A stretch of DNA of 64,000 bases. It comes from Paraphysomonas bandaiensis (lineage: Eukaryota > Protista > Chrysophyceae). Both the position numbers and the translations under genes were made by a program. The stretch spans positions 64,267 to 128,266 of the forward strand of contig CBFFRP010000668.1 in assembly GCA_965644295.1 (NCBI GenBank), given 5' to 3'. Below are positions 1-64,000 of this stretch, piece by piece. The notes under the pieces are model-generated. The model saw nothing but the letters and a program-made list of their open reading frames with translations. It did no database searches and was not told where the DNA came from. Numbering within the stretch: the first letter of the stretch is position 1; every line of letters begins with the position of its first letter.

Positions 1-201
1 TTTATATTGAAAGTCTGTGTACCGATGGACCAGTGGTGCATAAAATGTAATTATATTACTATTACGTGTTTTGTAAATGAGTATAAATCAATACATTACT
101 AATTACTAAACAATTTCCAGCGATTTTTTTTACTTTACAGCCTATCAATATTTTAATTTTTTTATAGTACATTGGGTTGGTTTTCGCTCTATAATGTAAA
201 G

Positions 202-991
202 CAGGGATAGGGAACAATATATTGCAATACTATTGTTAGATAGCGTTCCATCAATAGTATTGATGGATTTTTTACACCGGTCCTACAATACAATTACAAT
301 ATATTGCAATATATTGTCAATGTATTGCAATATATTAGTATGTGACTAATCAGTAGGTAAGCACATCCGTAGATGTCATTTTTAGTATTAGTCATTAATC
401 ATTAAGATCACATGACAACCAAACTAACTGCTGCTTATAGCTACTAAAAATCCACCTCGTCCTCATCCTCTGAGCCATCATCGGTGATGTCAACATCACC
501 ATATTCATCCACAGAATTAATTGAAATATGCTAGTATCCGGCCATAACTATGGAATAGCTTTCAGAAACAACAACATATTAAGTAGGATGGATACTTTTG
601 CGCAACACTGATATAATATGTTTAGCTGTGCTGAACAGACGTTCCCATGTATGGGAAGTACATACCAGGGCCAGGAAACCGTTAATGACTCGTGGACCTG
701 TACGTTTCTTAATTTTTTGAGCTGACTGAAGATTTTTAGTCGCATATAGTCAACATATCAGCTTCATTATCCTTTGTAATGTTGTAATCAATTTCTCGGT
801 TATTTATATCCATTTTGCACCCTACAGTTGAGAATCTTCTCTTATATGACTATCATAATATTGATTGCAATATATTACAATAGTATTGTGAGCTCTTTTA
901 ACAGAAACACTATTGATGGAATATTTGACCAGTCCACCAATCAATATATTTTACAATGTATTGCAATACAATATATTGTTCCCTATTCCTG
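202..991 (-). mobile_element. Non-autonomous hAT DNA transposon (deletion derivative, family 1)
   Basis: TIR CAGGGATAGGGAACAATATATTG at 202 and its complement (1 mismatch) ending at 991; perfect 8-bp TSD ATGTAAAG (194-201, 992-999); internal remnant of the transposase C-terminus (LNMLLFLKA) shared with the 21761-23358 copy. Confidence 0.93.
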
Positions 992-1215
992 ATGTAAAGT
1001 TTATACGTTATACTACTCCACCCTCTTATTAAATATTAAAGTGCTCGATGTCTTTTCTACTACCTAATACATAATGACAATCGAGAGTGCAGAAGCGTGG
1101 AATAGTCTAAAAGAATAGAATATAGAGCATAAAATTGGTAATTACTTTTACATTCAATACCGGAACATACAATATACTAATGAACATAACTGCTGCGTTC
1201 AGGACCATATAGTCG

Positions 1216-3853
1216 CTATTCTCCCATAGAACTCAACAAATTGTCGACATCATTCTCGTCTACGTCATCATCATCACTTTCTTCCAAGCAAAACCTGCAC
1301 ACGGAGATTAAATTAAGCTTAACCAGCTGTAGGACGAACTCACCGATTTACAGATCTCTTGGCCGACTCCTCCCGAGCTTCAAAACTTGCCGCCAATTGC
1401 GCCGTCAGTTCAGCAAGATCTCTTTCACAATCTTTAACATAACCCTGTAATTGAGAAATTTTGTTTCTTGCATCTTGTAGTTGGGATAGTAGACTTCCCT
1501 TTTCGGCCTCGAGTGCCTTGACCACATTTTCAATTTCCCTAAACAAAATTGACGATGTCACATATCCACTAAACAAACAAACCTATTTTGATCAGCCAGT
1601 CGCTGTGCCTTCTCACGACTCTCCCGGAGTTTGGTTTCCATTTGAGCTGCTGTAATATTCGCTTTCTCCTTGAACTGATCAACCAGAATTTTGACCCTAC
1701 ACATGTAGAAGTGAAAAAAATCAGAGAAAAAATGAAAAGACAGTACCTGTGGTCCTCCGCACTGGCAACAGTTTCCATCTCTTTCATGGCGTGCTCAGCT
1801 TCAGAGGCGCGGCGTCTGTAGGCTGAGACTTCTTCATCCTTTAATCGAAGCATAGAGTTGATTCTCTCCTCAGTGTCCTTTTTAATATCCTCAAGCTCCT
1901 TTCCACGTTTGGTCGCAAGCTTAGCACACTCGACAGCTTCTCTTTGATGCTCCCGTAAGGAGGCACGCAATACCTCCATCTCTTTATCCCGACTGCGTCT
2001 ACTCTCCTCCGCAGCCAGTCGTTGAGATTCATCCTGCGTCCGGAGTCTATCTATTGTGAGTCTGAGTTCCGTATTCAGGTCCTGAACTGCCTTCAGTTTG
2101 ACCAGTGCATCCTCTCTCTCAGATACCACAGCGCGAATACGGGATTCTAGCTGAGCCATGCCTTGCTCCGATGCCCTTCGGTCCTCGTCAAATGAATGTC
2201 GCGCCTTCTCCAACAATGCTTGAGCAGATCGTAGCTCCCGCCCTGCCCGTTCCTCCTCACCTGTCCGGTATTTGGTAAGAGGGTAACATCAGTAGAAGTA
2301 CATTTTCAACCTCTGTGCTTTGCAACTCGAGCAGTTAGTTCCTCGATTTCGCTTTCCAACGACGCCAATTGACTAGTGGCCACTGACCTTGCAACCTCCA
2401 CAGCAGAATCAATCTCGGACTGCAACCATTAGGATAGAGATAAATACGGGAGTGCGGGAGGCCTACCTGCTTCTTCACCGCGGCCTTCTTTCGCTCATCC
2501 AGAAGCCGCTCAACCTCTCGCTTGAGCTGCTCCTCTCTTGCTACAGCCTGATCCCTCGCCACCAATGCTTCCTCCACTCGCTCTTTGCTCTCTCTACTTG
2601 CCCGTTCTACTTCTCCCTCACGGGCTGCATACTCGGAGAGCTGACGCTCTAGCCCACCCATCACCTGAAGCATTCCTTCTGCATCTTGGCGTGTGGCCTG
2701 GTACTCACGCCGGAGCTTGCGCGCTACCTCTTGCGCGCTGTCAAGGTCCTGCGTTTTTCGAAGAAGTAAGGAGTGAAGTTCCTTGACGCGGTCTTCCGCT
2801 CCCTTCAAACGACGCATCGCTGTGTGTCCATCCTCCTCTGCTTGAGCAATCACGCCTTTGAGCTGCTTTTCTAGAGCACTCACGGATCCCTCCGCCCGGC
2901 TGCACCGCTCCTCCCACACATCGAGTTGTTCCCTTAGATCACTCACCTCTATCTGTGCCCGACCCAAAGAGTCACTATAAGAGAGAGCTTGAGCAGCTGC
3001 GGCTTCTCGATCGCGTTCTGCCTGCGCATTCCGCTGTTTGAGAGACTGCACCTCCTTCGCTACCTCGCCAAGTTGCTCAGATAGTTCAGTGACAGTATTG
3101 GTCCGCGCTTCGAGTTCACTTAGACTCTCTTCTAATTCTAATGGCATTATGAACATTATTGAATCAGTTGACAAAACACCAAATCAATATTACCTGTCGA
3201 AAGAACAGCTTTCTGTTCAACCAGAAGGGCATTCTCCGACATCAGTATTTCAACTCGCTCATTTAGTTCATTGAGAAGCTCCATATTGAGCGGGCCGAGA
3301 GCTATGTAGAAAATGTTAGGTCGTACATCTGAGAAAAACATATAACGCTTACTTGACCCTCCACCATTCTGCTTCAGGTTATCGATTTGAGCTTCCCTTA
3401 GCGCTTCATTCTCGGCCAATATTTCTTCAACCTGTTTGCCATCATAAACTAGGAATAAATAACTACATGTCCCCTCACCTTTTCATGGAAACTTTCTAGT
3501 TGTCCAGATTGCTGCTCAACCATTGACTCTAGCTCAGCGATACGCGAATCATACGCCCGCAGCAGTGGAGTCATGACGTCTGCTGATGTTGCCCATGGGG
3601 GAAGATTCTCGTCTGATCGCACATCAATGTGCTCAGAGGGATACTTTACTTGAAAGTGTCTGAGCTCTTTTAAAGTCCTCTGAAGCTGATCGCGCAGAGA
3701 TACATTCTCTTTCCTGACTCTAGCGAGCTCTCCCTCATACACCTGTCTCTCCGAGTCCTTATCCAGTGCAAGATCCTCTCGATCTTCGCTAAGCTCACCG
3801 GGGGGCCGCAGCCAAGTCTTATCTCTGCTGCTCTGGGGGCCGCCTAAGTGCAT
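1216..3853 (-). CDS. Multi-exon centriolar coiled-coil protein, SCLT1/CEP89-like
   Basis: ORFs 3449-3853, 3156-3419, 2335-3174, 1569-2216 and 1340-1576 linked by short GT-AG introns; last exon ends EESDDDDVDENDVDNLLSSMGE*. Motif PPW..MTPLLRAYDSRI resembles CEP89/SCLT1 from recall; heptad-rich throughout. Confidence 0.6.
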
Positions 3854-4397
3854 TGTATCAGTATGGGCGGAGGAGCATAAATATAATCTGATCTGTTTTG
3901 TTTAGAGGTTGATTCCTGTATGCTGGGAGTGTTGTATACAGAGTACGCCTCATACTCATAGCAGGGCAGCGTATACAGATCCATGTACTCTGTACATACA
4001 TGTATATTCCTCCCATAGACATGCACACATCAAATTCAAACCTTTTCATCCCAACAGACAAAAAAACGAGATGGAGGACTACAGGACAGTATACCATTGT
4101 ATACTATCACGGCAGATTTGAAATTTCGAGCCCAGTTCAACAGCCATCTTTTCAAACTCCTCCTACACAAAAACACACTCGCAGCAGTGCAGGGCAGTGC
4201 AGGGCAGCAGGCTTGATGCTGCATGTCAGTCAGTTCTGCATGGGCACAAGCATAGCAGACATTTTAAAGTGCTGAGCTGGCATACATTTACTTGTATTCG
4301 TGAAATAAGTGGCTCACTGTACGTGCTGCTGCTCTTGTTATTGTCGTTACTCTTATTGTCGTGAGAGTAGTATATATATACACACCTGCTCCTCGCA

Positions 4398-7300
4398 ATG
4401 GAATATAAGAACAGCCTCCTCGCCTCTCTTCGTGATGTGGTCGAGGGTGATGCGCAGTCTCTTATCGGAGTGGTGAAGTCCTGTATAGAGGGCTGTGATG
4501 CGAATGAGATGTGGGCCCTCATGACAGCTGCTGAGATCGAGTTCTTATGGAGCGCTATAGCTCGAGCTACAGACAGTGCCATCGAGGGTGTAACGAATAG
4601 TGAAAATGGGTCGGAAATGTGTTTATTCTTGCGTGATGTTAGCGAGTTGTGCTATCAATTTGTGACTACAATGACTACGCGCGCAACCTCTCTGATGGTC
4701 ACTGTGCAGCACCTGCATGACATCCTCGTACTGTTGGATGAATCCGTAGCCGGATCTAAAGAATTGAAAAGATCAATTGCCAAGTTGTGTGAATGGTTTT
4801 GGGTTCACAACGAGAGCGGTGCTGAGGGATTGATAACTCAGCTGGTGCCTTACTTATTGCTGACTGCTTTAGACGAAGGTCGGCATGATTCGGATGTCAA
4901 AAGATTGTACTCTGTCCGAGACTCCTTGCTACTGTTAGACTATGAAGACCCCAGCATTCAAACAATACAAGGGCTTCTGCTCAGATGTTTTATCGACTCT
5001 ACATTCCTGAAAGTTGCTGAAGGCCGACGGTTTCTGTCATTTGTATTCAATCTTCATCAAGGTATATTGTTGTTGTAATAAGTGTACGTTATATAATGTT
5101 AGAGTAGGCTTGCACCCCCTTGTAATGGGCGTAATGAAACCACAGCTGGGTACCGGTAACCAGGCAGTATCGGAAGCTTATGGTGACATTCTTTATCGTG
5201 CGTGGCGTGACACAGATGCGTCGGGGCAACAGGATGATATTCGAGGAAGTATAGAAGATGCGCTTCAGGATCTCGCTCACTCCGCCTTACATGCCGCCGA
5301 GAAGAAATTTTTTCGCAGTTTGCGTACTGTACTTAACAGTTTTCATGCAAATAAAGCCTCCAAGGGTGTCGACGGGATGTTGCTGCGTATATATGGTCCT
5401 ATACTGTGGCGATCCCTACGGAGTGCTCATCCTGGAGTAAGGGCTCAGGCGGCTCAGGTTTTCTTTGACGCCTTCCCGCTACAAGGCGACGAGCGCATGG
5501 GAGCAGTAGAGACCGACCAACTATTGCAAAAGCAGTTTGACTTATTGACAGGTCTGCTGAAAGATGGGGATCACAGGGTCCGGGCGGTGGCAGCGCTCGG
5601 AGTTTGCCGGGTGCTGAGAGAGTTTTGGGAGGTAATCCCGCCTGCTACCACGCACCAGATTCTTTCATATGTGGTCGGAACACTGGGGGTGGATGCTGCA
5701 TGTGCTTCTGTGCGTGCTTCTGTCGTAAACGGAATGTGTGAGCTATTGAACAATCCTCTTGCTCACCCCGTCCTCACTGGACTTTTACCTACCTTGTCTA
5801 ATCTACTATGCGACTACTCTGAACGAGTGCGGCTTTGTTTCGTAAAGTTACTTTGTCAGGTAGCCTGTTTGTGGATCCATTTTATCCTGCATACTTAAAG
5901 TTTGCCTGCAGATAAAAACTATTCGAGGCTTTAAGTTTTATGATATAGTTTCTGTGGACCGCTTGTGTGAGCAGCTGAATGCCGACGCCGGCCGACCCCA
6001 CATTGTATTCGCTATGAGCGAGCTGCTCTTGAATTCTCTATACCCGCGGAGGGAAGACTTTCATGAGGGAAAAGAGGGCATAGACTACGCAGCCGAGCAG
6101 GTCCGCAGGTGTGTCAAATTTGTACGCGCCCACGAGAAGGCTGCTGTGGTGTTTTACGGAAACCTACATGAACATACTTCTGTTGGAAGCGCGACAAAGC
6201 TGTGCGTTCTCTTATGGCGACAACTTCTCTCCATACCAAACAAACAAGATGATACGGGACTAGTTCCCGACTCTTCCTCTCATAGTAGGAAGGCACAGAA
6301 GAGAGACGCATTGGTTTCTCGGGCGAAGAGAAGGAGGGAGAAAGAGGTAGGAAAACCTCCTTTTATTTTGTTGCCTCTGATCATTCATTTAGGTGTCAAG
6401 AAATGGTGATATGGATGATTTAGATCCCCAGTTCACTGCGGAGGCTGCTTATGACATCCTTATTGTAATTGAGTCTATCATGAACAGCATTAAGTACAAG
6501 TTATTGAAGCCGTCGTACGTCTTGTCCCGTGAGATGGTTAACCAACACATACTTTCTGAGCCTGTCAGAGCTGTTTTCCTCAGACTACTGGATATTCAGT
6601 CGAACTCAAGTCCCGGGTCTGAGGAACACTCTGCTGCTCTGGAAGCTACCTCTTCGTTGCTGCAGATCATTAGTGCTGTCACACTAGCTTCTGAGGATGC
6701 AAGAAGGCCACCGCCTCTCACCCGTGGTGATGTTATTGAGCTTTATTTTGAGTGGGGACATGGTACATTCTCGCAAAATTCGGATAACCGATTTTGTCAG
6801 TCTATATTGGATTGTGTTCTGGTTCGTAGTGGAGGGGATACACTGGAATCGTCAGTGTTTTCAATATGGGACGAGTTTAAACCCCATTTTACACATTTAG
6901 AAGAATTTGTTCGCTGTTCTGGTATTGTTTTACCCGAGGAAAGCTCTGAGGGTCGCCGTCGAGCTGCTTCTCATTCACAATTAGCTGGAAGTTTCGATGT
7001 TGCGCCCGCAGAATTGTTGCCCGTGATGTTCAAAATAATTCGGCTTATGAACACAATAGTATCAGGCGGTTCGGAGGTAGTGAGAGAGTATAGAGACTTT
7101 GTGTTTTCACACGATGAGGTACATTTGATATACACGTTGTTGATGATACCAATTTATGTTCTTCCAGGAGTACCGCAGGCTTGAAGATATACTGAGTGTT
7201 ATTCAGCGTGTGGTGTCGGCTCTTTTAAACTCCGACACATTGGAGCTATTGCGAGAACACTATCTGGACTGCCATATTCCTTTCGAAGCTCTCCTCGCAG

Positions 7301-8301
7301 CCTGTGTGAAGTTCTGGGTCACATGTGCGTGTCTACGCAGTGCGGCTGTAGAGGAGACAAGTGGAAGTGCCATGGGCGGTCTGCTGGAGTGGATTTCTGT
7401 GACAGTTGTCGATAACATATGCAAGAATGCTAGCGACAAGAATCTCTGTTCTTTTTCAGATCTTGTATTTGCCGCATGTTTAACCCCACTCAGTGATGCT
7501 CTGCTGACGGGTATAAGCAGTCGTGCGATTCTCTGCGAAACGTTAAGTTGGTGCTCCCGATTGGAATCGGTGCCCCCCACTTTGAATCATGCTCTAGTAT
7601 CTCTGTCCAGAATAGCATGTGTATTATACACGGAGTCCGCTCGCATAAAGACTGTTGATTCCTCTTTCTTTTCCACTGTGAACGATACTTGGGCTGCTTT
7701 AATGTCCGTCATACTACACAATATGCCGAACTCTTCGGGTTGGGTCGATGGACCGCTTGATGATATATCTCGGGCATTAGCGTACATGATATCACAGAAC
7801 TGCACAAGCAATCAGAAGACTGGAGCTGCAGTCCGTAGGGCATCTCGTAGTCGTAGGCTTATTGAATTATGCATCGACCAAGCTGTTGAAGTTGTCGTAG
7901 TGGAACCCTCACAGGGTGACTTCGGGGAGTGGAAGCTCGGGTCTGTGAAAGCTGAAGTATGTTTTGAAGTTCTTAGTAAGAAATTGGGCAGGAGCGAAGC
8001 TGTTGCAATATTTGCGGTGAATTACCTAGGGGAAATCTTGACGAGAGAGATGGATATGTTGGCAAATACTGAAGAAGAGAATAGCCCATCACGAACACCG
8101 CTGCTGCAGAAAGCAATGGTATTCAAAAGGGTTGTAGACATGTGTCCTGCAGAAGCAACTGAGAGTGCTGCCGATGTAATGAGTTCTCTTCTGAAGAAAG
8201 CACTATATGTTACTTCGAATCCAGCGGATGTAGAACGAACTTTGGCAGGAGACATAAAAGCAAATTTCGTTAATCTCATGACCACATTGTCGCAAAAATA
8301 A
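4398..8301 (+). CDS. NCAPG2: Condensin II complex subunit G2 (multi-exon)
   Basis: Motifs VPYLL..DVKRLYSVRDSLLLLDYED..LLLRCFI..FLKVAEGRRFLSFVF, PILWRSL, FFDAFPL, QKQFDLL..LLKD..VR..A..GVCRVL.EFWEVIP typical of CAP-G2; ORFs joined by short introns. Confidence 0.9.
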
Positions 8302-8619
8302 CAGAAGATGTATGCAACTGGGAAAATGGATGTTTTATAATTTAACTGTTATTTTATATATTGATACTGATGTATGTCTATTGAATGCTAAATAACTGAA
8401 GGCAAAGGAATTAATAGTGTAGTGATATTAAGTTAATAATCTCATATCCTATATTTGCGAATAATGGTGGTCACATCTTCTCGCGTTTTTGTGGCCATAC
8501 TTGTGTAAAACTTTATATATCTCTGCTCATGTCCTACTGAATTGAGCAAAACTTATCACAGCAGTTAGAGATATATAGTAATTTGGACTACGTGTATTAT
8601 AGTTTTCATAATATTGTTC

Positions 8620-9044
8620 CAGGGATAGGGAACAATATATTGCAATACTATTGTTAGATAGCGTTCCATCAATAGTATTGATGGAGATTTTACACCGGTC
8701 CTACAATACAATTACGATATATTGCAATATATAATATATTAGTATGACTAATCAGTAGGTAAGCACATCATTAAGATCACATGATGACAACCAAACCAAC
8801 TGCTGCTTATAGCTACTAAAAATCCACCTCGTCCTCATCCTCTGAGCCATCATCGGTGACGTCAACATCACCATATTCATCCACAGAATTAATTGAAATA
8901 TGCTAGTATCCGGCCATAACTATGGAATAGCTTTCAGAAACAACAGCATATTAAGTAGGATGGATACTTTTGCGCAACACTGATATAATATGTTTAGCTG
9001 TGCTGAACAGACGTTCCCATGTATGGGAAGTACATACCAGGGCC
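8620..9044 (-). mobile_element. Truncated hAT family 1 copy (one end only)
   Basis: Starts with the same TIR and is near-identical to 202-672; similarity stops after TACATACCAGGGCC. Confidence 0.88.
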
Positions 9045-9333
9045 TAATCGAATAGTAATATAATATATATGACAATACATATATTATATAGTAGTTGATT
9101 AGAGGCCTGTTTTGTTAGATATTTGACCTCTGGTATTCGCCCCCTCGGACGTTTAGTACATATTCTGTTCTATCGTCGATACACGACAGCACTAGCCCAG
9201 TCATGCATATCAAGTGTGGATTCACATTGAATAAGGTTTCTTTATCCCCCCAGACATAGTATACACTACACATACATCATGCAGCTCTAGTACTGTCTTT
9301 TAAAACATCTTACAAGAGGACAGCAATCCGAAT

Positions 9334-9955
9334 CCACAAAATAGTTCATTTTGATAAATATACTCAACAAGTCGAATTCGCACATTTTCGTGATGTTCTG
9401 GGGGTAAGTGCCGGAGTGAGCCGCATACATACACATCAGATTATGTTTTGCCCACTCGAAATATACTTGTGTGGTGCAACAAGAAGAAGAGACATTAATT
9501 CGTGTCACTTATATTGACATCTTTGGGACCTACAAAAATAAATAGGCATCCGGGAGCCTGGGCCCACATGAAAAGGGTAAGCGGCATCCGGACTGTTCAC
9601 CTACTTCAGGATCTGTTCCCCAAAGTCAGCAGATGTCTGGTATTATATCAATACAAATGCAGAGAACTATTTATTAGCACTCTAGTAACTAGCTAGCTTT
9701 AACGAGGAATGTACGTCAAAAACGTGGGAAATTTTTTTTCCCACGTTTGCATATTGTTTACTTATATCAGCATTCTGCTTTCTCAGTGATAGAGAGCAAA
9801 AGGGGTTGCACGTTGGTGCTTGCGGTGACGCACAAGAATAGTAGGGTTAAATAGTATAATATCAGACTTATAAGCACTAGTTAGTTAAATTGCAATGCTA
9901 AATTAGTTCTGAATCTTAAACGCCTATTGCTAATAATATGACATCATTCACTACT
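9334..9955 (+). mobile_element. Degenerate copy of ribozyme-headed non-autonomous retroelement (SINE-like)
   Basis: Colinear similarity to 14371-14939: head CTCAACAAGTCGAATTCGCAC..GTTCTGGGGG, body GGCATCCGGGA..GGGCCCAC, tail GGTTGCACGTTGGTGCTTGCGG..ACGCCTATTGCTAAT. Confidence 0.75.
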
Positions 9956-10504
9956 GTGTATCGTTTCTTCTTTCTTTAGTAAAGTATGATTCATTCAGCA
10001 CATACAAAGGCAATTCACAAATTGTCTTTGTCTGGAAAAACTCAAGTTAAACCACCTATTAATAAATATTGTTTAGATGTATACGATTATTGATATTTAT
10101 AGATTGGCAATATATGGTGAAGCCTATCAATATTGCAAGTTGAACTGAATAAATACTGATAAAGTTTATCACAATTGAATTAGTTGAGTGTTGTGCTATT
10201 TCATAGTTCAGTTACTATTCTTGGGAGTTAATATTGGTATCAGTTTTCATGTACATGTTACTAAATTCTCTCATCCGTTCCTATTATGAATTCGGTTCAC
10301 CTATTTTATAATACGACGCAGATTAGTTACACAACATGCAGCAGCACAGGGCATGATTAAGTTACAACTTTCGGTCAAACACTGACTTTTAGACGACGCA
10401 GTACCAAGTTAAAACTTATATTTAATAATTACGACACCGATCTCAGGAAAGAGAATACGCAGAGGATATTTCACATTTCATATCTGGATACTATTATTAC
10501 GGAC

Positions 10505-11454
10505 CTAAGCGGTCACTGTGTGTGAATGCTCTGTGGCAGCGTCAATATGTTGGTTGATACGCTGCTGTAAGGCGGCACGAATGTTACTCTCACAGGCAGA
10601 TAGTGTAGCTGCCGTCACACCGAAGTCCTCGCCATGTTCGAGGCAAAACTCTGTTGCACTCTCCTCTGGAGCAGACGGGTCAAATACATCAACTTTGAAT
10701 GTCACCTCTACTCCATGTACGACCAGAGGAATCTGCGTATCAATATCAGCACACCAATCGCTACATGTAATACTACTATAATACATTTACTAGATCAGCG
10801 GCATTCTTTTCAGCAGTGCGCTGATCGTTCTCGGGTAGTTTGCTTTTCAAGTGATTCGTAACAGGAGCAACACATCCAGAAATCATAGTCTCAGGTGTTA
10901 CACCAAACTCTTTGCCGTGCTCATCACAGAATTGAACTGCGAGATCGATAAGACGGACATTCGACGGCAGGAACTCGAACTCATAGGTCGGCCCTCCACG
11001 AACAGTCATTTTAATCTGCTCACAAAAATCAACCAATGACAGAGAGTTAACACGAATGAGAGTTAGACATTGAACTGACATTAACATAACTCTCGCGTGT
11101 GTCCGGCCTACTCTCTGTATCTGGAATACTCTCTTCGCTCTGTATCTCCTCTGTGTTCGGAGTAGGGGTCTCATCACTGCTGCTGCTGCTGCTGATAGGG
11201 GTCTCATCACTGCTGCTGCTGCTGATAGGGGTCTCATCGATAGGATCAGACTCATAAGATGCACCGCTTTCATCGACATTTGCATCATAGGGATGTGTGT
11301 GTGTGTCTTCTGTCACAGGCATGCTCATCGGCTGAGGCACATGAGCCCTCGGAGGAGAGAAAAACATCTCATCTGGAAGATATATAACCAGCAGAGTGAG
11401 CAGCAGACCAGTGAAGAAGAAGAACCTAGCCAAGAACGATATCTTTACAGACAT
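10505..11454 (-). CDS. Hypothetical N-terminally anchored protein with Ser-rich linker and two repeated FCxEHGxxFGVT domains (3 exons)
   Basis: ATG at 11454, hydrophobic segment FFFFTGLLLTLLVIYL, DETPISSSSS tandem repeats, two GT-AG introns join ORFs 11047-11466, 10776-11288 and 10505-10786. Confidence 0.7.
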
Positions 11455-11971
11455 TGCTTCGGACACCTACTGCAGGAAGCGGAGCTCTATGTGGGTGCAG
11501 AGGAGAATATGGAGGTGCAGTGAGTGGAGTTGCAAAAGAAGAGGCGAGTAGGACTCCTGCACATACACATGACCAACACGCATATATATACAGCCGTATA
11601 CGCACATAGACATACATATAAACACACACATACTCTGTACATGAAGCCGTATACCGTATACTCTATTTTCCACTGCTACATATACTGCTGTATACAGTGC
11701 TCTACATACGGTGTAGTTTAGTTGTATGTACAGTGTATGTGTGTCACATTTGAAATTCGAATATTCGAACTCAAACTGCTCTGAAGGGTCTGGATATACG
11801 TGTGTACTCTGTATGCAGATGTAGGCGTGCATGGTGTATTCTGAAGTGTATACTGCTGTATTGGTGAGATGGGCGGATCCTCAGCTCATGCATGGTATGG
11901 TATGGTATGGTATGCACTCAGATAACACTCTGTACTAAAACTAATTCTCTGAAGCGACTGACTGTGCGAGT

Positions 11972-13346
11972 ATGGCGGAGAGTATGGATGTGGATGAATG
12001 CCCCCCTGAGCCCGTGGCTGTGGACTTGCCCTGGATAGAGAAATATCGACCCAAATCACTGTCCGAGCTGATAGCTCACGATGAGATTATTAATATACGT
12101 ACACACTCATCACATGCTTTTATTCAGTGGATCTCATGATGTGTGTGTGCAGTGAACAGGCTCATTGATAGCAATAAGTTACCGCATCTTCTGTTTCACG
12201 GGCCTCCAGGGACAGGTAGACATACGCACACTGTCTGTATTGGTGTCATGATATTATTAGGGAAAACCTCTACAATAATTGCATGCGCAAAGAAGATGTT
12301 TGGACAGGAACAATATAAGTCTATGGTATTAGAGCTCAATGCCTCTGACGACAGAGGTATTACTGTTGTGAGAGAGCAGATTAAGGAGTTCGCCGGAACC
12401 AAAATGTTATTCAACAGAGGAGTGAAACTTATTATTTTGGATGAAGCTGATGCTATGACAGCAGATGCGCAGGCTGCTCTTCGAAGAGGTGCTATTGTTC
12501 TTTTGATTAGAGAGTAGTAGTCTAACACTATTTTGCAGTGATCGAAAAGTACACAAATAACACTCGGTTCTGCATGATTTGTAACTATGTGAATAAAATC
12601 ACTCCAGCGCTGCAATCACGTTGCACAAGGTACTCATATTTTTCATTGCTCGAGTTATTACTCACTTTTTGCTTATTCAGATTCCGCTTTGCTCCTCTGA
12701 AAACAGAGCAGGTAGGATAGTTTGATTCTGTTTTATAGTACATTTGGTTTGATGATATCGTTTTAAAATTGCAGATCAGAGGTAGGCTAGACGAAGTCAT
12801 TGCTTACGAGGGGTAAGACTAGTGGGTGCGATGTGTGCGTGTGGCTAACACGTTATTGTCAGAGTGAACGCAACCCAGAGTGGCAAGGATGCTATCCTAC
12901 ATCTTGCTGGCGGTGATTTGCGACGGGTGCTTAATCTTCTGCAGTCCGCACATATGGCTTTCAGAGAGGTCGACGAGCGGGCTGTATTCCTCACAGCGGG
13001 AGCTGTTTTGCCGGGAACTGTGACAAGTATTTTAAGCTCGCTTCTAAATGACCCCTTCGACGCTGCATACTCCTCCTTAGTTGCGGTGAGTATTTCGCGG
13101 TTCTTCCATAAAATACTAATATGCTCTATGATATAGGTGGTTAAGGAACACGGCTATGCAGTTTGCGATATTGCGACAGAGCTTAGCGTGCAAGTGGCCC
13201 GGCTAAGCCTCCCTAACCCTGTCATCGCTCATATACTAGACAAGTTGTCATGTGTGGAGTACCGCCTCTCACACGGTGTGAATGAAAAGATTCAAATTGG
13301 AGCTCTTGTTGGGGCGTTTGTTGTTGCCAGAAATATGATGCAGTAG
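11972..13346 (+). CDS. RFC5: Replication factor C subunit 5 (yeast Rfc3 orthologue), multi-exon
   Basis: [69 protein letters not shown] motifs across exons. Confidence 0.93.
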
Positions 13347-14370
13347 ATGTATGATAGCTTAATTAATTCTACCTTTCGTTAAAGTTTGGGTTTACATGCA
13401 CGTAAATTTAGTCAGTAACATGTCCTACAACAGTTATCCCCACTTTGTTTCAAAACGTATACTCGCATCCCTGCTATTATCCATAAAGTTGCTTTAAAAA
13501 AATGGCAACGAAATCTAACTTATCCGGACGGAAAAAAGGATCAAATAAAATATTTGATAGCAGTGAGTCTAATTCGGAATGAGGACAACATTTGACTGAT
13601 GGTAAGATGGTAACAGTCAGCGGAATAGAGAATAGAGCACGTCTTAGAAAGCAAACTCGACACCGAGCATTAAGCACGTTCATGCCACTGTTGTCAACAA
13701 AAGATTGTTTAGTAGACTTGAGATTGATTTGTTTTGACTGATTTTCGCCAGAGTAGGACTCCTCGGCTCTTAGAGCAAATTATGTGTTTACGCATGAACG
13801 CATGAATCGTCGCTTCTGGAATGAAATTATAGTTGAGCAAGCTATGTTGGCAGCTAATGTACAGGTAATTGATGACTTTAGTATCAGTTAATTGGGGGAT
13901 TATATTGTTGCTACGCAGCCTTGATTTGGAGCAGTGATACTTTTTCAGGGTTAGGGTCACGTCGTGCATGTCAGGCAGTTATTTCGTTATTTCCTCTTCC
14001 CATAACCCGTGGTTAAATATAACTACTGTAGATGCCATCTGGACAGAATCAACAATGCAGACCGCAACGATTCGCCTCTCAGGAGAAAGAAGGAGAAGAC
14101 AACTATTCCTCTATCGCATTTTACGGGGCGCAATATTATATGAATAATGAATCTATCTATCAATGAATAACTATTGCCCTAATATTGCATATTATTATGC
14201 AGTTGGTTTGTTATTATATCACGATACTATGCTTCTAAAAGCCTACTTGGGTACTTGGGCACATGATGTTGTCTAATGACTTCAGCCTACTACTATTACA
14301 ATATATATTAGCGGCACAGTACATAATACAAGAAGGGCATTCCCTTCAGCGAAAAAAACTTTAATATTAT

Positions 14371-14527
14371 GCACAACATCATTACTGGCGCTGATTTGGC
14401 GGAAGATGATGTAACACGACGCTCACCTGCATGAGCGTTCCCTCAACAAAGTCGGACTCGCACCTTTCCGTGGTGTTCTGTGGGGATAAGTACCGGAGAG
14501 ATTCTCTCTGGGAAACTAACGTGAGCC
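14371..14527 (+). ncRNA. Candidate HDV-like self-cleaving ribozyme
   Basis: P1 GCACAAC(14371)/GTTCTGT(14475); P2 CTCGC(14457)/GTGAG(14521); P3 ACC/GGT closing L3 TTTCCGT; GG after P1'; P4 CCGGAGAG-ATT-CTCTCTGG; J4/2 CTAA(C) with putative catalytic C14516. Folded manually. Confidence 0.65.
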
Positions 14528-14939
14528 ACAAACATAGTCAGCAGATATTCTTCTGCCCACACATAGCCGAATGCTTGTGTGGTACAAGGGACACCAACAA
14601 TAAAAGTGTTACTTTTGTATAGACGTCTTTGGGCCCTGACGAATATGGGTCCAGCTCAAGGGCATCCGGGACAGGGCCCACCTGAAGGGTAACCGGGGTA
14701 TTGGGCTGCCTGCTGAAGTCAAGCATCCGGGATGTTCACCTTTTAAGAACTCAGAACGGAAGTGGTTGCACCTTGGTGCTTGCGGCGACTCACAAGCAGC
14801 TTTCGTAGCGTTAAATAGAGTAGGATAATAAAGTTTGTACTGATTAGTTACAGGTAGAGGTCTAACTAGTATGTCTAGCATTCATCTAGCTACCAACAAA
14901 TCGGTACAGGTTTTTAACGCCTATTGCTAAATAAAAGAC
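14371..14939 (+). mobile_element. Non-autonomous non-LTR retroelement (SINE/SIDE-like): structured head plus LINE-derived 3' tail
   Basis: 14753-14939 matches the 3' UTR of the LINE copies at 15164-16159 and 23371-23990; head shared with copies at 9334 and 55514; imperfect flanking repeat ACTTTAATATTAT / ACTTTCAATATAT. Confidence 0.8.
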
Positions 14940-15163
14940 TTTCAATATATATAACTCGTTCATTTATATTCTTACATATATATATATATAATATATATAC
15001 ATACTTCTTACATAATATATAATATTACTTCAGTTTTAAAGCAAAAATGTCACTGACTACACATATATATAATATAATTTATACAGCTCAAGCTATTCCA
15101 CCAAGCTTAGAGTTATTCTTGGTACATCGATGTTTTCCGGTCACAATACTCTCAAATGAATAG

Positions 15164-16159
15164 TAGTGAATGTCTGATTATTTAGCAATAGGCGTTGAGA
15201 CCTTGCATCAATTAGTGGCTAGAAGAATGCTAGTCATACTAGTTAGACCACTACCCGTAACTAATCAATACAAACTCTTTTATCCTACTATTTAACGCTA
15301 CGAAAGCTGCTTGTGCGTCGCCGCAAGCACCAAGGTGCAACCACTTCCGTTCTTTTTGTGTGATATGAAATTCGCCTTTATCGTGTGTCCGTGGACTCAC
15401 CGGCGCTTTTGATCTGGGGGTCTCCCTTTGGGATGGGTCTCCATTGGTTTTGGAGGGGGCTCAGCATTCTGAATTAGGGTCCTGAGTGCACCTAGTTCCA
15501 GATGTGTGGGTTGAGAGTGGTGGGGATTGTTGGGAGGAGGAGTTGGGTTTGTAGTATGTGTTACTGTGCTCCTGTGGGGCCGCGGGTGTAGATAGAGTTG
15601 TCGAAGCCGTCGGCGTTGTGGAGGTCTGGGCAGTCCAGTGCTCTGTCGGGTAGGACCTGTGAGGTGTGCACGTGTGTCTGGAGTCGGATACGCTGTGGGG
15701 GGTCTTCGTTGGACCCCTAGTAGTCGAAGGACTCTCGGACGTTGTCTTGACTGACTGCGTTTCGGACGGGGTCTCGGGAGTAGCCTGGGCGGCCTTTTGG
15801 ACATGGTGATATAGCGACAACCGCGATCCTGTAACATAAGCTTCGCTGCAGTGTAAAGCGGTTGCAGGAGATTAATAACCACTGTTTCTAGGTTCCGTAG
15901 ACTGTGAGCCGTCAGGTGTTTGTGTATGTCATCTCCGAAGACCGTTTCCAGTTGGGCTGCTGTGATGGTTCCAGTCCAGTATCTCTCGACCTGTGGGATG
16001 GAGGGATTCCAGGCTCTGCTGGAGAGTCTCCGCAGTGCAGATGTGATCCAGTTGGGTAAGGTCTGAGTTCTCTGTATTTCGTGTAGCACATTTTTATGCG
16101 ATTGAAATGCAGTTTCCCTTATTTGGGTGATGGATTCATGTGTGCAGTCGAGGCACATC
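15164..16159 (-). mobile_element. 5'-truncated LINE (ORF C-terminus plus 3' UTR)
   Basis: 13-bp TSD CTCAAATGAATAG (15151-15163, 16160-16172); ORF 15397-16164 ends KGRPPDQKRR and is homologous to the ORF at 23611-23940; conserved 3' UTR. Confidence 0.85.
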
Positions 16160-16602
16160 CTCAAATGAATAGAATGTTCTTAAAACAACATTAATATGAC
16201 CTTACTAATCGCTGCTATACTACACATTCCATCTTAAAAGTATATATATTCAACTCTAGAAAACTTTATAGAAAGTTTGGGGAAAAAACGTTTGCTTCAT
16301 ATTATACAATACGACCTGTATAGAAAGGCAGTAGTGTAGGACACACCCTAAACCAACCTCAGCCCAGAATGCGCAGGGTTCAGTAAGGATTAATACATTG
16401 CCTAGTTTTGTCAACACTAACACTGCACAAGGATGTGCCATCGGAAGAGGGCAATAAAAGTATAAAGTTTACTATTCTCTTTTTCCTTCTCATTCGCTAA
16501 AGAGCTATTACTCACTACCATGTATGTTTAGTTTTGACATATCACTGAAGTTGACGTTGTACTACGCAAACATTCAACATCATTGTTTCAACATTATATT
16601 GT

Positions 16603-17390
16603 TCCTTAGCCCTCAACATATTACAGCAACGGACCTGTAATTATTCAATGCACAACTGAACGAAGCAATAAGCAGTGTAAATAATGTATTATTCGTTTAT
16701 CACGAGAATACCAAAGTGAAATTACTTGAAATTTGCGACGATTTTAGATATATCACACAACTCTAACAATAATGCCATCCTGTTTCCAGGAATATTATTG
16801 CTTGTAGCTCACCAGAAGTGATAAACATTAGTATTATGGAGACAAAATATGAATAAAATTCCGTCGACCACAAAAGGAAGCAGACCCCCAATATAACACC
16901 AAGAGCACGAATTAGTCAAAAAAACACTCGTAAATCAGGATTATAGACACTGTCTGCAGGAGTGATTGCACAAAATTAGCCACCATGTTCGTGTGTTTCC
17001 TTAGCCCTCAACATATTACAGCAACGGACCTGTAATTATTCAATGCACAACTGAACGAAGCAATAAGCAGTGTAAATAATGTATTATTCGTTTATCACGA
17101 GAATAACAAAGTGAAATTACTTGAAATTTGCGACGATTTTAGATATATCACACAACTCTAACAATAATGCCATCCTGTTTCCAGGAATATTATTGCTTGT
17201 AGCTCACCAGAAGTGATAAACATTAGTATTATGGAGACAAAATATGAATAAAATTCCGTCGACCACAAAAGGAAGCAGACCCCCAATATAACACCAAGAG
17301 CACGAATTAGTCAAAAAAACACTCGTAAATCAGGATTATAGACTGTCTGCAGGAGTGATTGCACAAAATTAGCCACCATGTTCGTGTGTT
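16603..17390. repeat. Direct tandem duplication, ~395-bp unit x2
   Basis: 16603-16997 and 16998-17390 appear identical except one substitution (TACCAAAG/TAACAAAG) and a 2-nt indel. Confidence 0.95.
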
Positions 17391-19436
17391 ACATCGTGTG
17401 CTACATTGCCCTTTCTAGACGGTTCAGCAGGGTATTCCCACAACCGGCTACCGTGAGCATATCCGCCTCTGTGCTTGTTGCTATGCATCTCTTCCTAGAA
17501 AACCAGTTACTGCTACATTGATGCAAAATTCAGACTTACAGATTCAGAGAGACGATATGAGTCCGTTGAAAGAAAGGGTCGGTTTCCAGATTCAAAATCG
17601 AAATCGTCACGTCTGTATGCATACGAAACCGCACGAGGTGATAATCTATGCATAAGTGGATGGGATGTTGGGGAAAGCAACGCATTACTGTTGTATGAAC
17701 CGCGTCCACTATTCGTGGACACATAAGACGGGGGGTTTCTGACAAAACGTCCACCAGCGGAAATGTTTCGCTGTAGCTCACCTGAACTGTCTTTTGAAGA
17801 CATGTGAATTTCTTCCTGATAGGAACTAAGGCGCTGTGCCCGGTGCACATGCTCCGAGAAATATCCACCGTCAGGTGCAAAAGCAGCACTTGGCTCACGA
17901 TACTTTCCAAGAGACTCCTCGGATGGAACAGTGTTATGTTCATAATAACCACTGGTAGATCGTCCTACGGCCTCCATGTACAGCATCTCCTCGTAACCAA
18001 GGGTGCTACGATCACTCTGAATACACTCATCGGGTCCACCAGCATGGCCACCTCTGTGTTGTATGTCTTCTACACTTTGGTAGTCAGGCGCTGGGGGGGA
18101 CGAGCGGGCAGGGGGATAGTACTCACTCATACCACGATGAGAATCCCCACTGCAGCTTGCAAACATCTGCGTCTCAGACGGGAGATGGTCGTGCATATAA
18201 GGGTGGCGGGTCAATTGAGAATGTGGGGTACGACTCTGTCGGTACGGATGTGATGCTGTGGATGTAGCAGAAAGCATGTGGCGCTGGGAACCTCGGTCAT
18301 AATGGCTGTGCTTGAGGAGCTCCTTATGAGCACGTTGAAAGTTCTGGCTCGGTTTGCAGAAAAAGTGTACACAGCTGTAACAGCACATATCACACAAACT
18401 CAAGTAATTCGGAGCCTGAAACATACTTGTACATACTTCCATCCATGGAACCTGCAGCTTCCAGTGCGCAACGGCACCCGTCGAGTGTGGAAGGGAAGTG
18501 GACAAACGCGTAACCCTTACATACATGGGAATCCTGTTGAATAAATCTGTCGTCAAATAGCAAATAAAGAAATTCACATTGCTATTACTTTATCTGGAAC
18601 CATTGCTTTGATGGACACTTTCGTCACTTCTCCAAATTTTTTAAAAGTGTGATAAAGCAAGTGCTCATCAACTTTGACTCCCTCCTGTAAATCATACAAA
18701 CTAATGACATAATAGCAAAGAAAAGTTGCATATTTACCTCCATACTCATAAACCTCACATGTATTGACACAACAGGCTCTGGCCGATGAATTGAGTCGCT
18801 TTCTCCCACACCGCTGAGCTCAGAGCCGGGAGTGTGGCGGTACCACTCAACATGCATTGGGCGACCATGAAACACTTTCAAGTGCATGTCACGTTTCGCC
18901 CTTTCAGCATCCTGCCGCCGGATGAAGTGGAGTATTCGGGCAGAGTATCCATTGACTGATATTACAAATATCAGCGATAGAAAAGTAATGATATAATTAT
19001 CACACACCGAATACTTCTTGTCCCGTGTCATGGTGATGCATATTTCCATAAGGCAAAAACAATGCCAACAAGTCAGCCAAGCGGACATTTTGATCTAAGT
19101 TTTTCACAATCACGCGACAATTTCTTTCAGCGCGACCAACTCGTATGCATCTACCCTTCAAATTCATTCCCGCGAGTGCAGTCAGAGCATTTTCCGCACC
19201 TTGCTTGGTCGCCATCCTAACAAAACCTTCATATAACATAAGAAACAATATCCCTCAAATAATATAACGTTGTCACCATATCCCATAGGCTGCCCAGTAA
19301 CCTTTGAGCACTTTAAAACAACTTTACTAACTTCTCCAACCATTCCAAATAGATCACACAGGTCTTCTCTAGTGACTTCTCGGCTCAAGTCGCCGACAAA
19401 GAGCGTATGCTCGCCGGACTCGTCAATGTTTTCCAT
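17369..19436 (-). CDS. Multi-RRM RNA-binding protein with low-complexity C-terminus
   Basis: RNP2 TLFVGDLSREV, RNP1 GYG|FVRM across an intron, second RRM VIVKNLD, third RRM-like segment; last exon after GTAAGT..TTCTAG intron ends HEHGG* at 17369. Confidence 0.8.
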
Positions 19437-19831
19437 TGCAGTCTGAACAATAACGTACTCTAAACCACACACAGAGATAGAAAGAGAGACATGTATTCAC
19501 AAAGAGATAATGATGAAACAGACGGCAGATAACAGCGCGAGACAGACAGATATATTCGACGAATAGCCACAGACAGTGGTACAGGTCACTGATCTATAGA
19601 GAATTTGGCGGAGCTCACTCGAGCTCTGTATATATACGAAAGTCAGTGTAACCTCTATTAGAATCTATTGCTCAACAGCTAGCTAGTATACACTCCACAT
19701 TCACACACCAGTTAGTCCCTTATGCCCTCCCCAACAAACCCCCGCTTCCAGTACTGCCATACCGCATACACACACACACCACACATCCTTCTGCTGCTCC
19801 TCCCTACAGATTATGTATGTAGTATGTATAT

Positions 19832-19973
19832 TGTATGTATGTATGTATGTATGTATGTATGTATGTATGTATGTATGTATGTATGTATGTATGTATGTAT
19901 GTATGTATGTATGTATGTATGTATGTATGTAGGTAGGTAGGTAGGTAGGTAGGTAGGTAGGTAGGTAGGTAGG
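19832..19973. repeat. Compound microsatellite (TATG)n(TAGG)n
   Basis: Directly visible tetranucleotide runs in the divergent intergenic region. Confidence 0.97.
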
Positions 19974-20065
19974 CAGTATGTGAATATGGATATGCATTTC
20001 GCTCCATCATTTTTTAAATACTCAAATTCTCAGAGAAGTGACCTTAAAGTGATTTCGTGGGATTC

Positions 20066-20991
20066 ATGTCGGAAAAGAATATTAGTTGCATTTTATCATT
20101 GAAATCCTATCTCAGGATATTTGTTTCTGAGCGTGAGTGGGATCAGTATCACACTCCCCGGAATCTTCTGCTGGCCCTGTGCGGAGAATGTGGAGAGTTA
20201 AGTGAAATCATGCAGGTATGAAATAAGAGATCATATGTGATGTTGTTGCGCTTATGTTATCGATTAAGTGGAAGAACAACGTGAGAAGAGTGTCTGATTT
20301 GTCCAGGAAAGATCAGGTTCATCTTGGCGAAGAGATATCGGATGTATTCATATACACAATCCGACTCTCTGATTTGACTCATATTGATGTTGCCAAGGCA
20401 ATGCTCTTACTACTAGACCCTGAAGCATCTCATGGGAAGTATGAAGATTTCAGAGTGAAATACCAGTCCGGAAATTTCCACAACGTACTACTAGCTGATA
20501 TAGTCGGTTACGTAAGAGATTCAGTAATGTCTGATTGGTTGGAACTCTCTCCACGAGATATCGTTATCAGAATTAATATTGCTGTTGGTGAACTGGCGTC
20601 CATCTTCTCTGGATACGAAGAGGAGCAATGTCATGTTGGACTTCCGTTATGGCGACCAGAACACGTTCATCAAGCCGCTTTAGTTATGGCAAGAATTACT
20701 GCCCTACTGGCGTGCTTAGCGTTACCATTGGACTTATCTCGTTGTATAAAAGACAAGTTAGCTAAAAACTCTGCTAAATACCCCGCTCATTTGGTTAAAG
20801 GCTCGTCAGCTAAGTACACGGCCTATAAATCTGACAATAGGTGGTACATTTTCTCCAGTGGCGGGTTCTGGACCGGTGTTGTAGCTACTCTGGGTGTAGT
20901 TTTATGCACAGAATTTGTGTTTCGATTGGATAGAGACTGTAGGTATAGTAGTGTCGTTGATATTTCGTTTATATTGAAGCGGTTTCGTTGA
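20066..20991 (+). CDS. DCTPP1: dCTP pyrophosphatase 1-like (MazG family) with second degenerate MazG repeat and C-terminal hydrophobic segment
   Basis: Exon 1 (ATG 20066) FVSEREWDQYHTPRNLLLALCGECGELSEIMQ|W, then LGEEISDVFIYTIRL, and KLAKNSAKYPAHLVKGSSAKYT near the end. Confidence 0.85.
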
Positions 20992-21760
20992 ATGGCTGAT
21001 GAAGGTACTGTCACTTAGGTTCTTATATATATATTGATGTGAACATAATTTTTTCTAGTACCGTTTCACTTCAGCTTGTAAGGTGTGGATTCCGTAGGTT
21101 ATGCTCAAGGCAACATTTTACTTATTAATTTTAATTGATTTTAATAGACGACCGGTCTAAAATTTGGTTAGTACTAGCGTACTAGCAGCAGAGATGACCA
21201 TCGGTTCGCATGAGTGCTTTGATATCACATATCCGTGATCCGTGATGATATCTCCGCGTTCATGTTATATGTGTCAAGGCTTAGCAACAATATATTGAAT
21301 TGTAATATATTATAAATATATTGATAGGTAGACCGGACAAATTATTGTTACTGGTTACTGCTAAGGTAGCTCACAATATATTGCAAACAATATTTTGATT
21401 AGGGATTAGGGTTAACTGTATGGTGCAAAGTGCAAAATATAATTCCACACACATATATATATCCGGAAAAAGAATAAAATGTCCTATATCCTATATTTGT
21501 TGTTTTCTAGTTTTTATGAATCACAAGTTCTAATAGTACTACAGAGTACAGAACGTCTATTTATATAATATAGTATATATAATTTTATATTATCCCCATT
21601 TTGTCTCATAAAATGGGTTATTTTGACCTGAGTTGGGCTCAGATTAGCGCTCATGTCAGCACCGGGCAAATATAGACATTCAACTTCAATATTCGGTTCA
21701 ACAGAAGCTCACTTCTACCTTAATTATGATTTTGACAAATTGACAGTCATATGTATAATA

Positions 21761-23358
21761 CAGGGATAGGGAACAATATATTGTATTGCAATATATTGTA
21801 CAATATATTGCAATATATTGTAAAATATATTGATTGGTGGACTGGTCAAATATTCCATCAATAGTGTTTCTGTTAATAGAGCTCACAATACTATTGCAAT
21901 ATATTGCAATCAATATTATGATAGTCATATAAGAGAAGATCCTCAACTGTATGGTGCAAAATATACGCCTCTGTATACAAATATCCGGAAAATAAGAAAA
22001 AAAGCCTATTTTTGATGTTATTTTCTATTTTTTATGTATCGCCAGCTCAAACAGCACTCTACACCTCTCCACATGTATGTACAGTACTTCTCTTAATATA
22101 GTATATATATCCTATAGTGACAAGAAGAGACAACTGAATGATGAGTGCATACAAGAGTAGGGACATTTACCGCTGTTTTTGGAGTCCGGTCGAAGGTGTC
22201 CCGAACAAAATAACCAAGGAGATGTGACAAGATCTGACGAAGGCATTAGGCCTCTTATTCGCAAAGTAGACCTACTAATGGGGAAGTTGAAGCAGATTAA
22301 GAATGCTGCATTGCTACGTGGCCAAACCAGTCTGCTACCAGAAAGGGTAAATGTCACAAGATGGTCTTCTATGTTTCAGGTTCTCGTAAAGTGGATGCGT
22401 ATAAAAGATCATGTATTAAAAATTGAAGACTTACCGCTTGCAGTTACTGATATGATTCCTACTCCTCGACAGAATACCGAAATAATCGCCCTTGTAGACG
22501 ACCTGAGGAAGTTTGAAAGCGTCTCGAAATTGCTTCAAACTGGAGGATCAAGTCAAGTGAATCTTTATGAATGCCGGAACATATTTGATGGCTTATTGAG
22601 GGACTTTAGGCCAAAGTATCCACTATCTGCTTTACAGAAAAACAGTCCCATTGTTAATGATCCGAATTTCGAGAATGGAATTGCAAAACTCCAAGCAGGC
22701 GAAGAATTGGACTTGACAAGATCTGAGAAAGATGCTGTTAGAATATATCTCCATTCAGACAGTGATTATTGCAACAATACAGAGGATGATGAAGCTGAAG
22801 TTGGCTATGCGGAAAAAATTCTTCAATCAGCTCAAAAACTTAAGAAGCGAAAAGTTGAAATATCTAAGTACAGGTGCACGAGTCATGTAGTATGTACTTC
22901 CAATACGTGTGAACGCCTGTTCAGCGCAGCAAAACTGATTATATCAGTGTTGCGCAAACGTATGCATCCTACTACACTTAATATGCTGTTGTTTCTGAAA
23001 GCTAACCGACAGTTGTGGCCGGATGCAAGCATATTTCAATCAATATTGAATGAATATGGTGATGATGATGTCACCGATGATGGCTCAGAGGATGAGTATG
23101 AGGAAACTTTTAATTAGTTAAGAGTAGTGGGTTTGATTATCAAGTGACCTTAGACCTTATAAAATATGGCAAGTACTAAAAATGAAAACTACGGATGTGT
23201 TTACTTACTGATTAGTCATACTAATATATTGCAATATATTGTACAATATATTGCAATATATTGCAATAGTATTGTAGGGCCGGTTTAAAAAATCCATCAA
23301 TACTATTGATGGAACGCTACCTAACAATAGTATTGCAATATATTGTTCCCTATCCCTG
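21761..23358 (+). mobile_element. hAT DNA transposon family 1, internally deleted
   Basis: Perfect 23-bp TIR CAGGGATAGGGAACAATATATTG, 8-bp TSD GTATAATA, subterminal ATATTGCAAT repeats. Confidence 0.95.
22179..23117 (+). pseudogene. hAT transposase C-terminal fragment
   Basis: NVTRWSS motif and hATC dimerisation motif TSNTCERLFSAAK..RKRMHP..LNMLLFLKAN; N-terminal half absent. Confidence 0.88.
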
Positions 23359-23370
23359 GTATAATATATA

Positions 23371-23990
23371 TTAAACGTCTTTTTATTTAGCAGTAGGCGT
23401 TAGAAACCTGTACCAATATAGTGGTTAGTTGAATGCTAGTCATGCTAGTTAGACCTCTACCCATAACTAATCCGTTATGGGTAGAGGTCTTCCATTATCC
23501 TACTATTTAACGCTACAGAAGCTGCTTGTGCGTCGCCGCAAGCACCAAGGTGCAACCACTTCCGTTCTAAATTTTGTTTGTGAGTTTCGCCCTGCTTGTG
23601 CGTCTTTGACTCACTGGCGCGTGATGTCTGGGGGTCTTCCCTTAGGATACGGCTCTACCAGGCTCTGTGGTACAGGGTTTTGCATTAATGTCCGAAGTGT
23701 ATCAAGTACTAGATGGGTGTTCTGTGAGGGAAGTGGAGTGGTGGAGGGTGTCGTAGTTTCCTTGCATCGCTTGGGCATCAGGCATAGGTGTAGTTGCCGG
23801 AGACGGCGTCTTTGTCGAGGACCAGATGTTTTCAAGCAGTCCGGTGCTTTATTCCTGCGTGCATGAGAGGTGGTGCATGTGGTTGCAGTGGATGGTAGTC
23901 CCGTCTCTGGTCGTCTTTGGACTCCTAGTAATCGTAGCACCCTTGGGCGTTTCCATTTCCGTTTGCGTTGCGGGTGCGGTCGCGGGAGTT
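23371..23990 (-). mobile_element. 5'-truncated LINE (second subfamily)
   Basis: TSD GTATAATATATA (23359-23370, 23991-24002); ORF RVLRLLGVQRRP..KGRPPDITRQ* homologous to 15397-16164; same 3' UTR. Confidence 0.85.
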
Positions 23991-24184
23991 GTATAATATA
24001 TAATACACCCTACCACACTTTTAATGTCTTATAATGTGATGTTGTTTCTCAAAACCAATCGACAGTTGTGGCCGGATGCATGCATACTTCAATTAATTTT
24101 GAATAATTATGGAGGTGTTGACGTCGCCTATGATGGATCAAAGGATGTGTATGAGGAAAATTGTGATATAGCTATGCATCGGAA

Positions 24185-25150
24185 CAAGTAATTGCAATTT
24201 AATTGCAGATGTTTCTTAACAATTAAATTGCAATTATTAGTTATAGCTCGCGCAATTATTATTACAAGCACGAATACCATCTGCAACTGTACTTGCATTA
24301 AGAGAGGATGGAGAAACATATGAATCCATGGGACCAGCTACACGTAAAGCTGCCCTGACCTCTTGGCATCCCAGCCTTCGTGCTGCTTTGCATGCTGAGC
24401 CCAGTGAACCATCCTGCTTTTCTCTGTCGCGGATACGATTTTCGACATTCTCCGCATTCCCATTTCTGACGGACATCATCAATGTCCTCGACTTGGGCAC
24501 CCTTGAAATTGATTCTGGTCTTAAATCGTCAGACATTTCTAAATTAATGATACACACACTGTAGTGATGATAATATAATAGTATGATATTTACATGACCA
24601 AACTCTAAATACCGATATATTCAGTATTTCGACTGCATAAAACAGGAAAAGCCCTGATAATCCATGTCTATACCGCTGAGCGCCCAGTTCGTTGTGAAAT
24701 CTTCAATCCTGCAGTGCCCTGTAAGGCAGGATTGGTAAAGATCATTGCCAAACTACTAAAAGCTAGAAGAATATTACACCATAGATCGAGCTGAACTTAG
24801 TCTTGTAGTTCAAGATCAACAGGAAAGACAGCTAATCGACCGTTAAAAGAAACAGTACCTCTCTTAATGTAAAGATATTTATCGTCAGAGCCAGCGGTGT
24901 GAACAGATGGCCGAAGTAATCAAGACAGATGTCTTTCGGGAATGGAATCTTCACATTTTCATCATCATCTAGAGCTTCAGGGTACTCTGTTATACACCAC
25001 GCTGCAATATGTCCAACCTTTGCTTGTATGCTGCTTTCATTCCTGCTTTAGTTCGTTCTTCTTATATATTATCAGCATTCCTCTTCCCCTTTGAGGTAAC
25101 TCTTCCTCCCTGTCTGAATCTGTCTCATTCATGTTTGCAGTAAGTATGGT
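24185..25150 (-). mobile_element. Probable decayed DNA-transposon fragment
   Basis: AATTG-rich subterminal-type repeats at 24185-24270, like those of 27476-28097, followed by broken coding-like sequence. Confidence 0.35.
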
Positions 25151-25707
25151 CGAATATTGATATATGCCACTAACGGCTGTCATGTTCAAGGAGAATAGTA
25201 GAGTATTCTAACAGTGTTTTACAACTCATAAAGTGGCTATTTCCCTGTAAAGTAGTAGTTTTATTATATAAAAGTGCCAGTTTATGAGTTAAGCGAAAAG
25301 CTTCACGTACTGCTGTACAGCAGTACATACAGTATATTATTCAATATTCACACAGGGTTTCATACAACATACTGCTGTACATCTATACTATATGTACAGT
25401 ACATACCTACTGCCTACGTACTGCTGTACCAACCTACTACGACGTACCTATAGTACATACATACACACATACATACCTTCATGCATGTATGAGGATGTCT
25501 AGATGTATGCATATTGTAGTTGTGTAAGCAGTTGTTTGTTGCAATTCGTTAAGTCATACTAGATCCTTATCTTGTACTAAACCGAGCACTGTTGTCGTTG
25601 TCTTCCTGGTATAGCAGGCAGTACTCGAAGGGTATGTTTTTGTGTTTGTTTCCTGTTCACTTATACATATATGCCTGCAGAGGATATATACATATATACG
25701 GGCAGTC

Positions 25708-27273
25708 ATGATGGAGGATGTGGGAGGCAGTAGGACACACTCTTCTTCCAATTCAGTTTGGGCAACTATAAAGAAATTTGATATTTACACTAAGGTGTGT
25801 TTGGTCTCATGTGTGCGTTACACAAGTGATGTTTCCCGCCAGGTGGACGAAAATTATCGTGTTAGAACTTCCTGGGGGGCTCTATGTATGTTTTGTGTGT
25901 ATCGTTGAATGCGTCGCTTATATGTTGTATAACTAGTGAGTATTGTCGGATGGATATTAATTGCGATTCTAGTGCTTTCTGAGACGAAAGCATATTTGAC
26001 GCCAAATATAAAAGATCATATGGTTGTTGATACGACTCTTGGTCAGCAGCTTGTGATCAATATCAACATTACGTTCCATGCGCTAACATGTGCTGAGGTA
26101 TTATATATAATTTTATTCAGGATAGTGTACGAATGATTATTTAGGTTCACATTGATGCGATGGATGTGGCAGGAGACAATCAACTGAACATCGAGCATGA
26201 CATGTTGAAGCAACGCTTAAGTCCACTGGGTTTTCCCCTAGGAGACCCGTCGGTCGAAATTATTGGGGAGGTAGAAGCTGGGTTTTGTTATTTGTTTTCT
26301 ATACATAAGGTTGCACCTGCAGATTGAAGGGTCGGCTTCACTACCAGCCGACTACTGTGGCCCATGCTACGGTGCAGAATCGGAAACAACAAAGTGCGTA
26401 GTGCATTGACATTCTGCATTTGTTACTCTACATATTATTGACGTTTTTTATAGATGCTGCAATACTTGTGATGAACTGAAGCTTGCATATGAAGCGCGAG
26501 GATGGAGCACAGGAGATATTTTGAAGAAATCTGATCAATGCTTACGTGACAAAAGCAATCCTTTTGCTAACGTACACCCAGGAGAGGGTTGCCGGGTTAC
26601 AGGTTCAATGCGTGTCAACAAGGTAGCGGGAAATTTTCATATGACACTTGGAGACAGCATAGTTCGAGATGGGGCACATATTCATCAGTTTGTACCATCT
26701 GAAGCACCGGGGTTCAATGTATCTCACACCATTCATGGTATTTCATTTGGTGAACCTTACCCCTCTATGCCTCCGAACCCCCTCGATGGCGGTATGTATC
26801 ATGTTTACACCTACACTAGTTTCTCATGCATTTATACTATAGTTGTACGGATAGTCAACAACGACACAGGCACAGGACTTTTTCAATATTTTATCAAAGT
26901 GGTACCAACGCAATACACTGCAGGCCAGGCAGCTGGCCTCTTAACTAACCAGTACACTGTGACGGAGAAATTTCGACCGGTTGCAATGACTGATTATCAC
27001 AAGAGAGCGGCGTTTACGGTAAGCATCGAAACAATTACACCTTGGAGTAGCTTCCTTACTAATGCCCCATTCGTTATGCAGGCCACAGTTATTCCTGGAA
27101 TATTTTTTGTCTACGAATTATCTCCGTTTATGGTGGAGGTTAGCCGCAGCACTGTGCCTCTCTCACACTTCCTATCGAGAGTTCTCGCTATAGTTGGGGG
27201 AGTGTTTTGTTTGCTAGGCGTGTTTGATGCATTTCTGTATCGGTTTTTGAAGCTAACATCCAAAAGCGCGTGA
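25708..27273 (+). CDS. ERGIC3: ER-Golgi intermediate compartment protein 3 (Erv46 homologue), multi-exon
   Basis: KKFDIYTK|VDENYRVRT..G, YCGPCYGA..CCNTCDEL, EGCRVTGSMRVNKVAGNFH, FQYFIKVVPT, PGIFFVYELSP, AIVGGVF. Confidence 0.93.
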
Positions 27274-27475
27274 CATTCGTTTGTACCTTGAAAGTCTATG
27301 TCTGTATGTACTGATACAATGCAGTCCATTTTCAGAAGTAAGGTGACAGTAAGATATCTATTTCAAACTGGTGGGCGTCTACTAGGTCGCTATTTTCTAG
27401 TAAGTAGAATAGTTTAATGACAGGTACGACATAGTAGAAGTAATATATACAAAGAAACTGAAATGTTGCAATCAT

Positions 27476-28097
27476 CAGGGCTGCGTATCAATTAGTTATC
27501 AATTAATTGACGCAGGGTGTAGTCAATTATAATAATTGCAATTATTACTTGCTGTCTCAATTTCAACCTTACTTCTGCAATTGTAAGGACACGAGTTGAA
27601 ACAATTCCTATTCCTCCCGTATTGCACGAGCTTGGCATGCTCCTTTTCACTTGGTATTATACTTAACACTTCGGAACTAAATTCGAAAGATTGCATATGA
27701 CTAGATAGAAGCAAGTAGCGGTCAATCATGGAAAATGTGGAGCCTCTTTTCCTACAGGACAAATCTCTATTGCAGCCTCTTCGTTATTATTATCATTTAC
27801 TTTCTCAAAGAACACTCGTGCAATGACTTCTGGTGCCAGGTTGTCGCTCGTATCGCTAATTAAGTAAATGAATTACTATGTGAGATAATCTTATGGATAT
27901 TATCGTCTTTCCCCAATCTTCGATTTTTATCCTAAAAATTGGATATTTCAATAAAAATAACCGTTTTTAACAACTTTTTATCATAAAAGGGTGGTTTTTT
28001 ATATCAATTAATTGAAGCGAGCTGTAGTCAATTATAATTGCAATTTTTACTCGATGTCCCAATTTCAATAATCGACAATAATTGATACGCTGCCCTG
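27476..28097. mobile_element. Non-autonomous hAT-type element (family 2)
   Basis: 19-bp TIR CAGGGC(T/A)GCGTATCAATTA; TSD GCAATCAT/GCAATCAC (7/8). Confidence 0.85.
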
Positions 28098-29418
28098 GCA
28101 ATCACCACATTATTACAGTACACAGAATCACAGCTTACTATTCGGCGAGTACTGTGCCTTACAAAGCTCAACTTAAGGCAATCTGTTAATACTATCATCA
28201 TCTGACAAATTCTTTCCTCTACTTGTTAAAATGTAACGAGATGATATCGACATATTTCGCGTAATAAACCGATAGTTGTTTAAAGGAAAGTGTAATGTTA
28301 AAGTTAATTCTACAGTATACGGACAAGAATGGTGGGAGTCATATCATATAGATCCAAAATATTTCTTAAGGGAGTATTTTGTCATCAAGAATACAAGAAG
28401 ATCGCCTTGCAGTCTAGCGAGAATCCTGTACCTCCTGTTTACCCGGTATGTATTATACTGGGAGTGTCTGATGACATTATTTTCTTAAATGTCTTTACAA
28501 CACAGGCGTAATAGTAGATTCCTGGGCCAGGTAATCTTTCAATCAATCAAAAGTTAATAATCAGTCCATTCCAAGCCTGTGCACTGTCGCGACCAAACTA
28601 ACAGCTCCCACTGCACTGGATGTAACATGACTCTCATTGGGAATACATACTCTGACGAGTGTACTTTACAAGCCAACTGCACCGACTACATGAGCACGCA
28701 GTGAAGTGTAAGCATAAACGTCATAGAACAGTTCTGGTACAATCAACTTGCGCATAAACCTGCATACGTGCTATCCATAGAAGCAGTAGTATGGAGGGGA
28801 GAGTACAAGTGATCTAAATTCGGGTTCTCGGACTGTGCCGTGAAGTGGTATCCAACCTGCCCTCCACGATATAGCATGCATACCGCCCATGAGGGTATAT
28901 ATATATGAAGCCAGCCAACGCCGTGCATCGTATTCTGTGCTCTGTATACAAGCTACAAGCTACAAGATACAGCTGTTGTATACATTGTAGTATATGTCAT
29001 ACAGGATACAGCAGTCTGTATACATTGTAGTATATGTCATACAGGATACAGCAGTCTGTATACAGTGGAATGCAATGCTTTGCTTCTCTCTTATTTCCAG
29101 TTTTGTCCTCTTTTGTAACTCACTACTAGTGGACTGATGGTTGCTTGTCCAATAGTGGAAAATCTTGCATGACGTTATGCACAACTAAACTATCACTAGA
29201 AGTTGATCACTTGATACTAATTATAATTCCCACAATGTCTGAAGGATTGATTATGAATACACCCCCGGATGTGTTTGTGTTTGTAGATGATGCAATCGAT
29301 GTCACAGTGAGTTATGTCAACACAACAACTGAAGATTCCACTCTGATATGCAGGTATAGAAGATATAATACAACAACAATGTTTTTCTGTTGTACTCATA
29401 TGCGTGCTTCAGAGATAC

Positions 29419-32400
29419 TGTAGGACTATCCACTTACATATAGAATATATACGTGTACATGTCCTGTATTATATGATTAGTAGTACAGTACTGTATTGTA
29501 TACGTGTACCATGTAGTTAGGAATACAAACTGTAGGGAATGTGATTGTTGGGATTAGCAATAGCCGTTGATATTGTAGACAGTATTATTAGCCGTTGATA
29601 TTGTAGACAGTATTATTAGCCGTTGATATTGTAGACAGTATTATTCATGATTCATTATACGATAATAATCATTATTTTGTACTTCTGTACTTGGGTATTG
29701 CTTTGCACACATACACATATGTATGCAAGCCCACAGTAATATTACTTAATAAGTAGTACTCAATCTCTGTGATATAACAATATTATGGGGGAAAGTAAGA
29801 GAAGCAAAATAAAAGCAGCTCCTCAAATAGAGGAATTGTTAGCTGCTTCGGGTTCTTCGTCTAAAAAGACGAAAAGAGAGAGAGAATCCTCTCGAAAACG
29901 AGCAAGAGATGCAACAACATCATCTCAAATGCAATCTTCTCCTCAAACTGAAACATCGGTAGAGGCGGAAGGAGAATTGAGTGGAGTATCATTTCGTGAG
30001 CTCTCTTCTTCTCAACCAAAGAGAAAGAAGCAAAGGAGTGGAGATCCGCACCCCAACAGGAGTGAGCGCATTGACTTGAATGAAGTCATTGCGACGGAAT
30101 CCACTCCACATGAAGTAATCAATACCGACTCTATTCCCTACTTAGGTAGTGTGCAAGATGAGGATATCATCGAATTTTGTGAAAATCTCTCGAAAAGAGA
30201 TCCTAAAGGGACAAAATTCATAAGGTCAGAAATCATGGCACCAACAGTGCGTGATATGCTTCAGTTTCAGCGACAGCAGGATTTTGGAGATGAGTCTGAC
30301 GAGGACTGGCTAGATCCAAACATTGTAACTACTGAGGAATTGATTCAGTGGTTAAAGCAAGCCTTTCTAGAGGAAGAGGAGCGATACTCTGATACATTGG
30401 AGCCTCTTCCTAGGTTCATAGATAATATCATTGGACCAAAGGTTAAGGTGGATATTCATGTTCCTAAAGTATTCTTAAAAGAATATGGACGTCTGAATGA
30501 GCTTTATAAGCTCATTCCGGAGGCAAGTCTCACAGAGGTAGCCTCGGATACCATAGTCAAAACCCTCAAGAAAAACATTAAACTTGTGGGCGGACATTCC
30601 TTCAGAAAGGATGCCAAAGAGAAATTTATAGCGGATATAGGCCAAGGTCAATCTGCACCAAAAGATTTCGGAGCATTCTGTAGAAAGGTGCGAGAGCTTA
30701 ACAATGACTATAGTCAAGCTGTGAGAAAAGTAAAGAGGATGGAAACTAAATTGGATTCCAAAGAAACGTCTAAGTCTAACAAGTCTAAGACTACAAAAAC
30801 TTCATCCTCCAGCTCATCCTCAAGTACTAAAGCAACAACTGATACTAAGGAAGCATGTTGGATATGCGGTAATCTTCATAAAGGTGACTGCACCCGCAAA
30901 ACCTGTGCATGGGCTAACCATGAAAAGAAGCCATGGAAAGATTCCACACAGGGCAAAAAATATGCGGCTATGGGTTGGAGTACCTGCCCTTATGTGGAGA
31001 ATCCTGATGGTCCTCCGAGATCGAAAACAAGTAAGTTATCATGCCCTAAGTGTTTATATATAAATGCTATTGACATGAATAATGATATGCTCGATGTCTT
31101 TGTATATCCTAAAGCTGATGTCAATGTACAACAGGTAAAGGAAAATCTAAGGGCTAAAGCCTTATTGGACACGGGGGCTACTGGGAATAATTTCATTAAC
31201 CAAGAACTTGCTGATATGTTAGTTGCTAGGTATAATATTCCATTGCACGAGTGTAACATTAAAATTTGTAGTGCGCTTGATAATGCTTGTTGTAGTAGCA
31301 AGCAATATATGATAATAACTATAAGATTAACTGATGAGTATAACAATACTCTTGATATTGAGTTGCAATGTTTGATAATAGATAGCACCTTTGATATCAT
31401 AATTGGTAGAGAAACTATCAAGAAATATAGATTAGTTGATCATTTTCCATCTCACTTTATGGAAAGAGAGTTAGCAGGGAAAATGCTAGCTACGGCCGCG
31501 GGCCATGCTGAGAAGACTCAGCTTCTCTCGGAACATATTAGTGAGAGAGCCACATGTTATAATAACATGGAAACATTAAGGCGCCAAGCTAAGGAACACC
31601 TTAGTTATAATAATAATTTACTTACAAGTAATAGCTTGGTTAGTACTATGTATTCACCTCCAATATCATCCATGCGTATAAGTGCATATGAAAAGGAAGA
31701 TATAGGCGAGATTAGAGATAACTATCTGGAGTCAATCCCAGAAGAAATAGTTACAAATACTCAGGAAAAAGTAGAAGGTACTACGTTACCAACTAAAATC
31801 TCTGGTCCCGAATCTTTACAAAGGAGGGTGAGAGAAATCCATGAAATCTATAAGGATAGATTTAGAACCACAGTGTCGGATATGCCAATGGATGTTCCAC
31901 CTTTTGAATTAGAGGTAGATAGGGATGCTTGGGAACAACCAAAACATTGTGGTCCGCCACGAAAGATGGATCGAGTACGACAGTATGCTTGTAAAAAGCA
32001 AATCGATACATTTGTGGAGCATGGAATAATACAACCAAGTACGGCTCCTTATTATAGCCAGGTATTATTAGTTCCCAAACCAAATGATAAATGGCGATTC
32101 TGTGTAGACTATAAAGGTCTAAACAAGCACACACAGAGGGAACGTTGGCCAATACCTAACATCAAAGAAATGTTAGAACGTATTGGGTCTAAGAAACCCA
32201 AATACTTCATAATTCTGGATTTAGTATCTGGTTATTACCAGGCTAAAATTTCAGAGTACTCGAGAAAGTGGACGGCATTTATAACCTTCTGGGGAGTATT
32301 CGAATGGCTCCGACTACCCATGGGTTTGAGTGGTGCTCCATCATACTTTCAACGAGTATTAACAACAATTGTGCTTGCCGGGTTGATTATGTTCATATGT

Positions 32401-34999
32401 GAATTATATCTAGATGACCTGATTATATATGCTTCTACAGAAGATGAACTAATTGAAAATTACGTTAAAGTTCTAGAACGCTTCAGGAAATACAATGTTT
32501 ACATTAATCCTGAGAAAGTGAAAATAGGAGAGTCCGAAGTACAATATGTAGGACATACTCTAAATGAGGAAGGGTTACACTTTACTAGAGAACGTCTGGA
32601 TAGTGTATTAAATTTCCCAAAGCCTGAAACTATGAAGGGTCTAAAATCTTTCCTCGGATTGGCAAATTATTTTCGGGATCACGTGCACAACCACTCCTTA
32701 GTGGTGAGACCGTTAAATAAAATGCTTCTCAACTATCATAGACGTAAACGTCTACAATGGACAGAGGATGCCAATGAAGCATTTGAAAAGATCAAATTGA
32801 TGATCCATGAATGTCCAACATTATTTTTCATTGATGACGAGTCACCAATATATTTATTGACCGATGCATCTGATTATGGAATAGGAGCATACCTCTACCA
32901 AGTAGTAGATGGTGTAGAACGTCCAATAGGATTTCTCAGTAAAACATTCGATGAAAGAATGATGAATTGGGATACACCTCAGAAAGAAGGATATGCTAAA
33001 TACTATGCCTTAGATAAATGGGACTACCTATTAAGGTATAGATACTTTACGATCAAAACAGATCATAAAAATATTACTCAGTTGAGAACTGATTACGCTA
33101 AGGATAAGAAAGTTCAGCGATGGTTGAAATGTTTCCAAGCATATGATTATGATCTATGTGATATTAAAGGATCTGATAATGTTGTTGCTGATGCATTTAG
33201 TAGACTATGTGCATTAGAATCTAAAATGGAAACAAAATGTGCTTCCCTAATTCCCGATATTAAAGTTCCAAACAAGGAATGGGAAATTATTAAAAGATTT
33301 CATAACAATGTTACAGGTCATCATGGTATTGATCGTACAATACAAAAATTACGAGACAATGGTCATAAATGGTCAAAGCAAGGGGCACATGTGACAAAAT
33401 TTATTAAAACTTGTCCTTGTTGTCAAAAGATGAGTAGAATTAAACCAATAATTAATGCTCATCCCTTTACTGTCTCAACATATGGCCCGATGCAAAGAAT
33501 AGCAGTGGATTTTATTCAGAGTCTGCATCCAGATGAGGATGGATACACTAATATATTAGTGATTATCGATTCTTTTTCTAGGTGGGTAGAATTAATCCCT
33601 ACTAAGAATCTCACTGCCATGGCGGCGGCAAAGGGATTGCTTCAACACCTGGGTAGATATGGAGCACCTATTGAGATTCATTCGGATCTTGGACCAGCAT
33701 TTGTGGATGATTTAACAAAATCATTGATAGAAATGGTTGGAAGTAATCAATCATTTTCGATGGCGTATTCTAAAGAAGAAAATGCTATAGTGGAACGTGC
33801 TAATAAAGAAATTTTAAGGCACTTAAGAAATATTATATTTGATAAAAATGTACTAAATAATTGGTCAATGTATCTACCTTTAGTACAAAGAATTATGAAT
33901 TCTTCTAAACATAGAAGCACCGGCGTTACTCCCGCTAGTATTCTATTTGGGAATGCAGTAGATTTAGATAAGAGTTTATTCATTGAACACAATGAGAACT
34001 TGGACGGGAACGAACAAAAGCTATCACATTGGATAGATAGAATACAAAAGGTTCAGTCCACTATTATGGATGTTGCAAGACGAAATCTTCGCAAACATGA
34101 TGAAATCCACATGGCAACTGCACCAAATATACAAACAAAAGAATTTCCAATAAATTCTTATGTGTTAGTTGAGCATAGACAAAATGCTTTACGTCCTGGA
34201 CCGGCAAGTAAGTTATTACCATATCTTAAAGGTCCAATGCGAGTAGTCAATGTTATTGGAGACAAATATACTCTTCAAGATATTGTTACTAAACGTAATA
34301 AAGACTATCATATAAAGAAATTAAGGGAATTTAATTACGATCCCTCTACTATTGACCCCTTACAAGTGGCATGTAAAGATGGTGGAAACTTTTATGCTAT
34401 TGACCATATTTCAAAAATAAAAGGTCGAGCTAAAGGTCCGAAAAGTCAAATAAAATTTCTAGTACATTGGATAGGGTATGAAAAACCTACATGGGAACCA
34501 TGGGCTAACGTTAGAAAAACGTATGCTCTACAAAATTTCCTAACTCAACATCCTGATGAAAATGTAAGAAATTTACTACCTCGAAATGTGGTTTATTCTT
34601 CTGATGAAGAAGATTAATAACAAAGTTTACAGAATTGAGTGTCAATATAACACATTAACACATCAATTATAAGGGGAGGTAGTGTAGGACTATCCACTTA
34701 CATATAGAATATATACGTGTACATGTCCTGTATTATATGATTAGTAGTACAGTACTGTATTGTATACGTGTACCATGTAGTTAGGAATACAAACTGTAGG
34801 GAATGTGATTGTTGGGATTAGCAATAGCCGTTGATATTGTAGACAGTATTATTAGCCGTTGATATTGTAGACAGTATTATTAGCCGTTGATATTGTAGAC
34901 AGTATTATTCATGATTCATTATACGATAATAATCATTATTTTGTACTTCTGTACTTGGGTATTGCTTTGCACACATACACATATGTATGCAAGCCCACA
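29419..34999 (+). mobile_element. Intact Ty3/gypsy chromovirus LTR retrotransposon
   Basis: 317-bp TG..CA LTRs (29419-29735, 34683-34999) that appear identical, 4-bp TSD ATAC, PPT AAGGGGAGGTAG, 3 x 28-bp tandem repeat in each LTR. Confidence 0.97.
29785..34617 (+). CDS. Gag-Pol polyprotein (zinc knuckle, protease, RT, RNase H, integrase, chromodomain)
   Basis: CWICGNLHKGDC, LLDTGA, YLDD, TDASDYGIGAYL, HHCC/DDE integrase after RNase H, FLVHWIGYEKPTWEPWANV. Confidence 0.97.
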   Translation: MGESKRSKIKAAPQIEELLAASGSSSKKTKRERESSRKRARDATTSSQMQSSPQTETSVEAEGELSGVSFRELSSSQPKRKKQRSGDPHPNRSERIDLNEVIATESTPHEVINTDSIPYLGSVQDEDIIEFCENLSKRDPKGTKFIRSEIMAPTVRDMLQFQRQQDFGDESDEDWLDPNIVTTEELIQWLKQAFLEEEERYSDTLEPLPRFIDNIIGPKVKVDIHVPKVFLKEYGRLNELYKLIPEASLTEVASDTIVKTLKKNIKLVGGHSFRKDAKEKFIADIGQGQSAPKDFGAFCRKVRELNNDYSQAVRKVKRMETKLDSKETSKSNKSKTTKTSSSSSSSSTKATTDTKEACWICGNLHKGDCTRKTCAWANHEKKPWKDSTQGKKYAAMGWSTCPYVENPDGPPRSKTSKLSCPKCLYINAIDMNNDMLDVFVYPKADVNVQQVKENLRAKALLDTGATGNNFINQELADMLVARYNIPLHECNIKICSALDNACCSSKQYMIITIRLTDEYNNTLDIELQCLIIDSTFDIIIGRETIKKYRLVDHFPSHFMERELAGKMLATAAGHAEKTQLLSEHISERATCYNNMETLRRQAKEHLSYNNNLLTSNSLVSTMYSPPISSMRISAYEKEDIGEIRDNYLESIPEEIVTNTQEKVEGTTLPTKISGPESLQRRVREIHEIYKDRFRTTVSDMPMDVPPFELEVDRDAWEQPKHCGPPRKMDRVRQYACKKQIDTFVEHGIIQPSTAPYYSQVLLVPKPNDKWRFCVDYKGLNKHTQRERWPIPNIKEMLERIGSKKPKYFIILDLVSGYYQAKISEYSRKWTAFITFWGVFEWLRLPMGLSGAPSYFQRVLTTIVLAGLIMFICELYLDDLIIYASTEDELIENYVKVLERFRKYNVYINPEKVKIGESEVQYVGHTLNEEGLHFTRERLDSVLNFPKPETMKGLKSFLGLANYFRDHVHNHSLVVRPLNKMLLNYHRRKRLQWTEDANEAFEKIKLMIHECPTLFFIDDESPIYLLTDASDYGIGAYLYQVVDGVERPIGFLSKTFDERMMNWDTPQKEGYAKYYALDKWDYLLRYRYFTIKTDHKNITQLRTDYAKDKKVQRWLKCFQAYDYDLCDIKGSDNVVADAFSRLCALESKMETKCASLIPDIKVPNKEWEIIKRFHNNVTGHHGIDRTIQKLRDNGHKWSKQGAHVTKFIKTCPCCQKMSRIKPIINAHPFTVSTYGPMQRIAVDFIQSLHPDEDGYTNILVIIDSFSRWVELIPTKNLTAMAAAKGLLQHLGRYGAPIEIHSDLGPAFVDDLTKSLIEMVGSNQSFSMAYSKEENAIVERANKEILRHLRNIIFDKNVLNNWSMYLPLVQRIMNSSKHRSTGVTPASILFGNAVDLDKSLFIEHNENLDGNEQKLSHWIDRIQKVQSTIMDVARRNLRKHDEIHMATAPNIQTKEFPINSYVLVEHRQNALRPGPASKLLPYLKGPMRVVNVIGDKYTLQDIVTKRNKDYHIKKLREFNYDPSTIDPLQVACKDGGNFYAIDHISKIKGRAKGPKSQIKFLVHWIGYEKPTWEPWANVRKTYALQNFLTQHPDENVRNLLPRNVVYSSDEED

Positions 35000-36680
35000 A
35001 TACTACTTTGCCCATCAAAGTGGAAGTTTTGGATGCATCAGATCCGGAATACAAACTGGTAGGGTCTGAGGCTCTCTCATCTATAATATAACATACTACA
35101 TACAGGACATTGAAACTATACCAAATTTAAGCATTTCTTCTTCCGGATATGTCAAATTTCCAATAAGAGTAAAGGAAAGTGGCAAGTGTATTCGAATTCG
35201 TGCAATGACCACCGATGGCCACTTGAGTTGTGAATCATCTCAAACCTACCGTGTCATACAGGCAAAGCTACATATTGAAAATATTGATGAAATACCAAAA
35301 ATGTATTACACTAGACCTAAAACAAACAATGATATCAAGGTGGTTGTATGCGTCAAAGATAAGTTTGGAAATCACGTTGATGAATCGATATCACGTAATA
35401 TTAACTGCGTTGTTCAGTGTAATGCCGATAATACATCTAAAGTTCCAATAAAGCTCACACTGAATCAAGAGCAAGGTTTTATAAATGGAAAATGTACTAT
35501 AAGATTTAGAATCGAATCACTTTCTAGTGCACATGGTAATAGTGCATTTGTGGTCCGTATATCCAGTTCGGACATGAACCAGTGCGTTGGGTATACCGAA
35601 TTGCATCCTATAGTTGTGAAGGCAAAGCACCATGGCAAAAATGCGCAGTGCCATGAATATAAGACAAAAAGAATCCGAACGGATGACTGCAATGGTTACA
35701 GTGCACCTAAAATCAACGAATTGCGGCAATCTGGAAATAACAAAAACTCCTTGAGGAGTCACGAGCTAAAGGAAAAACGAATCAAAACAAACGAGATGAA
35801 TTATCACAGTGCACCTAAAATAAGCAAATCGTTTCAAGCTGGAAAATGGCTAAATTCATCTTTAGACGTTCCTGAAGAATTTTCTCAATGGAAGAAAATT
35901 ATGGAGTATTATATGTGCCATGACAGAGACGATATCCAAACACAAAGCAGTGAAAGCGAAAATGATATTGAGACCGGGTTGTCTTTCGATTTTGACGAAG
36001 TTGTAAGTTTTATGGAGGGGGTATAAGGGCCATTAAATGAGGAATGTTGAGTTTTGCTGTTTAGTGAGCAATTAATTTGTGTAATTCTATGTATTAGAAT
36101 ACAGTGGGAGTTGACTGTACCATAAAAACTAACAACGTGAGCTGTTGTGGTAATGAAACTGAAATATATTGTCTGTACAAGATATTGACGGTATGAGATC
36201 GTACTAGAAAGAGTTGGTGTAGAAGAGATAAATAAGTTGGGGAATGATGTCTGGTGTTATTTATTTTTTTACAGATTTAAGTGATCACCTATGTTGCATT
36301 ACGTACATATTACATAACCTGCTAGCTGTTAGCAATGTCAACTTCCAATAAGGAACACATGTAGTTGTGTACATTTATATGGCCATGGAAAATTGAAAAT
36401 ATTTATATCTACTAGCTTCCGACGATAAAATATCTAGAGCTCGGCTGTAACTATGCAACTATAGTCAGTGACACTCGGAATAGTAAATGACAGTGTGGAA
36501 TAAACTAATGGACGAGTAGAATTCAAATTGCTCGCTATATTTTTGCTGCAACTACGGCTAACTGTTTGTACAAAGAATAAATATGTGATAACGACGAATA
36601 TTTTGTAAGCCAGCAATGAAATTTGTTACTTCACGACGCACTGCGATTTAACGACACTAGACTGCAATTTAGGTCACTTA

Positions 36681-37199
36681 TTTTAGGCACATACTTGTGA
36701 TTCTGTTCACGCTTTACAAAGTCTCAATTATTATTCGTCGCTTTATAAAATTCGCCGGTATACATCTCATATTTCTGGATACTGTGCATACCAGACAATG
36801 TTCCGTTTCTATCCTAGAACTGTTCAATACTCTGATAAGGAATACCACAAAAAAATTCAAATACATAATATTCGTAACATCAATATACACTCGTTATAGA
36901 GCCATTTAAGAACTCCTCCTAGACAATAGCATCAAGCAACCATTCAAAAATCCCGAAGTCAGTCATTGTTTGTGGCGCTTCTGAGTATGAACTGGCGCAT
37001 CTTCTATACTGCACTGTCTCAAAAGTTTGAATCATTTTACGTGCCATGAGAAGTACATGAGATGGGTATATCAAAAAATGGCATATTCCACTGTAGTCAC
37101 ACTGATAACTTCCTTTACTTCCCTGTATACATACATCACAGCATCGTAAACAACAACAGCAAGAAGATAAAACACATCGCACTGATACCTGATGGCATA
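36681..37199. repeat. 519-bp host segment, copy 1 of direct duplication
   Basis: Appears identical to 47429-47947. Confidence 0.95.
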
Positions 37200-38652
37200 C
37201 CTTGATCTCTTCCTGCGTCCTGGGCTGGCTCGGATCTCGCGGGGCGCGATGTCGAAAAGATGCCCCGTACACCTGAGCAAGGTCATGACATAGGTGATAC
37301 AATCGGTCTGGACCAGGCGCGAAGGTCAAAATGGGTAGGTCCGAGCTCTGGTCCTTGGGAGTCAATGTAAAGAAATCCCCGACCTCACTGTCAAACTGAA
37401 TGCTGTATCTCTCGGCAAGTCGGTGTTGTGACAGTATGTTGATCCTACACTCGGGTGCAAAGTAGCATTGTCCGAATAGTCGATGCGTGCCGACGCATTT
37501 CGAGGTAATACCAGACCCGATCCCATTGACTGAAATAGGACTTATGGTCTTGAGGTCGGACAGCCCTGAGGTAGATTTCACAACTGAGACATTGGCGCCA
37601 CTGTCGATGATGTAGTCGTCTATGTCTCCAGAATCTACACCGACAGTGGAACAGAGAGATACCCACTCGGAGTCCGACTGAGCGAATGACACTGACTTCT
37701 CGCTCTGGCTGCGCTGACTCTGAAATTTCTTCTTAGTGTGCGCGGGCTTCTTGAGTATTCCCTTGTTCTGACGAGGTGGATTCGTATTGGGGTTCTTTGC
37801 TCTCCATCTCTTCAGTGAAAAACATTCTTGGGCAGAGTGGCCTGTCTTATCGCAAAAGGCACATTGGATCTGCTTCTGGTCGTCGTGGTCGGCGGCATGA
37901 TGGGCGAATGCAGAGTCTTGATCGCGTGGAGTCTTTCGAACGTGTAGTCCTACTTGGCGCGATGACTGAGAGAAACGGTCGATCCTGCGCTTCGCATCCT
38001 CCAGCGTTGCCGGGAACCGATCCGTGTCCATCTCGGTCAGCATTTCGGTCACTATTTGGCCAAAGGTCGCGACATTCAGGCTGAGCAAATAAGTATAGAT
38101 CACCCACTTCGGCTCTGGATCGATCTGCATGTCTTCACAGATCTGGAGCTTCTGATCGAATCGTGCGTGATGTTCGGCTAGACTCTGAGATCCCTGCTTC
38201 AGCGCTTGGAGTCTCGACTTTGCCTTCTCCTTCTCTAAGAATGAGGCCTCCTTGCCAGCAAAGGTATGTGACTTGATCACCAGCTTCCAAAGCGTGAGGG
38301 GGCAGCGGCTTTCGATGACTTCTGCGTATTCATCGATGTGGCTCTCCATTTGAGTGATGGAGGCCTCGGACATATGTAGAATTATGTCTCCGTAGAGCCT
38401 AGTGGTAGACTCTTCAAAACGCTCAACCTTCTTGGTGTGTGCGAGGTATTTGGTCTTGATGATCTCAAACTCCATGTCTTTATGCTTCGGGAACGCTTCC
38501 GGCATTGGGAACTCGTTCTCGATGTACTCTGGCATGCTGCCTGTATCGAGCATGGTCCCAGCATCTCCGTAATGAGTGATGGCGTATGTCAAGAATTGTC
38601 TGCGCCATGTGGATAGGTTATTCGGAGTGTAAGTCAGCTTTCCGACGTCCAT
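37200..38652 (-). CDS. Copia A gag-protease, 3'-truncated
   Basis: CAFCDKTGHSAQEC knuckle, IIDSGANVSV protease; breaks after TQEEIK into host sequence. Confidence 0.88.
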
Positions 38653-39124
38653 GCTTTTCTCTATTGTGTTGGACAAAGACTGATGTAGCACAAAAAGCTC
38701 TCCTCTCAAGGATATGCTGTACAATGTTGCAAGTCTAAAGTGCAAGTGTAATTAAATGGTTGTTATTACCACTAATCGGGTCAATAGAGAAAAGTGACTC
38801 TATATGATGATTGATTCACAAGAGGCAATGCACTTGGGTGGCTATGGATGCTACTGACGATTATACTATAAGTGGCTATGAATGCTACTGACGATTTCAT
38901 GAGAGGCAATAAATGATAGTGACGTATCTCTTGCATTCTGTATGTATACAGGTGTTATACAGACATGGGGAGTACGTGCAAGTATCTGCTACTCCTGATG
39001 ACTAACTACAAAAATAGTGTAACACACCCCTGCAATGGAGTTATGTGTACTGAGTGTGCATCATGCGACATTGGAATGACAGTTTACCGTAAGACGTATG
39101 GGAATCTTGGAGGCAGCTGAGGCT

Positions 39125-41807
39125 TCACTGGAGCAGGTTTTGCCTCAGGTCGGTGAAGTTCTGGCCTCCAAGGGGCTTAGTCAAAATGTCGGCAATCATT
39201 TCCTTGGTGGGCTTGTAGCAGAGCCGAATGTCACCGTTCAGGATGCGCTCCTGTAGGTAATGGTATCGCACTCTGATGTGCTGAGTCCGGCCTGATCTGG
39301 ATGTACCATTCTCAGATAAGGAGATGGAGGACTTGTTGTCCTGATAAAGCACAGTCGGAGGCTGCGGGTAACCCAGGTCTGAGAGCAGTGTTCTCTGGAC
39401 GAGGATTGGGGGAATACCAGTGTCTGCAGAGATGAGTTCTGACTCGGATGAGGAGCGGCTCACACACTTCTGCTTGACTGACTTTGCAAGTATGGTTCCA
39501 CCACTCCTGGAGCCTATCTTCATCACGATGCCCGTATGCCCTTTCCCATCTGGGTGAACTCCATAACTCGCGTCTGCCCAACACTCAAGTGTGATAGAGT
39601 CTGGGTCGAGTGTCAGCGTCAGGTCTTTGGTGCCATTGATGTATGCCAACACTCGCAGCAGCTTGCATCGGTCATGGGTGTCTGGACACTTTGCCCTGGT
39701 GGCTAAATGGCTGCACGCAAGCAAGATATCGGGTCTGATCCTCTTGGCTAGGTACATAAGTTTCATCAGGAGGCTGAGATATTCACTAGCGTCCACCGGG
39801 TCTCCAGGCTTGTCGTTCCGGAACAAGTGCTTTGTCGCTGGAGTCTTGGCCTTGGATCCGTCGCTGTGGTCACGAAGTAGCTCGTCAATGTAAGCAGGCA
39901 TGGAGACAGTGATGTGTCCCTGGTCATGCACGGTGAGGACCATCCCGAGATATGGGATCTGGGATTCGGTTTCTGTGGTTACCTTTCCGAACTTGTCACT
40001 GAGGAGCTTCTCGAGCCATTCGGTGAGCTCCTTCGAAGTTGTGGTGACCAGGAGGTCGTCCACGTGGAGTGCTATGGTGCACTTGCCACGTTTGCTCACA
40101 TATATAAACACACATGGATCGGCGTCGCTGATTCGGAATCCGGCCTCCAGCAGCACCCCTGAAATGGTTCGGTGCCAGCGTAGTCCTGCTTCGGGTAGTC
40201 CGTACAAGGCCTTGACTGCGTCAGCAAGCATTGTCCCATTGGGTTGAACATACTTTCGGAGATGAGGCTTGTGTCGCACGTAGACCTCGGTAACGTCCTT
40301 AGGGATCCGGATGATGTGGGGATGCTCAAGGTCGGCGTTTAGGTAGGCACCCGGGATGTCCATCGTGGCTATGGTCCTCTTCTCATAGGCGGCAACGCTC
40401 AGAATTGTCATGACAGATTCAGTCTTGACTGTGGGGGACGATGTGTCACCGGAGGTGTATAGGGTGCGGTCGGTCATGTGACCGCCACCGACCAGCCTGG
40501 CCTTGATCTTCTCCAAGGTGTTGGTCATAGCTGAGCGCTTCTCCTTACAAAACATGCTCGAGGGGAGTATTTTGCTATGCTTCCTACCACTGGTGTCCGC
40601 ATGGCTCACAGGGATCAATGCACGCTTTCCTTGGAAGAGTTGGTCCATCTCCCTGACTATGGCGTCCTCTGCTATCCCTGGATGAGCTCTTAGTGCTTCA
40701 CGAACTGATAAGTTGAATGCAAACATTTCGTCTGACGAGGTTAAGAAGGCTGTAGGGTCCTCATCCCTGTCACGGCTATGATCACGAGTAGGTTCAGATC
40801 GCCGCTCGGGGTCACTGTCGTCCTGCTGGTCTGGGCCTGCTACCTGGTCATCCTCGGGCACGAGTACTGGGGGACTGTGATCTGTAGACTGACTCGGAAC
40901 GGTATCCTCATCGTCGTCCGACTCGTCATCTGACACTAGCTCTGGTGCGTCGTCGTCATCACGGCTCCAGTCAGGAGGATTGGGATGATCCTCGTACGTC
41001 GTCACGGGGTCATTGCTATGTCGAGACCTATCATGGTCTGCGATCCTGTTCACAGTGTTGATGATGGTCGGGGTAAATAGGCATGGCTTGAAAGTCGACC
41101 GGGAGACTATCCTCAACGAGTCTAGTGTGAATACTCTGATACCACCGTTGGAGTTAGGGTCTCGTCCCACTACAATTGCATCCTCGACTCGGGAATCCTC
41201 AGATGTACCACTAGAGGGTTGGTTCGGAGTCTTCACTTGAACGAGCTTTCCAAATTCAATGCGGATGTCCTTGGGGGCAATGACTTTCTTACCGGTGACG
41301 ACCTCCTTGGGGGTACGGACCCCTGACCTCTTGTTGGGGGTCATGTTCAGCGTGACGATGGTGTCAATCACTGCAGCCTCATTCAGTCGGGCAGGGAGCC
41401 GGTACACCTGAGTGAGCCGTAGTATACGGACTCTCTCCTTCACCACACGTGTGCTCCGCTCGGCTCTTCGCTCGTGGAGTCCACGCCCACTGTACATGCA
41501 CTGGATGCCCATCCCGTTCAATTCCGACTCTAAGGCTTTGAACGCTACTTCCCGGTCGGTCCTTATGGATCGTACTGTCCATCCGTATGATTTGTACGCG
41601 TTGAACATCCGGGTAAATGCTTCTAATAGGTGGTTGGACCTTTTGCTCGGTATGCGGGCTGCCATGAGGTAATTCACTGTGTCCTCAACTGATAGCAGAT
41701 ATGGTGCCTTGGTGCCCTTTTCTGAGGTAATGAAGAAAATATCGCAATGTAGTAGCTGCCCTGTAGTGACTAGCTCGTCTGGAGTCGATGAAATGGCACT
41801 TGGGTTC
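39125..41807 (-). CDS. Copia A integrase-RT-RNase H, 5'-truncated
   Basis: LHCDIFF/TDRE/AERSTRVVKER, KALYGL, HVDD, WADASY, ADILTKPL; integrase zinc-finger region missing. Confidence 0.92.
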
Positions 41808-44800
41808 CATTGATTCACGTATATCTCTTAACGCGTGAATACAACACACATATACAATGAAATACCAAATAGACTGAATAATTACCAAACTATACATGAT
41901 ACGCGACTGTACAAGATACGCACATGTATGTGGTGCTAACGCTCTGCTCAAACATGTCTTGCTATTATACTATTAGGCCTTATCGTTCAATCTTTATCTC
42001 TAATAATTTCAAGTATATTCTTACTAAATATTAAGACTAACCTTAAATCTTATTTTGGCAGCGGATGAGTTCTAAGACTAACAGTTACGATAACTCCGAC
42101 TCCGACTCATCGGACAAGAGGAAGGATTCCATGCCACCCTTCGACGCCAAGAACTTCTCAAAATGGCAGAAGAAAAGTAGAGCCTGGTTCTTTCGTAAGC
42201 CTAAGATAGTATACATCCTAAGAAACGATCCGCCAGAGGAGCCTATACGCCAAGAGGAAGAAACAGAAGAGGACTACCTATACAGGAAAAACGCCTACGA
42301 CGAAAATATGCAGTATTTCGAGGAGGGCAACAATTACCTATGGTCACTTCTATCCAGCGCGGTGATTGGCCAAAACGAGGAAGCAGAGGGTATTATCGAA
42401 ACAGTCCCTGAAGGAGATGGAAAAAGGGCATGGTCAGAGATCGAAAAGCATTTCAAAGACAAGACCTCAAATGATACAATAACCGACCTCATTGGCCAAC
42501 TGCAATCAATCAAAATCAAGCAAGCTCAAACAATCAATCAATTCCTGGACGAAGTCGAAAAATTGCGATTAAAGCTCGCTACACATGGCCACAAAGTCTC
42601 TGAACAAGACCTCATTTCAAGAATACGACAAGGGATGGTTTCAAATGAGAACCAGACCTATAAGGACCTGGCAATCAACCTCCAAATGAACCCAATTGAT
42701 GATTATAAAACGCTGATAAGAAGATTGAGAGCATTCGAGCATTCCACTGTAGGCTCCCTACTATCACAAAATACGGAAACCAAACGGGATAGCGCAAACT
42801 ACAGCTCAACAGGCAAACAGCCGTTTAACCCCCGTCTACCGAAGAAGCAAAAGCACAACAACGGGCAGCGAAAACAGAAGAAATTCAACAAGTCCAACAG
42901 AGCCACAAGTGCTAAGTCGCGCGAAGTTAAGTGCTTCAGATGCAATGGATCCAACCACATTGCAGCAGAGTGCAAGCACTCGTGGGAACACATACAACAG
43001 ATGCAGAAGTCCACAAACAAACGAAACGACGACAAAAGAGGGAAAGGGCATCACTCCAAGAACACATCATCAAAACACCCAAGAAACAGTCATCGGGATT
43101 CGAACTTAAGACTGGAAGACTATGACGATGAGGGGCCAAACGATGACAATGACTACAGTGCATTCTCTGGGATGATCACAGACAATCACGTCCTACATAC
43201 GGAACACGAGAAGCAGGAATTCGGCATTCTAGACTCTGGCTGCACAATATCAATTACAGCAGCACGAAGCTTACTCTCCGAATTCACTTATGACCAAACC
43301 ACAATTTACACCGCCAAATCAGGATCAGAAATGCAGGCATTGGGATACGGCAAGCTTGGACTGATTAGCAAGTGCAAGCTAGTTCCGGATGCCTCAAAGA
43401 CTTTAATTTCTATCAGCCAGTTGACAACAGACGCCAACTGCAATATTGTATTCGGGCAAAACGAGGCACGCGTATACCACGATGGAATTTTGTTAACCAC
43501 AGCCAGGAAACAAAACGGTCTATACGAGGTCAGATTATCCGATTTAGGTTACATCCAAGACCAGTGCAACTTGGCATCTACATCCAGCGGTTCCTCGATT
43601 TCCCTGGCACATCGAAGGTTGACCCACGCATCCATTGGCTTAATCCAAAAAGCACTAAAGTTGAATCTTGTGAAAGGAATCACTATTCCAAAATCCGACC
43701 TGAGCTCGCCACAGCTACCAGAAGGCCTTTGTGATGGCTGCGCACAAGGCAAGGCTCACAGGAGGAAACATAGGCGCGAGACAAGACAAATGATACCGAC
43801 AAAAACCAGAAGATCGCAGGAGCTTGGAGGACTTATAGCAGTTGATTTTACTGGACCATTTTCACCTCCAGCAATAGTCACAGGAAACACCGTAGTCTTT
43901 GGAGCTACCGATGCAGCTTCAAGATACAGTTGGACATTCTATGGAAAACACAGAACCGAGGATTTTGTCATTGAGTGCATTCAGAAAATTGTGGATTATC
44001 TGCATTCGAAAGGCAAACGGCTAATACACTATCATGCTGATGGTGGCCGTGAGCTAGTATCACATCGTGTACTGAACTTGCTGAGAAAATTAGGATCAAC
44101 CTGGACCTTCAACGCTCCATACACGCCTGAAGACAACCCCATACAAGAACGACCATGGCGCACGACCAAGGAAAGAACGCTTGCATCCATTTGCAACTCA
44201 GGCCTACCACCCAACTTCTGGGAACAGGCCATGTCCACTGTCACGCATATGAAAAATCGCCTGCCATGCGCCACTGCAAAGGGATTCATATCACCGTATC
44301 AGTTCATCCACGACGAGGCCCCCGATTTATCTTACGCCAGGATTTGGGGCTGCAAATGCCATACATTCATAGACAAGTCTCAGAGAAGAAACGATTGGTC
44401 TCCACATAGCCATATTGGGTACTTCATGGGATACCGAGAAGATGGACCAGGGTACGTCATATATGTACCTTCACTCAAGGACTTTGTAATCTCAAGTCAC
44501 GTCTTTTTCAATGAGTGCATCCCCGACGTCAAAGAAAACTATTACGCTGAAATCGAATCATCACTGAGAGAAGAAAATTCAGAGAATCGAACAGCCGAGA
44601 GCTTCCAATACCTCGTTGGAATGACCCACACAGATCCACAGGATGGCCTCCAATACATCACGACAAGAATCACAGTCATCAAAGGCCACGTGGCTGCTTA
44701 CAGAGGATTGGCCCCACGAGAAAATGAAGGGCGAGTCATCGAGTTAAATGACCCAATACACGCTGCGGACATCGAAAGATACACCGCCGAGCACTTCAGT

Positions 44801-47428
44801 TATCAGAACGCGGTATCACCCCCGCAAGAGGAACTAGGATGCCCCGTGGAAGGAACAGCTCCAGGGAGGAGCAGTTCAACCGATAGCCGTCATGACGCCA
44901 CACGGGGCGGGAGTCACAGCCATTTGAGAGGACCCTACTCAAATGAAAAGGAGGCAAGGCCTCGCCGCACAGCAGAAGCTCAGCGGAATACAGTGCCGAA
45001 GGAGGCACGGGGTGACAACAAGTGCGATCACCCTGCTCGTAAGGTCAAACGAGCTATCAAGACTGTGAATTCCCAGGGTGACAGGAGCCGGCAAAGCCCG
45101 GATGTCACAATTACGGGTGTAAGGACACCCCACCGTCACAAGGTGAGCCGTTGCGTAAAGAAAAGTCTCCACAGCAAGAGGCAGACCAGAAAAAGGGTAA
45201 TCATGAATGTACACAAATTCGGTGATAATATATACCACTGTGATGTTGATAAAAGATATTTGTACAACCACAAAACACCTGATAAACATGATAGTTACAG
45301 AACATTATACATGAATGATGTTGACATCATTATGCATGCAAATGACACATGTAGCAATGATGTACCTAACACACCTAACAATGTTGGCGAGGCACTATCA
45401 GGCAGGTACAAGGAACAATGGCTGAAAGCCATCAACAAAGAAATCAAGTCTTTAGAGAGCAAAGGCTGTTGGAGGATAACGACACCACCAGCAAATTCCA
45501 ACATCATAAGGGGAAAATTCGTGTTTAGGGTAAAGGTCAAGCGAGATGAGGTTACCTTCAAGGCGAGGTTAGTGGCTCAAGGTTTCTCCCAGGTCGAGGG
45601 TAAAGACTACAACGAAACCTACAGCCCAGTCGCAAAGGCCACATCAATGAGAACAGTCATAGCACTAGCAACTATACTTGGGTTGGAGCTTCACCAGGTA
45701 GATTTCTCCACTGCTTACATCAATGCAGACCTCCAAGAGGAAATTTACATGTATCCACCCGCTGGTCTCAATGTTCCAAACGGTAAAGTCCTCAGACTTC
45801 TAAAGAGTATATACGGACTCAAACAGTCCGGGTTAAATTGGTATAAATGTTGTACTAATTATTTGTTAGACTGTGGTTTTACCAGATTAGTGTCCGACCC
45901 GTGCATATTCACGAAATCAATCAATGGTCGACCCATAATTCTGGCAGTTTACGTCGATGACATCATTATCGCCGGTAAAAGTAGGACTGACATCATCCAA
46001 ATCAAGAATTCGTTAGCTGAAAAATTCGACATTCATGATCTCGGCCTCCTAGATTACTATCTCGGCATATTCGTCAAACAGGATATACAGAATCGAACTA
46101 CGACACTAAATCAATCTCAATACATACGGAACCTACTCCACAGATTCAACATGGAAGATTGCAAGCCACGAAGTCACCCCATGACAACAAATTTTCATAT
46201 AGACATTCTCGAAAAGAAACAACTATCTCAAGAAAATCAAGAATTTGTCCAAAATTTTCCTTACAAGGAGCTCATAGGTTCACTTATGTATATTGCTGTG
46301 TGCACTAGACCTGATATTGCATATGCTGTAAACACCCTTGCTCGTTTCAGTACTAATCCAAATCTAACTACATGCAAAGCCGCATTAAACATACTTAGGT
46401 ACCTCAAAGGCACTATCGATCAAGGTCTACAGTACTCCGGGAAGTCTGTTACTTTAACTGGATTCGCTGACAGTGATTGGGCACGCTGTAACTTAACTCG
46501 CAGGTCGACCACAGCGTTTTGCTTCTTTATTGGAAATTGTCTCATTTCCTGGCAATCACGACTCCAGACCACTGTAGCTCTATCCTCTACAGAAGCGGAG
46601 TACATGGCACTATCAACAGCATGTCAAGAAGCTATTTGGCTACGGTCACTACTCTCGGAATTGGGCTTCCACATGCCATACTCAACAACCATATGGTGTG
46701 ACAACAAAGGTGCAATTCAACTATGCCTAAACCCCGTACACCACCGACGAACAAAACATATTGCCATCAGATATCACTTCATAAGAGAACAAGTCGCATC
46801 GCACTCTATTATTGTTGATTACATGCCTACAAACGAGATGCTGGCCGACATTCTAACTAAACCCCTCACATCAAACACGTTCCACAGATTGCGGGATTCA
46901 CTAATGGGGGGGGGAGGTATCAACATACCTGCTAGCAATAAAAGAACAAAAGTACCTATCCCACCGGCAGAGAACTCAACCAAGAGACCACGATGGATGA
47001 CTTAGAGATCTACGGAGTTTCCCACGAGTATGCTGTATGTTGACATCAGTGTAATCCACAATCTGTGATTGCACTCGTGGGTTTTACCCTCAGTAGAACT
47101 ATCTCCAAATATATACACCTATATCCGTATATCTATGTATACGTCATATGATTATTTCATTGAGGGGGAGTATTAGGAGTCATTGATTCACGTATATCTC
47201 TTAACGCGTGAATACAACACACATATACAATGAAATACCAAATAGACTGAATAATTACCAAACTATACATGATACGCGACTGTACAAGATACGCACATGT
47301 ATGTGGTGCTAACGCTCTGCTCAAACATGTCTTGCTATTATACTATTAGGCCTTATCGTTCAATCTTTATCTCTAATAATTTCAAGTATATTCTTACTAA
47401 ATATTAAGACTAACCTTAAATCTTATTT
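41808..47428 (+). mobile_element. Ty1/copia element B, full-length ORF, 5' LTR missing first 10 nt, no TSD
   Basis: LTRs 41808-42055 and 47171-47428 appear identical over 248 bp; PBS-like TGGCAGCGG (42056-42064); PPT TGAGGGGGAG (47161-47170). Confidence 0.95.
42065..47005 (+). CDS. Copia B Gag-Pol polyprotein
   Basis: CFRCNGSNHIAAEC, ILDSGC, HRRLTH..CDGCAQGK, KSIYGLKQSG, YVDD, ADILTKPL in copia order. Confidence 0.97.
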   Translation: MSSKTNSYDNSDSDSSDKRKDSMPPFDAKNFSKWQKKSRAWFFRKPKIVYILRNDPPEEPIRQEEETEEDYLYRKNAYDENMQYFEEGNNYLWSLLSSAVIGQNEEAEGIIETVPEGDGKRAWSEIEKHFKDKTSNDTITDLIGQLQSIKIKQAQTINQFLDEVEKLRLKLATHGHKVSEQDLISRIRQGMVSNENQTYKDLAINLQMNPIDDYKTLIRRLRAFEHSTVGSLLSQNTETKRDSANYSSTGKQPFNPRLPKKQKHNNGQRKQKKFNKSNRATSAKSREVKCFRCNGSNHIAAECKHSWEHIQQMQKSTNKRNDDKRGKGHHSKNTSSKHPRNSHRDSNLRLEDYDDEGPNDDNDYSAFSGMITDNHVLHTEHEKQEFGILDSGCTISITAARSLLSEFTYDQTTIYTAKSGSEMQALGYGKLGLISKCKLVPDASKTLISISQLTTDANCNIVFGQNEARVYHDGILLTTARKQNGLYEVRLSDLGYIQDQCNLASTSSGSSISLAHRRLTHASIGLIQKALKLNLVKGITIPKSDLSSPQLPEGLCDGCAQGKAHRRKHRRETRQMIPTKTRRSQELGGLIAVDFTGPFSPPAIVTGNTVVFGATDAASRYSWTFYGKHRTEDFVIECIQKIVDYLHSKGKRLIHYHADGGRELVSHRVLNLLRKLGSTWTFNAPYTPEDNPIQERPWRTTKERTLASICNSGLPPNFWEQAMSTVTHMKNRLPCATAKGFISPYQFIHDEAPDLSYARIWGCKCHTFIDKSQRRNDWSPHSHIGYFMGYREDGPGYVIYVPSLKDFVISSHVFFNECIPDVKENYYAEIESSLREENSENRTAESFQYLVGMTHTDPQDGLQYITTRITVIKGHVAAYRGLAPRENEGRVIELNDPIHAADIERYTAEHFSYQNAVSPPQEELGCPVEGTAPGRSSSTDSRHDATRGGSHSHLRGPYSNEKEARPRRTAEAQRNTVPKEARGDNKCDHPARKVKRAIKTVNSQGDRSRQSPDVTITGVRTPHRHKVSRCVKKSLHSKRQTRKRVIMNVHKFGDNIYHCDVDKRYLYNHKTPDKHDSYRTLYMNDVDIIMHANDTCSNDVPNTPNNVGEALSGRYKEQWLKAINKEIKSLESKGCWRITTPPANSNIIRGKFVFRVKVKRDEVTFKARLVAQGFSQVEGKDYNETYSPVAKATSMRTVIALATILGLELHQVDFSTAYINADLQEEIYMYPPAGLNVPNGKVLRLLKSIYGLKQSGLNWYKCCTNYLLDCGFTRLVSDPCIFTKSINGRPIILAVYVDDIIIAGKSRTDIIQIKNSLAEKFDIHDLGLLDYYLGIFVKQDIQNRTTTLNQSQYIRNLLHRFNMEDCKPRSHPMTTNFHIDILEKKQLSQENQEFVQNFPYKELIGSLMYIAVCTRPDIAYAVNTLARFSTNPNLTTCKAALNILRYLKGTIDQGLQYSGKSVTLTGFADSDWARCNLTRRSTTAFCFFIGNCLISWQSRLQTTVALSSTEAEYMALSTACQEAIWLRSLLSELGFHMPYSTTIWCDNKGAIQLCLNPVHHRRTKHIAIRYHFIREQVASHSIIVDYMPTNEMLADILTKPLTSNTFHRLRDSLMGGGGINIPASNKRTKVPIPPAENSTKRPRWMT

Positions 47429-47947
47429 TTTTAGGCACATACTTGTGATTCTGTTCACGCTTTACAAAGTCTCAATTATTATTCGTCGCTTTATAAAATT
47501 CGCCGGTATACATCTCATATTTCTGGATACTGTGCATACCAGACAATGTTCCGTTTCTATCCTAGAACTGTTCAATACTCTGATAAGGAATACCACAAAA
47601 AAATTCAAATACATAATATTCGTAACATCAATATACACTCGTTATAGAGCCATTTAAGAACTCCTCCTAGACAATAGCATCAAGCAACCATTCAAAAATC
47701 CCGAAGTCAGTCATTGTTTGTGGCGCTTCTGAGTATGAACTGGCGCATCTTCTATACTGCACTGTCTCAAAAGTTTGAATCATTTTACGTGCCATGAGAA
47801 GTACATGAGATGGGTATATCAAAAAATGGCATATTCCACTGTAGTCACACTGATAACTTCCTTTACTTCCCTGTATACATACATCACAGCATCGTAAACA
47901 ACAACAGCAAGAAGATAAAACACATCGCACTGATACCTGATGGCATA
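47429..47947. repeat. 519-bp host segment, copy 2 of direct duplication
   Basis: Appears identical to 36681-37199. Confidence 0.95.
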
Positions 47948-48461
47948 AGCACACAATGCAGCAGCAATCTACGTGGCCTGTTTGGCTCCAATGTGACCAG
48001 TATGTGTGTTCGATGACACAATTTCCTCCACTCTCCTGTTATGAAGGCCCATAGTATGGATTCTATGCTGACGACAGGAATAGCTGGCCTGCCTTTAACA
48101 ACAGCACCATCATGCACAACATGTCCCACTTTTTGGTGAAAAGTTGCCGAAATCGAGGTTTACACATTCAAATATCGGAAAACAGGAGTATAAAAACAGC
48201 AGTACCTGTACACATCGTGAATAAGTACAAGTATGGCAGTACAGTTACTCTGGAGGCCTATCACACACAGCACTGCAGGACGCACGTGCGGCTGATTGTT
48301 ATCAGCTCAGCCTCATGATTGTGTGCGCCAGTCTTGTTGGAACACTGCGTGTGTGATATCATCGTGTAGCTACCTCACTACAGTACCGGTGGAGCAGTAG
48401 CAGTAGCAGTAGCAGTACACCGTATACGCATATATATATACACTGACTACATTATAGTAAC

Positions 48462-50630
48462 ATGTGCGGAATAGCGGCTCTGCTGTCGCACATATGCCGC
48501 GACAGTGATGCGCTGGATGGGCTGTGGTCCTGTGTCCTTGAAGACATCGCCCGCAGAGGTCCTCACTGGTCAGGGGTGTGTGAGTCGAGTGGGATCATTC
48601 TCGCAGGCAGTGTACTGCATATACAGGGAGACCACATCACCGCACAGCCCTGTGTGGACGTTGACAACAACATATTGCTTTGGAATGGTGAAGTGTTCGG
48701 TGGTATAGAGGGGATGGATGGTGGTGATGGTGATGATGATGGTACAAGTGACACTCGTATAGTATCTGACCGGTTAAGAGAGTGTGTGTCTAAAGCCGGC
48801 GCTCAAGCGAGCTGCAGTGATATTGCTAGTGCTGTTGCCCACACGATTTGTACTGTAGAGGGACCGTATGCGTTCATATATTTTCATGCGGCATCAGAAA
48901 CAGTTGTCTATGGTAGAGATCCCTTTGGTCGACGAAGCCTTCTTGCACTGAGTGAGTGCAGTTTCACGAATGATGATACCCGAAATCGACATATATTGCT
49001 GTCATCAGTGTGTTGCAATAGTAGCCCCCTTCCTGAGTGCCTTAAGTGGGAAGAACTAACCGTGGGTGGAGTTTATGCTCAAAGAAATGGGGAAACGTTA
49101 CAAGTACCGTGGCCAGAGAATAGACTGCGCTTAGGGGTTATTCCTCCCGCCTCCACGCCCAGTGACCACAATGTCGTCGGAGCAGCGAAATATGCTCAAG
49201 GTTTTCTGGATGCGCTGATGTTTGGCATGTCGAGGCGGATACGTCGTGTGCATGACCTTGATTCATCAGATATCCCGACGGCTGGTGAAGAATCTACTTG
49301 TGCTGTAGGCGTGCTTTTCTCTGGTGGAGTGGACTCAGTATTACTTGCTGCAGCACTTCACTTATCTCTGCCATCCCACCTTGGTACATGCGTTATCGAT
49401 CTAATCAATGTCACCTTTGACATTGAAGGTCAAACCACATTATCACCCGATAGACTTTCTGCCATAGCGTCATTAGGAGAACTACAGATGGTCTTTCCAG
49501 AGCGGAACTGGCGATTAGTGCATGTGGACATAGACACACAGGAGAGATGTCGTCACGAAACTCACATAATGGGTCTGATTCACCCTCTCTGTACTCACAT
49601 GGACCTAAATATTGGGACCGCCTTCTGGTTTGCGGCTCGTGGGGAAGGATATCTGCGGAGTTATTCTGCGGAGGATTTGACTAATGCATATAGTATTGAA
49701 GAAAAAGGAAGGCCACTTGTTCGCCGTGGAGCAGAGGGGGCGCGACTTGGGGCCGGGAAGAAATCAACTGATTGTCGCGATACGCACACCTCTAATGCTG
49801 GACGTGAAGTATGTAGCGCTCCAGGCTGCGGTCGGGTAGGCAAGACAGGGTGTCCCTATCTCCTTTGCAGACGGTGCTGCCTACGTAAGCGTGAGGAGAG
49901 GAGTGGGGATGCTAGTGGAGAGGGGAGTGGTTGCCCTGCACATAGAAGTCGGGGAGAGCAAAATAAAAAAAATACCCCCGCGCTTAGCAAGTACGAGAAG
50001 GTGGTGGAAGAACTTCCGGGTTGTGTTCGTGGGTCAGGTATTCAAGAAGGTGATACGCCATACCGGTCCGAATGCAGAGTACTCCTTGTGGGAATCGGTG
50101 CTGATGAACAGTTGGGTGGATATGGGAGACATCGTACCGTATTCCAGCGCGGCGGCGAAGACAGTCTGCGCAGAGAAATACAGAGTGATACCGCCAGACT
50201 CTGGACGCGAAACCTTGGAAGGTACGACCCTTTAACGATGGAAAAGGTATTTTCTCATACTTGATATGAGCAGAGATGACAGATGCGTATCGGATCATGG
50301 GAGGGAGTGTTGGTTTCCTTTCATCGACGAACACGTTGTCTCCTTCCTTGAGAAAACACCTCTTGATATGGTGAGATGCTTGTATTTTTTAGCTTCGTAT
50401 TAATACTTCGTACACATCAGCGGTGTGATTTCTCTTTACCAATGGGCGTGGGTGACAAGAAGATATTGCGGGATGCAGCTCTCATTCTGGGCCTTTCCAA
50501 TACTGCTGAGTTAGTTAAACGAGCTATCCAATTTGGAACTCGAATTGCGAAGCACACAAATGTACAGTTTCATGGAAGTAATCGAAAGGGTAAAGGTACC
50601 ACTAAAATCACAGCTGTAGAAGATACTTAA
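48462..50630 (+). CDS. ASNSD1: Asparagine synthetase domain-containing protein 1 (3 exons)
   Basis: MCGI N-terminus, RRGP, LLWNGEVF, GRDPFGRRSLL, VLFSGGVDS, MDLNIGTAFWFAARG, GIGADEQLGGYGRHR, RNLGR|DDRCVSDHGRE, KRAIQFGTR. Confidence 0.92.
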
Positions 50631-50814
50631 AATTTGGTGTATACTGCTACAAGTACTTATATCCATGAATGGATATTGCTAATTAATGTGACAATAAAAA
50701 GTGATTATACTTTCCTTTGTGGACTATTACTTTTGATTCATAGGGAGAGCCACCTTCAATTCATATTATCTGTTACGAGGTTACGAGTTACGAGTACGAT
50801 TACGTAACTAAAAA

Positions 50815-51046
50815 ACTAGTGCTTATCCTTCTATTTAGCGCTACGAATGTAGCTTGTGCATCACCGCAAGCACCAAGGTGCAACCATTTTCGCTCAATCA
50901 CTCAAAATAAACGCAGTGAGCAAGCATATTATAGTATTATGCATCAGGGTCTGGTAACCACTAATGGCTATGTATTATACGCCTTATTATTAGCAATAGG
51001 CGTTAAAAATCTGCACCAGCTTAGTAGCTAGATGGACAAACTAGTC
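50815..51046 (-). repeat. Rearranged fragments of the LINE/SINE 3' tail
   Basis: GCTTGTGCATCACCGCAAGCACCAAGGTGCAACCA and TTAGCAATAGGCGTT blocks, in swapped order relative to intact copies. Confidence 0.7.
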
Positions 51047-52014
51047 AAGCTGGCTCATTAATAGTAGTTGAGCTCCCAGAATTATATTTGCATCAATGAA
51101 AAATTTCCCGGAAATTATAATGGTTCATTATGATTCATTTGAACGTGACTTTACTACGATATTATACAATACACAATATTAGGGAAAGTAGGGAAAGCAC
51201 AATGATGACTCGTACACTTTCAAGCGCAAATTATTAAAAACGCTCTTAGAGTTGTATTCTACGCTCCTGATGTAGAAGATCAAAATGATGTCAGCTCTAT
51301 CTTCATGATTCCGGTTTCGGTAACATTGTGCTTATCAGAACAGTGTACGTGTACGTCATCATGTTGTCGTACACACGGCAATTGAGTCAGTTCAACTTGC
51401 AAGAAGGGGTTTACCTAAATAAATAAATGTCATATTTATATATATACTATGTACAATAGTCAATGCATGCGAGTTTTACTCTTTGATAGCAAGAATACAG
51501 TTGTGAGATTAACAGTAACACTTACTTATGAACTTGTTATGAATATAGTAATTTCAATAAAACGGAACTACATTAGCCGCCAGTATATATAGTTACCTCT
51601 CATCTGTCATTTTTATTCCAGAGGCACTATATATACCTCGCAGTTGCTATTCGTCAGCAGTTGTTGTAGCCATTGTTGAAATTCGGGAATTTAATGTTTG
51701 AGTTAGTCTATAGTGCACCTGCCATTCCCTTATGTAGATACTATTGATACAAAACAATACTTTGTTTCCCTCATATTAATCAGGGAATATGTAGTTCCTA
51801 TATCCTCAGACATCAAGCTACAAATAGCAATATATTATCGATATTAGGTTTTAAAAATCATGAGTATAAGCTACAATTAATCCTCTATAGAGGGATAGGG
51901 AATATATACCTACCTACTACCTACACGTAGCTTTTACCCTCGTTTTAACAAAAGGCCACCATATCTTGCCAATGAATCAAGTACATCATCACTGCACAAT
52001 CTGGATCTTCTTAC

Positions 52015-52911
52015 CAGGTTTGCGTAACAATTCATTGGTTTTCAATTTATTGGAAATAATTTCCAATTGATTGGATTGCCAATATTAAATTAATTTGTTT
52101 TAAAAGTGATAATTGCAACTATTATTATTGATAAATGGTGCCAATTAATTGGCTGGCTAAATTATATATAGCATCTTACGATATCTAGCTACTGATCTTA
52201 GGTAGAAACCCATTATATATATGTTAGCATAGTAGTATAGATGTATGTGCACAGTCACGTTATCATTATATTATCAATCGTAATTAGGGTTAGTATACAC
52301 TTTAACCTCAGCATGCAAGAGTAATATATCATGTCAAAGATCGTCGGCAAAAAACATGAGCACCTCCATAACGATTGTCTAGATACATAGCATATGATAG
52401 CATATGCAACTGCTTCGAAATATTCAAGTATAGTAGTGTAAATACCGTTATAAGTGTATCCGTTGGGTACCACTATGGGAGGACGAGAAGTATGTGTGTG
52501 TGCAAGAATACCTTAATACAGAGGATCCGTAGTGTATGTGTACAACAATAATGGACTAGAAGCATTATTGTTATACTTATCATTCTTATTATTTATTTAC
52601 TAGGATGGTATCGAATGAACAGATTTGGTGATTTATTCGTCAGTACCCGGGTGGAATCATGTTGTTTAGCAGAGATAAGATTGTTATGACTAGATTTTCG
52701 CAAGCGAAAGACACCTCTAGACACCTTAAAATGTTGAATTTTCTTTGGGATGAGATTATAGTTCAGAAAGTTATTCTAAAATCTATCAATAGAATTAAAG
52801 GCAATTACTGCCAATTAATTGCATTGCCAATAATAGGATGCTTGATTAATAATTGCAATTAATAGTTGGACACCTGTCACCAATTAATTGTTACATTGTT
52901 AGGCAAGCCTG
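52015..52911. mobile_element. Non-autonomous hAT-type element (family 3, degenerate)
   Basis: TIR CAGGTTTGCGTAACAAT / CAGGCTTGCCTAACAAT (15/17), TSD CTTCTTAC/CTCCTTAC (7/8), CAATTAATTG subterminal repeats. Confidence 0.78.
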
Positions 52912-53461
52912 CTCCTTACTAACATATATAGCCTCCTAATAACCCTTTGTGTAATGTTAAATTACAAATGGCAGAACTAAACGCGGTTACAGCGAGGATG
53001 AAATGAAATAATAGTGTGTAGATTGTAGTTAGGGTGGAATCTTTATACTGGGCATTGAGTGTAGCCAAGATATAGTCTGTGGCTAACTTTACTTTCTTCA
53101 GGCGATGAGCAGGGGTCTCAAGGGTTACAGGAATATGTAGCTTTTCCTCCAGAATTTTAAATATGTGTGATGGAATTATACTGGACAGCTGGACAGACGA
53201 CACTAAAGAGTAAATAGCATGGCCAGCACGGTACTTGCAAGGAAATATATATCTTGGTGTCGTACAACGAAGTAAAATTAAAACATCTCTAAAATTGATA
53301 TGACCGGAGTTGAATGAACCACATAAGAACGATTGTAAGTCATTAATCACGAAAAAACATTTAAAACTAATTTGGGTCACTGCAGAGACTAATGGAATCT
53401 ATATATTGGTTTGCCTGCATCTATTGCCTTCATAACCACGAAGGTACAAAATCAAAATGTG

Positions 53462-54501
53462 TTAGCTACTTCCTTTGAACATCCCAGACGTCTTTACAGT
53501 AGTAACTGTGCTAACTCGAATGCCACCAGTCGCTTTCTCTTTTCTGGTCTTGACCGCTCGCCGAAGCGACTTTTCCCACTCGTCTCTCTTCAGCCGATAA
53601 AGCATCATAGCAGATTTGGCATCAATACCCTAAAATTGCGCCATACTTGTCAAAACAAATATCCACACAATGCTACAAAAATACCGGGTCATGTTCACCG
53701 TCCTGGATGGTCAAGCCAAGGAACTGCTTTGAGAGATCGCGCAATGATCGTGGCCGCATTTTGCCTCCGGCCTTCCCATGAGCCTGCGTAAATGCAATAA
53801 TTCAACCGCCGTAGAGAAAATATCGACTACATACTCGCATATATGGAGCATATGTTGCTGTATCGCGTATCTGTGAGCGGTGGTGGCTAAGCATAAGTAC
53901 ATCCAAGTCATTGTGGAGGGCGTGTCCAACAAGTATCTTTCCGTGTATGAGAGCCGCCACCTGTTGCATGCACTGTGTATATACATAATAAGTAATCCAT
54001 ATACAAAGCGCCATGATACCACCCACCTCTTCTAGAGTTACTGCTACACCCTTTCGCAGATCGCTTTTACGGACACCACTGTACTTCGTTCTGAAATCAG
54101 TTACGAAACTTTTCGGCCTCACAAACTTGTCGTAAATTTTATTTCCATCGAAGTCAACAAGACAGCAACGCGCAAGCGCACTTCGTTTTCCACTGGACCC
54201 TATCCCAACCATTTCGCAGTCTAGTGCGATGTATTTGGATTTCTCAGTGGCATCGAGATCGTCCCCTGAACATATGATACGATTACACTCAGAGTGCTCC
54301 ACATACAGATGTATCTCTACCTGGGACTGCACTTCCATTCATAGAGCAGGTGCCAGCACCTTCAGACTGTATGGTTTGTTTCAGTCTAACGGCGTCTGTG
54401 ATGTCGCTTCTCTTTCGTTTCTTATTAGGCGCATCTTTCACACGCTTCGTATCAGATGTGTCGTTAAGCTTACGTTTCAATGACGCCCAGTTACTGCTCA
54501 T
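53462..54501 (-). CDS. REXO4: RNA exonuclease 4 (DEDDh), 4 exons
   Basis: MSSNWASLK N-terminus, IALDCEMVGIG, VTDFRTKYSGVR, ILVGHALHNDL, RDTA, IQDGEHDP|GIDA. Confidence 0.92.
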
Positions 54502-55282
54502 ATTGAATTACTCCTCAGTTCTTATGGTGACGGCTGTGCTGTGCTGTGCTGTGGTGTGTATGGCTCATTCACTCCTTCATTGTTCTCTCTTCTCTATGGA
54601 TGTGTATGTATGTATGCGGCTATATACATGCTTATACATAGAGCCCCTCTGCGTCCCTCTGCATAGAGAATGTACAGAGGCCTCTCCCACCACCATTGAC
54701 AGCTCCCAGCATATGATTGGATGACACCCACCCCACTCCAGCCATACCGCATGTACAGCGGTATACCGCATACACTCTATACTGCTGTACATAACACACC
54801 AACACATGCGTCACGTACTCCAGTTACTGCTGCAGGCACCCTGCTTTTTTGTGGAGCGAAGGAGTCGTAGATTCAATCCAATGTGGTGGTAAAAAATCCT
54901 GCCTAGCGAATCATGGATTGCCACCTGATGCAGTGTCGTTGAAATGGATAACGATTTAGGATTATAAGATGCTCATATTTTCTTTCCCCGTATCCTACCG
55001 GGATTTTGAACAGAGTGTAATGAATGTTTGTATTTGTCGCAATTTCAATAGTTCGGACGCTTCTCACAATGCGAATATATGATCACCAGACTTTCGATTT
55101 GGACGAACATGAATTTGAAGATCATGAAAAAATTCCGTTATGGTTTAAACATGTATTTTCTCTATTTCTTTTCTTGCTATAGGTCTCTGTATAAACTTAC
55201 GTAAATATATTGAGTGCTAACTGATAAACTGGATGTTAAGTGGGGCAAAATATTAGACAAAGCTGAAATCCCTTGCGGAATA

Positions 55283-55514
55283 CAGTATTGAATGCCTTAA
55301 TATTAGCAATAGGCGTGTAAAAGTCAGAACTAATGAAGCATTGCAAATAACTAACTAGTACTCTTTTACCACACAAACATTTGGCTATGAGTTTGGAGAA
55401 CGTTATCCGCTCTCAATGTTTGCGGCTCATGTTAGTTTTTTGAAGAATTCTCACCTGTACTTATTCACCATAACACCAACAAAAGGTGCGAGTCGACTTT
55501 GTTGAGGGTTGTGG
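55283..55514 (-). mobile_element. Short copy of ribozyme-headed non-autonomous retroelement
   Basis: Reverse strand reads CCACAAC CCTCAACAAAGTCGACTCGC ACC TTTTGTT GGT GTTATGG..CTAACATGAGCC joined to tail ACGCCTATTGCTAAT. Confidence 0.75.
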
Positions 55515-56196
55515 AATAAAGCAGAGCTTTAATATACGTTCAAATAAAACAATAAAAGATATATTTTGGGCTTGATAGCTGTGTTCCACTACTCGAACTA
55601 AAGATATACCCACGATGCAGTGCAATGTGTTAATAGTGTCATATGTGTTTGTAGTTAGTAGATAACTAACTTCTCTAATTGGATAAAACGATGTACTATT
55701 TCCTAATTCACGTATACTACATAGGTATTAGTCGTGAATCGCGATACATGATTATGAGCGAACTAGAAGAACTGAAACGTATTCATGCAATAACAAATAT
55801 ATGTGAGCTGAAAGGGTAGAAATAGAAATATATAGAATACCAAAAAGTACAGAGTAGTTTGCTTTGACACGCACACAAAACGACGACGAAGTAAAGAGTA
55901 AAATTTTCCTTCATGGTTTCTATTTCTTTTGCCTCAGTCTTGGTTGCAGTTTCTATAGGGTGCCAACATATAGCGATGGTGGAGTGGAAGGCAGAGATAT
56001 TTGCCTCTGATTTTCGTTTGTAGCTTTACATTATCTAGATCTAAAATACTTGTTTTTCTACTGAGATAATATACTAGGAAATACGGAAATACTATGCGAA
56101 CTGTCATTCATCTTGAGCAGATGATAGAAATGAATTATTGGAATACCTTCTTATTAATATATAGTAAACTCACTCATAGTGCCCACATCTCGAAAT

Positions 56197-56526
56197 CTAG
56201 GTTTGAGGGTCCGTTTTACGACGCCAATTCTGCAAAAAAAACGATATTAAACCTTTTAGCATTACATTTCATATCTTACATCAGTGTTAGGATCAAACAA
56301 GAAGTCCATGTCGTTGTAAAACATAACATCAAGAAGATATCCGAAAAATAAGAAGACGAAAGCTGTCATCTGCATTGCAACCATAACTCAGACTTATTTT
56401 CAGTTCTAATTGAACACCTACCCAGTACATCCAGAAGTAAGTTTGGTCCGCTGGGCTGTAGGTCAGATATACGAAAGTTGCAGCAAGAACCATGAGCACG
56501 AGCTCCAACTGATGACGGGCATTCAT
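56197..56526 (-). CDS. Small (75 aa) two-TM membrane protein, 3 exons
   Basis: Two phase-0 GT-AG introns give MNARHQLELVLMVLAATFVYLTYSPADQTYFWMYW|MTAFVFLFFGYLLDVMFYNDMDFLFDPNTD|NWRRKTDPQT*. Confidence 0.75.
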
Positions 56527-57087
56527 ATTTAGAGTACTTGAACGATCAAAGAAAAAAATCAACAACAGCAGTAACTTCGAGTTTTAATGAGGTGTAAATT
56601 ATGCAACAGTGCTGGGGCTAGCTTGGTGCATATATATGATGTTGCTGAGGGTGTGTTATGGTATGTATATTCACTATGCATACACTGCACTGCGCTGTAT
56701 ACATATGTATATCTATCACAGCGAGAAAAATACAATCTCTATTATACCACAACCATATCTTGAACAAACACCGTTCTAAAAACTGAAAATTGATACATAG
56801 AGTTTTCATCGTTACGACTGGAATGATACAAATAGATTATTGTGAAGTCGAAGTGAGACAATGAGCAGGATTCATTCGGCCTGTTCCTTACTATGAATTG
56901 ATAGGTGTGTGTATGAGGGTACGCGGATCCTCTCTGGTGTATGCATGCAGGTGCGATGTCCTCACTGTATACGAGCCTGAGTATTTATTTAATGGTCGAT
57001 TGCAATTGCAGCCCCTCCAGTAGATCAACTAAATAACGATACGATTATCCCTGAAGCACCTCTGTAACTCTACTGTTATTACTCATC

Positions 57088-59968
57088 ATGCCACTATCTA
57101 AGCGGCATATATTCGATCCTCATCTATATGCGCCCCCGGATTTATATGAGGAGTCCAGTAAAGAGGACCTTCTCCAGGATGTGTCCATGTCAGGGACGCT
57201 CGGAGCTATCCACCAAATAAAGTTTTTATCGCTGTATAGTATCGAAGTGAGTACATATATACGCATACATACACACACATATATGTATCTGTTATGGTAT
57301 TATAATCTTACCTGTACAGGTTCTTGATAATCTCATAAGACTCTCTGAAGACGTCAGTGATCGTATTCAGACGGCTGCAGTTCGCACACAGATTTTATGG
57401 TCTAAAATTGGGCCTGTCGAAAGAAAAGTTCGTTCCACAGATATTACGACTATCCCGAAAAAGCGGAAAGCAGTACAGAAATTTAAATCACGAAATGCAT
57501 ACATCCCTTCTACACTAACGAAAAACACAAATTCTGTCCAGATTCTGAGTCAATATGGATTCTGTAACATACCTCCGCAGCTGTGGAAGATGGAAACTGT
57601 CATTGATGATTGTGTCGCGAGATACTCACACCCTGGTATTTTGGTGTGCATCTGTGTCAGTCGATCTCACACTGCTGGGCAGGTTTTTTCTTCGAGGAGT
57701 GGCTCAAAGTGGAGCTTCTGAGGCAGCAAGAGTATAAGAGAGAAAAGCGAAAAGCTAAAGAAGAAAGGAAGAAGAAACGACGCAAGCGGCGCGAAGAAGA
57801 AGGCGAGGTATTACCGACTTGTGTGTAGTATGCTCGAATTTGGCTTACATTCACTAGAGTGCTGAAATGAGTGCACGGGACCGCGCCAAGGCCCATGGTC
57901 GACAGTTGAAGGAAGAAAAGCGCCAACAGAGAGAGCAGGCTGCCAGAGAGGCGGAAGAGAACAGGAAACGAGCAGGTACGTAGCAGTACCGTGCCCTTTT
58001 TCATTTCCTAATATATATATTTGCAGCGGCTGCTTCTCGCTCTTTCATGACCGTGGACTCTCGCTCGATGGATACTATCAATACTATGCCAGCTCATGAT
58101 TCTAAACCTCCCGCTGTATTGCAATCACACGAAGAGAAAATAAGTGAAGTTAAGCATACGTTGACCGAAAATTTTGGGGTTGCAGAAAACACCCGGACTT
58201 CCTCCCCTCCACTCTATTCTCAACCTCCCGATGTTGATGGCGACCATGGTAATGCGGCTACACTTGATGAATTACCACCTCTCCCTGATGAGAGACTTTC
58301 TCCACCACCTGACGGTATCGAGGAATATTCAAGTCCCCCACCACTGTCACCCTCTCCGCCGCCATCTCCCCCTGCGAATGATGATGATGTTGAGCTGCTA
58401 CCCCCTCCGCCAGATGATGATGAGATCGAACCACCACCTCCGGATGACGACTGGAATGAACCCCCTCCACCTGATGACGATTTACCACCACCACCCGTAG
58501 AGGGTAATATAAATTATTCTGCATCCGTACCTGTAGATGATTCTGATGCGCCCTGTAGATGATTCTGATGAGCCCCCACCCCCCGACGACGACGATGAGC
58601 CCCCACCCCCAGACGACGATGACGAGCCTCCTCCCCCCGACACGTTACAAGATCCAACTCCTAAGCCCGTCACGGTATGATTTTCTCTTCATGCATATGT
58701 TGTTGTAATATTAGTTATTTAGTCTATTCCGGCTGCAATTTCTCCGCCACAACCTGGTGCTGCCCCTGTTGTAAAAACAGCGCCCAAGGTTAGAAGGAAA
58801 AGCCTGTTGGACCTTAAGGCGGATAGAGAGGCATTATCTGCAGCAGCCGTTGAAAATTTAAAGCACCTGAATGTAGTTTCTACAGCTGATGATGATATTG
58901 ATCCCGAGGTGCTTGCGGATAGTGACATTGCTAAGAGCATTCGTGCTTTCTCCGAAGCAGGGTCCGGAAGTAGACGGCAATCAATGTCAGGGGTACCTAG
59001 TCCCTCATCTTCCCCAAGACTGTCTCTTTTGAGTACGCACTCTATGCGTAGAAGCTCTGTTGGAGCTCCGCCTACATTAGTTTCAGATGGTCAATGGTCG
59101 CATCAGGTCCCTCGACGGCCCTCAATCCCATTCAACCGTACTGACAGAGATAGCGAAGGGAGTAGGAGCACATTGCGACCATTCACAGGTGGGAGTTATT
59201 ACTGAGTGTTTTTTTTCTTAAATTCTAACACAGCCTCTAATGACCCTGGTACAACTCGTCCCACTACGAGTGAGGTAGCAGAGCAGACATATGACCAAAG
59301 CCAGTATTGGGATGTGCAAGAAGAGCAGGATCAGCACTACGGATATGATGGTTATGATGGTCAGATGGAGTACCACGATAGGTGACTTGGTTGTGACAAA
59401 TTGTTAACTACAACTCACTACGATGCAGTAACTACAACTATGATACTGGGGAGTATAATTACGAGCGTCAACATCAGTACGACGTCGACCAAGACGCCGG
59501 AAACTACGGCGCCTATGAGGATGAACTTCCGGATGATTCCCCCCAATTGTTGCAGCAGTCATCATTGTCTGTATACGGGGGAGATTTAAACATTCTTGGT
59601 ACATATGTACTCATTTCTCGCGGTATACAGTAACATGAATTTCTAGGTCAAATACGTACTGGAAAAGTATTGCGCAAAGCCCCACCTCCTATTCCGAAAC
59701 TTAAGAGTGCCCGCGAGTCGACATTGGACTTGATTAAGGATGGGGCAGTCCAGTTACGTAAAACGGAACCTATATCGAAGAAAAATTCAACTGAACAGGT
59801 ATCCGTTATTTATGTGCGTTGTACTCTCGTCACGGCTTACATATGAAATGCCTTCAGCGCCATGAAGCCATTGCAGCAATTTTGTCGAATAGAGCACAAA
59901 TTGCTGGGAGTGATTCAGACAGTGATTCAGATGACTCAGACAGTGATTTTTCAGATGATTTCTTTTAA
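57088..59968 (+). CDS. SCAR/WAVE-family Arp2/3 activator (WHD, basic, poly-Pro, WH2-C-A), multi-exon
   Basis: MPLSKR N-terminus, YSHP|GFFFEEW followed by a basic tract, Pro/Asp-rich middle, WH2 RESTLDLIKDGAVQLRKT, C helix IAAILSNRAQIA, acidic tail DSDSD..DDFF*. Confidence 0.85.
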
Positions 59969-60699
59969 ACTATAGTAGTGATAATTAGTGGTGCTCAAGA
60001 TAGTGCATATGAAAATGTAATAATCAGCGTAAATCGTGGAAACTACATTGTAGTGTACTTTGTGGCGTTGTAGTAGATGTTCAAGCAAGGATTTCATCAG
60101 AGCTGAATGTTGTTGTTCTAATCTTACTATCGATGAAAAGATGCACTAGATAGGATATAATACAGAGTGGACAATGAGTGTACACAGAATAAGATATAAA
60201 TTAGATAGTACACTGTGTTCACTTGAGTACAGATGAAGTTCATGATGTCTTGGGAGTAGAAATTCTCATCACTTCTCGTTTGTAACCATTGAAGAATATA
60301 TTAACTTCGAACAGGTGCATCTGTACACTGTGTTGTGTGCATCGCACGAACATACCACATGCCATAATTCTGTAGACAACATCTGATATGCAGTGTGTTG
60401 CATAGCATGCTCTGCGACTATCCTGTCATGTGATGTCTACTCTCAGAGGTGTCAAGCACTGCACTTTTCCCTTCCCATAGAGTGCACAGATATTGGGGAA
60501 AACAAGCTTCCAGTGTACATATATCGCGATATACCGCGAGTGTGCTGTACTCGGACGGTACGTACAGTGTAGTATATGAAATTCGTCGGAGCTTGGAGTG
60601 TCTGCGTATCATGCAGGCTTGATGTTGTTCTGTTGTTCAGAGTTCAGTGCAGAACTGTGGATGCATAAGCACACATATATGCATCAACTCTGACGGAGT

Positions 60700-61660
60700 A
60701 TGCTAAGGAGTAGTTTTACGAGCCCAAGATATGCCAGTGTTCTGTATGTTGTTTGCTCCTGCAGTGGGGCTCTGTTCATATCGTATGTGTTGCCCCGCTT
60801 AGTGTCTTATTGCAGTACACATATGAGCACAATCAAACCCGCTCACCGCAAGACAATCATTAATATGTTAAATGATGACTATGATAATGTTAGTGTTAGT
60901 TGTTTAGAGGAAGTTATTATGAATGATCCTGAGGGGTTGAAAGCCACTGACAAGAAAGGCAGACTTCCTCTGCACATCGCTGTGAGCAAGCAGACAGTTC
61001 GGCTGGATATAGGTAATATTATTAATATAATAGCACTCTTAAATTTAAGTAATATTTCCAGTACGACTGCTGCTGCAGTATTTCGAAGATGCTGCATCCG
61101 TCAGTGACCGTTTCTGGGGAGCATTACCTCTTCATTATTGTGTTCATCGCGACCCAGATACAACAGCTGGACTGAGAGAGCTCGTTCGATTGATAGTGGA
61201 TGCATTCCCAGAAGGTGTCATGTGTCGAGATGGTGCTGGTTTTCTTCCAATTCACCGTGCTGGTACGTTTATGGTTTTGTGTTCTTCCTGGACATAACTT
61301 CTGTGAACAGCGAATCGACGACATCTGGATTCTGATGTTATCCGTATTCTTTTGGAATGTGATGCAGCTGTTGCCGTAGTTCCAACTACAAATGGGAATT
61401 TGGCGCTACACTGGGCAGTATCGCATCCTACACCAAGAGACAAGCGCGATTTAGAATCTATACTTCTTATATTCAATGCGTACCCTCCCGCTCTGTATAC
61501 TAGAAACTGTGATAACAAAACCGCGTTGGATGTTCTAATAACGCTCGCTAGTGATGAAACCATGGAGGGAGTATTTGAGTTTGATGGAAAGCACAGGGCA
61601 GTATGTGCCCGTGATATTGTTGATGTACTGTTACGTTGTTCGAGCGATACGGAGCAATAG
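60700..61660 (+). CDS. Ankyrin-repeat-like protein, multi-exon
   Basis: Repeated GRLPLHIAV, GALPLHY, GFLPIHRA, GNLALHWAV and KTALD motifs; start uncertain (60700 or 60823). Confidence 0.75.
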
Positions 61661-62294
61661 TTACCAGTACCCATGAACTTATTTTGCATTATCCAATGAC
61701 TAAACTGTATATAAACTATAATGACTCTGTATATCTTTCAAAATACCTGCCAGATATACCGCTTCCTTCGAATTAATATACAACACAGAAATAGTTAGCA
61801 TTCCAACTATGTTGATATGTTGATATTTACGGAAGCATCCAGATATATCTAAAAAGGTTATAATCTCTGACAGTGCAGAATAATAATTGAAGAATTTCGT
61901 GTACTACTATTTTTTCTTCATAAACACAATATACACTCTTAACACTTACATCTTATTGCGGTATATCGTACATATCATGTATTGCGGTGAGTGGAGTATG
62001 ATAGTATTCATTTATGTTATCATAAGCCATTTTCACACAGTAAAAACTTAGTTGATAACTCCTAACTGACATTCTTACCTAACTAACTTGAAATACGTCA
62101 TCGAATTCGCAGTCGTTGACAAAGTGTGACAAGTGACATGACAGCTTAAGTATGTCGCAAGTATAACAGAGAGACAGAGAGTGATAGGAAGCCACGTAAA
62201 TTACTTTATTACAACCTACTAACTCAAATAATGAGCTTTGAAGTAGAATATTCGTACAAAATATTGAGTATACATCATCAAAATATACTATTTC

Positions 62295-62930
62295 CTATAA
62301 CCTGACTTTCTGTTGTGTAAATTTCTGGCGAACAGGTTGCTTGCTATTATATTTTGCAAATGCGTATATCTTGGGGTGAGTCAACAGTAAGTCCAAGGAA
62401 TTATATTCTTCGGCTAATATATCGTTTGGAACAGCTCGATGAATCGCGGAGTGGCATGTTGAACAAATCATGATTCCATATGTGTTCAACCACAATCGCG
62501 AAACTTTTGCCACAGCATCCTCTCCATTGCACGGTATATTGGCAGGGAGCTGTTTCTTCTTTAAATACTTGTTGTGGGTCTCCTTAGGTATAAGATGGTG
62601 AAAGGTTCGCCTCAAGTATCTTTCACACATTTCACATGTGCCGTCATCGATATCAGCATCCATTTCATCTCCATTCGAGCCCACATCGCCTGTCCCTCCA
62701 CCTGTAACGACTTCAACAGTGGATGCAATATCGTGCAGTGTCTCTTCATCTAGATCCCCTAATCCTGCATCAAGGAGGATGGTGACTGCATCGTCCTTAG
62801 ATACAGTCACTCCGTCCTCTATATTCGCAGCTACTGTCTCACTCACGAACTCCAATATATGCAGAGACACTCTACTCCTCTCTGATGAACTCAGTGAACT
62901 CTCAAGGAGAGTCAGAATTTCACTTGCCAT
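62295..62930 (-). CDS. YisB-like HNH endonuclease-family protein (intronless)
   Basis: CEMCER..TFHHLIPKETH..ICSTCHSAIH..LAEEYNSLDLLL motif. Confidence 0.8.
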   Translation of the reverse strand: MASEILTLLESSLSSSERSRVSLHILEFVSETVAANIEDGVTVSKDDAVTILLDAGLGDLDEETLHDIASTVEVVTGGGTGDVGSNGDEMDADIDDGTCEMCERYLRRTFHHLIPKETHNKYLKKKQLPANIPCNGEDAVAKVSRLWLNTYGIMICSTCHSAIHRAVPNDILAEEYNSLDLLLTHPKIYAFAKYNSKQPVRQKFTQQKVRL

Positions 62931-63239
62931 TGTGATTAGAGTTATGCAGATCCAGTCAGAGGTACAGTAAGTAGATATATGTATGCGTGTGTTATGGTGT
63001 GTGTACAGCAGTATATGGATGTGGTATATATATACGATGCGTATGTGTGTGTGTGTCCATGCGCAAACCGAAGCAACTTCCCAGCAAATTCATGAAGGTG
63101 CCATGGAATACTCTGGAATACTGTGGAATACATGGAGTATTTGCTACTACACTGCGCAGAGAAAAAACACGGTACTCGGTCGAAAGTCACGGATGCTACA
63201 GATCAATAAACGGACGGAATACCCCCGTTGCCTTTTTAT

Positions 63240-64000
63240 AGCCGATTGGTCTAAGATTCTTAAGTGACGTGTTCCCCGGTTTTTTGAGCTGTGGGGTCAT
63301 GACTCTGTCTCGCCACCAGTGGGGGATGTGGCGATGAGTCCAGAGCGTCTGTAGGAGACCGAGTACCTCGATTTTGACTTGTGGTGTCCAGCTCTTGATC
63401 ATGTTCGTGGTGACCATGGACGGCCCAGGTGCTTTACCTGTGGCCATGTTGTCGAGGGTGGAGTGGAATTCGTTGAGCGTGATTTGTTTCCGTAGGGCTT
63501 CCCGGATTTTTTCCGTAGTGGATGGGCCGACTTTCGTCTTGCAGAGTGTGCGGAGTCCGAGTTGGTGTTGGAGCGGGATAGCGGAATTCGGGTGGAGAGG
63601 GTTGTTTAGGTTGCTGTCTTGGCTTTGGTTAGCTCTCGCCACCAGTTGTCGTCATGGTGTAATCTTTGGGCGGTGGAATCCATGCCTTTAGGAAGGCGTG
63701 GTGTGCCGCGAAGTGCTTGTTCAAGGCTTCCTGTATCTCCGATGGAATGGTGATCGTGGCCCCGTCCTCCAGGGTGAGACGGGTGAGTGCTGGTGTCTGC
63801 TTCCGCTTTAGTCCGATGGATTGGAGGACCTGGCGTAGTTGTTGTGTTTCGAGTTGGGCTTGGAGGGCGTGTGTTCTGGTGGTCATCCGTTTCCTCATTT
63901 CAGCGCGGGCTCTCCCATGGAGCATTCGCATGAGGCTGTCGCGGAGGTTGTCGAAGGCATTGCCCGTGACATTCGTTGTGGTCCATGTCAGCATTTGCCG
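63240..64000 (-). mobile_element. LINE ORF2 fragment (pre-RT and RT start), frameshifted, runs off window
   Basis: ITLNEF..GKAPGPSMVT..IP.WW..KKPG..NLRPIG, the N-terminal signature of non-LTR RT; similarity ends right after LRPIG. Confidence 0.85.

What the first reader, a model, noticed from the sequence alone, without database searches (positions are those of the whole stretch)
14371..14939. SINE-like retroelement with an HDV-like ribozyme head and a LINE-derived tail
Seen: the first ~157 nt fit the HDV nested double-pseudoknot order: P1 GCACAAC/GTTCTGT with G-U at the cleavage site, P2 CTCGC/GTGAG, P3 ACC/GGT around L3 TTTCCGT, GG, an 8-bp P4, and J4/2 CTAA with C14516. Two extra hairpins lie in J1/2. 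The last ~190 nt match the 3' UTR of the LINE copies in this window. No ORF homology and no recognisable Pol III A/B boxes. Known: R2, RTE and L1Tc/ingi elements and R2 SIDEs use HDV-like ribozymes to cut themselves out of read-through transcripts. Inference: a promoter-independent non-autonomous element that self-cleaves its 5' end and borrows the LINE RT; I do not know of such a family in this kind of protist. Caveats: C-C mismatch in P1 and only U-G pairs in P1.1, so this copy may be inactive.
Basis: partly seen in the sequence, partly recalled or inferred. Interest (0 to 1): 0.85.

Follow-up and report, generated by a model that had tools for sequence, protein, structure and literature searches.

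The report
SINE with ribozyme-like head, LINE tail

Summary
The repeat family is real: about 1,400 copies, 10-16 bp target-site duplications, and a structured 3' tail about 195 nt long that it shares with a 7.3-kb LINE.

The element runs from 14440 to 14948, not from 14371. None of 29 other aligned copies has that DNA. P1 strands of equal quality turn up by chance many times upstream.

It matches a signature shared by the tested L1Tco ribozyme of Trypanosoma congolense and at least 10 metagenomic families. Those families have perfect, covarying 7-bp P1 helices.

In the SINE, the natural P1 strand is the exact 5' end (CCCTCAAC). It pairs with two central mismatches, or as 8 bp with a 2-nt bulge, in every subfamily examined.

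The partner LINE does not have this head. Rfam gives no hit and the copies show no covariation.

A ribozyme-type head is likely (about 0.6); cleavage is untested (about 0.35). Many other first-reader notes in this genome flag the same head.

The parts
14440..14948 (+). Whole SINE-like retroposon copy (509 bp). It is an older, decayed member of the family: 88-91% identical to the other copies, with one extra T at 14481, a 16-nt deletion and a small insertion in the body, and no recognisable target-site duplication.
   Evidence: Genome search; alignments with flanks; TSD scan; contig loose ends at 14440.
14371..14439 (+). Unique flanking DNA, not part of the element.
   Evidence: Absent from 29 other copies; single-copy in the genome; the hairpins do fold but are locus-specific.
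14440..14447 (+). 5'-terminal CCCTCAAC, the only family-wide candidate for the P1 5' strand. It is the first base of 1,378 genomic copies.
   Evidence: pairing options.
14457..14461 (+). P2 5' strand CTCGC.
   Evidence: 93% of cells paired with 14521-14525.
14462..14474 (+). P3 ACC/GGT around a 7-nt L3 (TTTCCGT here, TTTTCGT in the family). It contains CGTG, which in Pr77 is also a downstream promoter element.
   Evidence: The same P3 and the L3 pattern U...CGU occur in L1Tco. DPE: PMC4748587.
14475..14485 (+). P1 3' strand region GTTCTG(T)GGGG; the family has GTTCTGGGGG. It pairs with 14440-14447 either as 8 bp with two central mismatches followed by GG for P1.1, or as 8 bp with a 2-nt bulge.
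14493..14511 (+). P4 hairpin, 8 bp with a 3-nt loop, preceded by the class motif AGTAC (14489-14493).
   Evidence: 90% of cells paired; G-U to G-C/A-U one-sided changes.
14516..14520 (+). J4/2 CTAA plus C. C14516 is the candidate catalytic cytosine. It sits inside the class motif GGGAAACTAA.
14521..14525 (+). P2 3' strand GTGAG.
14753..14948 (+). LINE-derived, structured 3' tail ending ...AAGACTTTCAATAT, with no poly(A).
   Evidence: 86% to the LINE 3' UTR; 57 predicted pairs, 4 with compensatory changes between SINE and LINE tails.
15164..16158 (-). 5'-truncated 995-bp copy of the partner LINE: the end of the ORF plus a 233-nt 3' UTR.
   Evidence: at least 40 copies at 98-100% identity; RT lies 2.4 kb upstream in full copies.
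55363..55508 (-). Head of a second, degenerate family member in the window (78% identity).

Best explanation
Window 14440-14948 is an old copy of a roughly 510-bp SINE-like retroposon.

Shown: the family has about 1,400 copies. The copies have a fixed 5' end and 10-16 bp target-site duplications. The last ~195 nt are the structured 3' UTR of a very young 7.27-kb LINE with a single ORF carrying SET, APE endonuclease and RT domains.

Inferred: the LINE's reverse transcriptase recognises that tail and copies the SINE RNA by target-primed reverse transcription.

Shown: the first ~86 nt are the most conserved part of the element. They carry the signature of the L1Tc/Pr77-type HDV-like ribozyme: the 5'-terminal P1 strand, P2, P3 ACC/GGU, L3 UNNNCGU, AGUAC, P4, GGAAAC-UAA, then the P2 return strand.

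Inferred: this head fixes the RNA 5' end at C14440. It would do so by self-cleavage out of read-through transcripts, by acting as an internal promoter as Pr77 does in trypanosomes, or by both.

It would be CCCTCAAC (14440-14447) with GTTCTGGG(GG), and it is imperfect in all subfamilies. Cleavage may therefore be weak, or may depend on a bulged P1.
For: Family, ends and TSDs.

LINE partner and tail.

Head conservation: 98-100% in nt 1-45 against 56-92% in the body of divergent copies.

Match to the class: the T. congolense L1Tco 5' end (its 78-nt ribozyme is reported highly active, PMC4035085) has the same P3, L3 pattern, AGTAC, GGAAGCTAAG and P2 layout. Global alignment to two Pr77 heads gives z = 2.2 and 2.7.

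A motif common to the SINE and L1Tco retrieved at least 120 metagenome hits. Of 75 analysable hits, 52 have a perfect 7-bp P1 strand 13-21 nt upstream of CACC. At least 10 families have different, covarying P1 sequences.

Features that the motif did not impose (GRARCNAR followed by a P2 of 5 bp or more) are shared by the SINE. They arise in only 102 of 200,000 flank shuffles.

In 647 kb of SINE-masked background from the same genome, a tight core (L3 U..CGN plus P4 of 8 bp or more) occurs 0 times.

The 5'-terminal 8 nt are complementary to the stretch directly after P3. The minimum-free-energy fold also pairs C1-A6 with U40-G45.

SINE sequence is deep in RNA-labelled runs that lack this locus's flanks.
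Against: P1 in the canonical register has U-U and C-C mismatches at positions 4 and 5 in essentially all 38 copies and all subfamilies. The duplex energy is -4.4 kcal/mol, against -12.2 for a perfect helix.

That quality of P1 arises in 10% of flank shuffles.

In the published trypanosomatid set, one P1 mismatch together with a short P2 gave very low activity, and some well-folding candidates were inactive (PMC4035085).

No compensatory change supports any helix of the head.

No Rfam HDV-like model matches, even in a 156-nt search.

Local alignment to Pr77 heads is not significant.

The motif used for the metagenome scan was derived partly from the SINE itself, so the match to the class is partly circular.

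Contigs cannot show RNA 5' ends, and the RNA label of runs X1 and X2 is a guess.
Confidence: 0.6

Rival explanations
1. The head is not, or is no longer, a ribozyme. It is a conserved internal promoter or protein-binding module. The precise 5' end at C14440 is a transcription start, and the HDV-like look is a relic of ancestry or a coincidence of local hairpins.
For: The two central P1 mismatches are fixed in all subfamilies, as if those bases were kept for a reason other than pairing. P1 quality is not beyond chance (p about 0.1). CGTG sits at +30 to +33; the same motif in Pr77 is a downstream promoter element needed for transcription from +1 (PMC4748587; PMC3185411). There is no covariation and no Rfam hit. 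A permissive HDV-like core descriptor matches about once per kb by chance.
Against: The non-imposed class features are jointly rare by chance (5e-4). The tight core is absent from 647 kb of background. The 5'-terminal nucleotides are complementary to exactly the stretch where P1 must lie. In Pr77 the promoter and the ribozyme coexist, so a promoter role does not exclude cleavage.
Confidence: 0.3
2. One reading: the element starts at G14371. P1 is GCACAAC with GTTCTGT, and a 79-nt J1/2 carries two hairpins.
For: The pairing exists in this one copy with one C-C mismatch.
Against: 14371-14439 is absent from all 29 other aligned copies and is single-copy in the genome. Many P1 strands of equal or nearly equal quality occur by chance. 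All class members place the P1 strand 13-21 nt upstream of CACC.
Confidence: 0.02
3. It is a short internally deleted element (SIDE), like NARTc or R2 SIDEs, derived from a LINE that carries the same head at its own 5' end.
For: This is the origin of all known ribozyme-headed non-autonomous elements (PMC4035085, PMC3414825).
Against: Full-length copies of the tail-donor LINE start with unrelated sequence and have no HDV-like core. Genome-wide, heads (1,378) and SINE body motifs (1,199) occur in similar numbers and, where compared in the listed places, at a fixed ~171-nt offset. No head with canonical spacing exists elsewhere in the genome.
Confidence: 0.06

Closest known systems
NARTc / NARTco / RIME and SIDER1/2 of trypanosomatids (Pr77 hallmark, L1TcRz HDV-like ribozyme)
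   Same: Short non-coding retroposons whose first ~77-95 nt form an HDV-like ribozyme that cleaves at +1. The motifs are shared in the same order: C(C/U)CU start, P3 ACC/GGU (in L1Tco), L3 U...CGU, CGUG, AGUAC, GGAA(A/G)CUAA, then P2. They are mobilised by a LINE. In L1Tc the same stretch is also a promoter.
   Different: There the head is shared with the autonomous LINE (L1Tc/ingi), and P1 is a clean 7-bp helix. Here the partner LINE lacks the head, P1 has two mismatches or a bulge, the elements have no A-rich tail, and the host appears not to be a trypanosomatid: its nearest named homologues of a housekeeping-type protein are only 31-36% identical (oomycetes). Activity is untested.
R2 SIDEs and R2/RTE/Baggins 5' HDV-like ribozymes
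   Same: A 5' ribozyme releases the element RNA from a co-transcript, and a 3' end is recognised by the LINE protein.
   Different: R2 is site-specific and its SIDEs are internal deletions of R2. Their ribozyme sequences are unrelated to the L1Tc-type signature seen here.
Stringent-type SINE/LINE pairs that share a 3' tail (for example tRNA-derived SINEs paired with L2, CR1 or RTE LINEs)
   Same: A composite element whose tail is copied from the partner LINE's 3' UTR. There is no poly(A), TSDs are present, and the tail structure is conserved.
   Different: Those SINEs have Pol III heads (tRNA, 5S, 7SL). This head matches none of them.

Membership tests
SINE-like LINE-dependent retroposon | Many dispersed copies with fixed ends and target-site duplications | tested here: met
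   1,378 heads in the genome; about 23 of 30 copies have TSDs of 10-16 bp.
SINE-like LINE-dependent retroposon | 3' region homologous to the 3' end of an autonomous LINE in the same genome | tested here: met
   86% identity over 196 nt to the LINE 3' UTR. The LINE has APE and RT domains and at least 37 full-length young copies.
SINE-like LINE-dependent retroposon | Pol III-type head (tRNA, 5S, 7SL) | tested here: not met
   No Rfam or ARAGORN match. It is therefore SINE-like in behaviour, not a classical SINE.
HDV-like ribozyme | Order P1-P2-P3-L3-P3'-P1'-(P1.1)-P4-J4/2-P2', with P1' directly after P3' | tested here: met
   using the true 5' end.
HDV-like ribozyme | Continuous 6-7 bp P1 starting at the cleavage site | tested here: not met
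   8 positions with U-U and C-C mismatches in the centre, or 8 bp with a 2-nt bulge. 52 of 75 class hits have a perfect 7-bp P1.
HDV-like ribozyme | 3-bp P3, ~7-nt L3, and a cytosine in J4/2 (CNRA) | tested here: met
   ACC/GGT, TTTTCGT, CTAA.
HDV-like ribozyme | P1.1 of 1-2 bp between L3 and J1/4 | tested here: inconclusive
   Only U-G pairs are possible in the canonical register, and none in the bulged register. L1TcRz itself has a single P1.1 pair (PMC3185411).
HDV-like ribozyme | Covariation supporting the helices | tested here: inconclusive
   No pair changes on both sides within the SINE family; the copies are too alike. P1 does covary across the metagenomic class families.
HDV-like ribozyme | Self-cleavage at the P1 base, dependent on the J4/2 cytosine | not testable with these tools
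   Needs an in vitro transcription assay.
L1Tc/Pr77-type hallmark | Sequence signature CACC-U...CG-UGGUG, then P1', then AGUAC, then P4, then GGAARCNAA, then P2' | tested here: met
   The part not imposed by the search motif has p about 5e-4. Whole-head alignment to Pr77 gives only z = 2.2-2.7.
L1Tc/Pr77-type hallmark | Head shared with the autonomous LINE partner | tested here: not met
   The LINE 5' end is unrelated.

The most novel reading that the evidence does not exclude
This would be a true composite SINE built from an L1Tc/Pr77-type HDV-like ribozyme (possibly also a promoter) joined to the 3' UTR of an unrelated SET-domain LINE. It would be active in a marine protist outside the trypanosomatids and would work with a bulged, non-canonical P1. 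It would also show that the 'trypanosomatid' Pr77 signature is a widespread eukaryotic retroposon ribozyme class, seen here in soil, termite-gut and marine metagenomes.
Probability: 0.3. Interest if true: 0.7.

Novelty: new variant of a known kind. Interest (0 to 1): 0.5.

Why it matters
If the head cleaves, this is a SINE that needs neither a Pol III promoter nor descent from its LINE. It would be a ribozyme module recruited on its own to define a retroposon's 5' end.

It would also take the L1Tc/Pr77 ribozyme type well beyond trypanosomatids. The non-canonical P1 would be a natural test of how much P1 irregularity the HDV fold tolerates.

If the head does not cleave, the finding is an ordinary tail-sharing SINE/LINE pair with an unusual conserved head of unknown origin.

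In either case, the many notes in this genome that call this head a ribozyme should use the 5' end at the CCCTCAAC start. They should also record that P1 is imperfect.

Tried and rejected
- Rfam on the region, the whole window, a 156-nt head and the LINE 5' end: no ribozyme, tRNA, 5S or 7SL match. A resemblance to 5S rRNA that I recalled from memory had no tool support and was dropped.
- Covariation on 38 heads, for both the HDV-like fold and the minimum-free-energy fold: no compensatory pair, so uninformative.
- Local alignment of the head to two Pr77 heads: not significant. Global alignment: weakly significant.
- My own HDV-like descriptor in permissive form matches about once per kb, so it is worthless as evidence. 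Only the tight form discriminates.
- A head-bearing LINE in this genome: none found. The LINE 5' end is unrelated, and a canonical-spacing pattern has 0 genome hits.
- A possible long element from 55508 to 50823(-) in the window: rejected. It is a degenerate head plus a separate tail fragment, with host-like ORFs (RNase_T) between them.
- Naming the organism: exact protein look-up failed. The nearest named homologues are 31-36% identical (oomycetes; unnamed metagenome hits reach about 40%), and the only identical protein is on an unnamed JGI contig.
- Laying reads: only assembled contigs were available, so RNA 5' ends could not be read.
I did not try to get round it.
- One script call was empty by mistake.
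- A covariance model of the metagenomic class was not built, because the search motif was partly derived from the SINE and the score would be circular. Flank shuffles were used instead.

Full report
**1. What is at the coordinates**

The tail match is also real. Window 14753-14947 aligns at 86% to 15353-15164 on the minus strand, and at 83% to 23568-23364.

**2. The family and its true ends**

The stretch is a member of a large repeat family (3,416 first-look candidates, 40 near-full copies). Every other copy matches only from query base 61-70 onward.

I aligned 30 copies with 110 nt of upstream flank. Similarity begins abruptly at CCCTCAACAAAGTCGG, which is window 14440, and ends at ...AAGACTTTCAATAT, which is window 14948. 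About 23 of the 30 copies carry 10-16 bp target-site duplications that abut exactly these ends.

Genome-wide, the 25-nt 5' terminus occurs 1,378 times with 3 or fewer mismatches, against 0 for the reversed control. A body motif occurs 1,199 times and, in the listed places I compared, at a fixed ~171-nt offset from the head.

In the DNA-like run X14, 88 contigs diverge from the window exactly upstream of 14440. Window 14290-14439 occurs once in the genome.

So the element is 14440-14948 (509 bp).

This window copy is a relatively old one. It is 88-91% identical to the others, has an extra T at 14481 and an internal 16-nt deletion, and has no clear TSD.

**3.

No. I held the conserved core fixed and scanned 90 nt upstream for 7-8-nt strands able to pair with the P1 3' strand. 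This found 20 solutions with 2 or fewer mismatches in the window copy. In the unrelated flank of copy L004 there is even a perfect 7-mer 42 nt upstream of the element. The G/U-rich 3' strand accepts many partners.

**4. The partner LINE**

The neighbour at 15164-16158(-) is a 995-bp, 5'-truncated copy of a LINE. At least 40 other copies of it are 98-100% identical. In other contigs an RVT_1 hit lies 2.4 kb upstream of this segment.

Comparison of four fetched loci puts the full-length 5' end at L073:3214 and L074:3169, which gives a length of 7.27 kb. At least 37 copies carry the first 787 nt at 97-100% identity.

Intact copies have one giant ORF with a SET domain, an APE endonuclease domain and RT. 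Its relatives are unnamed environmental proteins, several with the same SET+EEP+RT make-up.

The LINE's 5' end (CTATCCTGTTTTC...) is unrelated to the SINE head. It has no HDV-like core under even my permissive descriptor, and no Rfam hit.

The shared tail folds into a conserved structure. Four of its pairs change on both sides between SINE and LINE tails while staying paired. Both elements end without poly(A), in AGAC(T/A)TTCA(A/C)TA.

These are the hallmarks of a stringent, tail-recognising SINE/LINE pair. Mobilisation by this LINE is inferred from them; it is not shown.

**5. The head**

The first 45 nt are the best-conserved part of the element: 98-100% identical even in copies whose body is 56-92% identical.

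Rfam finds nothing, even when only 156 nt are searched. ARAGORN finds no tRNA.

With the true 5' end, the HDV-like order of elements can be completed without any flank:
- C1-C8 (CCCUCAAC) opposite G36-G43 (GUUCUGGG), directly after P3';
- G44-G45 available for P1.1;
- P4;
- CUAA(C);
- P2'.

However, positions 4/40 and 5/39 are U-U and C-C. The duplex is worth -4.4 kcal/mol, against -12.2 for a perfect one.

An alternative register pairs C1-C5 with G45-G41 and A6-C8 with U38-G36, leaving C39 and U40 bulged. The minimum-free-energy fold uses its lower part, CCCUCA with UGGGGG (-7.7 kcal/mol; its A6 pairs with U40, not U38).

On 38 heads (30 distinct), neither fold has a single pair with changes on both sides. 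The copies are too similar to decide between them.

**6. The link to the L1Tc/Pr77 type**

Other first-reader notes in this genome suggested a resemblance to the trypanosomatid Pr77 hallmark, so I tested it.

The supplement of PMC4035085 gives the T. congolense L1Tco 5' end; its 78-nt ribozyme is reported as highly active. It reads CTCTGGC (P1)...CC, ACC-TCAACGT-GGT (P3/L3), GCCAGGG (P1'), TCC, AGTAC, P4, GGAAGCTAAG, then P2'. The SINE has the same P3, the same L3 pattern, AGTAC, GGGAAACTAAC and a 5-bp P2, all in the same order.

Pairwise statistics are modest. Local alignment is not significant. Global alignment gives z = 2.2 to L1Tco and z = 2.7 to a T. congolense SIDER1 head. The two trypanosome heads score z = 6.6 against each other.

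I then scanned JGI metagenome contigs for the motif common to the SINE and L1Tco, CACCTNNNCGTGGTG-N2-6-GGG-N2-6-AGTAC. My rough estimate was about 20 chance hits. The scan stopped at 120.

Of 75 analysable hits, 52 have a perfectly complementary 7-nt strand 13-21 nt upstream of CACC. They fall into at least 10 families with different, mutually compensating P1 sequences, for example CTCGGTC/GACCGGG, CCCCAGC/GCTGGGG, CCCTCTC/GAGAGGG, GCTCACC/GGTGGGC and CCCCACC/GGTGGGG. In several families, similarity between copies starts at the first P1 base. Several families also have G(A/G)A(A/G)CNA(A/G) followed by a P2 of 5-10 bp.

The motif therefore marks a real and widespread class of HDV-like ribozymes.

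The SINE shares the features that the motif did not impose. With the motif region held fixed and the flanks shuffled, GRARCNAR plus a P2 of 5 bp or more arises in 102 of 200,000 trials. In 647 kb of SINE-masked sequence from the same genome, a tight core (L3 U..CGN plus P4 of 8 bp or more) occurs 0 times, while a permissive core occurs about once per kb.

The SINE differs from the class in P1. It has two mismatches in the canonical register, a quality reached by 10% of shuffles. It also has 13 nt rather than about 10 between GGT and AGTAC. The bulged register restores the class's usual 3-nt spacer.

No head with canonical spacing exists anywhere in this genome.

**7. Expression**

Only assembled contigs were available. 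The locus's unique flanks are covered only in run X14 (depth about 86). The SINE itself is covered at very high summed depth in X14 and also in X1 and X2 (RNA by guess) and in X5, a poly(A) marine metatranscriptome. None of those three covers the flanks.

This fits transcription of family members. It cannot show where the RNAs start.

**8. Reading**

Shown: a LINE-tail-sharing, TSD-flanked, non-coding retroposon whose 5' end is fixed at C14440, with a conserved 5' domain carrying the L1Tc-type HDV-like signature.

Inferred: that this domain sets the 5' end by self-cleavage, by promoter action as in the Pr77 dual system (PMC3383444, PMC3185411, PMC4748587), or by both.

The published trypanosomatid work warns that one P1 mismatch together with a short P2 gave very low activity, and that some well-folding candidates were inactive. 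I therefore put about 0.6 on "ribozyme-type head" and about 0.35 on efficient present-day cleavage.

**9. Novelty**

Ribozyme-headed non-autonomous retroposons are already known: NARTc, RIME, SIDER and R2 SIDEs. What is different here:
- the head is not shared with the partner LINE, so the element is a true composite;
- P1 is non-canonical;
- the host appears not to be a trypanosomatid: its nearest named homologues of a housekeeping-type protein are only 31-36% identical and are oomycete (unnamed metagenome hits reach about 40%);
- the signature appears to be widespread in environmental eukaryotes.

I class it as a new variant of a known kind, and that holds only if it is active.

Noticed in passing
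L073:3214-10000 (full-length LINE); window 15164-16158(-) is its truncated copy: The partner LINE's single giant ORF contains a SET (lysine methyltransferase) domain (PF00856, E 3.4e-9) upstream of the APE endonuclease and RT. Environmental relatives share the SET+EEP+RT architecture (for example P0122, P0130, P0136, P0158). A SET domain inside a non-LTR retrotransposon seems unusual. At least 37 full-length copies are 97-100% identical, so it was active very recently.
   Followed up: partly
L076-L155 (metagenome contigs): At least 10 families in soil, termite-gut-like and marine metagenomes carry an L1Tc/Pr77-type HDV-like ribozyme signature with perfect, covarying 7-bp P1 helices, often at the first conserved base of a repeat. 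This suggests the 'trypanosomatid' hallmark is a widespread eukaryotic retroposon ribozyme class.
   Followed up: partly
L002, L018, L020, L024 (around position 1400-2200 of each): SINE copies are inserted into older copies of the same SINE, with TSDs made of SINE head sequence. This is either nested self-insertion or simply high density.
   Followed up: no
window 16602-17390: A 395-bp tandem duplication at 99-100% identity, just beyond the truncated LINE copy.
   Followed up: no
window 9361-9460, 9794-9957 and 55283-55508(-): Short, degenerate or rearranged fragments of SINE-related heads and tails. In the 55508 copy the P1 3' strand reads GTTATG (C39 to A), which does not repair the canonical P1.
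   Followed up: partly
window 23364-23648(-): A second tail-bearing element, 79-83% identical to the LINE 3' end over ~280 nt and with a different upstream part. It may be a related LINE subfamily or the 'head-less' tail-sharing family noted elsewhere in this genome.
   Followed up: no
window 29412-34975 and 36678-47725: LTR retrotransposons with near-identical LTRs and long intact ORFs (1,610 and 1,646 aa). The window is a dense transposon nest. They were observed only and not analysed.
   Followed up: no
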